Counted from the first letter of the stretch, positions 1-64,000 are shown. The stretch is 64,000 nucleotides of DNA from Eubacteriales bacterium (GCA_045651165.1 JAZRRX010000039.1:187866-251865), one strand, 5' to 3'. Translations and numbers: made by a program. Notes: generated from the sequence alone by a model not told the origin.

Positions 1-156
1 CAATGCTTTACCACGAGCACCCGATTGACCTGCCAAAACAATAAGATGTACCTTATTCTCTTCATTTTCTGAAGGTTGTGTTGGAGTTTTTGGCTGACAA
101 CTAACAAGAGGCAACAATATCAAACAAACTAATAAAATTGCTATAAGTTTTTTCAT
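1..156 (-). CDS. N-terminal fragment of a secreted lipoprotein (runs off the window); possibly an SGNH/DUF303-type carbohydrate esterase
   Basis: ATG at 156-154 is preceded by GGAGGT (revcomp of 161-166). It translates to MKKLIAILLVCLILLPLVSCQPK... with lipobox LVSC, then VHLIVLAGQSGARGKAL, which resembles the GQSN block of sialate-O-acetylesterase-like esterases. It is absent from the ORF track because there is no stop in the window. Confidence 0.55.
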   Translation of the reverse strand, partial: MKKLIAILLVCLILLPLVSCQPKTPTQPSENEENKVHLIVLAGQSGARGKAL

Positions 157-166
157 TTTTACCTCC

Positions 167-1852
167 TTATTTGCCGAGAACTACTATTTCATTCAATGCC
201 ACGGCAATATCCGATTTCACGCAAATAACTACGTGATCTGCTTCAAATGTGTTTAAAAATTCAATAGTAAATGCACTTGATGGGAAGATGAATTCCTTAG
301 CATCATTAACATATTGGTCAAGTGAGAATTGAGGATAATGAACTGCGTTTCCATTACCAAAATCAATATAAACAATTTCAGCTAAAAGTTTCTCATAAAA
401 AGCACTGTTATAAATCGCAATTCCACCGATTTCATAAGTTCTATCAAATTTCAATTCAATATAGGAATAACCAGTTCCAAGAGAAACCTCTTTTTCTGAT
501 TCCCCTGGAAGATTGTAACAGTCAACTATATAATTATCGTTGATTGCACCCACATTAGTAACATTTTCAAACTTAACTTCGGCGCTTGGTGCAACATTAA
601 AATATCCACTCAATTCTCCAGGAAGAGGCTGAATTGAATATGTCGGTCCATTGCAGAAAGGAACTCCGTTTTTGTCAAAATAAAGATAGTCGAAAGCAAA
701 TGCACGTTTTTCGTAACTTCCGTTACCATTTCTATCCTGATGTGCGTGATATCCAATCATAATCTGGTCACCGATATTAAAGAAGCAATGGTGAGCAGTA
801 CCTGAAGCAAATCCACTCCATTTACTACTGATAGTAGCATTTCCTATATTAGTTCCGGGATATCCCAACAACAAATTAGTCCAAGTTCCACCTGATTGAT
901 AGGGCTTTTCAAAATTGCCGAGGGGAGAATCGGAAACTGCATAACAAACATTATAGAATTTATCCCAACATCCATTTACAGAGTAGGTCATATAGTACTT
1001 ACCATTTGACTTGATAAGATATGGTGCTTCAACAATAGGGTGACCATCTCTAAACATTTCCCAGCTCAATGGTTTCAAAATAGAATTGGTTGAATTCAAT
1101 GCACCCGGTACAACGAGTGAGGTGTATGTTGACCAATCCGCTTCATAGGGGCTATTCATCTTAACTCCAACTATATGCTGATTTTCATTTGTAGCAACAC
1201 TATAATACATATACATTTGGTCATCATCGTCAACGAAAATTGTGATATCCAATACACCAAATTTTACATTTTGATCCAAAAACAGTGGGTTGTTCAAGCC
1301 ATCAACACTGTCGTTTTGTAATGGTCTATATGGTCCTAAAGGATTATTGGCAACTACAACGCTATTTCTACGACGTGATGTGCCGTCGGGGTCACTCTGT
1401 CCCCTATCCATTGCACTGTAGTACATATAGTACACACCATCAAAGCAATACAATTCAGGAGCATAAATAGCAGCAGCATCCGCTTCCCAACCCTCAAAGC
1501 TTGCGGGATCGTAAATCGATGTGTGTCTTGTATAAGTAACGAAATCTTCTGTTGTAAAGCAATCTATAACGCTATTATCCCTATCATTTGTACCAACTAT
1601 GTAGTATTTGCCGTCTTCAACATATATGTGAGGATCGGCTAACGGAACATCCTTAAGATTATTTACATACCACATTGACTCATCGTATGTCAATCCTTTG
1701 CCATCGTATGTTGTAGCGTGATCAATATAATCAACACCCTCAGTCAAATTTGATTCTACATTTTCGGGATATTTGCTTTTAGTCACAACACATCCTGACA
1801 AAGTTGACAAGAGAATAACTACTATCATTAAGACAGATATTTTTTTGCTCAT
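167..1852 (-). CDS. Glycoside hydrolase family 43 lipoprotein (arabinanase/arabinofuranosidase/xylosidase type) with a C-terminal beta-sandwich domain
   Basis: Signal peptide plus lipobox (LSTLSGC). GH43 blocks are present: PLADPHIYVEDGKYYIVGT, IYAPELYCFDGVYYMYYSA and VEAPYLIKSNGKYYMTYS. Confidence 0.85.
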   Translation of the reverse strand: MSKKISVLMIVVILLSTLSGCVVTKSKYPENVESNLTEGVDYIDHATTYDGKGLTYDESMWYVNNLKDVPLADPHIYVEDGKYYIVGTNDRDNSVIDCFTTEDFVTYTRHTSIYDPASFEGWEADAAAIYAPELYCFDGVYYMYYSAMDRGQSDPDGTSRRRNSVVVANNPLGPYRPLQNDSVDGLNNPLFLDQNVKFGVLDITIFVDDDDQMYMYYSVATNENQHIVGVKMNSPYEADWSTYTSLVVPGALNSTNSILKPLSWEMFRDGHPIVEAPYLIKSNGKYYMTYSVNGCWDKFYNVCYAVSDSPLGNFEKPYQSGGTWTNLLLGYPGTNIGNATISSKWSGFASGTAHHCFFNIGDQIMIGYHAHQDRNGNGSYEKRAFAFDYLYFDKNGVPFCNGPTYSIQPLPGELSGYFNVAPSAEVKFENVTNVGAINDNYIVDCYNLPGESEKEVSLGTGYSYIELKFDRTYEIGGIAIYNSAFYEKLLAEIVYIDFGNGNAVHYPQFSLDQYVNDAKEFIFPSSAFTIEFLNTFEADHVVICVKSDIAVALNEIVVLGK

Positions 1853-1880
1853 AATAAAACCTCCAAATCTATCATAAATC

Positions 1881-3959
1881 TCAAATTCTATCTCCGCAAC
1901 TATCGTCGAAAATCAAAATTTTATCTTTATTAAATGCCAATTCAACATCAGTATGAGGTTTGATCAATACATTAGTTGAAATCTTTGCTACAATATTTGC
2001 ATCTGCAAATTCAGAGTGAATCAAAAGCTCACTACCAAGCAATTCAACTATATTTGAATTAACAACGAATTTTTCTGTTTTGTTCCCTACAAATTCCGAA
2101 TCCAAAACAATATCTTCAGGTCTAACACCCACTCTTATGGGGTGCTTACCTTTCAATGCATTTTCGCATTTAGCCAAAAGATTTTGAGCAACCTCATAAA
2201 GATTGTTAACAAATTCAATATCGGTTGAGTTCAAATTAACACTAACTTTAGGAGCCTTCTTGTTTTTCTTTGGCTTTTGATAATACAAGGTATCGTCAAC
2301 AACAATTTCTTCTTTGCTAAATACCTGTGCATTATGTAACATTCCAATATCGGAAGAAGGAATCTTTTCAAATGTCAACAATGGTGCTCTAAACTTAAGA
2401 AGCCACTTCTTATCAACTTTTGTAAATTGTCCTTTATTTTCTTTTTTAAATGTGTTGAGTAAGTCTTTGATTTCTTTTCCACACTCAATATCTTGAACTA
2501 TTTCAAGAACTTCATCGATGGTTTTACTCAAAATTCCCACATTAACTTCACCATCGTGATTATAGAGAACCTTATCAAGAACCTTCAATGCATGCATTTT
2601 CTTAAAATCATCAGTAGCGAGCATTCTCTTGAGTTCATTGATTTTTGCTTCATAATAAGCATTATGACGCGCAACATAGTCCTCAGTTAAACCAATATCA
2701 TATCCATTTGAAAAAACGAGCTTTCCATTATCGTATTCCGCATCAAAAATATTCATTGCAGGTGAACCGATAAAGGTTGCAACGAAAATATTCTTAGGAT
2801 TACAGTAAATTTCTTGAGGAGTACCAATCTGTTGAACCCAACCCTTACTCATAACCACAATTTTTGTTGCCATTGTCATAGCTTCAGTTTGGTCGTGAGT
2901 AACGTAAATTGTTGTTGCACCAATCTGCTCGTGAATTCTAACGATTTCACTACGCATTTGAACTCTAAGCTTCGCATCAAGGTTTGACAAGGGCTCGTCC
3001 ATCAAAAACAATTTAGCATTTCTTACAATAGCACGTCCCAATGCAACACGTTGCATCTGTCCGCCTGACAATTCCTTGGGTCTTCTATCAAGATAAGGAC
3101 CAAGATCCAAGATTTCTGCCGCTTCAAATACTCTTGCACGAATTTCTTCCTTGCTCATCTTTACGCTGTGATATTGAATTTCGCCATTTTTCAAGAGACG
3201 GTATTCATCATCAATATCGTATTTTTTAGCGGTAAGCTTTTTAGTTTCTTTTTCTATTTTTTCTTTTCCAGTATTTTTAATATGCTCGTACAACGAAACG
3301 CCCTTAACATCTCTACGCAAATCCACGATGTAATTAATATCGTACTTGCAAAGTATATTAGCAGCTTCATCGCATATCTTCATTCTTGTTGCAACATATT
3401 CAACTACTGTGCCATAGTTCAATGATTTGTTTTTAGCTCCCTTTATTGCCTCAACAAATTCATGCATTCTATTATCAATAACGTCCAAAACCTGATTCCA
3501 AGCTTTAATAACAGTTGCTTCCATGGGGCGTTTAAATTTACGAGCCCTAAGAGGAAATGCAATATTATCAAATACTGTCATTTGAGGATATAAAGCATAA
3601 TTTTGGAAAACCATTGAAATATCGCGGTCTTTACTGCTTGTATAATTTGACAAAACCTTGTCTATATACAAATAACCGCTAGTAATATCCTCAAGTCCTG
3701 CGACCATACGCAAGGTTGTTGATTTACCACATCCGGAGGGACCAACCAAAACAATGAAATCGTTTTCAGATATATCGATATTAAAATCGTATACGGCTTG
3801 AACTCCGTTGGGATAAATTTTATTAATATCCTTCAAGGATACAAAAGCATCAATTTCACTATTAGCTATTTTGTATCCACTTTTTTTCAATATTTTGCCT
3901 GCTTTACGGGATGCTACCACCATACTACCATTAGCAGGAGTATTATCTCTATTAACCAT
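1881..3959 (-). CDS. MalK/MsmK-type sugar ABC transporter ATP-binding protein, atypically long (692 aa) with two large insertions
   Basis: Walker A GPSGCGKST, Q-loop MVFQNYALYP, signature LSGGQMQR, Walker B LFLMDEPLSNLDA and H-loop YVTHDQ are all present. RBS AAGGAG lies 8 nt upstream of the ATG at 3959. Extra segments are about aa 146-267 and 430-605, judged against the two canonical paralogs in this window. Confidence 0.9.
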   Translation of the reverse strand: MVNRDNTPANGSMVVASRKAGKILKKSGYKIANSEIDAFVSLKDINKIYPNGVQAVYDFNIDISENDFIVLVGPSGCGKSTTLRMVAGLEDITSGYLYIDKVLSNYTSSKDRDISMVFQNYALYPQMTVFDNIAFPLRARKFKRPMEATVIKAWNQVLDVIDNRMHEFVEAIKGAKNKSLNYGTVVEYVATRMKICDEAANILCKYDINYIVDLRRDVKGVSLYEHIKNTGKEKIEKETKKLTAKKYDIDDEYRLLKNGEIQYHSVKMSKEEIRARVFEAAEILDLGPYLDRRPKELSGGQMQRVALGRAIVRNAKLFLMDEPLSNLDAKLRVQMRSEIVRIHEQIGATTIYVTHDQTEAMTMATKIVVMSKGWVQQIGTPQEIYCNPKNIFVATFIGSPAMNIFDAEYDNGKLVFSNGYDIGLTEDYVARHNAYYEAKINELKRMLATDDFKKMHALKVLDKVLYNHDGEVNVGILSKTIDEVLEIVQDIECGKEIKDLLNTFKKENKGQFTKVDKKWLLKFRAPLLTFEKIPSSDIGMLHNAQVFSKEEIVVDDTLYYQKPKKNKKAPKVSVNLNSTDIEFVNNLYEVAQNLLAKCENALKGKHPIRVGVRPEDIVLDSEFVGNKTEKFVVNSNIVELLGSELLIHSEFADANIVAKISTNVLIKPHTDVELAFNKDKILIFDDSCGDRI

Positions 3960-3971
3960 TTATTCCACTCC

Positions 3972-4922
3972 TTATCCTTTAATTCCACTGCTCGACATAC
4001 CCTCAATAATCTTATCTTGGGCAATAATGTACATCACAAGTACGGGCAATAAGCAAATCACACCACCTGCCAAAGCAGTACCGATGAGATTACTTGTTTT
4101 AGAGTTGTTTATAATGTACGCCATACCAACCTGTAATGTCCACAAGTTAGTATCCTTTGCTCCGTATAACATCTGAGGCCAAATCAAATCGTTCCAACCG
4201 CCCATAAATCCAAACAATCCTTGAACAAATAGAACGGTTTTGCCAAGTGGCAATACAATTTTATAGAAAGTTTTAAAATTACTGTAGCCATCCATTTTAG
4301 CTGATTCAATAAGATCCTTAGGAATCGACTCGAAGAATGTTTTTATAAGATACATTCCATAAACACCGCCAAGTCCCGGAATAATAAGGGCTAAAAGAGA
4401 TCTATTAAGCCCCATAGAGTAGACCATTGACTGATTACCAACCGCAGTAGCAGCACCCGGAATAATCATTGAGGCAATTATACCTGCAAACAATACGTTG
4501 CGGTATTTAAAATCTATAAATGTGAACGCGTATGCCGCAAGGGATGCTACAAACAAATACAATACTGTTCCACCTATCGCGGAAAAGCAGCTGTTTAAAA
4601 ACCAAGTTCCGATTTTGTAATCCTGAACTGTATTTGCTTGTCCAATACCCTCGGGTAATTTTCCTAAAAGGAGCATTTCATAGTTTTCTAAGGTATATCC
4701 GCTATGAGGATAGAATAATTCCTTTGGATAAAGCATTGTGTCGGTATATCCTCTAAGCGAACCGAAGAACATAATAACAAACGGTGATAACCAAACTATG
4801 CAAAATATCAACAAAAATACAAAGGATATTACCTTGCCAATATTAACTTTTTTCTTTTCTCCAAATTCTTTCTTTTTACGAAAGCCTATGTATTGTTCTA
4901 AAGTTATCTGATTTCGTGCCAT
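3972..4922 (-). CDS. Carbohydrate ABC transporter permease (MalG-like)
   Basis: Polytopic membrane protein with an EAA-like loop (IESAKMDGYSNFKTFYKIVLPL). It overlaps the upstream permease gene by 19 nt. Confidence 0.9.
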   Translation of the reverse strand: MARNQITLEQYIGFRKKKEFGEKKKVNIGKVISFVFLLIFCIVWLSPFVIMFFGSLRGYTDTMLYPKELFYPHSGYTLENYEMLLLGKLPEGIGQANTVQDYKIGTWFLNSCFSAIGGTVLYLFVASLAAYAFTFIDFKYRNVLFAGIIASMIIPGAATAVGNQSMVYSMGLNRSLLALIIPGLGGVYGMYLIKTFFESIPKDLIESAKMDGYSNFKTFYKIVLPLGKTVLFVQGLFGFMGGWNDLIWPQMLYGAKDTNLWTLQVGMAYIINNSKTSNLIGTALAGGVICLLPVLVMYIIAQDKIIEGMSSSGIKG

Positions 4923-5971
4923 TTGTTATATGCCTCCGAAATTTTAGTTCCTGTTTTCTTTTCGCGAGTGATATACATCTGAATACCGGATATAATTCCC
5001 GCAAAAAGTGCGAATACCAAGCTTGCCGCAGCGCCCAGTCCATAAAGACTAGACTTAAACTGCAAATTATTCGCAACCAAATCTTGTATAAAATACATTA
5101 ATGTAGAAGTTTTACCGCCGGCGGGCATACTTGCAATTGCCGCAATTGAGGGTCCACCGCTTGACAAAACATAGTTTTGACCGTAAAGTCCAAGATAACC
5201 CAAAATCGTTGTGAACAAGCATAAAACGAGTTGGGGCTTAATTCCCGGAACGGTAACGTTTAAAATTTTTCTCCAAGTTGAGCAACCGTCTATGTCGGCA
5301 GCTTCATAAAGATGCTTTGGAACGTTTTGAAGTCCCGCGCTCAAAATAATGAAGTTACCTCCCCAACCTCCCCACAAACACATAAGGAAGATGGGAATCC
5401 ATGCGTATGCAATTTCAACAGTTTGCCCAAACAAATCAAATGAAAACCACGTATCTATAAACCACATGGTTTCAATACCAAAAAACTCTGCAAGCACACC
5501 GTGTTGAGATTTCGACATAAATAACAAGGTAAAAATAGTACCTGCAGCAGTAAGAGGTACGATTGACGGCATATAGATAAGTGCTCTGAACAATTTGAAG
5601 CCGGGTGGCTTCATATTAACTAATATTGCTAAGCCTAAAGGCAATAGAATTGCAATTGGAACCATTATCACCGAAAACATTATGGTATGTACAAAAGAAA
5701 GCCAAAAGCTATTGTAGATACCGGGCATAAACGATTTATCAAAAATCATTTTGAACCACATAAAATTGTTAAATTCTTCAATGCCCGGTTTACCATATTG
5801 AAAGTTTGTAAGTGAAATGTAAATTCCATAAAATAGCGGCAATACAAAGAAAGTTATGAATGCCGCTATATACGGTAACAAGAATATGGCAGTTACACCA
5901 TATTTTTTTAACAATCCTACTCGTCTAGATCTCTGCTTAGCATACTCTTCTAAAACGATAGTTTTTGTCAT
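4904..5971 (-). CDS. Carbohydrate ABC transporter permease (MalF-like)
   Basis: Six or more TM segments and the EAA loop YEAADIDGCSTWRKILNVTVP. Confidence 0.9.
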   Translation of the reverse strand: MTKTIVLEEYAKQRSRRVGLLKKYGVTAIFLLPYIAAFITFFVLPLFYGIYISLTNFQYGKPGIEEFNNFMWFKMIFDKSFMPGIYNSFWLSFVHTIMFSVIMVPIAILLPLGLAILVNMKPPGFKLFRALIYMPSIVPLTAAGTIFTLLFMSKSQHGVLAEFFGIETMWFIDTWFSFDLFGQTVEIAYAWIPIFLMCLWGGWGGNFIILSAGLQNVPKHLYEAADIDGCSTWRKILNVTVPGIKPQLVLCLFTTILGYLGLYGQNYVLSSGGPSIAAIASMPAGGKTSTLMYFIQDLVANNLQFKSSLYGLGAAASLVFALFAGIISGIQMYITREKKTGTKISEAYNKWHEIR

Positions 5972-5988
5972 AAATTCATTCCTAAAAT

Positions 5989-7629
5989 TTATTTAAATCC
6001 TAATTTTAACAAGTTAAGTGCTTCTTGAGTGGATGTAGCAGTAGCATACAATTTTTGAAGCGCTATCTCTACTGTACAACCATCAGCAGACAAAAGCTGT
6101 GCCTGAACATCACCAACTGCAGTAGTCAAACCGCTAATCAATGTTGTGGCATACTTTGTACTTTCAAGAGTGATAATGTTTGCAGGATCACCCATTGCAG
6201 TCAATGTAATGCTATTTTTAGCTGCAGTTTTATATGAGCTGGATTCATATACGTTCTGCCAAGCAGGAAGGTGACCTGCCTTACACCATTCTGTAAGGTT
6301 GTAGTTACCATTATCGTCCTGACCCTGAGTGAGCCATTCAGCAAATATCAATGCAGCAGCAACCTTCTGCATACTTGTTACCTTTTGAGTAACTGTAACA
6401 ACGTGACCGTTACCATACCACTTAGAAGCTGTATCGGCAGGAGCATCCTCAGTAGCCATATAGTAAGGACGAGCTACTGCATAAGGATTTGTATATATGG
6501 GATCTGCCGCATCTTCAGCAGTAACACCAAGTTTACCTGCAGTTGAGAGCTGCTTATTGTTCCACCAAAGGTCATAGGTATTAGCAACCATCCAAGGTCC
6601 TTCAGAGAACATAACAATCTGTCCTGTGGGGAAAGCAGCTTCCTTATTACCTGCGTCACCGTATAAACCTGAGTTATAACGTTCAACTATATCAGTAATG
6701 TACTGAACAAGACCTGAGTTGTTTTGGAAAGTAACGTTACCACTTGCATCAAGGAGAGAACCTCCATTTACATACAAAGCAGTCAAGTTGTCACTTTCTT
6801 GTGAATGGAAGAAAGCGGGATAGAAGGGTGTGTCTTTTGTTCCTACTACCAAGCTTTGATCCTTCATGTTGGGATTACCATTTTTCAACTGATACCAAGA
6901 GTGATCTTGATCAAGGTTGATATTTCTTACCCAAAGCTCACCGGAGTCTGCAAGTCTTCTCAAACCTTCAAGCAATGTCTGATATTCCTCATAGGATTCA
7001 GGAATAAAGCGTGTATTGTTATCAAATCCAAGACCGTTCTTCTTAATGATATCCTGTCTAATCTGTGTCAAATATCCGTGAGCATCAACGGGAACACCGT
7101 AGTGATTGCCCTCGTGAATTGTTGTTTTTTCTATATTATCGTAAGCATTTGCAAAATCAATGCTAACACCTGTCTTTGTAATCAACTCATCAAGGGGATA
7201 GAAATAACCCTTAAGAGCATATTCAATATTCTTTTCATTGTGCATCAAGCAAATGTCGGGGAAATTTGCATAGTCATTTGCATATGTACTGTCAAGTGCA
7301 TTATAGTAGTCATAGTGGCCAACGCTTGTAACCTTGATTTCAATCATGCCAGCAAATTCTTTGTTGAATTCTTTAACAAGATCCAACAAAATTTCCTGGT
7401 CTGGTTGACCAATAACACTCCACAAGTTAAGCTGAACGTTTTCAAGAAGAGAAACGTCAAATTTACCGTCATCGCCTAAAGGAAGGTCATCAACGATATT
7501 ATCAAGAGGATTTGTGGAGGTTTTCTCTTTTTCTCCACCGCCACAACCAACTAAAACAACCATTAAAGTTGTGCTCATCAATGCAAGAATCATCAACAAG
7601 CTTAAAGTTTTTAATACATTCTTTTTCAT
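5989..7629 (-). CDS. Extracellular solute-binding lipoprotein of a sugar ABC importer
   Basis: Signal peptide plus lipobox (LVGCGGG). Size and composition fit family-1 sugar-binding proteins. It sits immediately upstream of two permeases. Confidence 0.85.
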   Translation of the reverse strand: MKKNVLKTLSLLMILALMSTTLMVVLVGCGGGEKEKTSTNPLDNIVDDLPLGDDGKFDVSLLENVQLNLWSVIGQPDQEILLDLVKEFNKEFAGMIEIKVTSVGHYDYYNALDSTYANDYANFPDICLMHNEKNIEYALKGYFYPLDELITKTGVSIDFANAYDNIEKTTIHEGNHYGVPVDAHGYLTQIRQDIIKKNGLGFDNNTRFIPESYEEYQTLLEGLRRLADSGELWVRNINLDQDHSWYQLKNGNPNMKDQSLVVGTKDTPFYPAFFHSQESDNLTALYVNGGSLLDASGNVTFQNNSGLVQYITDIVERYNSGLYGDAGNKEAAFPTGQIVMFSEGPWMVANTYDLWWNNKQLSTAGKLGVTAEDAADPIYTNPYAVARPYYMATEDAPADTASKWYGNGHVVTVTQKVTSMQKVAAALIFAEWLTQGQDDNGNYNLTEWCKAGHLPAWQNVYESSSYKTAAKNSITLTAMGDPANIITLESTKYATTLISGLTTAVGDVQAQLLSADGCTVEIALQKLYATATSTQEALNLLKLGFK

Positions 7630-7659
7630 AAGAACTTTCCTTTCTATTTTTATGATTTG

Positions 7660-8859
7660 TCAATCACGTTCGCCTTCATCAAGATAATGAACGTCAACCA
7701 CTACGTCATTGAAAATCAAATTAAACAAATTCTGCCTTTTGTAAGTGAACAAACTAAAGGCATTTGCTATTCCGCCGATAATTACTATTGACAAAATAAC
7801 AATAGCCAACGAAATATTGCAATCAGTACTTACAGGCATAAACATTGCTTCATATCCCCCGTTAAATGGTGGAAAAAGATATAAAATGAATGAAACAGGA
7901 ATAAATCCAAAGCAACTAACAACAGTTTTCAAAAGTGGCACATACCAAGCATTTGCCCTGCCGTCAGTTCTAATTACTCCCAAACCAAATAATTTATAAC
8001 CGAGTGTTTTTTCGTCCTTAAACAAATATTTCGGAATAAGCAAAACTATAAAGCAAGCTATAAATATCGACACCACTAAAGCAATATTAGTTAATCTTGC
8101 TTCGGAACAATATGCATTTTTATAATCTGCATAATGAGTTGAGAAATATGGCTCACTCTTAATAATTTGAGTTTCTGCCTCTTCAAGCATATTGGCATAC
8201 GCATTGTAGTATGAACGATAATAAGTCGCACCGGTTTGTCCAATACTGTCAGAAGAATCAATAAACAAATAGTGGAACAAATAGTATGCCACCTGCGTAT
8301 TTAAAACCGGTATTTCACTAAGTTCCCTGTTAAATGAAAACATAAACGTTGCATCATCACCAAACGCCAATTTGTATATTTCAAAAACGTCCTTTTTTGA
8401 TTCAACGGATATATTCGAATTGGTTTTTAAATACCTTGTGTAAAAGTATGCTATATTGTCGTTTTCAGCCGAGTGTACACCATTTATCATTACATCATGA
8501 CTTGAATCCATCACAAAATCGGGCTGCTGATTATTTCCAAAAATCTCATATGATAAGCAAATAGCTCTATAGAGATTTTTCAAAACAACTACCTCAGTTG
8601 ACACTCTTTCACCATCAACATATTCAACAATGTGAGTTTCTTTTGTAAATTGCTCATAATAAGCAATCTCATCCTCAACAATTTGGTTATATGCTTTGTA
8701 TGCCGATGTATTTTGCGTGATATAAAACAATCCCGAAAAAATAGCACCGGCAATCAAAGCAACCAATATGAAGTCTATCGCAAAGCAAACAAAGCGTTTA
8801 CTTAGCTTTGCAGGCGACGATCTTTTTAAAATTTCAATATTGGATTCAAAAAGCTTCAC
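7660..8859 (-). CDS. RDD-family-like membrane protein with a large central non-membrane insertion
   Basis: The N-terminal TM region carries KRFVCFAIDFILVALIAG. The C-terminal TM bundle carries GYKLFGLGVIRTDG, an RDD-like motif. About 220 aa of soluble sequence separates them. Confidence 0.5.
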   Translation of the reverse strand: MKLFESNIEILKRSSPAKLSKRFVCFAIDFILVALIAGAIFSGLFYITQNTSAYKAYNQIVEDEIAYYEQFTKETHIVEYVDGERVSTEVVVLKNLYRAICLSYEIFGNNQQPDFVMDSSHDVMINGVHSAENDNIAYFYTRYLKTNSNISVESKKDVFEIYKLAFGDDATFMFSFNRELSEIPVLNTQVAYYLFHYLFIDSSDSIGQTGATYYRSYYNAYANMLEEAETQIIKSEPYFSTHYADYKNAYCSEARLTNIALVVSIFIACFIVLLIPKYLFKDEKTLGYKLFGLGVIRTDGRANAWYVPLLKTVVSCFGFIPVSFILYLFPPFNGGYEAMFMPVSTDCNISLAIVILSIVIIGGIANAFSLFTYKRQNLFNLIFNDVVVDVHYLDEGERD

Positions 8860-8861
8860 TG

Positions 8862-9962
8862 TTAGTCGTTTTCGTCATCCAAGAAAGTGCAATAAACAGG
8901 CTCTGCGGGAATCTTCTTAGCCACTTCAGTTTCATCTGCAGTTGCAGAATAGTTAGAGAATGTAGCATCGCAGCTGAAATGGTAGAAGGCAACATTACTT
9001 GCCACAGGCTGTCCGTTTTCATAAAGAACATCCAACTCAGCGCTAAGCTGGAATGATCCCATATAGGTATCATTTACGTAAACGTGGAAGTTTGCACCGT
9101 CACGAGCAACTCCAAGTTTAAACTTTGTTTCGTAAGTGATTGTGTTTTCGCCTGTATTCCAAGCGTAATCGTGATGTCTTGCCAAGGAGTCTGTAATACC
9201 ATCTTCCCAAGCCCAGTGTCCGCCCTGAGCAACTTCACAAACACCAAATTCGTTCCAATTATTATTATCTTCAGCTCTTACGACATGACCATTTTCGTCA
9301 TAATAGTCACCCAAACCGATAGAAGCGTTCAAGTAGAATGCAACCATAGTTTCAATGCCTTGAGAATTTTCGTTCTGAGCAACGATACCAATCTTAGGCC
9401 ATCTGTCATCCCAGTTTACAGAGTGAACTGTAATTTCAGTTTCAACATACCACTTAGTAGAGTAGATATCAGCAATGTAGTAGAAGTTGGTAATACCGGA
9501 GCTTGTTCTGAATGAACCTGTTCCTGTAGCTTCATCCCATTCATTTGTGAAATCATCTTCAGAAGGAATCATAGACATTTCTCTATCGATAAACACCTTG
9601 CCAACAACAACTTCAAAAGAGCAAGTCTTTGTGTTGTCAACATTAGAAGTAACTGTAATTGTTACGGCACCGGAAGCAAGCGCTTCTGCTCTCTTTCCAT
9701 TGATTTTAACAATCTCAGGGTTGCTTGATTCGTATGTACAAGCCTTTTGTGCAGCACTCAAAGCTGAATTGCCCTTGATTTCATAAAAATTAGTCAACAA
9801 AAGATCTTCACCAATCTTCAATGTTGTTGATTTTTCTTTCGCAGTCAATGACGCGATGGGGCTTGAGGGTTCAGTTTCACCACAAGCGGTTACAACCAAA
9901 CACAACATACAAGACAAAAGAACTAACGCCACCGTAGTAATTATTTTTTTCATAATAATCAC
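8862..9962 (-). CDS. Surface lipoprotein with a Big_2-like Ig domain and a C-terminal beta-sandwich (possible carbohydrate-binding) domain
   Basis: Lipobox VVTACGE. A Big_2-like block is present (ESSNPEIVKINGKRAEALASGAVTITVTS). The start is either GTG at 9962 or ATG at 9953. It is the first gene of the minus-strand operon. Confidence 0.65.
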   Translation of the reverse strand: MIIMKKIITTVALVLLSCMLCLVVTACGETEPSSPIASLTAKEKSTTLKIGEDLLLTNFYEIKGNSALSAAQKACTYESSNPEIVKINGKRAEALASGAVTITVTSNVDNTKTCSFEVVVGKVFIDREMSMIPSEDDFTNEWDEATGTGSFRTSSGITNFYYIADIYSTKWYVETEITVHSVNWDDRWPKIGIVAQNENSQGIETMVAFYLNASIGLGDYYDENGHVVRAEDNNNWNEFGVCEVAQGGHWAWEDGITDSLARHHDYAWNTGENTITYETKFKLGVARDGANFHVYVNDTYMGSFQLSAELDVLYENGQPVASNVAFYHFSCDATFSNYSATADETEVAKKIPAEPVYCTFLDDEND

Positions 9963-10196
9963 TTTTCGATAATCAGTTGTACCTCTGATTACCTATTCTC
10001 CTTTTTATTATTTTTCACCGTGAGTACAACACAGTATTTGTCAAATACATTCTATCATATAATAAGGAAACAAAAAACCTCTTCAATTACACACTTGGGT
10101 GTAAAATATTCTCATCTTTACCTCTTTTTCTCTAATTTATCCAATAATTGCTCATTATATTTGTGCATTATATACAAAAATTGGCATTTTCGCGCG

Positions 10197-10225
10197 TTGA
10201 CAAAGATTTTGAAATATGCTAATAT
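10197..10225 (+). promoter_or_regulatory. Sigma-A-type promoter for the AraC-family gene
   Basis: TTGACA (10197-10202), a 17-nt spacer, then TAATAT (10220-10225). RBS AAAGGAGGG lies before the ATG at 10258. Confidence 0.5.
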
Positions 10226-10257
10226 ATAAATAAATAATCGCGAAAGGAGGGCAAAGT

Positions 10258-11109
10258 ATGTATATAAATGCATGGGGAGAAAAAATTGTAATAGACAACA
10301 TTCAAACGAATAGTTTTCTCGAACCAATCATGGCAGGAATTACTTATCCTAATCCCTCATACAGAATAATGCATAATATTTCAAAGGAATTCCCCTATGA
10401 CGCCTATGTTTTTGAATATGTTGTTAAAGGCAAGGGTTATATTGAAACTCCAGAGAAAAAATACACTGTAACCGAAGGAGATTTCTACTTTTTAAACAAG
10501 CTCCGATACCATATTTATTACCCCGACTCAGATGATCCTTATGAAAAGATTTTCATTGTTTTAAAGGGGAAATTCGTTGATTTTCTTGTTTCTAACCACC
10601 TTTCAAATGATAGTGTATATATAAAAAAATGCAACATGCACAATTATATGATCCATGTCATCAATTTGCTCAGCCAAAGCGATACTATAAACTATGATAG
10701 ACTCACCGTTTGTGTCTTGGAAATTTTTCAATTAGCCTTCCCTTCTCCTTATCACACTGTCCCAAGCACTAGCAAAATACCGGAAATGATACGAAACTAT
10801 ATAGATTTGCATATTCGCGAAAAAATCACATTAGAGGATATAAGCAATAGCCTTTACATCAGCAAATCGCATATTGAACGTGCCTTCAAAAAGGAATATG
10901 GGATCACCCCTCTCGTATATTGCACTAATCAAAAGATTGCTCAGGTTGCTTCAATGCTTATAACTACTGACTATTCACTTGCTCAAATATCACAGCAGCT
11001 TGGATTTTCTGACGTAAAATATATGTCAAAAAGCTTCAAAAGAATTACTGGTCAAACCCCACTCCAATATAAGCGTGAAAGGCTTTCCAAAACAAAAATG
11101 GGGCAATAA
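10258..11109 (+). CDS. AraC-family transcriptional regulator (cupin sensor plus HTH)
   Basis: The C-terminal AraC HTH is present (LEDISNSLYISKSHIERAFKKEYGITPLVY ... GFSDVKYMSKSFKRITGQTPLQYK). It is divergent from the sugar ABC/GH43 operon. Confidence 0.9.
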   Translation: MYINAWGEKIVIDNIQTNSFLEPIMAGITYPNPSYRIMHNISKEFPYDAYVFEYVVKGKGYIETPEKKYTVTEGDFYFLNKLRYHIYYPDSDDPYEKIFIVLKGKFVDFLVSNHLSNDSVYIKKCNMHNYMIHVINLLSQSDTINYDRLTVCVLEIFQLAFPSPYHTVPSTSKIPEMIRNYIDLHIREKITLEDISNSLYISKSHIERAFKKEYGITPLVYCTNQKIAQVASMLITTDYSLAQISQQLGFSDVKYMSKSFKRITGQTPLQYKRERLSKTKMGQ

Positions 11110-11182
11110 ATTCTCATTTTTTCATCAAACAGGCAAATTTTGCCACAAAATAAAATGCAGTTTAGCAGAAAGGTATATTAAA

Positions 11183-13174
11183 ATGAAAAAGTCAACATTG
11201 ATTATTTTACTTATCCTTGCATTAACACTATTTATCACATCGTGTGAAGGACCCTCTTCCACACAGCCTTCAAGCAGTAGTACAACGCAAAATCCGCCTT
11301 CTCCCAATGAGATTGTGGATATACAGGTAAGTGGTGCTCAAACAACATTTGCTTTTCTTGAAGAATTCAACTATGAGGATTTGTTGGTTATGGCAACATT
11401 AACAAACGGTAAACAAAAAATTTTATTTGAAGAAAGTTACTCAGTTTCTTGCGAAGATTATAATTCAATGAGAGCAGGAACATACGAAGTGAAAGTAAAT
11501 ATCAACGGTACTGATATTGTAAAATCCTACAATGTACAAGTAAAACCAGCTAATAAACTCAAAGTTCTTATGATTGGAAACTCTTATGCCGATGACACCA
11601 TTAACTACGCTTACGAAATTGCAAAGAGCGTAGGTATTCCTGAAGAAAACATTCTCATTGCAGATATCTATATCGGTGGTTGTTCCCTTGCAACACACTG
11701 GTCAAATGCGCAATCAAACGCTCCTGCATATCGTTTCGGCTTGGAAAAAGAGGGCTGGTTCGACAGTTCTAATACCAAATGGACTATGGAACAAGCAATT
11801 ATGTATGCTGATTGGGATTTCATCACATTACAACAAAACAGCGGTAACAGTGGTGGTCCTTCATCATATTCCTGCTTGCAGGATTTAATGAACTATGTTT
11901 ATGATGTCGCTACTGACGAGATTAACAATCCGAATGCAAATCCCGATGTAAAATTAGTATGGCATCAGACCTGGGCATATCAGCAAGGAACAACGGCAGA
12001 CGCGTTTAAAAAACACAATTATGATCAAATGACGATGTACAATGACATTATGTCATGCCTTAAAAACTTCGTTTTAAATAAGGATTTCCTTACTATCATT
12101 CCCAATGGCACAGCTATCCAAAATGCCAGAACATCTTCTATTGGTGATACATTCAGTCGCGACGAACATAATCACTTGAGCTATGGCGCAGGCAGATATA
12201 TCGCATCTATGAACCTTGTAAGCGTTCTTACAGGTATTGATATGTCAGATTTGACTTGGAAGCCCACAGATAGTGGATTTAATTATCCATTGACTGAAAC
12301 TGAAATTGCAATTTGTAAGGAAAGCGTTGCAAACGCAATTGCCAATCCCTTGGAAATAACAAAATCAAAATATCCTCCCACCCCCATAAACCTTTCAGAT
12401 ATGTTTGAAGGCGAAGGAACCGAAGTAAATCCATATCTCATTCAAAGTGTAGAGGATATGTGGAAGCTTTCAAATTACACCAAAGGAAAAAGCTTTACAG
12501 ATACAAATACATATTTCAAATTGACAGCTGATATTGATCTTAGCGCAGATAATTGGGTTCCCATTTGCGCCTCCGCAGAAAGCGGTTGGGTGGCAACACC
12601 AAATTCCTTCAATGGAAACTTTGACGGAAACGGAAAAACCATTACGTTCAAAGGCAACTACACAGGTGACACTTGGGCAAAGGGCTTGTTCTCTGCTGTT
12701 GGCGGATATGTTCACGATCTCACCCTTAAAGGCGAAATCAATATTGAAAAGGGTCGAGTAGGCTCACTTGCAAGCATGGCAATGGCAGGTGCAAAAATTG
12801 AAAATATCACCTCTTACGTAAATATTACAGCAGGAAATAACCAGATTGGCGGTATTATAGGATATGTTAATACAGATAACGTAACCTTAACCAACTGTGT
12901 AAACTACGGCACAGTAACCGGAAGACAGCTTGTCGGAGGTATTGTTGGCGGTGGATTTAAAAATACTGCTTACATAAATTGCAAAAACCACGGTGCTGTA
13001 ACCGCTACAAACATAGAGGTTGGAGGTATTGTTGGTGAAAAATATGCTTCTGCGACTCTCACTAACTGTAAAAACACCGGCGTTATAAAAGCAGGCAGCA
13101 CTACAGCAACAAGCGATATAGGCACTGAAGGCGCTTATGCAGGCAATCTCGTTGGTCACCAATATAATAAATAA
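11183..13174 (+). CDS. Surface lipoprotein: Ig-like domain, DUF4886-like (SGNH-fold-like) domain and GLUG-motif repeats
   Basis: The likely start is ATG 11183 (MKKSTLIILLILALTLFITSC lipobox), not the ORF-track start at 11075. A DUF4886-like block is present (KVLMIGNSYADDTINYAYEIAKSVGIPEENILIADIYIGGCSLATHW). The C terminus repeats GG(I/V)(I/V)G motifs. Confidence 0.7.
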   Translation: MKKSTLIILLILALTLFITSCEGPSSTQPSSSSTTQNPPSPNEIVDIQVSGAQTTFAFLEEFNYEDLLVMATLTNGKQKILFEESYSVSCEDYNSMRAGTYEVKVNINGTDIVKSYNVQVKPANKLKVLMIGNSYADDTINYAYEIAKSVGIPEENILIADIYIGGCSLATHWSNAQSNAPAYRFGLEKEGWFDSSNTKWTMEQAIMYADWDFITLQQNSGNSGGPSSYSCLQDLMNYVYDVATDEINNPNANPDVKLVWHQTWAYQQGTTADAFKKHNYDQMTMYNDIMSCLKNFVLNKDFLTIIPNGTAIQNARTSSIGDTFSRDEHNHLSYGAGRYIASMNLVSVLTGIDMSDLTWKPTDSGFNYPLTETEIAICKESVANAIANPLEITKSKYPPTPINLSDMFEGEGTEVNPYLIQSVEDMWKLSNYTKGKSFTDTNTYFKLTADIDLSADNWVPICASAESGWVATPNSFNGNFDGNGKTITFKGNYTGDTWAKGLFSAVGGYVHDLTLKGEINIEKGRVGSLASMAMAGAKIENITSYVNITAGNNQIGGIIGYVNTDNVTLTNCVNYGTVTGRQLVGGIVGGGFKNTAYINCKNHGAVTATNIEVGGIVGEKYASATLTNCKNTGVIKAGSTTATSDIGTEGAYAGNLVGHQYNK

Positions 13175-13234
13175 AAGTTAAAAAATATTCATAGCCACAG
13201 TACAAAGCAATTCAATTTAATATTAAACACAAAA

Positions 13235-13268
13235 GGTGAGTATCTGCATTAAGCAGTACTCACCTTTT
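13235..13268 (+). terminator. Rho-independent terminator of the 11183-13174 gene
   Basis: Stem GGTGAGTA..CTGC / GCAG..TACTCACC followed by TTTT. Confidence 0.75.
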
Positions 13269-13560
13269 ATAATTAGATTAAAACACCCTCACAATAAATA
13301 CTATTAATCATATAGTTTATATATTTCAAATCAGATGAATGCCAATTCATTATATTTTTCCACTTTATTTTGCACTTTATTTTTATAATTTAAAATAATA
13401 TTCCCCTGTTACGCAATTTAATCATATCCGCTACGCAGTTTGTTACGCAACAAGGCTTTTGAGTTATTTTATGATGCTAAAACGCTATTTATTTCACACA
13501 GAATATAGCTCAAACAATGACTTTAACTCGCTGTGTGTAATGACCGAAAGTTTAAAAATT

Positions 13561-13611
13561 GACCAGTTGGGGTGGTAGAGGCCGCAGGTTCAAGTCCTGT
13601 CACTTAGACCA
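13561..13611 (+). other. Orphan tRNA-like 3' end (T-arm, acceptor 3' strand, discriminator and CCA) with no complete cloverleaf
   Basis: GCAGG-TTCAAGT-CCTGT forms a T-arm with the GTTCAAGTCC signature. It is followed by CACTTAG-A-CCA. I could not fold the upstream 70 nt into D and anticodon arms. Confidence 0.4.
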
Positions 13612-13618
13612 GAAAAAA

Positions 13619-13655
13619 ACCTTGAAAACATTGAGTTTTCAAGGTTTTTTCTTTT
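13619..13655 (+). terminator. Rho-independent terminator directly after the tRNA-like 3' end
   Basis: Stem ACCTTGAAAAC / GTTTTCAAGGT followed by TTTTTTCTTTT. Confidence 0.75.
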
Positions 13656-13795
13656 GCCTCTTACGCAGTTTTTACGTGGGGTGTTACACAATTTGTTACG
13701 CAGATTTGTGTAACGCCCTATTTATTTCACATTATGCAAACCTTATTAATAAAACTCTGTTAATTTCACACAAAATATGGGTCAAATATTCTAAA

Positions 13796-13826
13796 ATAAA
13801 AAAGCGAGTTTTCACTCGCTTTTTTA
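13796..13826 (-). terminator. Terminator of the M20 peptidase/GPH transporter operon (bidirectional hairpin)
   Basis: Stem AGCGAGT / ACTCGCT flanked by an A-run and a T-run, 27 nt downstream of the stop at 13853. Confidence 0.7.
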
Positions 13827-13852
13827 TTTCTCTTTGATAATAGTGAATATCA

Positions 13853-15229
13853 TTACACCTTCACAATGAATTTCTTATAAAAAACAACGCATTCGCCAAT
13901 ATTTTTAACGGCAATATGCTCATTTGCATTGTGTATTGTTGCAAACTGCGCTTTATTTAAGTCAATCGGAGCAAAGCGTAAAATATTATCGGCAACGTCT
14001 GTAAGACGTCTTGCATCAGTTCCTGCGGTAAGCAAAAACGGAACTACGGCAACGTCTGGGAAGGTTTCATGAAGAAGCTCTTCAACCTTTTTGAACGCTT
14101 CACCATTGAAATCGGTCGGCTGACAGTAGTCACGCTCAAGCTCCTCTATCTCCACACCGTATTTTGAACCAATTTTCTTTATTTTTTCAAGTCCTTGATA
14201 CAAATCGTCTTCTCTTACGCACCTTAAAAACATTATTGTTTCGGCATTCTTTGCTCTAAATGTAGGCTCATCCGTATCTCCAGCAAAGACACTTTGAAAG
14301 CTTATGCTAGTTGCAAGCATAGCGCTTGCGGCAGGAATTCCCATCATAATTTTTTTAATAACGGGAGCAAAAATTCCTATATTTCCAAATAACACATTCA
14401 TTGGAAAGGACATATACGCCACATGTCTTTCAAAGGTTGCCCTAACTTCGGGATAAAATTTGCCTTTAAAAATGTTCGCATTGCTCACCTCGGTAATAAA
14501 TCTACTTATATTGAGAGCTGCGCTATCCGCCGCCTTACCAAATCCTCCGTGGCCAAGTTGCTCGGAATTAACCTTGCACTTAAAATAGTGTCGGCTTTTC
14601 TCGTGAACGGCAACGACTGCGCTCTTGCATTTTACTCCTGGAATTTGTCCCTGTGTAATTGCACCACCCTCATCAAGAACCACATCAAATCGTATTCCGT
14701 TTTCCTTAAAATATTCGGTTGCAAGGACCATACCGTCACCGCCAACCTCCTCGTTGTCGGACGAACCGATATAGAGATTTATACCTTCAAAGTCATATCC
14801 CTCTTTCAAAAGCTCCTCACACGCCTGAAGCTCTGCAAAAAGAGGAGTTTTAGTATCAATAGTACCTCTTCCGTATAAATAACCATCCTTTTCAGTTGAC
14901 TTGAAGGGTTCAGTAATCCAACCTTCTCCTCCATCAACCACATCATGGTGTGACATAAGCATTACGTTTTTCTTGGCATTTTTACCCTCGATAACGTAAA
15001 CAAAGCAACCACTTCCAAAAGAGAGGCGTTTTGCTTTAGCGGAAATATTAGGAAAAAGCTCCTCTATTTTTGCATAAAGTCTATCGAATTCACTCTTGTT
15101 TTTACCATCACGGGTCCAAACAGTTTTACAATCAATAAGCTCAGATAGTTTTTTTACGTATTCTTTATTTTTCTCAACAGGTACAGAACAACGCTCACTT
15201 TCATCTTTAAGCTTGTAATAAGCCATCAC
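13853..15229 (-). CDS. M20/M25/M40-family metallopeptidase (dipeptidase/deacylase type)
   Basis: Metal-site blocks MSHHDVVDGG, GRGTIDTK and SDNEEVGG are present. It overlaps the upstream transporter gene by 4 nt. Confidence 0.8.
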   Translation of the reverse strand: MMAYYKLKDESERCSVPVEKNKEYVKKLSELIDCKTVWTRDGKNKSEFDRLYAKIEELFPNISAKAKRLSFGSGCFVYVIEGKNAKKNVMLMSHHDVVDGGEGWITEPFKSTEKDGYLYGRGTIDTKTPLFAELQACEELLKEGYDFEGINLYIGSSDNEEVGGDGMVLATEYFKENGIRFDVVLDEGGAITQGQIPGVKCKSAVVAVHEKSRHYFKCKVNSEQLGHGGFGKAADSAALNISRFITEVSNANIFKGKFYPEVRATFERHVAYMSFPMNVLFGNIGIFAPVIKKIMMGIPAASAMLATSISFQSVFAGDTDEPTFRAKNAETIMFLRCVREDDLYQGLEKIKKIGSKYGVEIEELERDYCQPTDFNGEAFKKVEELLHETFPDVAVVPFLLTAGTDARRLTDVADNILRFAPIDLNKAQFATIHNANEHIAVKNIGECVVFYKKFIVKV

Positions 15230-16623
15230 TCTTTCCCATCCTTTCTATGCTCATCAATAAATCGAGTTACCGATTTTTCATTGTAGAACATAAAGAATAT
15301 CAATGATACAAGGCTGAAAAGTCCTGCAAATACACCCGTAAGCTTTACTCCAAGCATACCAACGGATTCTCCTGCGGGTGCTCCTACTGCCAACACACTT
15401 GAAACTACAACCATAGCAAGTGAGTATGCAATCTTCTCAATAAACGTTTTACTTGCTGAGAAAATTCCCTCTCTATTTACGCCGTTTTCAATACTATCCT
15501 TTTGAATAATATCGGACATAACGGATTGAGGAAGAATGTTGATAGCTGCAAATGGGAAAGCTACCACAATACCCATAAAGAGTCCAAGATACAACTCGTT
15601 TCCAGGAACAAGAGATGCAAGCTTATCTCCAAAGAAGATAAATGCAAATACTATCGTAAATATAATGCTAGCAATAACGAGCATTGTCTTTTTGCCGTAT
15701 TTTTTACTAAATTTTACTATCATCGGGAACATACAAAGCGCAACGCCGATTGCAGAAAGCATCACGAGGAACGACTGTGACTCAGGAACGTTCAGGAGCA
15801 TTGTTATATAATAAAGCATTGCGGTTTGGAAAAATGCCATTGAAATGTAGCTGAAAAGGTCACCTGCAAAGAAAGTAAGAAATGTTTTATTCTTAAATAT
15901 TGCAATAGCTGATTTTATAACAGATTGCTTGGGTTTTACGTTTTCATCCACATAATCCTTCTCCTTGAATGCAGTAGCGCCGAGCATTACACAAACAAGA
16001 CCGATTGCTGCAAAAATGGTGAAAACTATTCTCCACGCCGCAAGCACGCTAACGTTGAAGCCGTTTTTAATAAGGTTTACGAAAAGGGTTGCCGCATACA
16101 TAAAGGAGCTTGAGCCCATAAAGAACGCTGTGCTTATTCCATAGTATCCAACTCTGTCCTTGGCATCTGGAATAACCTCCGGAACAAGTGCGTTACGAGG
16201 AATAAAGAAGAAAGTGTATGCCGTATAATAAACGATAAGGAAAAATCCCACCCATATCGCGTTGGCAATAGAGCCCTGCTTAAATGGTACCATAAATATC
16301 ATAAGCACGGAAACTGCATATGGAATTGCCGCATATTTCATAAACGGCATTCTTCTTCCGTCCTTGTGTGTGCATCTATCAGAAAGACTTGCAACAAGTG
16401 GGTCAGTAACGGCATCAATAACCTTGCCAATTCCCGTAAGCAATGCCATGATGGTTATAAAACCAAGAAATTTGTTTTGTGGTAAAAGATTGGGCAATCC
16501 ACTTTTTACAGTGGGTTGAAAGAAATACAAAAGATAGTTACCTATCATACCATTAAAAAGTCCCTTGGCAATATCCGAAAGACAATATCTTATCATTTGA
16601 GATTTTGAAAGTGTTTTTCTCAT
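15226..16623 (-). CDS. GPH-family (MelB-like glycoside-pentoside-hexuronide) MFS cation symporter
   Basis: Twelve-TM protein with the GPH-type motif KVIDAVTDPLVASLSDR. Confidence 0.8.
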   Translation of the reverse strand: MRKTLSKSQMIRYCLSDIAKGLFNGMIGNYLLYFFQPTVKSGLPNLLPQNKFLGFITIMALLTGIGKVIDAVTDPLVASLSDRCTHKDGRRMPFMKYAAIPYAVSVLMIFMVPFKQGSIANAIWVGFFLIVYYTAYTFFFIPRNALVPEVIPDAKDRVGYYGISTAFFMGSSSFMYAATLFVNLIKNGFNVSVLAAWRIVFTIFAAIGLVCVMLGATAFKEKDYVDENVKPKQSVIKSAIAIFKNKTFLTFFAGDLFSYISMAFFQTAMLYYITMLLNVPESQSFLVMLSAIGVALCMFPMIVKFSKKYGKKTMLVIASIIFTIVFAFIFFGDKLASLVPGNELYLGLFMGIVVAFPFAAINILPQSVMSDIIQKDSIENGVNREGIFSASKTFIEKIAYSLAMVVVSSVLAVGAPAGESVGMLGVKLTGVFAGLFSLVSLIFFMFYNEKSVTRFIDEHRKDGKE

Positions 16624-16649
16624 ATAGTGTCTCCTTAAGTGTCAATATT

Positions 16650-17048
16650 TTAAAACTCTACGATTTCGGGTTCTTTACCGAACGCGTAGAAAGTAGCTAT
16701 TGCATTCTGCATATAGAATACCTGCGTATTGCCGTCTTTCTCGTCGTACATACTGCGAAGATTGGGATAGGCATCAAGCATAGATTTCTTAGCTTCAATG
16801 CGGTCGTCCTCGATAAGCTCACCAGCAAGACGAAGCCACGCTCCGTTCCTATAAGCGCAAATCTCTGCCTTGGGATTTGAAAGAAGCTGTTTTGAGGTGG
16901 GCTTAACTTTGCCCGTCTGTATGTAGAGCTTTCCCTCAAACTCATTTACAGTACCGAATGGACGTACTCTTGGCTGATCACCATCCACGGTAGCAAGATA
17001 ATAAATTTCTGCTTTTTTCAGAAAATCAACTACTCTTTTCATCATCAT
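16650..17048 (-). CDS. Pyridoxamine 5'-phosphate oxidase-fold (flavin-binding split-barrel) family protein
   Basis: 132 aa with YYLATVDGDQPRVRPFG ... GKLYIQTGKVKPTSKQL, typical of the small PNPOx-like family. Confidence 0.7.
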   Translation of the reverse strand: MMMKRVVDFLKKAEIYYLATVDGDQPRVRPFGTVNEFEGKLYIQTGKVKPTSKQLLSNPKAEICAYRNGAWLRLAGELIEDDRIEAKKSMLDAYPNLRSMYDEKDGNTQVFYMQNAIATFYAFGKEPEIVEF

Positions 17049-17228
17049 TCTCCTTTAGTTATCAATAATTTTATATATTTCAAGTTTACCACTTTAATCA
17101 ATAAAAATCAAGCGATTTTCACAAATAAATAACAAAAAGTATTGATTGGATTTAAGATAAAAACAATTTAAAAGAGCTTGACCACAAGTGGTCAAGCTCT
17201 TCATTATTTGATTATATTGAATTATAAA

Positions 17229-18356
17229 TTAGTCACCAAAGGAGATACCTGTATTACGAGCAGTTTTAACTACAAAGCCATTGGGGTCAACGTTGTGGCT
17301 ACCACCCTTACTTGTTTCACCTGTAGCACCACTTCCAAGTACCTTTTCAAGAGAAACTGTCTGGGGAGTTGCGTTGTAGATAGTTACCATTTCACCGCTC
17401 TTGCCTTCAAAAAGAGAATCAACTGCAAGTGAACCAAGCTTTGTACAAAGGCTTCTATCATACTGACAAGTTTCACCGCCACGCTGTGTGTGACCGATAT
17501 TGGTTGCACGAACTTCCTTGCCACCAAGCAATTCTTCAAGCTGAGATGCAAGCTGATCACCAACACCACCAAGACGAATTGTATCAGCACTATCAGCAAC
17601 AATCTTTTTAATAACAACATCGCCGTCCTTGGGCTTAGCACCTTCAGAAACAACGATTACTGTATCGTAAAGTCCCTTTGCATCACGTTCTTTGATTACA
17701 TTAGCAATCTTATTGATATCATAAGGAATTTCGGGCAAAAGAATGATATCTGCACCACCGGAGAGACCTCCCTCAAGTGCAAGCCAACCACAGTTTCTAC
17801 CCATAACCTCAAGAATTTGAACTCTATCATGAGAAAAAGCAGTAGTTCTTACTCTGTCAACTGCTTCGCAAATTACTCCAAGAGCAGTTGTAAATCCAAA
17901 TGTAATATCTGCAAAGGAAACGTCGTTATCAATTGTTTTAGGAACGCCGATTACTCTAACTCCCTTTCTCGCAAAGTCACGTGCGCTTGTAAGAGTACCG
18001 TCACCACCAATTACTACAAGGGCATCAATGTGAAGATCCTTGAGGTTTTGAATAGCTACATCACTTACGTCCTTGTGCTGAATGTTACCATCCTCATCAC
18101 GATAAGCATAGTTGAAAAGGTTATCCTTATTTGAATTTTTAAGAATTGTTCCACCTTGATTCAATATGTGTTCTGTATTTTCAGCTGTGAGTTGCATATA
18201 ATTGTTAAAATATAGTCCGGCATATCCTTTTTTGAAGCCAATAACCTCACAACCGTATTTATTAATTGCAGTAAGAGTTACTGCTCTTACAACTGCATTA
18301 AGACCTGAGCAATCACCGCCACCGGTCAAAACGCCAATTCTTTTAATTTCAGACAT
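17229..18356 (-). CDS. pfkA: 6-phosphofructokinase
   Basis: Blocks RIGVLTGGGDCSGLNA, VIGGDGT, PKTIDNDV and MGRNCGWLAL are present. RBS GGAGAA precedes the start. A terminator hairpin lies at 17173-17200. Confidence 0.9.
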   Translation of the reverse strand: MSEIKRIGVLTGGGDCSGLNAVVRAVTLTAINKYGCEVIGFKKGYAGLYFNNYMQLTAENTEHILNQGGTILKNSNKDNLFNYAYRDEDGNIQHKDVSDVAIQNLKDLHIDALVVIGGDGTLTSARDFARKGVRVIGVPKTIDNDVSFADITFGFTTALGVICEAVDRVRTTAFSHDRVQILEVMGRNCGWLALEGGLSGGADIILLPEIPYDINKIANVIKERDAKGLYDTVIVVSEGAKPKDGDVVIKKIVADSADTIRLGGVGDQLASQLEELLGGKEVRATNIGHTQRGGETCQYDRSLCTKLGSLAVDSLFEGKSGEMVTIYNATPQTVSLEKVLGSGATGETSKGGSHNVDPNGFVVKTARNTGISFGD

Positions 18357-18542
18357 TTTGTTTTCTCCAATCTGCTATAATTTATGTAGTTTTTATTTGC
18401 ATTTTTATCATAACCGATTCATTATATCACAAAACTTTACATTTTTCAATATATTTTTTGAATTTATATGGCAAAATTATTTCACTGTATATTTATGTGG
18501 TTTTTTGAATACAATTAATTAAATAATTATTCGAGGTGCAAT

Positions 18543-19067
18543 ATGAAAAGATCAATAGGACTGTGGCAAATATGGGGCTTTGCGATAACATCACTTATGG
18601 GTACAATTTTACACTTTTTATATGATTGGTTAGGAGAGGCAATATGGATTGCACCTTTTTCGGGTGTAAATGAATCTACTTGGGAACATATGAAACTTCT
18701 ATTTTGGCCTATGTTTATCTATGCCATCATAGAGAGCTTCTTCTTTAAAAATCGGGAGGATTTTTGGTGCGTAAAACTACGTGGAATCCTTCTTGGTCTA
18801 ACCTTGATTCCTATAATATTCTATACTTATAATGGTGTTGTAGGAAAGTCTCCAGATTGGATAAACATCGCAATTTTCTTTATTTCTGCTGCATTTTCAT
18901 ATATTTATGAAACACGATTGTTTAACTCTGACAAGTTGCGTTGTCGTTCTTCCAAATTGGCTTTGACGGTACTTTGTATTGTTGCTATACTATTTATTGT
19001 ATTTACTTTTGCAACACCCCAAATTGAAATTTTCAAAGACCCTTTAAGTAACAGCTATGGCATATAA
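18543..19067 (+). CDS. Small polytopic membrane protein of unknown function
   Basis: RBS GAGGTG precedes the start. There are 5-6 hydrophobic segments. The hairpin AAGCCAACGA/TCGTTGGCTT at 19071-19100 follows the gene. Confidence 0.7.
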   Translation: MKRSIGLWQIWGFAITSLMGTILHFLYDWLGEAIWIAPFSGVNESTWEHMKLLFWPMFIYAIIESFFFKNREDFWCVKLRGILLGLTLIPIIFYTYNGVVGKSPDWINIAIFFISAAFSYIYETRLFNSDKLRCRSSKLALTVLCIVAILFIVFTFATPQIEIFKDPLSNSYGI

Positions 19068-19104
19068 AACAAGCCAACGATTTTAAAAAATCGTTGGCTT
19101 ATCT

Positions 19105-21342
19105 TTATCTCCAAAGAGCATCTATCTCATCAATTGCCTCTTTTACAAACTTTGGAAATTGATTTTTAAATGCTTTTCCCTTCCACTTATTTGATTTTTG
19201 AACGCGAGTTAGGATAACATTTTTCAATTCCTCTGCGCTCTCATTTTTCTTGTGTATAGGAGATTCTATTTCTATCGTAATAGGTTTATTAGAAAGAGTA
19301 ACTCTTATATCTTCAATTTCCAAATCACGGAATTTAATGTAAAGTTCTCTTTCTTTAGGCATAAATTCAAATGATTTTTCGGGTGGTGTGATAGTCAATT
19401 TCACGGTGTTTTCACACTCTTCAAGAACAAATTTTGTAAATGAACATTCTCCTCTTTGACATGCTTTTGTTTCACCGTCATCTTCATATAATTCGTACTC
19501 ACCATTTCCACGCCAAATATGAATTTCAAGTGGTTGGTCAAGTGAAAGATTGTTAGTTTTATCATCCTTATACATTGGTATGATAGCACCTTCAGGCGCA
19601 AGCACGGGTATTGAATCAAGATCGCGATACATCTTCACCCATTTCCCACCCTGATATATTCTTCCATTGAAAATATCAGTCCATCTTCCCTCGGGAAGCC
19701 AAACGTCAACGCTTGAAAGATTGAGACGCTTATCTTGTGGCTTAGTTATCGGACAGACAAGCAACTGCCCGCCGAAAATATATTGATTTTTCGTCTTATA
19801 AGCATCAGGAGCATCATTATATTTGTAATACATGGGCATACAAATCGGCTCGCCTAGTGTATGCGTGCGATAATTGGCAGTATAGAGATATGGAATTAAC
19901 TTGTGGCGCAAACGGAGAAAATCTTCAGAGATTTTATTTACCGCATAACTTCTCTTCCACGGCTCTTTGCCCATATAATCGGAGTTTGAGGAATGCAATC
20001 TATTTATTGGGCTAAAAACCCCATATTGCAACCAACGAAGGTATAATTCGTCATCTTGAACACCCTTCATATGACCACCAATATCGTGACTCCACCAAGT
20101 ATAACCTGCATTTGCAGCACAGTTTGTAAAGTAGGGTTGGAAATCAAGGCTTTTCCAAGTAACTATTGTATCTCCAGAAAATCCAAGTGGGTATCTATGG
20201 CTTCCAAGACCTGCATAACGAGAAAGTATAAGCGGGCGTTTTTCACCCCTATCGGCATTCTCGGTATGATAATGATTAAGTGCCCAAAGGGGATCAAGTC
20301 CCTTGATGTTTGAACGTTTTCCTTGTTGCCAATCTATCCACCAAAAATCAACTCCATCATTCTCCAATGGGTTGTGCAACACTTCAAAATAAGCGCGCAT
20401 AAACTCGGGATCGGTTACGTCAAATGAGATAATTTCCTTATCTTCGGGATTTTTGCCAAGTTTCTTACACATTTCGGCATAGGTATCCTCAAAAAAACGC
20501 ACTCCTTGCGATGGATGAACATTCAATGTGATTTTAAATCCGTTATCGTGAAGCCAATTCAAAAGTTCTTTATAGTCGGGGAAAAGCTCGGTATTCCAAG
20601 AATATCCCGTCCAGCCTTGAAGGAAATGATAATAAATAACCTCTTCGGCGCATTTGGGCTTTTCACTTCTTGCTTCCTCACCAAAACGATTTATTACATC
20701 TGTCCAGTGCCAATCCATATCAATTGTAGCAACTGTAATCGGAATTTCACGTTCAATAAACTCTTTCATAAGAGCGCGATATTCCTCTTGAGTATATGCC
20801 TTATATCTGCTCCACCAGTTCCCGAGCGCGTACTTGGGAACAAGAGGAACTTTGCCTGTTAAAGCAAAGAAATCTTTAAGCTGTCCAAGATAATCTTCAC
20901 CATATGCAAACCAATATCTATCCGAGCATTTTTCACGAGGAGAAATACTTCCATCTGGATTGATTACAAGTGATTTACTGTCGTCAATTACAGCCGTTCC
21001 ATAACGAGATATTATGCCTTTTTCAAGTTTGACAGAACCATTCGCCATATCAAGCGTTCTTGCAGTGCCAGGGAGCATATTTTTACCAATTTTTTTGGTA
21101 TATTGATGAGATGAAAAATGAGCGTAAGTTACACTTCCATCCCTAACACGCACACTAAACACAGCGTCCTCTGTCTGCACATTTATGCGATTTTTATCAC
21201 GCGTCAAAGTATATTTTGGAGTATCAAAATCTCTATTTTGCACAGTTTGTGTGGGCAAATCACAGAATTTTCCCTTTTCCGTTCGCAACAGTCGAGAAGT
21301 CAATAATGATATTCGAAGATTTTTTTCTTGGTAAATAATCAT
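19105..21342 (-). CDS. Glycoside hydrolase family 31 (alpha-xylosidase/alpha-glucosidase type)
   Basis: GH31 blocks ATIDMDWHW, DFWWIDWQQG, SRYAGLGSHRYPLGFSGD and WWSHDIGGH are present. I prefer the second ATG (MIIYQ) because GGAGGA lies 7 nt upstream. The ORF-track start at 21357 has no RBS. Confidence 0.85.
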   Translation of the reverse strand: MIIYQEKNLRISLLTSRLLRTEKGKFCDLPTQTVQNRDFDTPKYTLTRDKNRINVQTEDAVFSVRVRDGSVTYAHFSSHQYTKKIGKNMLPGTARTLDMANGSVKLEKGIISRYGTAVIDDSKSLVINPDGSISPREKCSDRYWFAYGEDYLGQLKDFFALTGKVPLVPKYALGNWWSRYKAYTQEEYRALMKEFIEREIPITVATIDMDWHWTDVINRFGEEARSEKPKCAEEVIYYHFLQGWTGYSWNTELFPDYKELLNWLHDNGFKITLNVHPSQGVRFFEDTYAEMCKKLGKNPEDKEIISFDVTDPEFMRAYFEVLHNPLENDGVDFWWIDWQQGKRSNIKGLDPLWALNHYHTENADRGEKRPLILSRYAGLGSHRYPLGFSGDTIVTWKSLDFQPYFTNCAANAGYTWWSHDIGGHMKGVQDDELYLRWLQYGVFSPINRLHSSNSDYMGKEPWKRSYAVNKISEDFLRLRHKLIPYLYTANYRTHTLGEPICMPMYYKYNDAPDAYKTKNQYIFGGQLLVCPITKPQDKRLNLSSVDVWLPEGRWTDIFNGRIYQGGKWVKMYRDLDSIPVLAPEGAIIPMYKDDKTNNLSLDQPLEIHIWRGNGEYELYEDDGETKACQRGECSFTKFVLEECENTVKLTITPPEKSFEFMPKERELYIKFRDLEIEDIRVTLSNKPITIEIESPIHKKNESAEELKNVILTRVQKSNKWKGKAFKNQFPKFVKEAIDEIDALWR

Positions 21343-21477
21343 ATTTTTATCCTCCATAATTTTATATCTTATTATAACATTGAGCGGCGCGATAAGTCAA
21401 GGAATTTTATCAATTATCTATTGATTTTGTAGTTTTATGATGTTATAATTACTTATACCACTTTTGGAGGTAGTATT

Positions 21478-23856
21478 ATGAGCAGAATTTATCTAAACAA
21501 CGATTGGCTTTTTGCTGAAGAATTTAAAGATGAATATATATCTGGTAGCATTGACGACACTATGAAATCAGTGAGAATTCCTCACACAACAAAAGAACTT
21601 CCTTTTAATTATTTTAGTGAGGAAGAATATCAGATGCTCTCCACTTATCGCAAAGTGATATTTGCACCTGCTGAGTGGAGCCAAAAGCGAATTCTTATCA
21701 CTTTCGAAGGTGCGGCTCATTATGCTGAGGTTTTTCTTAACGGAGAGAAGATTGGTGAGCATTATTCTGGTTATACAGCTTTCACTATTGAATTGACAGG
21801 CAAATTGAAGCTTAGCGAAGATAATATTCTTGTTGTGAAGCTCGATTCAAGAGAAAATTTGAATATTCCTCCTTTCGGCAATGTAATTGATTATATGACC
21901 TATGGTGGAATTTATCGAGATGTTTATCTTGATATCAAGGAAAAAATCTATATTTCAGATGTTTTTGTAAAGCCCGAATTCACAGGCAAAATAGTCAGCG
22001 AGATAACGCTTAATGGAAGCATTCCATGTAATGCAAGTATAAAGCAAACTGCTACTTTTATAAGTTCTTCAAATGAAGAAAGTATTCTTGTTTCGGAATT
22101 TGAAGCAAGCAAAAATACATTCTCAATTCACGGATTTATTGATAATGTTAAGCTTTGGGATATTGAGCATCCCCATCGATACCTTGTTCGCACGGAATTG
22201 ATTGCAAATGGTGAGGTTATTGATTCTCACGAGGTAAAAGTTGGATTTAGAAGTGCTGAATTTACAAACGATGGCTTTTTCCTAAATGGAAGACGTGTGC
22301 AAATTCGTGGACTTAATCGACATCAAAGCTATGCATATGTTGGATATGCTATGCCAGAATCCATGCAACGAAATGATGCTATTGTTTTAAAGGAGCTAGG
22401 TGTAAATGCAGTTAGAACATCTCACTATCCTCAATCCCACTATTTTATTGACGAGTGTGACAACTTGGGTTTGCTTGTGTTTACTGAAATCCCCGGTTGG
22501 CAACATATTGGAGATGAAAATTGGAAAAACCAAGCGATAAAGAACGTTGAAGAAATGGTACTTCAATATAGAAATCATCCATCAATAGTTATTTGGGGTG
22601 TTCGTATCAATGAATCGCGTGATGACCACAATTTTTATATTAGCACAAATGAGATGGCTCATCGTCTTGATCCCACAAGACAGACAGGCGGAGTTAGAAA
22701 CTTTGCTAAAAGCGAACTTTTAGAGGATGTTTATACCTACAACGACTTTTTACACGATGGTAAAAAAGCAGGTTGCTCCAATAAAAAATCCATTACTTCT
22801 AATGTAAAAAAACCATACTTGATTACTGAAAATAATGGTCATATGTTCCCTACCAAAAGCTTTGACTGTGAGGAACACCGACTTGAACATGCTCTTCGAC
22901 ATGCAAGAGTCATTAATGATGTGGCTTCTCACCCTGATATTTGTGGAAGCTTTTCTTGGTGCTTGGCGGACTACAACACTCACAAAGATTTTGGAAGTGG
23001 TGACCGTATATGCTATCATGGTGTTACCGATATGTTCCGCAATCCCAAGTTGGCAAGTGCAGTATATAAATCTCAAGGGACTAATAATCCCATACTTGAG
23101 ATAAGTTCCTCCATGGATATTGGTGAACACCCTGCCTCAATCAAGGGAAACGTTTGGATATTTACCAATGCAGATAGCGTTAAAATGTATAAGAACGACA
23201 GATTTATAAAAGAGTACGTTCCACATAATGATCATTTTCCTCATATGGTAAATAGTCCGATTTTGATTGACGATTATATTGGAAATCTTCTTGAAACCGA
23301 AGAAAAAATGTCCCCTAAAAAAGCAAAATATGTAGCTAAAGCACTCAACTATATTGGACTTAACGGATATACTACTATTACTCCTAAGCTCGCACTTATG
23401 GCGGCAAAATGTATGCTATTTTACCGAATGAGTATAAATCAAATTGTTGACCTTTACACAAAATACGTCGGTGACTGGGGTGGAACTAGTACAGTTTATA
23501 GATTTGATGCTATCAAAAATGGCAAAGTAATCAAGAGTGTAACAAAAACTCCAATGACAAAAATGTATCTTGAAATTGATATGCCTAACACTGTTTTGTG
23601 TGAAAAAACATCTTATGATGTTGGAGTTCTCAAAATTTTAGCGCGTGATGAAAACGGCAATCTTCTTCCCTATTGCAATGAGGCACTTAAAATAAACATT
23701 GATGGACCTCTTGAGGTGATTGGCTCAGACCTAGTTGCGCTTCGTGGTGGAATGGGTGGCTTTTATGTAAAAACTGTTGGTAAAACAGGTATTGCTAAAA
23801 TAACTATTTCATGTTCACAATGTGAAAATATTGAATTTGAGATTACAATCAAATAA
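21478..23856 (+). CDS. Glycoside hydrolase family 2 (beta-galactosidase/beta-glucuronidase-like)
   Basis: GVNAVRTSHYPQSHYFIDECDNLGLLVFTEIPGW and HPSIVIWGVRINES (acid/base NE) are present. RBS GGAGG precedes the start. A terminator lies at 23859-23884. Confidence 0.85.
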   Translation: MSRIYLNNDWLFAEEFKDEYISGSIDDTMKSVRIPHTTKELPFNYFSEEEYQMLSTYRKVIFAPAEWSQKRILITFEGAAHYAEVFLNGEKIGEHYSGYTAFTIELTGKLKLSEDNILVVKLDSRENLNIPPFGNVIDYMTYGGIYRDVYLDIKEKIYISDVFVKPEFTGKIVSEITLNGSIPCNASIKQTATFISSSNEESILVSEFEASKNTFSIHGFIDNVKLWDIEHPHRYLVRTELIANGEVIDSHEVKVGFRSAEFTNDGFFLNGRRVQIRGLNRHQSYAYVGYAMPESMQRNDAIVLKELGVNAVRTSHYPQSHYFIDECDNLGLLVFTEIPGWQHIGDENWKNQAIKNVEEMVLQYRNHPSIVIWGVRINESRDDHNFYISTNEMAHRLDPTRQTGGVRNFAKSELLEDVYTYNDFLHDGKKAGCSNKKSITSNVKKPYLITENNGHMFPTKSFDCEEHRLEHALRHARVINDVASHPDICGSFSWCLADYNTHKDFGSGDRICYHGVTDMFRNPKLASAVYKSQGTNNPILEISSSMDIGEHPASIKGNVWIFTNADSVKMYKNDRFIKEYVPHNDHFPHMVNSPILIDDYIGNLLETEEKMSPKKAKYVAKALNYIGLNGYTTITPKLALMAAKCMLFYRMSINQIVDLYTKYVGDWGGTSTVYRFDAIKNGKVIKSVTKTPMTKMYLEIDMPNTVLCEKTSYDVGVLKILARDENGNLLPYCNEALKINIDGPLEVIGSDLVALRGGMGGFYVKTVGKTGIAKITISCSQCENIEFEITIK

Positions 23857-23881
23857 AAATGCTCCCGCTTGGGAGCATTTT

Positions 23882-24439
23882 TTATTTTATTCTCTTTCCT
23901 TCCGAAAATGCCTTTCCTGCAGCATCTCCCAAACGCCAATATGTGTGAGTTGAGCTATCGTATGTTATGGGATCGAGCTTATGTACGTCGATTTGTCCCT
24001 TTTCGTTGAGGATTTCTTCATTTGCGCTAACATTTACTATTTCACCAATACAAATTTCGTCTTCGTTAAACTTAAGAAGACGGCATTCAACTGTCATTGG
24101 AAGCTCAGCAATGATTGGAGCGTTGACAAATTCACTCTTCGTTGCATGAAAGCCCGCCTTTGCAAATTTATCTGGAACGTCATTTGCAGAAACAATACCC
24201 ACATAATCGCATTCAACAACTGTTTGCGCAGTTGCAAAACTTATAGTAAATGCACCGGTTTTCTTAATATTTTCAGTTGTTTTATGCTCGTGAGCAAGAC
24301 AAACCATAACCTGATTTGTATCATATATTCCTCCCCAAGCAGCATTCATAGCATTGGCCTCTCCGTTTTCATCATAAGTACCCACAATAAGCACGGGCAT
24401 AGGATAGAGCCATGATTTAGGTCCAAAATTCTTTCTCAT
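23882..24439 (-). CDS. Flavin reductase-like (flavoredoxin) family protein
   Basis: WLYPMPVLIVGTYDENGEANAMNAAWGG is present. The start is moved to MRKNF because GGAGGT lies 7 nt upstream. Confidence 0.75.
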   Translation of the reverse strand: MRKNFGPKSWLYPMPVLIVGTYDENGEANAMNAAWGGIYDTNQVMVCLAHEHKTTENIKKTGAFTISFATAQTVVECDYVGIVSANDVPDKFAKAGFHATKSEFVNAPIIAELPMTVECRLLKFNEDEICIGEIVNVSANEEILNEKGQIDVHKLDPITYDSSTHTYWRLGDAAGKAFSEGKRIK

Positions 24440-24558
24440 TTTATGTACCTCCAAGATTTATTGAAATAATTATACCACCTTGAAAATAAAATTGCAATAC
24501 TAATTGAAATTATAGCAAATTTGTGATATAATTTGTGAAAAGAAGGTGAATTTTTTCA

Positions 24559-24936
24559 ATGAACAGACAAGATTTTTCATCATTTATTGATGATTTTTAT
24601 GGAATAAAATATGATTGCCCTTTCGAAGACGAGCTTGACGCGTGGGCATTTCGTCATCCTGATAACAAAAAATGGTTTGCACTTGTTATGAGAATAAAAA
24701 AGTGTAAATTAGACATCGATAGTAATGAATTTATAGACGTAGTCAATCTTAAATGTGCTCCCGAAATAATGGACGACCTTTGGCACGAGCATGGAGTTTT
24801 CCCAGCCTATCACATGAGCAAAAAGCACTGGTTAACTCTTTGTCTTGACGGTTCTTGTGATGATGAAACAATTAAGTTTGTTACAAATATTAGTTACACA
24901 TTAACAAAAAAGAAACTAAAAAAACAACGGTCTTGA
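24559..24936 (+). CDS. MmcQ/YjbR-family protein
   Basis: 125 aa with AFRHPDNKKWFALVM ... KKHWLTLCLDG, characteristic of the YjbR fold family. The terminator hairpin at 24925-24958 overlaps the stop. Confidence 0.65.
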   Translation: MNRQDFSSFIDDFYGIKYDCPFEDELDAWAFRHPDNKKWFALVMRIKKCKLDIDSNEFIDVVNLKCAPEIMDDLWHEHGVFPAYHMSKKHWLTLCLDGSCDDETIKFVTNISYTLTKKKLKKQRS

Positions 24937-24959
24937 AAATTTAGACCGTTGTTTTTTGT

Positions 24960-25511
24960 TTATTTTAGCATACCATATCCGCCCGCATATTTACTAACTT
25001 CGCTTACGGCAACGAATACCTTATTATCGCAAATTTGTCGTATATCCTTTAATACTTTGGGAGCTTCTTTGCGAGCAAGAACTATAAAAATCATATTCAT
25101 TTTATCCTTCGAACCATAACCCTCAAGCACTGTATAGCCCATATTTTTCTCTTTGAGATAAGTAGTTATAAGTTCTGTACTTGCGTCATTTGCAATCAAT
25201 TCAAGATTGCTTGTCCCAATTGCAATTTTGCTTTCAATGGTGGAGCCCAAGAAAAGTCCAACAGCATAGCCAAAACAATAAAATACAAGTAACAAATAAT
25301 CATCGCCGAGTGTAGTTACAAGGGTAGATATTACAAGCCCCCAAATCATACATTCAACAAAGCCGAGCATTGCCGCCTTCATTCTCTGTCCCTTCACCAT
25401 CATACAGGTTTTAAGGGATTGTATGCTAATCTCAACTATTTTAGCACCACAAACCATAAGGCAAACCAAAATGGGATGTATATTTCTTAAAGTATCTAAA
25501 AATGCTGACAT
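24960..25511 (-). CDS. UPF0316/DUF2179-family membrane protein
   Basis: N-terminal TM segments plus a C-terminal DUF2179-like domain (GYTVLEGYGSKDKMNMIFIVLARKE). The start is set at MSAFL, with GGAGGGG 6 nt upstream. Confidence 0.65.
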   Translation of the reverse strand: MSAFLDTLRNIHPILVCLMVCGAKIVEISIQSLKTCMMVKGQRMKAAMLGFVECMIWGLVISTLVTTLGDDYLLLVFYCFGYAVGLFLGSTIESKIAIGTSNLELIANDASTELITTYLKEKNMGYTVLEGYGSKDKMNMIFIVLARKEAPKVLKDIRQICDNKVFVAVSEVSKYAGGYGMLK

Positions 25512-25527
25512 ATCTTTCCCCTCCGTT

Positions 25528-26493
25528 TTAATTATCAAGATGCTCAAAAATTTTGTTCCAAACCAACTCGTCTTGCTTGGTCATTCTATCCCAATCAAAA
25601 GATGAGATAAAAGCTTTTTTCTGCTCGTCAGTAAGAGGTTTGTTCTGCTTTAACAGCTTTGTTCTTGCCGCAACAAACTCGCCAAGATGAGCAACAGCAT
25701 CAACTGTATAGTTTGGATTGTGTCCTTTTGAATGTTCAAGAATAAAGGTTATATTTTCTCTACCCTCAAGCGCATTTTTTAATGCGTCATAGTGAACGGT
25801 CTTGCTACAAAGTTTATCGTTATCTGAATAGATAAGCAATGCCTTTGTGTTGGATTTTTTTAGTGTTTCGATGGCATTATATTTGATGAATTCAGGATTG
25901 CTTGATTTTTCAAGCTCCATAATCGGCTTGCGATATGGTTTGAGAATACCACCAAAATAGGCACTAACAAGCATTTCAACTGAAACAAAGCCCGAAAACA
26001 CAACAATGTGTGAAATATCAGGATGTAGTGCGCTTATATTCAGCGTTGAAAAACCGCCCCAACTGTGTCCTATGACGGAAAAATCATAATTTTCAAAGCG
26101 CTTGTCAGCTTTAAGAGTAGTAACACAATCATTCAAATCGCACAAGGATTGAGCCATTCCGTTCGGTGTTTCACCACCCGATTCCATACACCCAGTGTGG
26201 TCATATGCGAACACAAGATATCCGTGACGACAAAGAAGTTCAATTTCTTTCATATATGCTGTATGTCCTGATCCAAAGCCGTGGTCAAAAACAACAATTC
26301 TATTTTTAATAGGATTTTCGTAGGAATAAATATATCCCGAGAGATTGTGTCCCTTTGATGAAGTGAATGGGTATGCTTCACACTTAAGTCCTTCAAAATC
26401 CTTTGCGGTAAAATAGAATGCAGTACCGTTATCATCGCAACGAGTATATGCCATTCCCTTATATATATTTACAATTTGCTTTTCGAAAATCAT
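25528..26493 (-). CDS. Alpha/beta-fold hydrolase (serine esterase/peptidase-like)
   Basis: Nucleophile elbow GHSWGG and an upstream DHGFGSGH block are present. The start is set at MIFEKQ, with GGAGG upstream. Confidence 0.7.
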   Translation of the reverse strand: MIFEKQIVNIYKGMAYTRCDDNGTAFYFTAKDFEGLKCEAYPFTSSKGHNLSGYIYSYENPIKNRIVVFDHGFGSGHTAYMKEIELLCRHGYLVFAYDHTGCMESGGETPNGMAQSLCDLNDCVTTLKADKRFENYDFSVIGHSWGGFSTLNISALHPDISHIVVFSGFVSVEMLVSAYFGGILKPYRKPIMELEKSSNPEFIKYNAIETLKKSNTKALLIYSDNDKLCSKTVHYDALKNALEGRENITFILEHSKGHNPNYTVDAVAHLGEFVAARTKLLKQNKPLTDEQKKAFISSFDWDRMTKQDELVWNKIFEHLDN

Positions 26494-26687
26494 AAAGCCT
26501 CCAAATATAGCAGATTTCTTTGAAATATTATAACACAAAAGTATTCAATTTGCAATATATATTGTTTCAATTTGGTATTTTATCGGTAAAATGCACAAAT
26601 TTTGACTTTTTTCGAAAAAGATCTTTTATTATTAAAATTATTATGCTATAATTAGATTGAAAAAATATGCGTATATGGAGGTATACT

Positions 26688-28544
26688 ATGAAAACGCATC
26701 TTAAATTACTGGCATTATTCTTAATGCTTATTATGCTTGTGCAGTCAACTGTCATTAGCACATTTGCTCTTGTACATATTGATGTTAATGACACAAGTGT
26801 TATTCTTAATGCGACGGGTACAGGTTATACAAAAACCGAAGACGTCAAGTATAATAAGAGTGGAAATTATGTTTACAACTGGGGTGTAAGAGAAGAAGAA
26901 GCTACTTTCCTTTCTCCCATGGCTGTAGCATTCTATACAGGCAATTATGTTTATGACGTAGTTTCTGAACTTTCAGGTGCTACAACTGAAAAGAACGTAC
27001 CAAGTAGTTCTATATATAAAACTCTTCATAACTTAATGGAAGGAAGACAAACATCTCAAACAAGTTATGATGATACTCGCAATAAATTCCAATATACTGA
27101 CTGTCAGTTAAGTGGTAAATCCACAGAATATGGCAGTAAAATTTCATCTTTCTATTCGGGCAAATTAATAGGTCCTTCTTGGGACTCTGGAAAAACATGG
27201 AATAGAGAGCATTGCTGGCCAAACAGTAAGGGAAACAAATCCGGTAACGGTGAAAACGATATTATGATGCTTCGCCCCGCATCAGTTAGTGAAAACTCTT
27301 CAAGAGGAAACAAAGCCTATGGAAAAAGCAGTGGGTACTATAACCCCAATGATGAATCCGGTGGCAAGTATGACCTTCGTGGTGACGTAGCGAGAATTGT
27401 ACTTTATACATATGTTCGTTGGGAATGCACCTATACTTGGGATGGTTCCAAATATAATCGCGACGGAATTTTTGGTACAGATGGTGTAATGGAAAGTATT
27501 TCAGTACTTCTTGAATGGATTGAAGCTGATCCTGTTGATACTTGGGAATTGGGTAGAAACGACGCTGTTCAGTCAATTACAGGTACAAGAAACGTTTTCG
27601 TTGACTATCCCGAATACGCATTTATTCTCTTTGGTAAGGAAATCCCCTCCGATATGGTAACCCCCTCAGGCGAGGCACAGGCAAATGGTCACCATTGGAA
27701 TAGCGGTGAGATTACTGTACAAGCAACTTGCACAACAACCGGTGTTAAGACATATGAATGCAATGACAATGGTTGTAACGAAACAAAAACTGAAACTATT
27801 AAGGCACTTGGTCACAGCATGGGTGCTGCTACAGTAACAAAAGAAGCTGACTGCCTTAATAAAGGTGAAAAGGTAGCCTCTTGTACACGAAGCGGTTGTA
27901 CATACAAAACCACCACGACGATAAATGCTCTTGGACACTCTTGGGGTAATTGGATAATCGATAAAGAAGCTACTGAAACTGAATTGGGTGCAAAGCACCA
28001 CGTTTGCTCAAGATGTCAAACAGAAGAAACAGGAACAATTCCCCTCTTAGGACATGAGTGTACATATACAACTGTAGTAACTCTTCCTACATGTACTGAA
28101 CGTGGTTACACCACATATACTTGTACAGGTATTGGATGCGGAAATGTTGAAGTTAAAGATTACGTTGACATGATTCCCCACAATTACGAATACGGCGTTT
28201 GCACAGTATGTACTGCGCAGGACCCCCATGCTCCTACCTTTACAGCTGACGATTTGAGATCCATTGTTACAAGACTTGTTTCAGGTACATATTCAGGCAA
28301 AGAATATTACAATAAAATTTGTGAAGCCATTGCCATTTACAACTCTTTCTCTCCCGATAAAAAGGAAGAAGTAAGCGGTCTTTACAGAACACTTACAACA
28401 ATTATTGCTCAATATAACAATGAAGTAGCTTCTGTTAACGAGGATGCTGATGCACTTGGCTTTGCACTTCCCTCAACAACAGTTGTTTCTGCAGAAGTTC
28501 TTTGCTTTGCAGTTTACTCACTTCTCAACAAAAAATACATCTAA
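26688..28544 (+). CDS. Secreted endonuclease I-family nuclease with four C-terminal His/Cys-rich repeats and a C-terminal hydrophobic tail
   Basis: RBS GGAGG precedes the start and the signal peptide is MKTHLKLLALFLMLIMLVQSTVISTFA. Endonuclease I blocks NREHCWPNSKG and LRPASVSENSSRGNKAYG are present. The repeat region is 27687-28225. The tail reads LPSTTVVSAEVLCFAVYSLLNKKYI. Confidence 0.75.
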   Translation: MKTHLKLLALFLMLIMLVQSTVISTFALVHIDVNDTSVILNATGTGYTKTEDVKYNKSGNYVYNWGVREEEATFLSPMAVAFYTGNYVYDVVSELSGATTEKNVPSSSIYKTLHNLMEGRQTSQTSYDDTRNKFQYTDCQLSGKSTEYGSKISSFYSGKLIGPSWDSGKTWNREHCWPNSKGNKSGNGENDIMMLRPASVSENSSRGNKAYGKSSGYYNPNDESGGKYDLRGDVARIVLYTYVRWECTYTWDGSKYNRDGIFGTDGVMESISVLLEWIEADPVDTWELGRNDAVQSITGTRNVFVDYPEYAFILFGKEIPSDMVTPSGEAQANGHHWNSGEITVQATCTTTGVKTYECNDNGCNETKTETIKALGHSMGAATVTKEADCLNKGEKVASCTRSGCTYKTTTTINALGHSWGNWIIDKEATETELGAKHHVCSRCQTEETGTIPLLGHECTYTTVVTLPTCTERGYTTYTCTGIGCGNVEVKDYVDMIPHNYEYGVCTVCTAQDPHAPTFTADDLRSIVTRLVSGTYSGKEYYNKICEAIAIYNSFSPDKKEEVSGLYRTLTTIIAQYNNEVASVNEDADALGFALPSTTVVSAEVLCFAVYSLLNKKYI

Positions 28545-28557
28545 TTAGGAGGTCAAT

Positions 28558-29133
28558 ATGAAAAGAATTTTAATCGCATTATTTTTAGTATTATCTCTTA
28601 TCATCTGCCTCCCCTCTTGTGGAGAGAAAATTGAAGAAAATCCCGATTTTGCAAAATACAACGAAATGTTCAATAAGACCTTTGAAAACTACACTATCGA
28701 CGTTGCAGTAACAAGCTCAATAGGTCTTACTCGCACCGAAAAATATGTTGTTACAACTACTGAAGGTGTTCGTTCAGTTTCATACAAGATTGAAAAGCTT
28801 AACGAAATAGATACAAGTGGTGATACAATCGTTCTTCCCGAAGGCTACGTTTCTGTTACTGAGGGTGTTTATTCCGCTGAACAAAGTGCTTCTGAAGGAT
28901 TTAACGTTCCTAAATTCTATTTCTCATATAACTGTCTTGATACAAGTGAAATATCAACTTATAACTTATATTCAACAGGTGTTACATCTATTGAAAAGTT
29001 TATGGGACTTAACGTTTCAGCTACGAACGGCTCTGTAAAGCTCATATTTAATAAGGATGTTGTAACCGCTATTGCAGTTTCTTTTATAACAGAATCTGCT
29101 AATACAGTTGCTATCACATACACATTTAATTAA
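28558..29133 (+). CDS. Lipoprotein of unknown function, co-transcribed with the nuclease
   Basis: RBS AGGAGG precedes the start. Lipobox LPSCGE is present. The start is 14 nt after the nuclease stop. Confidence 0.7.
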   Translation: MKRILIALFLVLSLIICLPSCGEKIEENPDFAKYNEMFNKTFENYTIDVAVTSSIGLTRTEKYVVTTTEGVRSVSYKIEKLNEIDTSGDTIVLPEGYVSVTEGVYSAEQSASEGFNVPKFYFSYNCLDTSEISTYNLYSTGVTSIEKFMGLNVSATNGSVKLIFNKDVVTAIAVSFITESANTVAITYTFN

Positions 29134-29141
29134 ATTTAAAT

Positions 29142-29177
29142 AAAAAAAACAGGAGCGAATTCGCTCCTGTTTTTTTA
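29142..29177. terminator. Bidirectional terminator between convergent genes
   Basis: A-run, palindrome AGGAGCGAATTCGCTCCT, then a T-run. Confidence 0.8.
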
Positions 29178-29852
29178 TTTCACGTCAATTCCACCGAATG
29201 CACAAAATCCATCTATGTAAATTGTGTGCTCTGCGTTGGAATTACTGTTCTTTACATCTGTTCCGCCAAACACACAGGGTATATTATTTACCACATTAAC
29301 GTTATCCGGAACCATTATCTCAATTCCACCAAATGCAACAGTTACCTTGATAGTGCAATCATTTTCAATAATAGCATTTCTAAGGTCGCAATCTATTCCT
29401 CCAAAGCAAGCCACAAGATTTGCGCCGTTAAAAACTGTGTTTGAATAGTCCATCTCTGTTCCGCAGAAAACTGCAACTCCACGATTGATATCTTTGCCAT
29501 CAGCTTTTATTTTGCAAGTATTTAGATGCTCTCTCTTATTTTTAAAAGAAGAAAATACCATTTTTATACCTACATAAGCAATTATCATAGGAATTAAAAG
29601 CTTCCAGAATATATCAAAATCTACTATATCCTGTGCAGCTAACAGCAAGCAAACACCAAGTAAAAGTCCAAAAGCATTTCCCACTCTATCGCCCTTTTCA
29701 AAAAGCCCTACAAAGCACGGAATGATAATAAATAATGTCCACCAGCCATCAAAGAAAATATCAAAATCTATAACATCAAATGAATTTAATGCGATTATCA
29801 TCGCCGCCGCTATGAGTACTATGCCCCATATTGCTCTTCTTAAATTTCTCAT
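29175..29852 (-). CDS. LiaF-like / cell-wall-active-antibiotic-response-type membrane protein
   Basis: Four N-terminal TM segments and a C-terminal beta-rich domain with repeated FGGI(D/E) motifs. Confidence 0.5.
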   Translation of the reverse strand: MRNLRRAIWGIVLIAAAMIIALNSFDVIDFDIFFDGWWTLFIIIPCFVGLFEKGDRVGNAFGLLLGVCLLLAAQDIVDFDIFWKLLIPMIIAYVGIKMVFSSFKNKREHLNTCKIKADGKDINRGVAVFCGTEMDYSNTVFNGANLVACFGGIDCDLRNAIIENDCTIKVTVAFGGIEIMVPDNVNVVNNIPCVFGGTDVKNSNSNAEHTIYIDGFCAFGGIDVK

Positions 29853-29962
29853 AAATAATCTCCTTTCTTTTTTATGTGATAATTATATCATCAAATTTAT
29901 AATTGTCAATACTTTTTTAGTTGCTTTCTTGCTACTTTCGGTTGCTTTTTGACTTTATCGAC

Positions 29963-29991
29963 TTGAAAAAATCGCTTTTTTATGATATAAT
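29963..29991 (+). promoter_or_regulatory. Promoter of the GTPase-NYN gene
   Basis: TTGAAA, a 17-nt spacer, then TATAAT with a TG extension (TGATATAAT). Confidence 0.55.
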
Positions 29992-30021
29992 AATTAAAAT
30001 TTGAATGAAAGGAGAAGAAAA

Positions 30022-32610
30022 TTGAAAAAGAAGCTGACTATTGGTATTTTAGCTCACGTTGATGCGGGCAAAACTACGCTTTCTGAAGCATTGCTCTATA
30101 TTTCTGGTAAGATTAGGACACTTGGCAGAGTTGACCACAAAAATACTTTTCTTGACACCAATGTGATAGAGCGTGAGCGCGGTATTACTATTTTTTCAAA
30201 GCAGGCGCGCTTTTCAAGTGAAAATTGCGATTTTATTCTCCTTGACACTCCTGGACATGTGGATTTTTCCGCTGAAACCGAACGAGTGCTTTCCCTTTTA
30301 GATTATGCAATTTTAGTTATTAGTGCTGCAGACGGCGTTCAAAACCACACGCGCACTCTTTGGAATTTACTTGAATTTTATAAAATTCCAACCTTTATTT
30401 TTGTAAACAAAAGTGATATTGCAATAAAGACAAAAGATGAGCTTGAAGCTGAAATTTCTTCAATTCTCTCCCCTAATTGTGTGGCTTTTTTTGATACACA
30501 ATCAAAGCACGAGCTTGACGAAAAATTGGCACTTGTTAACGAAGGATTTTTAGAAGATTTCTTGGCAGAAAATCCCATTGATGCGGGTGAAATTGCAACT
30601 CTTATTTCAGAGAGGACTTTATTCCCCATTGTTTTTGGATCTGCACTTAGAATGTCTGGCATTGAATTTTTAATTGAAACTATTGATAAATATTCCCTTT
30701 CTCCTCTTTATGAAAGTGAAAAATTCGGTGCGAAGGTATATAAAATTTCACGCGTTGGAAACACTCGTCTTTCATATATGAAACTTACAGGTGGCTCACT
30801 TTCTGCAAGAGATGAAATCACATATCTTTCTGCCGATGGCAAAAAAATCAGTGAAAAAATAAGTCAAATTCGTCTTTATTCGGGTGATAAATTCGAACAG
30901 GTTGAGTCCGTTTCGGCAGGTGAAATTTGCGCAGTAATTGGATTGTCATCAACCTATGCAGGTCAAGGACTTGGTATTGAAATGGATACTTGCAAACCTG
31001 TGCTTGAACCAGTATTATCTTATCGAATTATACTTCCCCAAGGATGTGACCCAAACCTTTATTTTCCCATGCTCAAAGAACTTGAGGAAGAAGAACCATC
31101 ACTTCATCTTTATTGGAATGAGGAGTTATCTCAAATTGAAGCGCACCTTATGGGTGAGATTCAAATTGACCTTATAAAACGACTCATTTTTGATAGATTT
31201 GGCATAGAATGTCAGTTTGGTGCAGGAAATATTCTTTACAAAGAAAAAATCAAATCAAAAGCTATCGGAATTGGACATTTTGAGCCCCTCCGTCACTATG
31301 CCGAGGTTCAACTCTTGCTCGAACCACAACCCAAGGGCACGGGACTTATTTTTGACACCAAAATCCCCGAAAATATGCTTGCTATAAATTGGCAGAGATT
31401 GATTCTCTCCCACCTATATGAAAAAAATCATCGTGGTGTACTAACGGGTGCGTTGCTTAGTGATACGAAGATTACTATCGTTGCCGGCAAATCACATCTC
31501 AAGCACACCGAAGGTGGAGATTTTAGAGAAGCGACCCAGCGTGCAGTCCGTCATGGACTTATGGTTGGTGGTTGCACACTTCTTGAGCCTTATTACAAAT
31601 TTAGACTTGAAATTCCCTCTTCTTTAGTTGGAAAAGCAATGAATGATTTGCAGATGCGCTCTGCTGAATTTGAAATTGAAAGCTCTACCGAGGATTTTAC
31701 GAATATTACAGGTCGAGCACCCGTTGCAACGCTTCACGATTACATTAGTGAAGTAATTTCATACACTCGTGGTACAGGACGACTCACATGCGTTAGTGAC
31801 GGCTATGACGAGTGCCACAATCAAGATGAAATTGTTGCTAAAATGGGATATGACCCTGAAAGTGATATGGATAATACTCCTCACTCTGTTTTCTGTGCTC
31901 ATGGTGCAGGTTTTGTTGTGAATTGGAGAGAAGTTGAACAATATAAACATCTTGAACCTGGCATTTCCATATCTGATAACACGGTTTCTATAATCCCAAG
32001 AGTTGCTTCCCTCTCTAAAACCTACTCACTTACTGATGAAGAAGTTGAGGCAATTATGACGCGAACTTTCGGTCCTATAAGACGAAAGCAATATAGTGAG
32101 CCAAAGGTTATTTCTGCGAGCAAGTCAAAGCCCACTAAAAAGGCACAAATCAAGCAAGAAAGTATGATAATCATTGATGGTTATAATCTTATCTATGCTT
32201 GGGATTCTTTGAAAGAAATATCGGACTATTCACTTGAGAAAGCACGAGAAACCTTGATGGATATTTTATCAAATTACGTTGCTTTCACCAAGGAAAAATT
32301 AGTATTGGTTTTTGATGCTTATCTTGTTAAAGAGGGGGGGGGCTCGGAATTTGAAAAAGACGGCTACAAGGTGGTTTTCACAAAAGAAAATCAAACGGCA
32401 GATGCCTATATTGAACGAATGATGCACGAGCTTGGCCCTAACTATAAAATTAGAGTTGTTACAGGAGACCGCCTTGTTCAGTTTGCGGCAGTGCATTCAG
32501 GCATTTCACGAATGACTATAAAAGAGTTCGTTGATGAGCTTATTACAGTCGGAAATGAAATTACTGATTTTGTTAAAAAACTAACTGAAAGCCAAGAATA
32601 TATAAAATAA
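30022..32610 (+). CDS. Fusion protein: TetM/EF-G-like translational GTPase (domains G and II-V), an approximately 115-aa linker, and a Rae1/YacP-type NYN ribonuclease domain
   Basis: The likely TTG start at 30022 has AAAGGAGA upstream. GTPase motifs are G1 AHVDAGKTT, G3 DTPGH and G4 NKSD. The domain V block reads LLEPYYKFRLEIPSSLVGKAMNDL. The C-terminal 148 aa align along their length with B. subtilis Rae1: IIIDGYN, LVFDAYLVK, FTKENQTADAYIE and VVTGDR. Confidence 0.85.
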   Translation: MKKKLTIGILAHVDAGKTTLSEALLYISGKIRTLGRVDHKNTFLDTNVIERERGITIFSKQARFSSENCDFILLDTPGHVDFSAETERVLSLLDYAILVISAADGVQNHTRTLWNLLEFYKIPTFIFVNKSDIAIKTKDELEAEISSILSPNCVAFFDTQSKHELDEKLALVNEGFLEDFLAENPIDAGEIATLISERTLFPIVFGSALRMSGIEFLIETIDKYSLSPLYESEKFGAKVYKISRVGNTRLSYMKLTGGSLSARDEITYLSADGKKISEKISQIRLYSGDKFEQVESVSAGEICAVIGLSSTYAGQGLGIEMDTCKPVLEPVLSYRIILPQGCDPNLYFPMLKELEEEEPSLHLYWNEELSQIEAHLMGEIQIDLIKRLIFDRFGIECQFGAGNILYKEKIKSKAIGIGHFEPLRHYAEVQLLLEPQPKGTGLIFDTKIPENMLAINWQRLILSHLYEKNHRGVLTGALLSDTKITIVAGKSHLKHTEGGDFREATQRAVRHGLMVGGCTLLEPYYKFRLEIPSSLVGKAMNDLQMRSAEFEIESSTEDFTNITGRAPVATLHDYISEVISYTRGTGRLTCVSDGYDECHNQDEIVAKMGYDPESDMDNTPHSVFCAHGAGFVVNWREVEQYKHLEPGISISDNTVSIIPRVASLSKTYSLTDEEVEAIMTRTFGPIRRKQYSEPKVISASKSKPTKKAQIKQESMIIIDGYNLIYAWDSLKEISDYSLEKARETLMDILSNYVAFTKEKLVLVFDAYLVKEGGGSEFEKDGYKVVFTKENQTADAYIERMMHELGPNYKIRVVTGDRLVQFAAVHSGISRMTIKEFVDELITVGNEITDFVKKLTESQEYIK

Positions 32611-32638
32611 CCTGCGGATTTTTCCGCAGGTTATTTTT
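32609..32638. terminator. Bidirectional terminator between convergent genes
   Basis: Stem AACCTGCGGA / TCCGCAGGTT followed by ATTTTT. Confidence 0.8.
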
Positions 32639-33314
32639 ATCTTTTTAATGTTTTAAGCAATGTCTTTTTATCCTCACTTACTCGATAACTTTCAAGCGCT
32701 TTTTGAATTGCTTTATTGTGTGTCCAATTATCTTCTATAGCGTGGTTTTCGATGTACGACAGGGTTGCATCATATTGCTTTGCAAGGGCTGTAGCAAAAT
32801 ACCACGCGACCATCATTTTAAGGTAATAATCTTCTCCTTTGGTCTTTGAAACAAGCTCAAGATATTCGGTTTTAAAATCATCACCAAGATAATGTACCAT
32901 AAGCATTTCAATAGCAAATCTTTTAGTGTAAACATGTTCACTGTTAAGCCACTTTTTAATTTGAATTAGTGCCTTTTCTTTATTCTTTGAAAAACACTTT
33001 GGACGAAGTGAATCGCACACCGACCAGTTATCAATATATGGCAATAACTTTTCAATCTCTTCTATAAAAATATCAAAATCTTTTATCTCCGAGAGAATAT
33101 AAGAATGAAGATGATATTCCTCAAAATATGTATGAGGTAACATATTAATAAAGTCAATATATTCCCCACTTTTGTAAAGTTCTTTGGCAAGTTTTTTAAT
33201 ATTTGGCAACCTAACGCCAATCATATTCTCTTTTGATATGTTTGGAATTAACGGAGATGTAAAATCTCGATATTTTAAATCTTGCATTTCCATAAACTTT
33301 TGAGTAATATCCAT
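32637..33314 (-). CDS. AlkD-like HEAT-repeat protein (DNA alkylation repair protein family)
   Basis: IDNWSVCDSL, KRFAIEML and MVAWYFATAL match the AlkD-family blocks WWDSVD, RAAI and IGW. The start is set at ATG 33314 (AAGGAG 5 nt upstream), 10 nt downstream of the preceding gene's stop. Confidence 0.7.
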   Translation of the reverse strand: MDITQKFMEMQDLKYRDFTSPLIPNISKENMIGVRLPNIKKLAKELYKSGEYIDFINMLPHTYFEEYHLHSYILSEIKDFDIFIEEIEKLLPYIDNWSVCDSLRPKCFSKNKEKALIQIKKWLNSEHVYTKRFAIEMLMVHYLGDDFKTEYLELVSKTKGEDYYLKMMVAWYFATALAKQYDATLSYIENHAIEDNWTHNKAIQKALESYRVSEDKKTLLKTLKR

Positions 33315-33323
33315 AGCCACTCC

Positions 33324-33851
33324 TTAAATATTTCTAACTAATCTTTTCAACACTTGGCTTATAGGATAAATTAATAGTCCCACGGCAAAGTTTCCAATCA
33401 TATGAATTATATCAAACGTAAATCCTGCGGCTATCCAAGTGAGTGTTTGCTCAAATGTAAATCCAAACATCAATGCTTGAACTGGTGCATACAAAGCACC
33501 GAATAACAGTCCATGCAAAGCACAAATTATTGGATAAACCACAATTGCAACTACCTTTGGCATATTCTTCGGTAAAATCATGGTAATTCCCCAAAGAATT
33601 GTCCAAATGTAAAGGTATGGTACCCACCACGCGTTAAAGCCAGCAAAAAGTCCGTTCAAAAGCACATAAACGTATATTGGTATCAACGCCTTTTTGCGAA
33701 AAACTATGGTATAAGTCACCGTCAACATTCCGAGCAGGTGAATATTGGGTAATGCTTCCATTACTATTTTAGAAATAAACATCAAAGCGCCAAGTATTGC
33801 AAAAAGACATATTTCCTGAATAGAAAGTTTCTTTTTATTTTGTTTAATCAT
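33324..33851 (-). CDS. Small six-TM membrane protein, ECF S-component-like (candidate cobalamin-uptake component)
   Basis: 175 aa and highly hydrophobic. It lies in a riboswitch-controlled operon directly after the DUF4430 lipoprotein. Confidence 0.55.
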   Translation of the reverse strand: MIKQNKKKLSIQEICLFAILGALMFISKIVMEALPNIHLLGMLTVTYTIVFRKKALIPIYVYVLLNGLFAGFNAWWVPYLYIWTILWGITMILPKNMPKVVAIVVYPIICALHGLLFGALYAPVQALMFGFTFEQTLTWIAAGFTFDIIHMIGNFAVGLLIYPISQVLKRLVRNI

Positions 33852-33853
33852 AA

Positions 33854-34318
33854 TTATTTAGTGCGAACAAATGAATATGTATAGTCTTCTGTTACGTTGG
33901 TAGTATCAACACCATTAGCATACTCTCCGTTCTCATAGAATGCCCAGTATGTTTGATCAACATCATAATCTGCAAGCATTCCGTTTACAGTTTTAACGTA
34001 AAGACCGTATTGACTATCTTCACCGGCAATAAGATTAAGAGACAAAAGTGCCGCGCCAACTGTTTCTTCGTTGGTATGGATTGTAAATGTGATAGCGTAG
34101 CCCTCAGCATCTACTTTAAACATAAAGCTTTTACTGCCTTCGCCAAGTTCAGTATCCTTTGTATAGGTTGCAGTCTTCCAAATCTCAGGAAGCGGATTTT
34201 CTTCAGTACCTACAAAAGAGGTAGTTGTGGTTTGTTTGAATAAGTCGCAAGAAGCGAGAGATACCATCATAAAGATGATAAGAACGAATGATAATTTTGT
34301 AATGATTTTGTTTTTCAT
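33854..34318 (-). CDS. DUF4430 (transcobalamin-like) lipoprotein
   Basis: Lipobox LASCD is present. The DUF4430-like core reads TVGAALLSLNLIAGEDSQYGLYVKTVNGMLADYDVDQTYWAFYENGEYANGV. Confidence 0.7.
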   Translation of the reverse strand: MKNKIITKLSFVLIIFMMVSLASCDLFKQTTTTSFVGTEENPLPEIWKTATYTKDTELGEGSKSFMFKVDAEGYAITFTIHTNEETVGAALLSLNLIAGEDSQYGLYVKTVNGMLADYDVDQTYWAFYENGEYANGVDTTNVTEDYTYSFVRTK

Positions 34319-34349
34319 TTTTGTTTTTTCCTTTCTTTTTCAAAAGGAT

Positions 34350-34600
34350 AAAATAAAAGCGCCTCTCCATAGAAAAGCGCACGAAAACGAGAGTACCCTG
34401 CCGTACTCTATTTTACACCGTCTTTCCTATTTGCCCGAAAGTCCTTTTACGTGTCACAGAACGATAAGCATTCCGACTTATTATCAAATGATAAAATACG
34501 GTAATGGCTGTTGCTACGGATTCTCACCGTGATTTCCTTATCCCCGAATAACGCCGTCTTGCAGCATACCCGACTAAATGAACTGTGTTTATTCTTTTGT
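34350..34600 (-). promoter_or_regulatory. Cobalamin (B12) riboswitch with a terminator expression platform
   Basis: The minus-strand RNA contains GGGGATAAGGAAATCACGGTGAGAATCCGTAGCAACAGCCATTACCGTA, matching the GGGAA...GGTGAGAATCC...ACAGCC...ACCGT core. AAGTCGGAATGCTTATC is B12-box-like, and its CTTATC pairs with the upstream GATAAG. The terminator is GCGCTTTTC-TATG-GAGAGGCGC followed by TTTTATTTTAT (34350-34380). Confidence 0.6.
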
Positions 34601-34606
34601 TGACCT

Positions 34607-34635
34607 ATTATAACATACTTTTTTTATAAATTCAA
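34607..34635 (-). promoter_or_regulatory. Promoter of the riboswitch-controlled operon
   Basis: On the minus strand: TTGAAT (34635-34630), a 17-nt spacer, then TATAAT (34612-34607) with a TGT extension. Confidence 0.55.
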
Positions 34636-34678
34636 TAGGAAATCCCTGCTTTCGCAGGGATTTTTCTGTTATTTCTAT

Positions 34679-37117
34679 TTATTCGGGTAATTTAACACAT
34701 TTTTCACCCTTGATCAATCGAATTATTGCTTGTATTGGCTTATTATTTGCAAAATCTAAAAGTGCACATGCCATATTGTGTGAAAGCATTCCCTCACTTG
34801 CATATGACATTGAACGCAAACTCATTGTCTTCATAATCTGCCAACCAAAGTATGCATTCTTAACCTTAGTTTCTTTATCGGGAGAATCCTTGCCTAAAAG
34901 AGTAAATCTATATATAAGTTCGAATGAAAGCATTATAAGTTTATAAAAAATCTTTCCGCATATGGTCTTATATTCTCTTATTGGAGTATTAAGATCATAT
35001 GGTTTTTTCACCTCTGGAGAAGGAATTTCTCTACCAATAAGCTTGTCAAATTTATTGTTGCTCATACTCAAAAGTTTCTCTTTTGATACATTATAAAGCT
35101 TAGAATAGTATGGATTTTCTTCTATTGATTCTCCTTCATCAATAACAATATTAGAAGAAAGGATAACAGTATTTACATCTGAGCACAAACAGAACATATA
35201 ATTTCCATTTTCAAGCAACCATTTGCCACCGACATAATATCTAAGGTCATCAATTGGAATTTGGATGCAAACTGTTTTAGTTTCTCCTACTTCAAGATGT
35301 ACCTTTTCAAATCCTCTAAGTTCTCTAAGAGGTTTAACTACATTGGTCTTAGGTGCTTCAACGAACAATTCAAGAACTGTTGAGCCATTCATTGAGCCAA
35401 CATTCTTCACATCAACATATACCTTGCAAATTCCATTTTCCTTTTCAACTCTCATATTGCTATAAGAAAAGTCAGTATATGAAAGCCCGTAACCGAAAGG
35501 ATATTTTACAGGCACACCAAATGTTGAATAATATCTATAGCCAACAAAAATACTCTCTTTATATCTGTCGTTAGTAGTAACAGTAAATTCATTATAGAAA
35601 GGAACATCCTCATATTTGTTTGGCCAAGTTTCAGAAAGACGTCCGGAAGGATTTGCCTTTCCGAAAAGAAGATCATAAGTTGCTTCTCCTCCCTCTTCAC
35701 CAGGAAGATACATATTAAGAACGGCATCTACATTAACATCGAATGCCATCTCAACAGGGCTACCACCAAACATAACAAAAACAATCTTTTTGTTGAGTTT
35801 TGCAATTCTCTTAAGAAGATTCAACTGATTTTGAGGAAGAGAGAGTGTTTTTCTGTCAAATCCTTCACTTTCAGCGTACTCTGAAAGCCCTCCAAAGAAG
35901 ATTACAGTATCTGCTCTTTCAACCCTTAACATTGCCTGTTCTACTAATGCCAAATCGTCATCATATGAATTGAGATTATATCCCTTTTCGTAAGAATATT
36001 TGACATTATGTTTATCGAATGCTTGCTTTGAAGTTGTAAGCTTGTACGGATGAAGAAGTGATGATCCTGCACCTTGATAGCGCATTTTTTCAAACATTTC
36101 ACCAATGACAAGATATTTTTTATCCTCAGACAAAGGCAAAATCTTATTTTTATTCTTAAGCAAAACTGCACTGTCAACTGCAATTTCTTTTGCTACTTCG
36201 GCGTTATCTTCAAAATCAACAGAAATAGAATCTTCAACGAGCGTAGTATTATAAATCATATTAAGAACACGTCTTACGGCTGTGTCAACCACCTCAATAG
36301 AAAGTACTCCATTATTTACTGCATCAACTATAACTTGACGATTATGTCCTACATCACCAGGCATTTCAAGATCAAGTCCTGCACGAAGTCCCTCAACTCT
36401 ATCATTTACTGCACCCCAGTCAGACATAACAAGGCCTTCAAATCCCCAATCATCACGAAGAACACCATTAAGAAGTTCAGTGTTTTCAGATGCATATTTA
36501 CCATTAATCTTATTATAGGCACACATTACAGTTTGTGGCTTGCCTTCTTTGATTATGAGTTCAAATGCCTTAAGATATATCTCACGATAAGCGCGTTCAT
36601 CAACTATGGAATCACCAAAATAACGATTCTCTTCATTGTTGTTACAAGCAAAATGCTTAACGCTTGTGCCAACACCCATATCTTCAATTCCTCGAGTCAA
36701 ATTAGCACCAAGTTTTCCTGAAATGTGGGGGTCTTCACTAAAATATTCAAAGTTTCTTCCGCAAAGAGGATTTCTCTTTATGTTAACTGCAGGACCAAGT
36801 ATAAGATTTACATTGTAATGGCGACATTCTTCACCCATTGTCTGACCCATTTTATAAAGCAATTCCTTGTTCCAAGAGCTGCCCGTGGTACAAGCCGCCG
36901 GGAAACAAGTGGAAACTTCAGTTTGTCCAAGACCTGCAATTTTATCTCCCTCTTTTTTCTTTCTGAGTCCATGAGGGCCATCAGTTAAAAAGATTGAGGG
37001 CAATCCAACTCGTGTTACTTTATTGGTATGCCAAGATTTATGCCCAGAAAGAAGGGCTACTTTTTCTTCAAGAGTTAACTGTTCTAAAATTTCATTAACG
37101 TTAATCATACCATGCAT
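34679..37117 (-). CDS. Glycoside hydrolase family 3 (beta-glucosidase/beta-xylosidase type) with an FnIII-like domain and a C-terminal extension
   Basis: GH3 blocks GLPSIFLTDGPHGLRK, KHFACNN and GLVMSDWGA (nucleophile SDW) are present. The hairpin AAATCCCTGC/GCAGGGATTT lies downstream at 34640-34663. Confidence 0.9.
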   Translation of the reverse strand: MHGMINVNEILEQLTLEEKVALLSGHKSWHTNKVTRVGLPSIFLTDGPHGLRKKKEGDKIAGLGQTEVSTCFPAACTTGSSWNKELLYKMGQTMGEECRHYNVNLILGPAVNIKRNPLCGRNFEYFSEDPHISGKLGANLTRGIEDMGVGTSVKHFACNNNEENRYFGDSIVDERAYREIYLKAFELIIKEGKPQTVMCAYNKINGKYASENTELLNGVLRDDWGFEGLVMSDWGAVNDRVEGLRAGLDLEMPGDVGHNRQVIVDAVNNGVLSIEVVDTAVRRVLNMIYNTTLVEDSISVDFEDNAEVAKEIAVDSAVLLKNKNKILPLSEDKKYLVIGEMFEKMRYQGAGSSLLHPYKLTTSKQAFDKHNVKYSYEKGYNLNSYDDDLALVEQAMLRVERADTVIFFGGLSEYAESEGFDRKTLSLPQNQLNLLKRIAKLNKKIVFVMFGGSPVEMAFDVNVDAVLNMYLPGEEGGEATYDLLFGKANPSGRLSETWPNKYEDVPFYNEFTVTTNDRYKESIFVGYRYYSTFGVPVKYPFGYGLSYTDFSYSNMRVEKENGICKVYVDVKNVGSMNGSTVLELFVEAPKTNVVKPLRELRGFEKVHLEVGETKTVCIQIPIDDLRYYVGGKWLLENGNYMFCLCSDVNTVILSSNIVIDEGESIEENPYYSKLYNVSKEKLLSMSNNKFDKLIGREIPSPEVKKPYDLNTPIREYKTICGKIFYKLIMLSFELIYRFTLLGKDSPDKETKVKNAYFGWQIMKTMSLRSMSYASEGMLSHNMACALLDFANNKPIQAIIRLIKGEKCVKLPE

Positions 37118-37469
37118 ATCCTTTATTTTTTGTTTTGCGTCATTAAAAATATGAGCTATAATAGCATTATACCTTTTTTATTTACAAATGTCAATTTATA
37201 TATTAAATTTATTTGTCGCAAATTTTTAATTAATTTTATTTTCTCAACCGATTAACCATCTTAATACAGAATATTTCTTTGCTTTTTTGATATATGCGTA
37301 TCTTAATAATCATTTTTTATGCCGTTTTTTTCTTAAATATGTATTTTTTACGCGCTAAAGATTAGGTCGTAAACATAGGTAATAATTGGTAAATCCCGAA
37401 CATATTGGTCATTTTGCACAATTTTACGGGTCTTTTTTTTACATCAATATGCACTTTTTTCAAACGATG

Positions 37470-37514
37470 TCAAAAAAATCAAGATATGTTAAATTTCCTA
37501 TCAAAAAAATCAAG
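37470..37514 (+). promoter_or_regulatory. Two direct copies of the exact 14-mer TCAAAAAAATCAAG, 31 bp apart (candidate operator or activator sites)
   Basis: The copies are at 37470-37483 and 37501-37514, in the 496-bp intergenic region between GH3 and the pectin ABC operon. The same 14-mer occurs at 54810-54823 on the other strand. Confidence 0.45.
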
Positions 37515-37613
37515 GACAGTATTATTGCTTTGTAATAAAATTACTTTGAATAGTGGGTTATTGTTTCCAACTTTACCACATTCTATCATTTTAATAATAT
37601 AACGGATTTTTCA

Positions 37614-38210
37614 ATGAAACAAATTACTTTTAAAGAATATCGCAAAATTGACATTTTCATCCTATGCTTTTTAACAGCATTTTTTGAAGCAATTGCATCG
37701 CTCGCTTCTGATAGATGGTTTAATCTTCAAGCAATGACGGTTTCTATAACCCTTGCGCTGACTTGCATAACATTTATGAGATGGAACTTGTATGCATTAT
37801 TGCCTTCATTAGTCGGTGCATTCGTATATTGCACTATTATAGGTGGAAACATTCAACAATTTCTTATTTATTGTGGTGGAAGCTTATTTATAGCAATTGT
37901 GTTCCCATTAACAAAAAAAATTACGAAAGAAAAAATAAGAAAAGACTTCTTTTTCAAAATGGTTTTTGCAAGTTCAATGTACCTATCTTTGACCATCGGA
38001 CGTTGGATTTGTTCCCTTCCTTTTGAGTTTAGTATAACAACATTTTTGACATTTTTAGGAACTGACATTCTTTCTCTTCTCTTTGCAATCGTAGTATTAG
38101 CTATTGCGAAAAATGTTGATGGACTTATTGAAGACCAGAAATCATACCTTCTTCGCCTTGAGCGAGAAAGAAAAGAAGAACAAGAAGCAAACCTAAACGA
38201 CCCTTTTTAA
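37614..38210 (+). CDS. Polytopic membrane protein of unknown function (first gene of the pectin ABC operon) with a charged C-terminal tail
   Basis: Five or six hydrophobic segments. The tail reads DQKSYLLRLERERKEEQEANLNDPF. It lies 30-43 nt upstream of the permease gene. Confidence 0.65.
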   Translation: MKQITFKEYRKIDIFILCFLTAFFEAIASLASDRWFNLQAMTVSITLALTCITFMRWNLYALLPSLVGAFVYCTIIGGNIQQFLIYCGGSLFIAIVFPLTKKITKEKIRKDFFFKMVFASSMYLSLTIGRWICSLPFEFSITTFLTFLGTDILSLLFAIVVLAIAKNVDGLIEDQKSYLLRLERERKEEQEANLNDPF

Positions 38211-38252
38211 CAAAATTCTACATTATATAAATTAAATCGAATGGAGATTATT

Positions 38253-39320
38253 ATGAAATCAACAAGAGCAGCTGATTATCTCATTTATGATGAAAAAACA
38301 GGAAAATATAGAGAGGATCCCGAACAGATGGTTCGTGATGATGTTGAAAAACATCATTGGAAACACGTTGGATTGACTATTCTTAAAGACTGGCGTCTAT
38401 ATTTGATGCTTGTTCCTATGATACTCGTATTCTTCTTTTGGAGATATATGCCAATGTATGAGCTTTTGGGTTCATTCAAGATATACGATGCGGTTGATAG
38501 CGTTGCCGACCAATTCTATTCAGGATTTTCGTATTTCAGACAGCTCTTTGCGGGAAAGACATCTTTGTCTATTGAATTTTGGAGAGCTTTTAGAAATACC
38601 TTCTTATTGAGCTTCTACGGCTTGTGCTTTGGTTTCCCTATGCCCATTATCATCGCTCTCTTCTTTAACGAAATCAAATCCAACCTTGCACGAAGTGTGT
38701 ACCAGGTGCTTACATATTTGCCAAAGTTTATGTCAACGGTTGTTATGACATCACTTATCACTATGCTTGTAAGAGCTGCTTCTCCACTTTCAGGAATAGA
38801 AATGGGAGTTATCTCTCGACTTTTGGTAAACATTGGCGCAATTACACCAGAGGTTGGTGAGATGGGTATGTTATACAGACCCGAATATTTCAGGGCCATC
38901 TACCAGATAAGTGGTATATGGGAAACCGCCGGATACGACAGTATCGTATTCTTTGCTGCAATTATCGCTATTTCACCCACAAGCTATGAGGCGGCGCAGA
39001 TTGACGGCGCTAACAAGTGGGCACAAATGCGTTACGTTGTGCTCCCAAGCATTCTTTCAACCGTTGTTATTATGCTTATAACAAGAATCGGCTCACTTTT
39101 GAATGTCGGATATGAAAAGGTTTTACTTCTTTCGGATGTAAGAAACTATGAAACTGCCGAGGTCGTTTCTTCATTCGCCAACCGTTACGGTATTGAAGGT
39201 TCATCTGCAATGTACGGCATTACGTCCGCCGCCGAAATGATAAATAACGTAATCGGCATGCTTTTGGTTATCGGTGCTAACTCAATCGCACGCAAGGCAT
39301 CCGATGTTTCGCTCTATTAA
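38253..39320 (+). CDS. Sugar ABC transporter permease, LplB/YteP-like
   Basis: The EAA loop is YEAAQIDGANKWAQMRYVVLPS. The start is set at ATG 38253, with GGAGA 5 nt upstream. Confidence 0.9.
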   Translation: MKSTRAADYLIYDEKTGKYREDPEQMVRDDVEKHHWKHVGLTILKDWRLYLMLVPMILVFFFWRYMPMYELLGSFKIYDAVDSVADQFYSGFSYFRQLFAGKTSLSIEFWRAFRNTFLLSFYGLCFGFPMPIIIALFFNEIKSNLARSVYQVLTYLPKFMSTVVMTSLITMLVRAASPLSGIEMGVISRLLVNIGAITPEVGEMGMLYRPEYFRAIYQISGIWETAGYDSIVFFAAIIAISPTSYEAAQIDGANKWAQMRYVVLPSILSTVVIMLITRIGSLLNVGYEKVLLLSDVRNYETAEVVSSFANRYGIEGSSAMYGITSAAEMINNVIGMLLVIGANSIARKASDVSLY

Positions 39321-39339
39321 TACAAGGGGGTAGTTAAAA

Positions 39340-40230
39340 ATGAAAAGAAAATTAGAAGTTTCTGAACTTATATTCAAAATAATAAGCTACGTCCTTTTGA
39401 CAATATTTGCTCTTTGCTGTCTTTATCCCTTCCTTTATGCAATATCAGCATCCATAAGCGGCATTGACGAGGTTGAACAAGGAAAAGTTGTGCTTCTTCC
39501 GAAAAACGTTCAATTTGAAGCATTTGCAAGAATGTTTAATAATAATAACTTCTGGAATTCATATACGAACACTTTGTTCATCACGTTCTACGGTACGCTT
39601 TGGGCAATGGGCGTTGCCATTTTAGGTGCTTACGCTCTTTCCAAGAAAAGATTGCTTTTCAGAAAAGGCCTTAATTTCTTCCTTGTATTCACAATGTGGT
39701 TCTCGGCAGGTATGGTGCCGCAATATATCAACTATCTCAATACCCAAAAGGTATTCAAAGCATTCGGTATAATGGATGACAAATGGCTGGTAGTAATTGC
39801 AATGGGTATGGCTGCTATGAATATTATTCTTCTTCGAAATGCATTTGAGGGCGTTCCCGCTGAAATCGAAGAAGCAGCTATAGTGGACGGTGCGACGGAA
39901 TTTCAAGTTCTTAAAAATGTATATTTGCCAATGAGCAAATCCACTATTGCAACAGTTGCCCTTTTATTCGGTATTTCCCGTTGGAACGGTTATTTCTGGG
40001 CGCGTCAAATGATTACAAATGGCAATGAACACCCTCTTCAAGTATTTATCCGTCTTCAATTAGAGCAATTTCAAGATCCTGATTATATGATAGGTTGGAA
40101 TGAAGCCTATGCCGCAGACTCTGTAATATATTCACTTATAGTTTGTTCGGTTATTCCCATCCTTATTATTTATCCCTTTATTCAAAAATATTTTGCAAAG
40201 GGCGTAAATATGGGCGGTGTCAAGGAATAA
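39340..40230 (+). CDS. Sugar ABC transporter permease, LplC/YtcP-like
   Basis: The EAA loop is EEAAIVDGATEFQVLKNVYLPM, and there are six TM segments. Confidence 0.9.
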   Translation: MKRKLEVSELIFKIISYVLLTIFALCCLYPFLYAISASISGIDEVEQGKVVLLPKNVQFEAFARMFNNNNFWNSYTNTLFITFYGTLWAMGVAILGAYALSKKRLLFRKGLNFFLVFTMWFSAGMVPQYINYLNTQKVFKAFGIMDDKWLVVIAMGMAAMNIILLRNAFEGVPAEIEEAAIVDGATEFQVLKNVYLPMSKSTIATVALLFGISRWNGYFWARQMITNGNEHPLQVFIRLQLEQFQDPDYMIGWNEAYAADSVIYSLIVCSVIPILIIYPFIQKYFAKGVNMGGVKE

Positions 40231-40306
40231 CCCCCCTAACTTTAGGTTATTATTGAGTTTAAGAGCTCATAGTAATAAATAAAATTTTTATATGGAGGAA
40301 AACACC

Positions 40307-42415
40307 ATGAAAAAACTCTTATCACTCGTATTGGTTATTGTGATGATGCTCACTCTCGTGGCTTGTCCCAAGAAACCACCCGTTAACCCTAACTCAGGTT
40401 CTACTAAGTTCGACCTTGAGTATGCTGAAGGTACTATTCTTAGAATGGCTACCGGTTATAACAATGCCAAGACAGGATTGTCATTTGATGCAGAAATAGC
40501 TAAAGACGGCATTACTCTTGCTGATGGCAAGACATATCACACCGGAGATCTCAAGCCTACTTGGGTAGAGGTTGAGAACAGACTTGGCGTCGTATTTGAT
40601 GATATATATTCCGGAAAAAGCGCCAAAGAGGAATTTGATTATTGGTCTGCAAAATTAGGTGATGTTGATATGGTTTCAGGTACCGCTTCCCAGCTTAATG
40701 AAAATGGTGTTGCAGGTAAGCTTGTAAACATAGCTGAATACCTTGACCACATGCCAAACTTCAAGGCATACCTTGAAGCCAACCCCATCGTTCGTCTTTC
40801 TATCACAGGTAATACCGATAACGGTGCTATCTACTTCTCACCCTATTTCGACGGTGTAAACGATATCGAACGTATGCCCCTTATGAGAGTTGACTGGGTT
40901 GTTAAGCTTCTTGACGGTGAAGGCGAATTCACAGCCACATCCTCAAAGAATCTTGCAGCTGCTGCATATACACCTTATATGCCCACAACAGGAACTGTAA
41001 AGGTTGACGTTGTTAAGGCAGACGGTTCAGGTGTTGAACAGATTACAAAGGATTATAACAAAGCAGGAAATATCATTGCTAAAATGAATGCAGCCGGCAC
41101 ACTTACCGGTGTTCAGGCAGTTAATATGCTTCGTAAATACATTGATGAAGCTTACAACGGCTACTACGGCACACAGAGATCCAACCTCTTCGTTGGCCAA
41201 AATGCCGCTTGGGACGCAGACGAGCTTGTTGCTCTTCTTCGTTGTGTAGTTGCTAACCCACAGACACTTAACGGTAAAGATTCTGTTCAGGGTCTCTTCT
41301 CTCGTGAAGATAACAACAACCAGAGACGTGTTGATATGTTCCGTTTTGCAGGAACTCTCTTCGGTGTACGTGGTCTTGAATCACGTCAGGATTACCTCTA
41401 CGTAGGTGCTGATGGTCAGCTTCATGACGCTCGTCAAGAGGAAGCAACATACATTGCAATCGAAAGAATGAATGCTATGGCTCAAGAAGGACTTATATCT
41501 ATATCTTTCTTGCAAAGTCAGGCTGAAAAAACCGAAACAATGCTTGAACAAGATAATGGTTTTATGCATTATGACTACAATCAAACACAGACAGTTCTTA
41601 ATGAAACAAAGCTTCAAGAAGGTGAAAAATACATGGCTGTTATGGTTCCCGTTGCTCGTTGGAATGACGGTACAGGAGAACAGTTCTTTAGATTCACTGA
41701 ATCTTGGAGATCCGTTAAGACTGACGGTTGGGCAATCTCTCTTGCAGGTGTAGGTAACGATACAAACAAGCTCCACGCAGCTCTTGCTCTTATCGACTAT
41801 GCATACAGTAAAGAAGGTCAGATCCTTATGTCCTATGGTCCTGATGCATTTATTAAGCACGATGCACAGGGCAATATGGTAACGTTCAACTTCAACGGTG
41901 AAGAATGGCCCGTTATCTCCGATGCTACCTATGAAGAGCTTTGGGATAAAGCAGATGGTAACTATACTAACTATGCTCGTCAATACCTTGGATCTACTCT
42001 TTCATTCGTTAAGAGCCAGTCCTTCGAATATCAATGCACTCACAAGGTTGGCAAGGAAGGCGCAGGTTACATTTCTACAGCTATTAGATATGGAATTATT
42101 AAACACCCTGAACTTGCACTTACAGAGAATCCTTGGTGGACATCAGTTCCCACAGTTCTTCCCACAACAAAGGTTGAAAATGACCAGATCGCTAGCTACA
42201 CAGAGCTTTCTGCAGATGGAAAATTCTCTCAATCTAAGAACAAGATGAATATTCTTATTAATATAATTGTAGGTGGATACTCCGGAGAAGGTACAGCTAA
42301 TCGCAATGAAACTCTTAACACAGTAAAGAATACATGGGGTGGTGCTAACTATCTCACAATTAAGAATAGAGCTTGGATTAAACTTCAAGAATTCTATAAC
42401 AATCTTAACAAATAA
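40307..42415 (+). CDS. Large extracellular solute-binding lipoprotein (LplA/YtcQ-like, about 700 aa)
   Basis: GGAGGA lies 7 nt upstream of ATG 40307. Lipobox LVACPKK is present. The protein sits next to LplB/C-type permeases. Confidence 0.85.
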   Translation: MKKLLSLVLVIVMMLTLVACPKKPPVNPNSGSTKFDLEYAEGTILRMATGYNNAKTGLSFDAEIAKDGITLADGKTYHTGDLKPTWVEVENRLGVVFDDIYSGKSAKEEFDYWSAKLGDVDMVSGTASQLNENGVAGKLVNIAEYLDHMPNFKAYLEANPIVRLSITGNTDNGAIYFSPYFDGVNDIERMPLMRVDWVVKLLDGEGEFTATSSKNLAAAAYTPYMPTTGTVKVDVVKADGSGVEQITKDYNKAGNIIAKMNAAGTLTGVQAVNMLRKYIDEAYNGYYGTQRSNLFVGQNAAWDADELVALLRCVVANPQTLNGKDSVQGLFSREDNNNQRRVDMFRFAGTLFGVRGLESRQDYLYVGADGQLHDARQEEATYIAIERMNAMAQEGLISISFLQSQAEKTETMLEQDNGFMHYDYNQTQTVLNETKLQEGEKYMAVMVPVARWNDGTGEQFFRFTESWRSVKTDGWAISLAGVGNDTNKLHAALALIDYAYSKEGQILMSYGPDAFIKHDAQGNMVTFNFNGEEWPVISDATYEELWDKADGNYTNYARQYLGSTLSFVKSQSFEYQCTHKVGKEGAGYISTAIRYGIIKHPELALTENPWWTSVPTVLPTTKVENDQIASYTELSADGKFSQSKNKMNILINIIVGGYSGEGTANRNETLNTVKNTWGGANYLTIKNRAWIKLQEFYNNLNK

Positions 42416-42462
42416 TTTTTGTTGAGTTATTATCAATTAACAGTTATTAATTGAATTAAATC

Positions 42463-42488
42463 GAGGGGGGAGCTCTCGCTCCCCTCTC
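42463..42488 (+). other. GC-rich intercistronic stem-loop after the binding-protein gene (no T-run)
   Basis: An 11-bp stem GAGGGGGGAGC / GCTCCCCTCTC with loop TCTC, followed by ACAAAAG. This fits an mRNA-stabilising or partial-terminator element better than a full terminator. Confidence 0.55.
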
Positions 42489-42553
42489 ACAAAAGAATTC
42501 TAATCAATACTTTAAATTTCGTGAAGTCGCGTCACGCGACAGTACGCGACAGA

Positions 42554-43162
42554 ATGGATGAAATTATGTATAAGAAACAAATGAAATTTCAAAAACTGAT
42601 TTGCCTTGCAACTCTTGCGGCATCAGCTATTCTCTTTTTATATTCTCTCGGTCTTGTTACTGACCTTTACGATGCTCTTTATTTTACAATGAGCGATCCC
42701 AATAAAATCTATGATATGAGATTTACGGATGTTTCCGGTGCTTGGATTTTCTATGAAATCCAGCCTTTTAACAAGGCGCTTACTACAGCCGCGCTTGTTC
42801 TTTTGGGTTGCAGCTTGCTCCCCTTTATCACTAATACACATTCTCGCAGAAAATATTATCTTGCCAACTATATCACAGTTGGTATCTCTTCCCTTGCAAA
42901 CGTTGCGGTTGCTATCTGGTGCTCTATTAACGTTGCCCAGTTTAGAACTCAATTTCTTACCACAGTTGATTTTGCTGCTTTAAAGGAATATGCCGAAAAA
43001 TGGGATACTCTTTACACAGAATCCACCTTATGGTTCGATTTGGGATTCGTTATTAGTGCGCTCCTTATTATAGTTACTGCTTTAAATATATTAAACTTGG
43101 TTTGGAAAAACAAACTTATGAAAGAAGAAAAACAGCTCATCGCTGAAGGATTGGAGGCATAA
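42554..43162 (+). CDS. Four-TM membrane protein of unknown function
   Basis: The ORF opens at GTG 42521. ATG 42554 or 42566 is more plausible, but no strong RBS supports any of them. There are four hydrophobic segments. Confidence 0.55.
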   Translation: MDEIMYKKQMKFQKLICLATLAASAILFLYSLGLVTDLYDALYFTMSDPNKIYDMRFTDVSGAWIFYEIQPFNKALTTAALVLLGCSLLPFITNTHSRRKYYLANYITVGISSLANVAVAIWCSINVAQFRTQFLTTVDFAALKEYAEKWDTLYTESTLWFDLGFVISALLIIVTALNILNLVWKNKLMKEEKQLIAEGLEA

Positions 43163-43164
43163 GT

Positions 43165-43650
43165 ATGGCACATAACATTGATATCAAAAAAGACCGATTG
43201 CGTTATACTAAAAACTCTTCTTCTGCTACGCAGGCGTATATTGCCATAATATTTAACGTGCTCTATTTCATTAGTATTTACAGCTATAATAAGTATTCTG
43301 GCAACTTCTATTATTCAAAAACCATTGGTTTTTCTGTTATTTCTAATCTTCTTTTCCTTCTTATGGCATTTCTCTTCTCTGAAGGTGTTAAAAACTATAA
43401 GCTTTCTCACTGCATAGCTTTTATTCCTTTGGGTGCTTTCCAACTTTTAAGAATTGTTGGTATCCCCTCAAAGGCTCACAACTATGTGTTCTTACTTGAT
43501 GGTTCTGCTACTCGCGTAATGAACGATAAACAGTTTATCTTTACATGCGTTTGTCTTTGTTGCTCAGCTTTGGCTTGTTTTGCAACTGCTATCACAGGTA
43601 TTAGAAAAACAAAAATACTCAGAGAATACGAAAAAACTCTTTCAAATTAA
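43165..43650 (+). CDS. Four-TM membrane protein of unknown function
   Basis: RBS GGAGG precedes the start. The gene begins 2 nt after the previous stop. There are four hydrophobic segments. Confidence 0.65.
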   Translation: MAHNIDIKKDRLRYTKNSSSATQAYIAIIFNVLYFISIYSYNKYSGNFYYSKTIGFSVISNLLFLLMAFLFSEGVKNYKLSHCIAFIPLGAFQLLRIVGIPSKAHNYVFLLDGSATRVMNDKQFIFTCVCLCCSALACFATAITGIRKTKILREYEKTLSN

Positions 43651-43686
43651 TTATTAATAACACTCCATAAAGAAAGGTGTGCATTT

Positions 43687-44751
43687 ATGGCTTCATTAAG
43701 CTTAAAAAATATAAACAAAATTTATGACAACAAGGTTCAGGCGGTTTTTGACTTTAACCTCGATGTTAAAGACGGTGAGTTTATCGTTCTTGTTGGTCCT
43801 TCAGGTTGTGGTAAATCCACTACATTGAGAATGATTGCAGGTCTTGAAGACATCTCTTTCGGAACACTTGTTATTGATGGCAAAGATGTTACTCAGTTGC
43901 CTGCAAAAGATAGAGATATTGCCATGGTTTTCCAGAACTATGCTCTCTATGCTCATATGACAGTATATGAAAATATGGCTTTTTCTCTTACATTGCGTAA
44001 GGAAAATCCTGATATTATTCACGAAAAGGTTCTTGCAGCAGCAGAAATTTTAGGTCTTACTGACCAGCTTAACAAGAAACCTCGTCAGCTTTCAGGCGGT
44101 CAGCGTCAGCGTGTTGCTATGGGACGTGCTATCGTTAGAACACCCAAGGTGTTCCTCTTCGACGAGCCCCTCTCTAACCTCGACGCTAAACTTAGAGGTG
44201 CAACAAGACGTGAAATTCTTCTTCTTCACAAACGCTTGGGCACAACAATGCTCTACGTTACTCACGACCAGACTGAAGCTCTTACACTTGCTGATAGAAT
44301 CGTTTGTATGTCAATGGGTTATGTTCAGCAGGTAGGTACTCCTCTTGAGCTTTATGATACACCCGCTAATACATTCGTTGCAAGCTTTATCGGTCTTCCT
44401 CCAATGAACTTCTTTGAAGGTAAGATTGAAAGTGGTTGTTTTGTATCTCCTCACTTCACTTTCACCCTCAATGATGAACAGAAGAAGCTTCTCGCATCTT
44501 ACGAAGGAAAGGAAATTATTCTTGGTTCTCGTCCTGAAAATATCGTTCAAGATGAAAATGGATACATTAAGATAAATGTTACTTTGAACGAAAACCTTGG
44601 ACAAACTACTCTTGTTCATGGCAATATAAATGGGCACAAGCTTACAGCTAAATTCCGTGAGTGGTGTGAATATAAAAAAGGTGATGTTGTTTCTGCATCA
44701 ATAAACAAAATGCATTTCTTCGATAAAGAAACCACCAATGCTATTAGATAA
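43687..44751 (+). CDS. MalK/MsmK-type sugar ABC transporter ATP-binding protein (canonical length)
   Basis: GPSGCGKST, LSGGQRQR, FLFDEPLSNLDA and YVTHDQ are present, with a C-terminal MalK-type regulatory domain. Confidence 0.95.
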   Translation: MASLSLKNINKIYDNKVQAVFDFNLDVKDGEFIVLVGPSGCGKSTTLRMIAGLEDISFGTLVIDGKDVTQLPAKDRDIAMVFQNYALYAHMTVYENMAFSLTLRKENPDIIHEKVLAAAEILGLTDQLNKKPRQLSGGQRQRVAMGRAIVRTPKVFLFDEPLSNLDAKLRGATRREILLLHKRLGTTMLYVTHDQTEALTLADRIVCMSMGYVQQVGTPLELYDTPANTFVASFIGLPPMNFFEGKIESGCFVSPHFTFTLNDEQKKLLASYEGKEIILGSRPENIVQDENGYIKINVTLNENLGQTTLVHGNINGHKLTAKFREWCEYKKGDVVSASINKMHFFDKETTNAIR

Positions 44752-44763
44752 GGAGCTATACAT

Positions 44764-45339
44764 ATGAAAAATAAAAATAAATTTTTTAAAAAGCTCCTTG
44801 CATCATTAAAGGAGTTTGCTCGTAAATTCTTGGTTACTCTTAAAAAGAATCCCAATTATATTCCTTTGACTATGCTTGTGCTTTCTTTTTTGATTTATTC
44901 TTTGAATTTAACAAGTGTTTCTGACACTACAGCTACAATTCAGGGTAAAGGTATGGGCATTTGTGAATTTGCAACTATGCTCTTCTCTATTCTTTCAATG
45001 ATTGCAATGCTTAATGCTTTTCCTAAAAGAAAAAAACCTAATTACCCAATCGTTGGTGTAATTATTGTACTTTGTGTAATCATTATCGTAGCTGATTATA
45101 TTTATGTTACTAAAGTATATGATGCATTTATAACACTTGGTGATAAGATTAACCCAAAATACTACGAAGCTTATACAACAACTTATAATATGTTGTATAT
45201 TCACATAGCTCTTATGGCTGTAACTGCAGTTACGGTTGTTCTTGAACCGCTCTTTGCTAAACTTTTAAAAAAGATTAACACAAATGTTGAACTTGAAGAA
45301 ACTAATGTTATGGACATTGAACTTGCCGAAGAGGAGTAA
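44764..45339 (+). CDS. Four-TM membrane protein of unknown function
   Basis: RBS AAGGAG precedes the start. There are four hydrophobic segments and an acidic C-terminal tail. Confidence 0.65.
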   Translation: MKNKNKFFKKLLASLKEFARKFLVTLKKNPNYIPLTMLVLSFLIYSLNLTSVSDTTATIQGKGMGICEFATMLFSILSMIAMLNAFPKRKKPNYPIVGVIIVLCVIIIVADYIYVTKVYDAFITLGDKINPKYYEAYTTTYNMLYIHIALMAVTAVTVVLEPLFAKLLKKINTNVELEETNVMDIELAEEE

Positions 45340-45348
45340 TATTTTATA

Positions 45349-45948
45349 ATGGCTAAAAACAATAATAATTCTTCTCGCAATACCGAAAAAGACAAAGATT
45401 ATTACAAATTAAATACTCAAGCAGTTGACAGATTGGTAAATGCCGATAAAAATGCTCCTCGCAGTGATAAGAAATTAAAGGATCCTGCGAAACAATATAG
45501 AACAGGATTCCTCGATAGAATACCTGCTCCTGTAAAGGCATTATTTATAAAATTCTGGTTCAACGGCGCAATTTGTTATTTCATCTTTTGGGGACTTGGA
45601 ATGGTTGTTTCAAATTATCTTGATATGATATTTGTATTAGCAATTGTTCTTGGTATGGTAACTGATATCTTGGTTAACAATGCCCTTCGTTTCGTTGAAA
45701 CTCTTCCAGGTGAAAACGACAAATGGATGATGTTTACTAAAAAGAAATACTGGACATTTATTGCTAATATTTTTTATGCTTTCATAGTTCTCTTCTGCGT
45801 GATTTGGCTCTATGAAATAATTAAAATAGGTGTTGAACCCATTCTTTTCGGTCTATTCTATATGTTATTTGATCTATTATTCATTGGTATGAAGAATCTT
45901 ATGAAAACTATTATCAATGATGCTAAAAACAAGGTAAATAAACAATAA
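45349..45948 (+). CDS. Membrane protein of unknown function with a basic or disordered N-terminal region
   Basis: An approximately 55-aa hydrophilic N terminus is followed by four hydrophobic segments. Its stop abuts the GH28 start. Confidence 0.6.
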   Translation: MAKNNNNSSRNTEKDKDYYKLNTQAVDRLVNADKNAPRSDKKLKDPAKQYRTGFLDRIPAPVKALFIKFWFNGAICYFIFWGLGMVVSNYLDMIFVLAIVLGMVTDILVNNALRFVETLPGENDKWMMFTKKKYWTFIANIFYAFIVLFCVIWLYEIIKIGVEPILFGLFYMLFDLLFIGMKNLMKTIINDAKNKVNKQ

Positions 45949-45949
45949 T

Positions 45950-47491
45950 ATGCTTAAAACACTATTTATTTCATCCTGTTCGGCGTGCTTTGAATGGAAA
46001 AATGAATTTCCATACTACGCTGAAAAAGAATATACTATCTATCTCAACGGCAAAGAGGTTTTGACCTCTAACACAAATGTATTCTCTGTTTTTGGACTTA
46101 CCCCCAATACCGAGTACAAGCTCACAAGCTCTAACGATGGTGCGGGAACAGTAACATTTAAAACCGAGAAAGACACTTATGTTATAAACGTTAAAGATTT
46201 TGGCGCAATTGGTGACGGTGTTACTGAAGATACGCAAGCAATTCAAACTGCTATTAATTGCTTGCCTAAAAATGCAAAGCTATATTTCCCTGAAGGAACT
46301 TATCTTTCGGCTCCCATTTGTCTTAAGAGCCATATGGTAATTGAATTCTCTGAAGGTGCTACTTTACTTGGACATACAGATACAAGTAAGTATCCTGTAA
46401 TTCCCGGTCATACTCTTGATATGATTAGTGGTGAGGATGTTGAGTTTGGCACTTGGGAAGGAAATTCCGTTGATATGCACCAAGCACTCATATTTGCACA
46501 GTATGCAGAAGATATTACTATTATCGGCCCTGGTACTGTTGACGGAAATGCTCAAAATTCTATTTGGTGGGATAATCCCAAAGCCCCCATTGGTCGTCCA
46601 AGACTTATCTTCTTTAATCGTTGTAAAGATATAAGCGTTCACGGAATTATTGCTCAGAATTCTGCTTCTTGGCAGATTCATCCATATTATTCTCAAAACA
46701 TTGATTTGCTTGATATTTCAATATTCGCACCCAAGGATAGTCCCAATACTGATGCTATTGACCCTGAATCTTGTGATGTTGTTAATATTATCGGATGCAA
46801 ATTCAGTGTTGGTGACGACTGCATTGCCATTAAATCTTCAAAGATTGATATGGCTACAAAATATAAAACTCCAGCTAATAGACATACAATCCGTAACTGT
46901 ATTATGCAGTTTGGACACGGTGCAGTCACTCTTGGTAGTGAAATGAGCGGTGGTGTTACTAACCTTACTGTTAACCGTTGTGTTTTCCGTCAAACCGACA
47001 GAGGTTTAAGAATTAAAACTCGTCGTGGACGTGGAAAATATGCTATAATTGATGGTGTACTTTTTGAAAACATTAAAATGGAAGGTGTTATCACTCCTAT
47101 TGCAATCAATATGTGGTATAACTGTTGCGACCCCGACAGATTCTCTGAATATGTTTGGTCACGCGAATCCCTTCCCGTTGATGATCGTACTCCATATCTG
47201 GGTAGCTTTACGTTCAAAAATATGGATTGTATTGATTGCGAAGCAGCTGCTTGCTATTGCGATGGCTTGCCCGAACAACCAATCAAATCCATAACTTTTG
47301 ACAATATTCATTTCACTTTTGCAGAAGATGCTAAACCCTTTGTTCCGATTATGAAGAACTTTGCAGAACCCGTTTGCAAAATGGGAATGTATTTAGATAA
47401 CGTTGAAACCTTGATTTTGAAAAACATTGAGATTGAGGGTGTTGAGGGCGATAAGATTATCGCAAATAACGTTAATAAGATTGTAAAATAA
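45950..47491 (+). CDS. Glycoside hydrolase family 28 (polygalacturonase/exo-galacturonosidase), no signal peptide
   Basis: The four GH28 blocks are present: NTDAID, GDDCIAIKS, FGHGAVTLGSE and GLRIKTRRG. Confidence 0.9.
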   Translation: MLKTLFISSCSACFEWKNEFPYYAEKEYTIYLNGKEVLTSNTNVFSVFGLTPNTEYKLTSSNDGAGTVTFKTEKDTYVINVKDFGAIGDGVTEDTQAIQTAINCLPKNAKLYFPEGTYLSAPICLKSHMVIEFSEGATLLGHTDTSKYPVIPGHTLDMISGEDVEFGTWEGNSVDMHQALIFAQYAEDITIIGPGTVDGNAQNSIWWDNPKAPIGRPRLIFFNRCKDISVHGIIAQNSASWQIHPYYSQNIDLLDISIFAPKDSPNTDAIDPESCDVVNIIGCKFSVGDDCIAIKSSKIDMATKYKTPANRHTIRNCIMQFGHGAVTLGSEMSGGVTNLTVNRCVFRQTDRGLRIKTRRGRGKYAIIDGVLFENIKMEGVITPIAINMWYNCCDPDRFSEYVWSRESLPVDDRTPYLGSFTFKNMDCIDCEAAACYCDGLPEQPIKSITFDNIHFTFAEDAKPFVPIMKNFAEPVCKMGMYLDNVETLILKNIEIEGVEGDKIIANNVNKIVK

Positions 47492-47509
47492 CTTTGAAAG
47501 GATGCTTTT

Positions 47510-48637
47510 ATGTACGCAAATATTGATGCTTATATCGAAAAATTGCTTAATTGTTCAACTCCCGATGCACCAATTTGGAATATTGAAAGCATCCGTCAAG
47601 GAAAAAAGCCACATTGGAATTACATTGATGGATGTATGATTACTTCCCTGCTTGAAATCGGCAGAATTAGTAGCAATCCTAAATATTTTGATTTTGCTGA
47701 AAAATTCATTGACTATTACGTTTTCGATGATGGCACTATTCGTGGCTATGACATTGAAAAGTATAATCTTGATGACTTGAATGAAGGTAGAGTGCTCTTT
47801 GAACTCTATGAAAAGACAGGTAAAGAAAAATATCGTCTTGCAATTGAGCATCAGGCACTCCAACTTAAAGGTCAACCTCGTACATGCACGGGCAACTTCT
47901 GGCACAAATTGATTTATCCAAATCAAATTTGGCTTGATGGTCTTTATATGGCACAGGTATTCAGCACCAAATATCAAAAATATAAAGGAAATAAAGATTA
48001 TTCAGACATTTTGATGCAAATCAAAAATGTTAGAAAGTATATGTTTGATGAAGAGATTGGACTTTATTATCACGGGCTTGATTGTTCAAAATCAATCTTT
48101 TGGGCTGATAAAGAAAGTGGTCTTTCAAAGAATTTCTGGCTTCGTGCAATCGGTTGGTACACTGTTGCTATGATTGACATCATTGAAATTTGCGATGATG
48201 AAGATACAAAGGCAGAAATTTCAAAGATATTTGCAGAGCTTATGCATTCAATTATTCGTTATCGTGATGACAAAAGCAAAATGTACTATCAAGTAGTAAA
48301 TATGGGTGGACGTGAAGGTAATTATCTTGAAACAAGTGGCTCTTCAATGCTTGCTTATGCAATGCTTAAGGGCGCTCGTTTAAATGTTCTTCCCCCTCAG
48401 TTTGCTAACTTTGGCAAGGAAACATTTGATGGTATCTGTGAAAGATATTTGCAAATCAAGGATGACGGTGATTTGAATCTTTCAGGCATTTGTCTTGTTG
48501 CAGGTCTTGGGCCTGAAAATAATACAAGACGTGACGGAAGCTTTGAATACTACATTTCCGAGCCGATAGTCGAGAATGATGCTAAAGGAGTTGCTCCTTT
48601 CATTCTCTGCTATACAGAAATTTTAAGAAATTTATGA
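47510..48637 (+). CDS. Glycoside hydrolase family 105 (unsaturated rhamnogalacturonyl/galacturonyl hydrolase, YteR/YesR-like)
   Basis: IWLDGLYMAQVF and FWLRAIGWY blocks are present. Size and genomic context fit. Confidence 0.85.
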   Translation: MYANIDAYIEKLLNCSTPDAPIWNIESIRQGKKPHWNYIDGCMITSLLEIGRISSNPKYFDFAEKFIDYYVFDDGTIRGYDIEKYNLDDLNEGRVLFELYEKTGKEKYRLAIEHQALQLKGQPRTCTGNFWHKLIYPNQIWLDGLYMAQVFSTKYQKYKGNKDYSDILMQIKNVRKYMFDEEIGLYYHGLDCSKSIFWADKESGLSKNFWLRAIGWYTVAMIDIIEICDDEDTKAEISKIFAELMHSIIRYRDDKSKMYYQVVNMGGREGNYLETSGSSMLAYAMLKGARLNVLPPQFANFGKETFDGICERYLQIKDDGDLNLSGICLVAGLGPENNTRRDGSFEYYISEPIVENDAKGVAPFILCYTEILRNL

Positions 48638-48650
48638 TTCAGGTAAAAAT

Positions 48651-49514
48651 ATGAAATTGATGATTCGCGCACATGACCTTTCGGTTAAAGGCGCAGAAAA
48701 TATTAATAATAAATTGTGTGAGTTGGGGCTTGACGGAGTTCAACTCGTCGTTTATAAATCCATTGAGGGTGTTTCCTACTCTCAAGGTCAACTTTCACAC
48801 GAGCAAGCGCGAGAAATTGCTCAAGCTATCAAGAAAAATGGTAAGGATATTGCTCTTATCGGGGCATATTTCAATCCAGTTCATCCCAACATCGCTAAAA
48901 TTGATAATGGTATTGCGGTTTTTAAAGATTACTTATCTTTAGCTAAAGATATTGGCTGCGATTACGTTGGAAGCGAAACAGGTTCATATAATGGTGACCC
49001 CTGGATATATCACCCAATGAATCACTCGGATGAAGCTCTTGACAGAGTTGTTGATACATTCTCTTCTCTTGCTGAATTTGCAGAATCTTGTGGTGTGAAT
49101 ATCGCTATGGAGGGTGCATTCGGTCATGTTTGCCACACGCCCGAGCGACTTTATGAAGCCGTTCAAAGAATAGGTAAAAATAATATAAAATTTATTTTTG
49201 ACTTGTATAATTATCTCGATATTTCAAATGTAGATAATGCTTATGATATATTAGACAGAGGAATTTCACTCTTGGGTAACAAAATTCTTCTTTTCCACAT
49301 TAAAGATTTTGTTATTGAAGAAAACAAGTTAAAACAATGTGGTGTTGGCAAAGGTGTTCTTGATTTTGATAGAATACTCAATGCTATATATAAACTTAAC
49401 CCAAATGCAATATTGGTATTGGAGGGTACTGTTGGTGATGATCTTCCCTTTGCAGTATCCTATTTGAAAGATAAAATCAACAAAATTGAAATGGCGCATA
49501 GCGTCAATCAGTAA
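48651..49514 (+). CDS. Sugar phosphate isomerase/epimerase (xylose-isomerase-like TIM barrel) family protein
   Basis: 287 aa with alternating beta/alpha pattern. Blocks GLDGVQL, IAMEG and LFHIKD are typical of the AP-endonuclease-2/TIM family. Confidence 0.65.
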   Translation: MKLMIRAHDLSVKGAENINNKLCELGLDGVQLVVYKSIEGVSYSQGQLSHEQAREIAQAIKKNGKDIALIGAYFNPVHPNIAKIDNGIAVFKDYLSLAKDIGCDYVGSETGSYNGDPWIYHPMNHSDEALDRVVDTFSSLAEFAESCGVNIAMEGAFGHVCHTPERLYEAVQRIGKNNIKFIFDLYNYLDISNVDNAYDILDRGISLLGNKILLFHIKDFVIEENKLKQCGVGKGVLDFDRILNAIYKLNPNAILVLEGTVGDDLPFAVSYLKDKINKIEMAHSVNQ

Positions 49515-49523
49515 AGGAGTATT

Positions 49524-50609
49524 ATGGCATACTTATCTCTTAAAGAAATTAACAAAATTTATCCCAACGGTTTCCATGCCGTTCACAACTTCAACCTTGA
49601 GATCGAACAAGGAGAATTTATAGTTTTCGTTGGTCCTTCAGGATGCGGAAAATCTACAACTCTTCGTATGATCGCAGGTCTTGAAGATATAAGCAAGGGA
49701 GAATTTTACATAGACGGCAAATATGCCAATGAAATGCGTCCCAGAGAGCGTGGCGTTGCGATGGTTTTCCAAAGTTATGCGCTTTATCCCCATCTTTCTG
49801 TTTATGATAATCTTGCGTTTGGTCTTTCACTCCAAGGTGTTGATGATGACATTATAGAAGAAAAGGTATTGGCTACTGCTAAAATACTTGGTCTTACAGA
49901 TTATCTTGACAGAAAGCCAAGAGCTCTTTCAGGTGGTCAGCGTCAAAGAGTTGCTGTTGGTCGTGCTATCATTCGTAAGGTTGGTATCTTCCTTATGGAC
50001 GAGCCCTTGTCAAACCTTGATGCAAAGCAGCGTGTAACTATGCGTTCTGAAATTACTGATATTCATAGAAAAGTTGGTTCAACAACAATCTACGTTACTC
50101 ATGACCAAACTGAAGCTATGACTATGGCTGACAGAATTGTCGTTATGAAAGACGGTTATATCCAACAGGTAGGTCGTCCCTATGACCTTTACTTCAAGCC
50201 CGTTAACCTTTTCGTTGCAGGATTTATTGGCGAGCCCCCTATGAACTTCGTACGTACAACTGTTAATAATCGTTGCGTTGAAATTGCCGGCGCTAAACAC
50301 GATCTCTCTTTGATTGTTGGTGATGCTATTGACGCTTATGATGGTAAGGATATAGTACTTGGCTTCCGTCCCGAAGCAATTTCTCTTGCAGATGTAGCAA
50401 ACTCATTTAAGTTCTCTGCTGAAGTTGAACTTACTGAGCTTCTTGGTGACAACACAAATGTTTATGTTGATATGCTTGGAAATAAGGTTATCCTTAAGGT
50501 TGATCCACACGATACTCCAAAAATGGATACAAAAATTTCTTTCTGTGTTCCTCACAATAGTGTTTATCTCTTTGATGCGGAAACCGAAGATGTTATCAAT
50601 GAATATTAA
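49524..50609 (+). CDS. Second MalK/MsmK-type sugar ABC transporter ATP-binding protein (canonical length)
   Basis: GPSGCGKST, LSGGQRQR, FLMDEPLSNLDA and YVTHDQ are present. RBS AAGGAG precedes the start. It is the last gene of the operon. Confidence 0.95.
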   Translation: MAYLSLKEINKIYPNGFHAVHNFNLEIEQGEFIVFVGPSGCGKSTTLRMIAGLEDISKGEFYIDGKYANEMRPRERGVAMVFQSYALYPHLSVYDNLAFGLSLQGVDDDIIEEKVLATAKILGLTDYLDRKPRALSGGQRQRVAVGRAIIRKVGIFLMDEPLSNLDAKQRVTMRSEITDIHRKVGSTTIYVTHDQTEAMTMADRIVVMKDGYIQQVGRPYDLYFKPVNLFVAGFIGEPPMNFVRTTVNNRCVEIAGAKHDLSLIVGDAIDAYDGKDIVLGFRPEAISLADVANSFKFSAEVELTELLGDNTNVYVDMLGNKVILKVDPHDTPKMDTKISFCVPHNSVYLFDAETEDVINEY

Positions 50610-50620
50610 TACTTAAATAA

Positions 50621-50652
50621 AAAAGCAGGTGGCATTAAGCCACCTACTTTTT
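50621..50652. terminator. Bidirectional terminator between the pectin ABC operon and uxaC
   Basis: A-run, stem AGGTGGC / GCCACCT, then TTTTT. Confidence 0.8.
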
Positions 50653-50661
50653 GTGTTTATA

Positions 50662-52020
50662 TTAGAAATTAAAATATCTGAGTGCGTTGTGATAACAGAT
50701 ACCTGAAACGATTTCAGTAAGAGTATCCATATCTGCAGGATATTCACCCTCATCAACCCATTTACCAATGAGGTTACAAAGTATTCTTCTAAAATACTCA
50801 TGACGAGGATAAGAAACGAATGAACGGCTATCAGTAAGCATACCTACAAAACGAGCAAGCATACCAAGATTTGCAAGTGCCTGCATTTGTCCTTCCATTC
50901 CATCTCTTTGGTCATTGAACCACCATCCAGAACCGAACTGAATCTTTCCTGCAACGGGAGCCTTTTGGAAGTTACCAAGCATTGTTCCAAGAACGTAATT
51001 ATCCTTGGGATTAAGTGTATAGAGAATTGTTTTAGGAAGAACGTCTCTATACTCAAGAGAGTCCATAAACTTAGAAAGATTTTCAGCTATGCAAAGGTCA
51101 TTGATGGAGTCAAAACCAACATCTGCACCGAGCTTTTCGTACATTCTTCTATTGTTGTTACGAAGAGCACCGATGTGAAGCTGCATTGCCCAACCAAGTT
51201 TTGTATATTCTTCAGCACATACTGTAAGCATTGCTGTCTTGAATGCATCAATTTCCTCATTTGTGAGTGTTTCGCCAGCCATTCTCTTGTTGAATGCTGC
51301 TTCTGCATCACCAATTCCGAAAGGAACATATTCAAGCGCGTGGTCAGAAAGACGGCAACCGTGATCGTGGAAGAAGTGAATTCTTGCTCTCATCCAATCA
51401 ACGAGTTCACCATATGTCTTAACACCTGTCTGCTCAATATAAGGAATGAATGTTTCTTTGCCAATTTCCACTGCCTTATCAGGACGGAATGTGGGCAAAA
51501 TCTTTGTTTCAAAGTTTACAAGTTGTTCGTGATATTCAAGTGTATCAAGAGGATCATCAGTTGTGCAAATAATTGCAACGTTTGAACGCTTAATAAGATT
51601 TTGTGCGCTATATTCATCCTTTGCAAGGCACTCATTTACTCTATTCCAAATCCTTTCACAGCTTTCTTCGTTAAGAGTTTCATCGATATCGAAGTATCTC
51701 TTAAGTTCGAGGTGTGTCCAATGGTAGAGTGGGTTGCCGATAAGATAAGGAACTGTTCTTGCAAATGCTTTGAACTTTTCATATTCATCAGCGCCACCTG
51801 TAATATATTCTTCATCAACACCATTTGTTCTCATCTGACGCCACTTATAGTGGTCACCACCGAGGAAGAGGTCAAATGCATTTCTAAATTTGTAGTCCTC
51901 TGCAATCATCTTTGGAGAAAGATGGCAGTGGTAGTCAATAATGGGAAGATCCTTTACCGCATCATAAAGCTTTCTTGCGGTTTCTGTTTTAAGCATAAAA
52001 TTTTCATTAATAAAACTCAT
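50662..52020 (-). CDS. uxaC: Glucuronate (uronate) isomerase
   Basis: The N-terminal MSFINENFMLKTETARKLYDAVKDLPIIDYHCHLSPK is a textbook UxaC sequence. Confidence 0.95.
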   Translation of the reverse strand: MSFINENFMLKTETARKLYDAVKDLPIIDYHCHLSPKMIAEDYKFRNAFDLFLGGDHYKWRQMRTNGVDEEYITGGADEYEKFKAFARTVPYLIGNPLYHWTHLELKRYFDIDETLNEESCERIWNRVNECLAKDEYSAQNLIKRSNVAIICTTDDPLDTLEYHEQLVNFETKILPTFRPDKAVEIGKETFIPYIEQTGVKTYGELVDWMRARIHFFHDHGCRLSDHALEYVPFGIGDAEAAFNKRMAGETLTNEEIDAFKTAMLTVCAEEYTKLGWAMQLHIGALRNNNRRMYEKLGADVGFDSINDLCIAENLSKFMDSLEYRDVLPKTILYTLNPKDNYVLGTMLGNFQKAPVAGKIQFGSGWWFNDQRDGMEGQMQALANLGMLARFVGMLTDSRSFVSYPRHEYFRRILCNLIGKWVDEGEYPADMDTLTEIVSGICYHNALRYFNF

Positions 52021-53387
52021 AATGTTACACCGTCCTTAAATATTGAAATTTCGCGATAGGAGTGCTGTTCATTCTTAGTTTGCTCTCCTTCTGCAACTTT
52101 AAGTATGTATTCAAACAATTCATTTGTCAAAGGATTACCCTCAAGCGTAGGAGAAGCATCAAAGTCAATCCAATTTGATTTTCTCTCGGCAAGAGAATGA
52201 TTTGTTGCAATCTTAACAGTAGGAACTGGACCACCAACGGGTGTTCCACGTCCTGTTGTGAAAAGAATAATATGTACGCCCGCGGCAGTAAGATTTGTTA
52301 TTGCCACTATGTCATTACCTGGTCCGTTAAGAAGTGAAAGACCATTCTTTGAGATAACGTCACCGTAATCAAGAACATCAACTACCTTTGAAAGACCGCC
52401 CTTTTGAATGCATCCGAGAGATTTTTCTTCAAGTGTGCTAATACCACCCTTCTTATTTCCTGGAGAAGGATTTTCATAGATTACCTGATTATGTCTTGTA
52501 TAATAGTCTTTAAAATCGTTGATAAGTTTAACACACTTGTCAAAGATTTCTTCGTTCTCTGCTCTTGCCATCAAAAGATGTTCTGCACCGAACATTTCGG
52601 GAACTTCAGTAAGAACACAGCTACCTCCACTTGCAATTACCTTATCAGAAAGACGACCAACAAGGGGATTTGCGGTAATTCCGCTATATCCATCACTACC
52701 ACCACATTTAAGACCAATCTTAAGCTTGGAAACGGGCACGGGCTGTCTTTCAAATGTATTTGCATAGTCTTGAAGCTCACGTACTAAGCGAATACCCTCT
52801 GCAACATCATCGTTAAAATCTTGTGCATTAAGGAATTTCACTCTATTTTCATTAACAGGTCCTAAAACCTTTTTGAAAACATCAATATTGTTATTTTCAC
52901 AACCAAGACCAAGTACAAGCACACCACCTGCATTTGGATGATTTACAAGTCCACGAAGAACGAGCTGTGTTGTGCTTTGGTCATCACCAAGCTGTGAACA
53001 ACCAAAAGGATGAGGAAAATGAAGGGCGCCGGTTTCTTTTGCAATCTGCTCGGCAACCTTGTTTACGCAACCAACGGTTACAATAATCCAAACATCATTT
53101 CTAATACCAACATCGCCATTTTCTCTTACATATCCCATAAATGTGCGACTCTTGTCTTCTTCGTCTATGTCATAGAAAGTAGGCTCGTAAGTATATTCAA
53201 GATTGCCTGAAAGGTTTGTCTTGATGTTATGATTATGCACATGCTCACCCTTAGCTATATCAACTATAGCATGTCCTATTGGGTTTCCATATTTTATAAT
53301 GTTTTCACCAGCCTTTATGTCACGGAGAGCATATTTATGCCCGTCTTCAAGGTTGATGTCAACGTTATCTAATTTGTTAATTAACAT
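52017..53387 (-). CDS. uxaA: Altronate dehydratase (UxaA family)
   Basis: An N-terminal SAF-like block is present (KYALRDIKAGENIIKYGNPIGHA...GEHVHNHN). ATGA overlaps uxaC. Confidence 0.9.
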   Translation of the reverse strand: MLINKLDNVDINLEDGHKYALRDIKAGENIIKYGNPIGHAIVDIAKGEHVHNHNIKTNLSGNLEYTYEPTFYDIDEEDKSRTFMGYVRENGDVGIRNDVWIIVTVGCVNKVAEQIAKETGALHFPHPFGCSQLGDDQSTTQLVLRGLVNHPNAGGVLVLGLGCENNNIDVFKKVLGPVNENRVKFLNAQDFNDDVAEGIRLVRELQDYANTFERQPVPVSKLKIGLKCGGSDGYSGITANPLVGRLSDKVIASGGSCVLTEVPEMFGAEHLLMARAENEEIFDKCVKLINDFKDYYTRHNQVIYENPSPGNKKGGISTLEEKSLGCIQKGGLSKVVDVLDYGDVISKNGLSLLNGPGNDIVAITNLTAAGVHIILFTTGRGTPVGGPVPTVKIATNHSLAERKSNWIDFDASPTLEGNPLTNELFEYILKVAEGEQTKNEQHSYREISIFKDGVTL

Positions 53388-54661
53388 TTTTCAATCTCCT
53401 CTGCAAGGAAGGACAAATCCTGTCCCCAAAAATCAATGTTTGCAAGGATTTCACGTGTGTTATGGTTCTTCATAAACTCAATAACCTCGGGTGCGTCCTG
53501 AGGCATATCAGTCTTATAGAACTCAATGAGTTTTGCAAACGCAAAGATGAGTGTTTCGGGCATCTTATTATATCTCTTAATATATTCAAGAATTGAAGGA
53601 AGAACTCTAACCTTGAATTTGCTTACTGAGTTAAGAGAAATAGCAGAAAGATAGTGCTTGATATATGGGTTGCCAAATCTTTCAACTACGCTATTTGCAT
53701 AAGCCAAAAGTTCATCTTTGGGAAGATCGAGTGTAGGGCAAATCTCATCAAATACGCATCTGCGAAGATGAGCGCACATTTTTTCATCGTCAATACAGCT
53801 CTTAACTGTATCAAAGCCCTCAAGCATAGCATAAGGAACAAGTGACGTGTGCGCACCGTTAAGAATGCGAACCTTTCTTGTTCTATACATTTCAAGCTTA
53901 TCCTTAGTAACTATAACATTAAGTCCAGCTGAAGCAAAAGGAATTTCACTTTCAAGGTCATGCTCTGTTTCGATTACCCAAAGGTGGAAGAATTCGCTTG
54001 TGTTAAGCATATTGTCTTCATATCCAAGACCAAGGTCTTCACCTCTTGGGAAACCTGTATTAATTCTATCAACCAATGTATTCGTAAATACGTTTTCATT
54101 TTCTATCCAAGCGCAGAAATCTTCACCGAGATTCCAAAGCTCTGCATATTTAATAATGCATTTCTTAAGGTTATCACCATTTCTATCGATAAGCTCACAA
54201 GGAAGGAAAATAAAACCGCCAAGTCCAAGCTCAAATCTTCTCTTAAGAAGAAGCGTTACCTTTGCAGGAAATGTTTTGGGAGGAGCATCTGTTATTTTAT
54301 CCTCATCAGAGAAAACAATGCCTGATTCAGTAGTATTTGATACTACAAAACGAAAATCGGGATTCTCTGCAAGTGCAAGATATGCGCTAAAATCTTCATA
54401 GGGCTTTACGCAACGAGAAATAACATCAACAACAGTTGTATCAACACCTTCTACACCACGAATAACGTGTGTATATACACAATTCTGTGCAGAAAGCATA
54501 TCGCACATACCCATCTCAATTGGCTGGACAACAACTACGTTACCGTTAAAATTAGAGCTTTCATTTACCTTTTGAAGCATCCAATCTACAAATCCACGAA
54601 GAAATCCACCCTCACCAAATTGAATTACTCTTTCGGGTCTAATGGTCTTTTCAAAATCCAT
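53381..54661 (-). CDS. uxaB: Tagaturonate reductase (altronate oxidoreductase; mannitol dehydrogenase family)
   Basis: RVIQFGEGGFLRGFVDWM is present. It overlaps uxaA by 7 nt. RBS GGGAGGA precedes the start. Confidence 0.85.
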   Translation of the reverse strand: MDFEKTIRPERVIQFGEGGFLRGFVDWMLQKVNESSNFNGNVVVVQPIEMGMCDMLSAQNCVYTHVIRGVEGVDTTVVDVISRCVKPYEDFSAYLALAENPDFRFVVSNTTESGIVFSDEDKITDAPPKTFPAKVTLLLKRRFELGLGGFIFLPCELIDRNGDNLKKCIIKYAELWNLGEDFCAWIENENVFTNTLVDRINTGFPRGEDLGLGYEDNMLNTSEFFHLWVIETEHDLESEIPFASAGLNVIVTKDKLEMYRTRKVRILNGAHTSLVPYAMLEGFDTVKSCIDDEKMCAHLRRCVFDEICPTLDLPKDELLAYANSVVERFGNPYIKHYLSAISLNSVSKFKVRVLPSILEYIKRYNKMPETLIFAFAKLIEFYKTDMPQDAPEVIEFMKNHNTREILANIDFWGQDLSFLAEEIEKC

Positions 54662-54704
54662 AGTAAAATCCTCCCTTTTAATAAAAAAGATTTAAAATTT
54701 AATA

Positions 54705-54839
54705 TCAAAAAAATCTTGCCATTTTTTATTCGGGTATAAATACCCATATATATTTTATACTTATATATAAAGTAACGCCTTAAAAAAATTGCATAATTTA
54801 ACAAAGTATCTTGATTTTTTTGATATATAGTGCTATAAT
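54705..54839. promoter_or_regulatory. Divergent uxaB / araC control region: two 14-mer sites, one palindrome and the araC promoter
   Basis: TCAAAAAAATCTTG lies at 54705-54718 (+). The palindrome GGGTAT-AA-ATACCC lies at 54732-54745. CTTGATTTTTTTGA lies at 54810-54823 and contains the -35 hexamer TTGATT (54811-54816). After a 17-nt spacer comes TGCTATAAT, with the -10 at 54834-54839. Confidence 0.5.
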
Positions 54840-54869
54840 ATCTTTAATATTATGATGGAGAGTATATTT

Positions 54870-55694
54870 ATGACTGCTAATCTTTTAAAAAACAATGAGG
54901 ATTTCTATTTTCATCGCGTAGAAAACAAAACGTGTTCTAACTCCACATTACACTTCCATTCTGGATTTGAACTCTATTATATGAGAGAGGGCAAATGCCA
55001 CTATGTTATTGATGACAATTCGTTTGATATAGTATCCGGTGACGTTATTCTCATTCCCTCTGGCACAGTGCATGGAACTAATTATGGCTCAAAACCTTGC
55101 ACAAGATTACTTATTAATTTTCCCGAAAACTTTATTACACCAGAAATACTTTCGACAATAAAATCAATTGGGTATATTTATAAAAATCCCGAAACTATAC
55201 CTGCCATTAACGAATTGTTCTATTTGATTGAACAAGAGTATTTAAGAAATGATTTTCTTTCTTATTCAGCATTAAAAGCATATACCGAAGGTATTTTAAT
55301 GATTATGATAAGAAAAAGCAAACAAATTGATAATACTAGAAATTCTATTGTAGACACTGCAGTTAAATACATTCAGGAAAATTACACCTCAACTATACGC
55401 TTGGCTGATGTTGCAAAAATGTTATCTGTAAGTGAAGAACATCTATCTCGTATTTTCAAAAAGGAAATTACTTTTGGATTTAGTGAATACATAACGCTCA
55501 TCAGATTGCAAAAAGCAGAACATATGCTCAAAAACGAGCCCAGCCGTGCAGTTACTGAAGTCGCATATGCTTGTGGATTCAATGACAGTAATTATTTCTC
55601 ATATAAATTTAAAAAAGCATATGGTATCACACCATCACAACTCAGAGATGGAAAAGAAATGGATAACCCTCAACCACCCAACTACACTAACTAA
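54870..55694 (+). CDS. AraC-family transcriptional regulator (cupin plus HTH)
   Basis: The HTH blocks are LADVAKMLSVSEEHLSRIFKKEITFGF and GFNDSNYFSYKFKKAYGITPSQLR. The start is set at ATG 54870, with GGAGAG 7 nt upstream. Confidence 0.9.
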   Translation: MTANLLKNNEDFYFHRVENKTCSNSTLHFHSGFELYYMREGKCHYVIDDNSFDIVSGDVILIPSGTVHGTNYGSKPCTRLLINFPENFITPEILSTIKSIGYIYKNPETIPAINELFYLIEQEYLRNDFLSYSALKAYTEGILMIMIRKSKQIDNTRNSIVDTAVKYIQENYTSTIRLADVAKMLSVSEEHLSRIFKKEITFGFSEYITLIRLQKAEHMLKNEPSRAVTEVAYACGFNDSNYFSYKFKKAYGITPSQLRDGKEMDNPQPPNYTN

Positions 55695-55707
55695 AAAGGA
55701 TTAAAAG

Positions 55708-56688
55708 ATGAAAGATTTACTTTTTGTAATTAATGCAATTCTGCCCATTATTTTAATGATAGTGGTTGGATATTTTTTAAAAAGAATAAAACTTTTAGAG
55801 AATGAGATGGCAAAAAAACTTAACACCTTGGTTTTTCGTCTTTTCTTGCCAATAATGCTATTTCTTAACGTATACAAGATACAAAATTTTTCTGAAATAG
55901 ATTTTGTATTTGTTTGGTATGCAATAGGAATTACCGTACTTCTCTTCTTGGTTGGTATTCCTGTAATGGGAATTATTTTTAAAGACAATCGTCAAAGAAG
56001 CGTTATGCTTCAAGGAATTTTTAGGGCAAACTATGCGCTTGTGGGAATTCCTCTTGCAGAATCACTTTTCGGTGTTGAAGGCAGTATAATGGCATCTTTA
56101 CTCTCTGCTTTTATTGTACCGATATTTAATATTTTGGCGGTAATTTGTTTAACTATATACTCTGCAGGTGATAAGAAGCCAAGCATTTCGGGAGTTTTAA
56201 AAGGTATTGCAAAAAATCCTTTGATAAAAGGAATTTTGTGCGGATTTATCGCACTTGGTATTCGAGCAATTTTTGTTAAGTTCAATATAGATTTTCGTCT
56301 TACTGATATTCCATCTGTATATAAAACTTTGCAAAATCTTTCAAGTGTTGCAACTCCACTTTCTCTTTTGGTGCTTGGTGCGAGATTTGAGCTTTCTGCC
56401 ATTCCCCATCTTAAAAAGCACATAATAATAGGAGTTATAAATCGTGTGGTAATAGTACCCTTTGTAGGCATAGCACTTGCACTTGCAATGAATAGATTTT
56501 CAGGCGCACAATTTGCAAGTTTTATAGCTTGTTTCTGCACTCCCGTCGCAGTTTCAAGTGTTCCTATGTCGCAAGAAATGGGAGCAGATGCTGACCTTAT
56601 GGGGCAGCTCGTTGTATGGACAACCATATTCTCTGCTTTTAGTATTTTTATCGCATCTTACATTTTAAGAGTGTTGGGAATATTCTAA
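55708..56688 (+). CDS. AEC-family (auxin efflux carrier-like) transporter
   Basis: Ten-TM protein with the N-terminal INAILPIILMIVVGYFLKR typical of AEC/malate-permease-like transporters. Confidence 0.8.
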   Translation: MKDLLFVINAILPIILMIVVGYFLKRIKLLENEMAKKLNTLVFRLFLPIMLFLNVYKIQNFSEIDFVFVWYAIGITVLLFLVGIPVMGIIFKDNRQRSVMLQGIFRANYALVGIPLAESLFGVEGSIMASLLSAFIVPIFNILAVICLTIYSAGDKKPSISGVLKGIAKNPLIKGILCGFIALGIRAIFVKFNIDFRLTDIPSVYKTLQNLSSVATPLSLLVLGARFELSAIPHLKKHIIIGVINRVVIVPFVGIALALAMNRFSGAQFASFIACFCTPVAVSSVPMSQEMGADADLMGQLVVWTTIFSAFSIFIASYILRVLGIF

Positions 56689-56704
56689 AAATATCAATAA
56701 AATC

Positions 56705-56731
56705 AAGGTTTTCGCAAGAAAACCTTTTTTT
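56705..56731 (+). terminator. Terminator after the AEC transporter gene
   Basis: Stem AAGGTTTTC / GAAAACCTT followed by TTTTT. Confidence 0.8.
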
Positions 56732-56848
56732 ATAGGTTTTTTAGAAATTAGCATTGTGCAATTTATCAAAAAATATAGTTCTTTTTTTGTAGAAATATGA
56801 GAATTTGTGTTTTTGAGCACTTTTATTATATATTTAATACTAATTTTA

Positions 56849-56877
56849 TTGATTTTTATATTATTTTATGGTAAAAT
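56849..56877 (+). promoter_or_regulatory. Promoter of the pectate lyase gene
   Basis: TTGATT, a 17-nt spacer, then TAAAAT preceded by TGG. Confidence 0.5.
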
Positions 56878-56940
56878 ATAGACAATGGCATAATGTTTTT
56901 TATATTTCACAATTATTGTGCTAAAGAATGGAGGAATTCT

Positions 56941-59900
56941 ATGAAAACAAAGATTAATACAAGGGTTATTTCATTGTTACTGATAGCACTTATGGTGCTT
57001 CCAATCATGATGCCCCTTATGGGTGCTTTAGCAGTTGAAAGCTGGTCCACAGTTAGTGCCCCCACGTTAGAATCAATCACAGCAAATTCAGATGGTACTG
57101 TAAGCGTTTCAGTTAACGCACCCGTCGGAGATGGTCGCGCTGACTCTCTGACAGTAAATATGTATGAGGGTGGAAATATTATTTCTACTGTTACTTCCGA
57201 CTCAAAAAAATCAAGTGACGCTCACGAACTTATTTTCAGCCCTGTTAAATCAGGATCATACGAGTTTGAAGCGGTTATTTCTCGCGCAGGCGAAGAAAAT
57301 AAGGTTGGACAAAGAAAAGTCTATACATACACTCTTCCCCTCTCTGTTCCATATATAACCATCGCTTCCAATCTTGGTGGCGGTGCGGTTAACGTTATTT
57401 GGAATCCAACAAGAGAAGCTAAATCATATAACGTTTACGTTAATGACTCGTTGTACCAAACAACCGAGAACCGTGATATTACAATCACAGGTCTTACAAT
57501 CGGTTCAGAAGCGAAAATCGAAGTAGAAGCAGTACGCGGAAGCGAAAAATCCGAAAAATCTTCTATAAACATTACTATTGGAGAAGAAAAACGTGATTGG
57601 AACTTTACAACATACGGTCCTTCAACGAATAGTGGCGATAACAAATTTAACGAAAAAGATGACGGTTCCGTAATAATATCTTCACTTAGTGGTAAAGGCA
57701 AGATTCAACCCACGGGCGCAGACGGTCTTTCGTTCTATTATACTGCAATTCCTGCAGATCAAAACTTCGTATTCCGCGCAAAAGTATCTGTGAATTATTG
57801 GTACATATCTAATGGTCAAGAAGGATTCGGTATTATGGCTATGGACCACGTTCCCTCCGGAACTATGTATGGTCAGGATTTCTGGTCAAATGTTTATATG
57901 GCAGCCTCCACTAAAATAGAATATCGCTATGAGGACGTAGAAGAGGGCGAGCCCAATATTTATACCGTTGATTCTATTTACGGTGATAAATACAGCATGA
58001 AGCTCGGTATCGGCACGATTTCTAAAACAGGTATCAATCAGGATATACTCGATAGAACCAAGCTCGGTGAATCAGGTCTTATCGTCGGTACGAACGGCAA
58101 TCTTCAATCCGTAGTTGAAACTCTTGAATATAAGGCAGGCACCCTTGGTAAGAAGCCAGGCACCTATAACGTTATAGGAAATTATAAAGAAAATACTCCC
58201 GAAGGCACGTTAGAGGAAGAATACCTTCTTACAGAAATGATTCTTGAAATCGAAAAGAATCCAACAGGTTATTTCATTACCTATTATGTCGAAGACAAAG
58301 ACGGTAATTTAACACCTGTAAGAACAATTAAGAATTACGACCCCAATGCTTTGGAACAGTTTGATAAGGACTATGTTTACGTTGGTATGTTTGCTTCTCG
58401 TAATGCAAAAGTTACCTTTAGTGATATCGTTATTGAAACAACTCCCAAAGCTGAAGATACACGCCCCGTGGAGCCCAAACCTCCCATAGTAGTAACACCC
58501 ACAGTAACTGTTACATCTGCAAGCTCCACCACCAGCACAAATTACAACCTTATTGCTGACTTCAATGCAGAAGGTACTGTACAAATTTATATGAACAACA
58601 AACTTCTTCATACTGACACAATAGAAGCAATTAATAAAGAAGAAGTTCAAGCTAATCCCAAGCTCAGATTAATTTATGAGCGTTTGAATACAGTTTTGGA
58701 TTTCAGCGAAGTTGCACGTTACGGCGAGAAAACTCCCAATGCTTTGAAAATAGTATTCAGCCCCGATGCCGATCAATTCACTAATTTGTTCCCAGAAGAC
58801 GTCGATGTTAAGTATGAGCTTTCAACAACATATGATGTTTGGTTCAATATGGATATTACTCTTTATAAGGGCAATTATCATAAGAAAACTATCTATGTTG
58901 CTCCCTATCCAACAGGTATGTATTACGGCAATGGTACAAAAGAACATCCTTACGATATTCAAACAGCTATCAAGCTTGTAGTTCCGGGTCAGACGATCGT
59001 TCTTATGGAAGGCACTTACAAGCTCGACACAGGTCTTAGAATTGAAAGAGGTATCAACGGTACAGCAGAAAATCCCATAAGAATGATTGCCGATCCCGAA
59101 GCAAAGACCAGACCCATTATTGACTTCGTTGGATTAGGAACAGGTATCACTTGTGGTGCTAACTGGTGGTATTTCTATGGCTTTGACGTGACTAACACAA
59201 TTGACGGAAGCAAGGGCTTCCAGGTTTCAGGTAACTACAACGTTCTCGACCAGATCAATACCTATTACAACGGTAATACAGGTATCCAGATTAGCCGCTA
59301 TCACGCTGCTGACCTTACTATGGATCGTTGGCCCGCTAACAACCTCATTCTTAACTGTACATCCTATGGAAATGCAGATGTTGGCTTTGAAGATGCAGAC
59401 GGTTTTGCAGCAAAGCTTACTATCGGTGAAGGTAACGTATTTGACGGTTGTGTAGCATACAACAATGCAGACGACGGTTGGGATCTTTACGCCAAGATAG
59501 CAACAGGTGAAATCGGCGCGGTAATCATCAGAAACTGCGTAGCTTACGCTAACGGTTTCCTCGAAGACGGCAAGGTTGCAGGTAACGGTAACGGATTTAA
59601 GATGGGTGGCGACTCCCTTCCTGGTCAGCATCAACTTATTAACTGCATCGCTTTCAACAACAGAGCTAAAGGTATTGACTCCAACTCCTGCCCAGATATT
59701 ATCGTTAAGGACTGTATCAGCTATAACAACGGTTCTCACAACGTAGCTTTCTATACTAATAGCGCCAATACCACCAACTTCTCTGCTAATAACGTGATCT
59801 CTATTAAGGATAATAAACTTAAAGAGAATACTGTAAAAGACAAGTTGGAAGGCATTGGAAACCAAGATAAAGAAAAGTATGAAAATGCTTCTAACTATTA

Positions 59901-60432
59901 TTGGGATGGCACAGTTTGTAAGAACAAAGAAGGCAAAGAATTGACCACAGATATTTTCGTAAGCACAGAATTTACTGGTATCACAAGAAATGCAGATGGA
60001 ACTATCAATATGAACGGATTCCTCGCTCTTAACGAAAAAGCTCCTGCTGGCGCAGGTACAACAGGTGATTCTACTGCATCCGCTAAAATTACACTTCTTC
60101 CCGATGCAGAATGCACATTCCCTGAAGAATGGACTATCACAGATCAGTACGTTCACTGGCACGAATGCGAATGTGGTAACAAGAATAATATCGAAGAACA
60201 TGTTTTTGAATACGTAATTGAAAAAGAACCCACAGAAGATACAGTTGGTTACAAGCATAACGAATGTACAATTTGTGGATACAAGAGACCGACTATTGAA
60301 ATTCCTTCCCTTGGAAATCCTAATGCTAATCAACCCGATGCTCCCGCAAATGTTGGTGGCATCATTGGATTCTTCCAGATGATCTGGCAGGCAATTCTCA
60401 ATTTCTTCAGAACAATATTCGGTTTAAGATGA
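56941..60432 (+). CDS. Large secreted multidomain pectate lyase (PL9-like right-handed beta-helix) with N-terminal Ig/Fn3-like domains, a C-terminal His/Cys motif and a hydrophobic tail
   Basis: GGAGGA precedes ATG 56941 and the signal peptide is MKTKINTRVISLLLIALMVLPIMMPLMGALA. Beta-helix blocks GTKEHPYDIQTAIKLVVPGQTIVLMEGTY, DADGFAAK and GNGNGFKMGG are present. The tail reads HWHECECGN...HNECTICGYK followed by GGIIGFFQMIWQAILNFF. Confidence 0.75.
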   Translation: MKTKINTRVISLLLIALMVLPIMMPLMGALAVESWSTVSAPTLESITANSDGTVSVSVNAPVGDGRADSLTVNMYEGGNIISTVTSDSKKSSDAHELIFSPVKSGSYEFEAVISRAGEENKVGQRKVYTYTLPLSVPYITIASNLGGGAVNVIWNPTREAKSYNVYVNDSLYQTTENRDITITGLTIGSEAKIEVEAVRGSEKSEKSSINITIGEEKRDWNFTTYGPSTNSGDNKFNEKDDGSVIISSLSGKGKIQPTGADGLSFYYTAIPADQNFVFRAKVSVNYWYISNGQEGFGIMAMDHVPSGTMYGQDFWSNVYMAASTKIEYRYEDVEEGEPNIYTVDSIYGDKYSMKLGIGTISKTGINQDILDRTKLGESGLIVGTNGNLQSVVETLEYKAGTLGKKPGTYNVIGNYKENTPEGTLEEEYLLTEMILEIEKNPTGYFITYYVEDKDGNLTPVRTIKNYDPNALEQFDKDYVYVGMFASRNAKVTFSDIVIETTPKAEDTRPVEPKPPIVVTPTVTVTSASSTTSTNYNLIADFNAEGTVQIYMNNKLLHTDTIEAINKEEVQANPKLRLIYERLNTVLDFSEVARYGEKTPNALKIVFSPDADQFTNLFPEDVDVKYELSTTYDVWFNMDITLYKGNYHKKTIYVAPYPTGMYYGNGTKEHPYDIQTAIKLVVPGQTIVLMEGTYKLDTGLRIERGINGTAENPIRMIADPEAKTRPIIDFVGLGTGITCGANWWYFYGFDVTNTIDGSKGFQVSGNYNVLDQINTYYNGNTGIQISRYHAADLTMDRWPANNLILNCTSYGNADVGFEDADGFAAKLTIGEGNVFDGCVAYNNADDGWDLYAKIATGEIGAVIIRNCVAYANGFLEDGKVAGNGNGFKMGGDSLPGQHQLINCIAFNNRAKGIDSNSCPDIIVKDCISYNNGSHNVAFYTNSANTTNFSANNVISIKDNKLKENTVKDKLEGIGNQDKEKYENASNYYWDGTVCKNKEGKELTTDIFVSTEFTGITRNADGTINMNGFLALNEKAPAGAGTTGDSTASAKITLLPDAECTFPEEWTITDQYVHWHECECGNKNNIEEHVFEYVIEKEPTEDTVGYKHNECTICGYKRPTIEIPSLGNPNANQPDAPANVGGIIGFFQMIWQAILNFFRTIFGLR

Positions 60433-60444
60433 TTCTTAATACTA

Positions 60445-60478
60445 TATCCCCCAAGATACTTCTTGGGGGATACTTTTA
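60445..60478 (+). terminator. Terminator of the pectate lyase gene
   Basis: A 12-bp stem TATCCCCCAAGA / TCTTGGGGGATA followed by CTTTTAT. Confidence 0.8.
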
Positions 60479-60486
60479 TGAAAAAG

Positions 60487-60513
60487 AAAAGGCACTCTTA
60501 TGAGTGCCTTTTT
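60487..60513 (-). terminator. Terminator of the kduI-kduD operon
   Basis: Stem AAGGCACTC / GAGTGCCTT with flanking A and T runs, 14 nt downstream of the kduD stop. Confidence 0.75.
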
Positions 60514-60526
60514 AATTAAATTATTA

Positions 60527-61330
60527 TTAACCTGGTTGTTTGCCAAAGTATGCCTGAATACCACCGTCAACATAAAGGATTTGTCCGTTAACGAAATCAG
60601 ACGCGCTAGATGCGAGGAATACTGCAGGTCCTGCAAGGTCTTCGGGGTCACCCCAACGTCCTGCGGGTGTTTTAGTATCAGTAATGAAACTATCGAAAGG
60701 ATGTTTGCTTCCATCTGCCTGTGGCTCACGAAGAGGAGCTGTTTGAGGTGTTGCAATATATCCAGGACCAATGCCATTACACTGAATGTTGTACTGACCA
60801 TATTCTGATGCGATATTTCTTGTAAGCATCTTAAGTCCACCTTTAGCAGATGCATATGCGGAAACAGTTTCACGACCAAATTCACTCATCATTGAGCAAA
60901 TATTGATAATCTTACCACTTCTCTGCTTAATCATTGAAGGAAGAACTGCCTTTGAAACGATAAAAGGTGCATTCAAGTCAACATCAATTACCTGACGGAA
61001 TTCACTTGCCTTCATCTCAATCATAGGAATTCTCTTAATAATACCAGCATTATTTACAAGAATGTCAACAACGCCAACCTCTTCTTCAATCTTTGCTACC
61101 ATAGCGTTAACTGCATCTTCATCAGTAACATCACAAACATATCCCTTTGCGTCAATTCCGTCTGCAGCATATGCAGCAAGGCCTCTATCAACGAATTCTT
61201 GCTTAATATCATTAAAAACTATCTTAGCTCCTGCAGCTGCAAGACCCTTTGCGATAGCGTAACCGATACCATAAGATGCACCTGTAATAAGGGCAACCTT
61301 ACCCTCGAGAGAAAAATTCTTAATACTCAT
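60527..61330 (-). CDS. kduD: SDR-family 2-dehydro-3-deoxy-D-gluconate 5-dehydrogenase / gluconate 5-dehydrogenase-like
   Basis: The Rossmann motif is GKVALITGASYGIGYAIA. The YxxxK site is YASAKGGLK. It lies immediately downstream of kduI. Confidence 0.75.
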   Translation of the reverse strand: MSIKNFSLEGKVALITGASYGIGYAIAKGLAAAGAKIVFNDIKQEFVDRGLAAYAADGIDAKGYVCDVTDEDAVNAMVAKIEEEVGVVDILVNNAGIIKRIPMIEMKASEFRQVIDVDLNAPFIVSKAVLPSMIKQRSGKIINICSMMSEFGRETVSAYASAKGGLKMLTRNIASEYGQYNIQCNGIGPGYIATPQTAPLREPQADGSKHPFDSFITDTKTPAGRWGDPEDLAGPAVFLASSASDFVNGQILYVDGGIQAYFGKQPG

Positions 61331-61347
61331 ATTTAGTTCTCCTTTTA

Positions 61348-62178
61348 TTATCTAAGATCCTTTGTAAGAATGTGGTCCATATCAGTAAATTCTTGATTTT
61401 CACCACACATTGCCCAAATGAATGAATAGTTCTTTGTTCCAACGCCACTATGTATTGACCAAGAAGGAGAAATAACTGCTTCTTCATTGTGCATAATAAT
61501 ATGTCTTGTTTCGTTGGGTTCACCCATCATATGGAATACTGCATCATTTTCTTCCATATCAAGATAGAAATAAACTTCCATTCTTCTTGCATGAGTGTGT
61601 GAAGGCATTGTATTCCAGTTAGAACCAACTTCAAGCTGTGTAAGTCCCATTGAAAGCTGGCAGGACTGCATTACCTCAGGGTGAATGTACTGATTGATAA
61701 CTCTCTTATTGCAATCTTCAAGAGAACCACAAGGTACTTTTCTTGCCTTTGTAATATCTATCTTTCTAATGGGATATTCTGTATGTGCAGGACAGCTTGT
61801 TGCATAGAATTTTGCAGGGCAAGTGGGGTCAACGGAACGGAAAACAATATCCTTGTGTCCACGTCCAACATAAATTCCATCGCGAGGATTCATTTCATAA
61901 ACCTCACCATCGATGACGATTTCACCCTTGCCACCAATATTGATACAACCAAGTTCTCTGCGCTGAAGGAAATAATCAGCCGCGAGTTCCTTACCTGCTT
62001 CAAGGGATAATTCTGTGTCAACGGGATAAATACCAAGAACGATAATTCTGTCGATATGGCTATAAACCATCTTTACATTGTCCTTTGTGAAAAGACCTGA
62101 AATGTGAAATTCCTCTCTAAGTCTATCAGTGGTATAATATTTCACATCTTTTGCATTTGCAGCATCTCTTACTTCCAT
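61348..62178 (-). CDS. kduI: 5-dehydro-4-deoxy-D-glucuronate isomerase
   Basis: 276 aa cupin protein with YYTTDRLREEFHISGLF ... SHTHARRMEVYFY, characteristic of KduI. Confidence 0.9.
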   Translation of the reverse strand: MEVRDAANAKDVKYYTTDRLREEFHISGLFTKDNVKMVYSHIDRIIVLGIYPVDTELSLEAGKELAADYFLQRRELGCINIGGKGEIVIDGEVYEMNPRDGIYVGRGHKDIVFRSVDPTCPAKFYATSCPAHTEYPIRKIDITKARKVPCGSLEDCNKRVINQYIHPEVMQSCQLSMGLTQLEVGSNWNTMPSHTHARRMEVYFYLDMEENDAVFHMMGEPNETRHIIMHNEEAVISPSWSIHSGVGTKNYSFIWAMCGENQEFTDMDHILTKDLR

Positions 62179-62337
62179 AATAAAATCTCCTTTTATTAAT
62201 ATAAATATTTCTTCATATTAAAGATATCATATTTTACACAATAAATCAAGTGTTTTTGCGAATTTGATTGCTTTTTGTATATATTATACAAATATATATA
62301 TATCAATTAAAATTGAGATAATAATTTCAAAAAAGTA

Positions 62338-62366
62338 TGGAAATTTGAGCGATTTTGTGTTATAAT
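62338..62366 (+). promoter_or_regulatory. Promoter of lon
   Basis: TGGAAA, a 17-nt spacer, then TATAAT with a TGT extension. Confidence 0.45.
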
Positions 62367-62414
62367 GATTATAATTAGGTTAATTATACCCATTCATAGA
62401 TTATAGGAGGGCTT

Positions 62415-64000
62415 ATGGCTCATTACATAGAAAAACTAGAAAAATTAACTCTGCCATTAGTCGTTTTAAACGGCACTGTGGCATTCCCCGCTATTACTGT
62501 AAATTTTGAGCTTTCTGACAAAACCAATATTGCGGCTATTGAAGCGGCAAACAGTGTAAATTCTTTTATTTTCATTGTTTCAAAAAAACAAATTTCAAAT
62601 GATCCTATTGAATTTTCAAAAATATTCAATATTGGTACTGTTGCAAAAATTAAACAGTCAATTAAAACTCCTGAAGGTAAACTCCGTGTTATAGCTGAAG
62701 GATTTTCTCGAGCAACTGTTGAAGAATACAGAGATTTTGCCAACTACAGAGTAGCAGAGGTCATCTGCAAAACTTTGACTCTTGAAGACCCTGACGAAAT
62801 TAAAGTTGAAGCACTCACTCGCGAGGCGCTCACTGCTATCGAAAAAATGTCAGGATTTTTGCCTGCGTCTTCAAAAGAAGTTATTGCAACAATAAAAACT
62901 ATTAAGAATCCGGGGGCTCTTGCTGACTTTATTGCTTCAAATATTCTTGTAAGACATACTGACAAACAAGAAATTCTCTCTTGTTTTGAACCACTTAATC
63001 GTCTTGAAAAATTGATTCTTATTATCGAAGAAGAAACAGCACTCCTTGAATGTGAAAGCGCAATCCACAAGGAAGTTCGCGCTCGTCTTAATAGAAATCA
63101 AAAGGAGTATTATCTGCGCGAGCAACTTCGAGTTATCAAGGAAGAACTTGGTGACGTAGGAGAAGTTGACGAATATTTCGATCGTATTGCCGAATTGCAC
63201 TTCCCTGAAGAGATTGAAACAAAGCTCTTAAAGGACGCTGAAAGAATGGCTCGTCTTCCCTTTGGATCTGCCGAGCTTTCAGTTATGAAAACTTATTTTG
63301 AAACTATTCTTGATATTCCCTGGAACAATTCCACTAAGGATAGAGCTGACATTTCGGCGGCATCCAAAATCCTTGAACGTGACCACGATGGCCTTGAAGA
63401 CGTTAAGAAAAGAATTCTTGAATTCCTTGCAGTTAAGGAGTTAAATCCCGATCTTAAAAATCAGATAATCTGTCTTGTTGGCCCTCCTGGTGTGGGTAAG
63501 ACATCAATCGCGACATCTATAGCAAGTGCTATGAAGCGTCAGTATGTTCGCGTTTCTCTTGGTGGCGTTAGAGATGAGGCAGATATTCGCGGACACAGAA
63601 AAACATACGTTGGCGCAATGCCAGGTAGAGTTATTAATGCGCTTATTCAGGCAAAGGTTAATAATCCCCTTATTTTGCTTGACGAAATAGACAAGTTGAC
63701 AAGGGATGCCCACGGAGACCCAACCTCTGCACTCCTTGAGGTACTTGACAGCGAGCAGAATAAGGCGTTCCGCGACCACTTCGTTGAGCTTCCATTTGAC
63801 CTTTCAAACTGTTTCTTTATTGCTACGGCAAATACGCTTGACACCATTCCCCGTCCACTTATCGACAGAATGGAAATGATTGAAATAAAGATTTATACCA
63901 AGCGTGAAAAGATGAGTATTGCAAAAAATCATCTTATCGGCAAACAGTTGAAGCGTCACGGACTTAATCGCAGAATGCTTAAGATAACTGATTCTGCACT
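62415..64000 (+). CDS. lon: ATP-dependent Lon protease, N-terminal and AAA+ portion (runs off the window)
   Basis: It is not in the ORF track because there is no stop in the window. RBS AGGAGG precedes ATG 62415. It translates to MAHYIEKLEKLTLPLVVLNGTVAFP... and contains Walker A GPPGVGKTS, then LLDEIDK and FIATAN. Confidence 0.95.
   Translation, partial: MAHYIEKLEKLTLPLVVLNGTVAFPAITVNFELSDKTNIAAIEAANSVNSFIFIVSKKQISNDPIEFSKIFNIGTVAKIKQSIKTPEGKLRVIAEGFSRATVEEYRDFANYRVAEVICKTLTLEDPDEIKVEALTREALTAIEKMSGFLPASSKEVIATIKTIKNPGALADFIASNILVRHTDKQEILSCFEPLNRLEKLILIIEEETALLECESAIHKEVRARLNRNQKEYYLREQLRVIKEELGDVGEVDEYFDRIAELHFPEEIETKLLKDAERMARLPFGSAELSVMKTYFETILDIPWNNSTKDRADISAASKILERDHDGLEDVKKRILEFLAVKELNPDLKNQIICLVGPPGVGKTSIATSIASAMKRQYVRVSLGGVRDEADIRGHRKTYVGAMPGRVINALIQAKVNNPLILLDEIDKLTRDAHGDPTSALLEVLDSEQNKAFRDHFVELPFDLSNCFFIATANTLDTIPRPLIDRMEMIEIKIYTKREKMSIAKNHLIGKQLKRHGLNRRMLKITDSA

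Follow-up and report, generated by a model that had tools for sequence, protein, structure and literature searches.

A conserved type I ABC importer locus of gut bacteria with five small membrane proteins of no recognised family and two MalK-type ATPases

Few membrane machines are understood as well as type I ABC importers, which are generally taken to consist of two membrane subunits, a pair of ATPases and one binding protein. An earlier note on a 64,000-nt stretch of DNA from an Eubacteriales bacterium (GCA_045651165.1, JAZRRX010000039.1:187866-251865; hereafter the window) described an operon which departs from this composition, with five extra small membrane proteins and two MalK-type ATPases beside a permease pair and a lipoprotein. 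The question raised by this locus is what the five proteins and the second ATPase contribute to such an importer.

Gene content of the operon and the transporter core

We found all 13 of the 13 ORFs of this non-canonical operon. Positions 37614-50609 of the window form one 13-gene operon, with every ORF on the + strand where the earlier note had placed it, in the order S1, P1, P2, SBP, S2, S3, A1, S4, S5, GH28, GH105, TIM barrel and A2 (Table 1). Four small proteins, rather than the three described, surround the first ATPase, with S2 and S3 upstream and S4 and S5 downstream, and the presence of GH28 and GH105 genes after those of the permeases and lipoprotein is confirmed by matches to PF00295 and PF07470. 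For S2, P1 and SBP, later starts are suggested by the N-termini of orthologues and by SD-like motifs; such motifs also precede S3, S4 and S5. No intrinsic terminator was called at the stem-loop that follows the SBP gene, which is probably an mRNA 3'-end stabiliser that would raise SBP expression above that of the downstream genes.

Table 1. Features of the operon (positions counted from the first nucleotide of the window)
Feature	Coordinates	Strand	Description
S1	37614..38210	+	198 aa, ~6 TM; without Pfam/NCBIfam match; orphan family
P1	38241..39320 (start probably 38253)	+	AlgM1-like permease; BPD_transp_1, EAA motif
P2	39340..40230	+	AlgM2/MalG/UgpE-type permease; BPD_transp_1, EAA motif
SBP	40292..42415 (start probably 40307)	+	707-aa lipoprotein; AlgQ-like family-1, divergent
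Stem-loop	42463..42488	+	G/C-rich, without T-run; in 138-nt spacer 3' of SBP gene
S2	42554..43162 (orthologue-based start 42566)	+	~198-202 aa, 4 TM; orphan family
S3	43165..43650	+	161 aa, 4 TM; orphan family
A1	43687..44751	+	MsmX/AlgS/MalK-type ATPase; catalytic motifs all intact
S4	44764..45339	+	191 aa, 4 TM; orphan family
S5	45349..45948	+	199 aa, 4 TM; orphan family
GH28	45950..47491	+	exo-polygalacturonase-like; PF00295, PF12708, PglA-like NCBIfam match
GH105/GH88	47510..48637	+	unsaturated uronyl hydrolase; PF07470, E 1.8e-82
TIM barrel	48651..49514	+	xylose-isomerase-like; AP_endonuc_2 PF01261, E 9e-30
A2	49524..50609	+	second MalK-type ATPase, TOBE domain; 53% identity to A1
Terminator-like hairpin and T-run	50627..50645	+	operon end

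The proposal that the permease pair is an importer core is supported by matches of both proteins to PF00528 (BPD_transp_1), by the EAA motifs visible in their sequences (EAAQIDGA, EAAIVDGA), and by the homology of P1 to AlgM1 (4tqu_M, E 1.2e-62, alignment from residue 46) and of P2 to AlgM2 (4tqu_N, E 3e-75, with UgpE/MalG NCBIfam matches as well). P1 carries a clade-specific N-terminal cytoplasmic extension of ~45 aa (DYLVYDExTGKYxEDPEQxVRDDVEKHxW), which is conserved in 60 orthologues and present only in S5-positive genomes. SBP has a signal peptide and the lipobox LVAC and is very divergent, its single sequence giving no Pfam, NCBIfam or PDB match. A profile of 31 orthologues matches AlgQ1/AlgQ2 (E ~4e-10) and family-1 binding proteins (5gx8 and others), and points to a distant AlgQ-like family-1 binding protein; the LplA-like identity first suggested found no support. 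By homology, the core is a type I ABC importer related to the AlgM1M2SS-AlgQ lineage (CUT1).

The closest solved relative is AlgM1M2SS-AlgQ1/AlgQ2 of Sphingomonas sp. A1 (PDB 4tqu, 4xig, 4xtc). Both systems are of type I with EAA loops and MalK-type ATPases bearing a regulatory domain, and the predicted substrate class, an acidic uronate polymer or oligomer, is the same; the likeness of the permeases and of the SBP profile to the alginate proteins extends to A1, which is homologous to AlgS. The alginate importer is a four-chain complex with a binding protein and a single ATPase gene, whose product AlgS forms a homodimer, and it is not known to have other membrane subunits. In contrast, the present locus encodes five additional, conserved membrane proteins with ~22 TM helices in all and a pair of diverged ATPase paralogues, its P1 bears the 45-aa extension, and its SBP is ~200 aa longer and lipid-anchored. 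Pectin-fragment CUT1 importers of B. subtilis, YtcQP-YteP and YesOPQ, are powered by the shared MsmX (PMC5730181). Compared by description, these resemble the present system in their LplB/LplC-type permease pair, large lipoprotein SBP, pectin-derived oligosaccharides, nearby GH105 and GH28-type enzymes and MsmX-type ATPase. However, the shared ATPase is encoded elsewhere in B. subtilis, whereas here the module carries two dedicated ATPases of its own.

Five small membrane protein families

That the five small proteins belong to no recognisable family was borne out. None of S1-S5 matched Pfam or NCBIfam, even at E <= 1, or PDB sequences or DUF624/YesL profiles, none clearly matched ECF S-component profiles, and Foldseek returned generic helix bundles only, with no specific fold match. 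Paralogy among the five, which had been raised as a possibility, found no support, as pairwise BLASTP gave E >= 0.1 for all 10 of the 10 pairs and hhalign probabilities were 0.1-7.3%; judged by sequence comparison, S1-S5 are five separate families. That the small ORFs might be unconserved, which the earlier note named as a refuting outcome, can be set aside, since they are real genes under purifying selection, with dN/dS against close orthologues of 0.08-0.35, mostly 0.08-0.2 (0.12 for S1 and 0.08-0.12 for S3). Each has homologues in the hundreds; S5 has 1179 and S1 has 542, every one of the latter named 'hypothetical'.

Each of S1-S5 has strongly conserved motifs, including invariant charged residues and both cytoplasmic and external motifs, and cytoplasmic heads or tails are conserved in S1, S2, S4 and S5. 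S1 is predicted as N-in/C-in, with a conserved cytoplasmic tail (DGMIEDQKxYLxRL) and conserved intramembrane residues E25, R56-W57, G129-R130 and D151. S2, also N-in/C-in, has orthologues beginning MYKKQM and the conserved motifs YSLGxxTD, QxFN, RRKYYxxNY and STFWFD. S3 has an extracellular beta-hairpin and conserved KKDRxRYTKN, NLLFLLxxFLxSEGVKNYK and GxxQxVRIxxxP, and S4 has a basic N-terminal head, with conservation in an extracellular loop (YSLNLTxISNTTAK), in the motif AFPKRxKPN and in the acidic tail. S5 has a 60-aa cytoplasmic head (YYKLxTDAVDRLVNA...YRSGFLDRIP) and conserved polar residues including K68, D92, D106, N110-N111, E163-P164, D175 and K182, several of which apparently lie inside predicted TM helices. 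In one S5 homologue an XRE HTH domain replaces the N-terminal head, on a single 1.1-kb contig that may be chimeric.

The four-helix proteins appear to come in pairs. S2 and S3 are separated by a median of 1 nt, with overlap in 33 of 75 pairs, and S4 and S5 by a median of 9 nt. AF2 modelling of two artificially joined pairs, in which pairing was judged by pTM and not by interfaces, gave pLDDT 84.9 and pTM 0.74 for S4-S5 and pLDDT 92 and pTM 0.69 for an orthologous S2-S3 pair, which suggests that S4 pairs with S5 and S2 with S3. Natural fusions joining S proteins to one another or to components of the transporter were not seen.

In the B. subtilis loci the small membrane proteins are YesL and YteU, of DUF624. 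This identity was rejected for S1-S5, none of which matched PF04854 and which gave at most 1.1% by hhalign against the DUF624 alignment; the genome as a whole contains no match to PF04854. An operon that combines several small membrane subunits with two unlike ATPases also recalls ECF transporters, and S1 is similar to an S component in its size and topology. Unlike ECF transporters, however, the locus contains a full SBP-dependent type I core, and its ATPases are of the MalK/MsmX type and not EcfA (456 bits as UgpC versus ~146-151 bits as ECF_ATPase_1 for A1/A2). No CbiQ/EcfT match was found among S1-S5 or 150 family members, and with no EcfT and ATPases scoring as UgpC, an identity as an ECF transporter (EcfT with EcfA/EcfA') was rejected. 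ECF S components are notoriously divergent; S1 reached an hhalign probability of 2.5% against PF12822 relatives from neighbouring genomes, and one member of its family gave a weak ECF_trnsprt match at E 0.0013.

Conservation of the module and of its two ATPases

A synteny survey of relatives, which the earlier note had called for, covered 83 related loci, 59 complete and 24 truncated, and the five small genes keep their position in every one. The order S1-P1-P2-SBP-S2-S3-A1-S4-S5 is unchanged in 59/59 complete loci, which come from the Bacillota families Lachnospiraceae, Oscillospiraceae, Erysipelotrichaceae and Christensenellaceae and from Sphaerochaetaceae; the truncated loci are consistent with it, and S1 is always the first gene of the module. 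The departure from the textbook importer layout is real, conserved and not accidental. A deep-branching member (P1 59% identical) has all five S proteins. Among 201 genomes of the order, S5 is restricted to those with a P1 at least 57% identical and bearing the N-terminal extension, whereas ~50 others have LplB/AlgM1-like permeases of at most 42% identity and lack S5. In neither the related loci nor this 201-genome sample do S genes occur without P1-P2-SBP. S1-S5 strictly co-occur, in fixed order, with one importer clade, and the module is found in ~350 species-level genomes, all of them MAGs from gut, rumen or the like. Several loci have an AraC-type regulator close to the module.

The catabolic genes behave differently. 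The GH28 enzyme, apparently cytoplasmic, is missing from 21 related loci, the presence of GH105 varies, and the TIM-barrel gene is absent from several loci that keep GH28 and GH105. The 21 loci without GH28, GH105 and TIM-barrel genes still hold S1-S5 in the same order; the three enzyme genes are optional passengers whereas S1-S5 are not. Because these loci keep S1-S5, the suggested scaffold for intracellular glycosidases is unlikely as a main role, and no natural fusion of the small proteins to GH28 was found among 83 loci and 150 family representatives.

A1 and A2 are both full-length UgpC/MalK-type ATPases with ABC_tran and OB_MalK domains (and TOBE_2 in A2), match UgpC above the cut-off, have intact and very conserved catalytic motifs (Walker A/B, signature and H-loop), and keep full C-terminal regulatory domains. 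The top PDB matches of A1 are MsmX (best, 6yir) and AlgS (E 3e-105). A1 lies between S3 and S4 in every locus; A2 is usually the last gene, but it is upstream of S1 in two loci (L084 and L085) and not nearby in another (L153). In the tree, the A1 clade is monophyletic and module-specific (support 98/98). The A2 clade is likewise monophyletic (support 100/100), its internal groupings agreeing for the most part with those in A1, and both clades sit on long stems. A1 and A2 are separate module-specific lineages that diversified with the module. Of the idea that the two different ATPases form a heterodimer, their belonging to the module stands, and because of it the heterodimer itself is plausible; a strict A1/A2 heterodimer is weakened because A2 is sometimes absent from the locus.

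Possible roles of the small membrane proteins

We give about an even chance to the reading that S1-S5 are obligate accessory subunits of a pectin-fragment type I importer powered by an A1/A2 heterodimer. An importer of the AlgM1M2SS-AlgQ lineage would import acidic fragments of pectin (saturated as well as unsaturated oligogalacturonides), which GH28 and GH105, where present, would trim in the cytoplasm, and its clade would have gained five small membrane proteins as obligate partners, together with two diverged MsmX-type ATPases dedicated to it. We infer a physical assembly of S1-S5 with the importer, with pairings and a heterodimeric ATPase: S2-S3 and S4-S5 would each form one eight-helix heterodimer, both would pack with the six-helix S1 round the P1-P2 core, the S heads and tails together with the P1 extension would contact the A1/A2 heterodimer, and the conserved outer loops would face the unusually large binding lipoprotein. 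S1-S5 would therefore be structural or gating subunits, which suit the core to substrates that are long and charged or govern its ATPase cycle. Against this, the solved relative AlgM1M2SS to our knowledge works without an extra membrane subunit, so the core in principle needs none, and P1 and P2 already supply two EAA docking sites, enough for two ATPases. The lack of natural S fusions and the inconstant presence of A2 in the locus also count against it.

The other readings were considered less probable. The locus may instead encode two machines, in which P1-P2-SBP works as an ordinary importer together with A2 or a shared MsmX, and S2-S3 and S4-S5 are the membrane halves of a new transporter powered by A1, with S1 as a possible ECF-S-like capture subunit, or in which the second machine is an exporter. 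The fixed place of A1 between the two pairs while A2 moves or is absent, the predicted pairs as two 8-helix halves, the long stem of A1, the S-component size and topology of S1 with the weak match of its relative, and the conserved charged residues of S1 and S5, several apparently within TM helices, all fit such an arrangement. But A1 is an ordinary MsmX/AlgS-type ATPase, a type that docks on EAA coupling helices, and no EAA-like motif or long coupling loop was seen in S1-S5; the EcfT, UgpC and PF12822 comparisons above point the same way, the sole ATPase of L153 is A1, adjoining P1P2, and S genes never occur without P1-P2-SBP, so that we consider two machines quite improbable. Slightly better placed, albeit still unlikely, is the reading that S1-S5 are not translocation subunits and act as auxiliary factors, namely ATPase regulators, a sensor for the AraC regulator, or assembly or tethering factors for SBP or enzymes. 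Proteins that bind the regulatory domain of MalK offer an analogy for membrane-anchored ATPase regulators, and the conserved heads and tails, the full regulatory domains of both ATPases, the nearby AraC-type regulator, the XRE domain of one S5 homologue, and the GH28 gene that starts 1 nt after S5 at this locus would suit such roles. However, five polytopic proteins in fixed order with near-universal translational coupling are much for a regulator, no kinase, PAS, HAMP or other signalling domain was found in S1-S5, all five are kept in loci without glycosidases and show no GH28 fusions, and the XRE fusion comes from the possibly chimeric contig.

As to unrelated hitchhikers or over-called ORFs without importer-linked function, the one point in favour is that neither a known family nor a known fold was matched. 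Purifying selection on the frames as called, hundreds of homologues, invariant synteny over several families and two phyla, the SD-like motifs before S3, S4 and S5 and confident AF2 models effectively refute this reading, which retains hardly any probability.

Returning to accessory subunits, a further-reaching form is that the module represents a new architectural class, an AlgM1M2-type core permanently ringed by five non-homologous subunits, with an obligate A1/A2 MsmX-type heterodimer and the added subunits as a second substrate-handling or gating element. We put this forward tentatively, as rather doubtful. If true, one 6-TM protein and two 4+4-TM heterodimers would add ~22 helices, and these might provide, beyond decoration, a capture site resembling that of an S component or a lateral passage for oligosaccharides that are long and polyanionic.

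In summary, each of S1-S5 defines a new family of membrane proteins whose conserved motifs are clear. A widespread importer clade that is never seen without these five proteins and its two dedicated ATPases suggests that the type I importer has been elaborated in a way not yet described, in a module that would lie in the pathway of pectin-fragment uptake by uncultured herbivore-gut and human-gut bacteria.

Operon layout and the transporter core

The operon consists of 13 ORFs, all in the same direction, which encode five small membrane proteins (S1 to S5), two permeases (P1 and P2), a solute-binding lipoprotein (SBP), two MalK-type ATPases (A1 and A2), and three further proteins, GH28, GH105, and TIM (TIM barrel). 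Neighbouring genes lie 1-61 nt apart, with the single exception of the SBP gene, which is followed by a 138-nt spacer, and a terminator search of the operon revealed no convincing terminator inside it. Based on Pfam/NCBIfam matches, P1 and P2 belong to BPD_transp_1, A1 and A2 are UgpC/MalK-type ATPases (ABC_tran and OB_MalK, with TOBE_2 additionally in A2), and GH28, GH105, and TIM correspond to PF00295, PF07470, and AP_endonuc_2, respectively. The 707-aa SBP gave no Pfam/NCBIfam match even at E <= 1.

SD-like motifs are present upstream of S3, A1, S4, S5, P2, GH105, and A2. Translation of P1, SBP, and S2 probably does not begin at the first ATG; in each of these genes GGAG or GGATGA lies within the first codons and is followed by a second ATG which coincides with the N-termini of orthologues. 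Two elements in the SBP-S2 spacer, a G/C-rich stem-loop that lacks a T-run and a short palindrome (GTCGCG...CGCGAC), resemble a site of mRNA stabilisation or processing and would set the ratio of SBP to the downstream products.

Coordinates of the operon, its start codons and RNA elements, and a further ATPase locus (window positions)
Feature	Position	Strand	Remark
Operon	37614-50609	+	S1, P1, P2, SBP, S2, S3, A1, S4, S5, GH28, GH105, TIM, A2
P1 start	38241; 38253	+	first ATG; second ATG
SBP start	40292; 40307	+	first ATG; second ATG
Stem-loop	42463-42488		SBP-S2 spacer
Palindrome	42526-42540		SBP-S2 spacer
S2 start	42554; 42566	+	first ATG; second ATG
S3, A1, S4, S5	43165-45948	+	one shared reading frame
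S4-S5 pseudo-fusion	44764-45945	+	translated for structure model
Terminator-like hairpin	50627-50645		3' of A2, last gene
Long MalK-type ATPase	1881-3959	-	692 aa
CUT1 permease pair	3972-4922; 4904-5971	-	adjoins long ATPase

P1 and P2 match AlgM1 (4tqu_M, E 1.2e-62) and AlgM2 (4tqu_N, E 3e-75), and a profile of 31 SBP orthologues matches AlgQ1/AlgQ2 (E about 4e-10) along with other family-1 binding proteins. The closest solved structures to A1 are B. subtilis MsmX (6yir), 7x0q, and AlgS. Both permeases contain EAA motifs, and the Walker A, Q-loop, signature, Walker B, and H-loop motifs are all intact in A1 and A2. These matches identify the core as an importer of the AlgM1M2SS-AlgQ type. The extra genes are notable because the transporter part is by itself complete by textbook standards.

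Five small membrane protein families

Hydropathy, the positive-inside rule, and AlphaFold2 models indicate about six TM helices for S1 and four each for S2, S3, S4, and S5, all with N-in/C-in topology. The earlier note had recognised no family for these proteins, and this reading holds against Pfam (2025 models), NCBIfam 20.0, and the PDB. S1 to S5 themselves have no Pfam/NCBIfam match even at E <= 1, 150 family members (30 for each of the five) gave scattered sub-threshold Pfam matches and no consistent one, and PDB sequence-profile searches with all five families returned nothing credible, an EMC4 match to the S1 profile (E 0.017) being taken as chance. The paralogy that the same note had proposed to check found no support in pairwise or profile comparison (BLASTP E >= 0.1 in 10 of 10 pairs; hhalign probability 0.1-7.3%), and there are no paralogues of S1 to S5 elsewhere in their own 1.6-Mb genome. 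DUF624/YesL, the small membrane protein of B. subtilis LplABC-type loci, was rejected as an identity for any of them (hhalign <= 1.1%), and profile comparison gave no support for a PF12822 ECF S component (at most 2.5% against members from neighbouring genomes). PF04854 has no match in the genome, and ABC transporter genes lie within 1.5 kb of DUF624 genes of relatives in only 5 of 25 loci, so that no general DUF624-ABC link can be drawn. Judged by these searches, S1 to S5 appear to be five different families without known relatives. No accessory membrane subunits of this kind are mentioned in the literature found by full-text search or in a review from 2026 on glycoside transporters of bacteria.

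The small ORFs are real genes. Lack of conservation or frame-independent substitution would have argued otherwise, and neither was seen: dN/dS is about 0.08-0.2 against close orthologues, with dS near-saturated, and alignments of 56-84 orthologues per family reveal invariant residues and long conserved motifs, both inside the membrane helices and in the cytoplasmic and outer segments. A collection of 5.8 billion proteins contains 1179 homologues of S5 (412 cluster representatives at 50% identity), and S1 has 542; wherever a source names one of them, the name is 'hypothetical protein'. A single homologue carries a precomputed Pfam domain, namely P0080 (273 aa, 1146-nt ENA contig), which is 67% identical to S5 and in which an XRE-type HTH (PF01381, PF12844, PF13560) replaces the N-terminal cytoplasmic head; it is either a true DNA-binding membrane variant or the product of a chimeric contig. 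Another S5 homologue, P0391 (370 aa, 1337-nt contig), has an unrelated C-terminal region of ~185 aa with the motif EYHLQGN, which is not GH28 and probably stems from an insertion or a chimeric assembly.

In the window, a single TAA plus three codons separates S4 from S5, which share one frame with each other and with S3 and A1. The two genes are in the same frame in 43 of 83 loci, and in 39 of these no more than 20 nt lie between them, mostly a stop codon and 6 or 9 nt. However, S4-S5 gaps of 5, 7, and 8 nt also occur frequently, and thus we see no case for programmed read-through. No natural fusion was found in the 83 loci, none among the 150 best S5 representatives, whose long members have low-complexity tails, and none with the S4-S5 read-through as query; a fusion of S5 to GH28 in particular was absent from these data.

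For structure prediction, the S4-S5 pseudo-fusion was translated with TAA read as Gly and aligned with 39 read-through pairs plus 90 unpaired orthologues. The AlphaFold2 model (mean pLDDT 84.9, pTM 0.74) contains two four-helix membrane bundles connected by the S4 tail and S5 head, which form a disordered linker. The S2-S3 model, built for a related locus (L060) whose proteins are ~48% identical to those of the window, has a pLDDT of 92.0 and a pTM of 0.69. For proteins joined artificially and carrying long flexible links, a pTM near 0.7 suggests that the partners are placed confidently relative to each other, which would favour S4-S5 and S2-S3 heterodimers. Foldseek found no PDB match below E 0.08 for either model, only designed or generic four-helix bundles, tetraspan subunits, and low-TM MFS alignments; the modelled folds are generic and offer no lead to function.

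Conservation of the module across related loci

The pattern was first seen on two contigs reached via S5 homologues, one with the same 13-gene layout as the window and the other with S1-P1-P2-SBP-S2-S3-A1-S4-S5-A2-AraC and no glycosidases. When 185,579 species, each represented by one genome, were scanned with an S5 profile, 350 loci were confirmed, the best 80 of which were compared with 10-kb flanks. The carriers of the compared loci are all MAGs and come from the rumen, the gut, or similar sources; their labels are Lachnospiraceae, Oscillospiraceae/Ruminococcus, Erysipelotrichaceae, Christensenellaceae, Eubacteriales, Clostridia, and Sphaerochaetaceae/Spirochaetales. The order S1-P1-P2-SBP-S2-S3-A1-S4-S5 is found in all 59 loci with the region fully on the contig, and 24 truncated loci agree with it. 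S5 is followed by GH28-GH105-TIM-A2, by GH28-GH105-A2, or directly by A2 (21 loci), and A2 lies upstream of S1 in two Christensenellaceae-type loci. A deep-branching locus from another order of the class, with a P1 59% identical and an SBP of 935 aa, keeps all five S genes and A1 but has no A2 within 5 kb. The median gap is 1 nt for S2-S3, which overlap in 33 of 75 pairs, and 9 nt for S4-S5. Identity across loci is 70-90% for the core proteins versus 30-80% for the S proteins, which evolve faster than the core, yet were never lost in the loci compared. A contig binned as Myxococcota (L090; JAMPHX010000002.1, Corallococcus sp. MAG) also carries the whole module in its Firmicutes-type form; in the ATPase tree the A1 of this contig falls among Clostridia sequences, and binning contamination or recent transfer is therefore likely.

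Within the order, S5 was found in four genomes besides its own in a 201-genome sample; a weak match in a sixth (G135, L014) was spurious, as the HMM finds nothing there. In an equally drawn 201-genome sample, LplB/AlgM1-like permeases occur in 58 genomes, but only the four S5-positive ones have a P1 at least 57% identical whose alignment reaches into the N-terminal 30 residues. The remaining matches are <= 42% identical and begin at residues 39-53. Unlike AlgM1, the P1 of the module carries an N-terminal extension of ~45 aa (DYLVYDExTGKYxEDPEQxVRDDVEKHxW), highly conserved in 60 module P1s, to which the extra parts may dock.

Two ATPases and the possible role of the extra membrane proteins

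A1 and A2 share 53% identity. In a maximum-likelihood tree that comprises 22 A1, 20 A2, three other MalK-type ATPases of this genome, and one from L090, they form separate clades (support 98/98 and 100/100), each with a long stem and with largely matching internal groupings; both are therefore module-specific lineages that diversified together with the module. Of the three other ATPases of the genome, which are MsmX-like, two (C51 and C28) branch near A2 with weak support, and the one on C39 falls in neither clade but clusters with that of L090. An A1/A2 heterodimer would be the simplest reading of the pair. Elsewhere in the window, a MalK-type ATPase adjoining a CUT1 permease pair carries ~130 additional residues inserted after the Q-loop region and before the signature motif, and its C-terminal part greatly exceeds that of MalK in length; it looks like a split gene in tblastn with A1, but the ORF is intact.

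What is firm is a conserved unit of nine to ten genes, in which an AlgM1M2/AlgQ-type importer for pectin fragments is inseparable from five orphan membrane proteins and has two ATPases of its own. The suggestion that the small proteins are a scaffold for the intracellular glycosidases is unlikely to describe their primary role, because glycosidase-free loci retain all five. We give an even chance to S1 to S5 being accessory subunits of the importer, a reading favoured by their exclusive co-occurrence with one permease clade, the extra cytoplasmic segment of that clade's P1, their conserved cytoplasmic heads and tails and outer loops, the fixed gene order with translational coupling, and a long, polyanionic substrate handled by an oversized SBP. 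That they are instead auxiliary regulators, sensors, or assembly factors seems unlikely. Alternatively, the invariable position of A1 between the S2-S3 and S4-S5 pairs could mean that A1 powers a second membrane machine, one that the two pairs would form and in which S1 might be a capture subunit; however, A1 is an ordinary MsmX-type NBD and the S proteins have no EAA-like coupling element, and we consider such a machine quite unlikely. If the extra subunits do form a second translocation or capture element, the system would be more than a variant of a known importer type.
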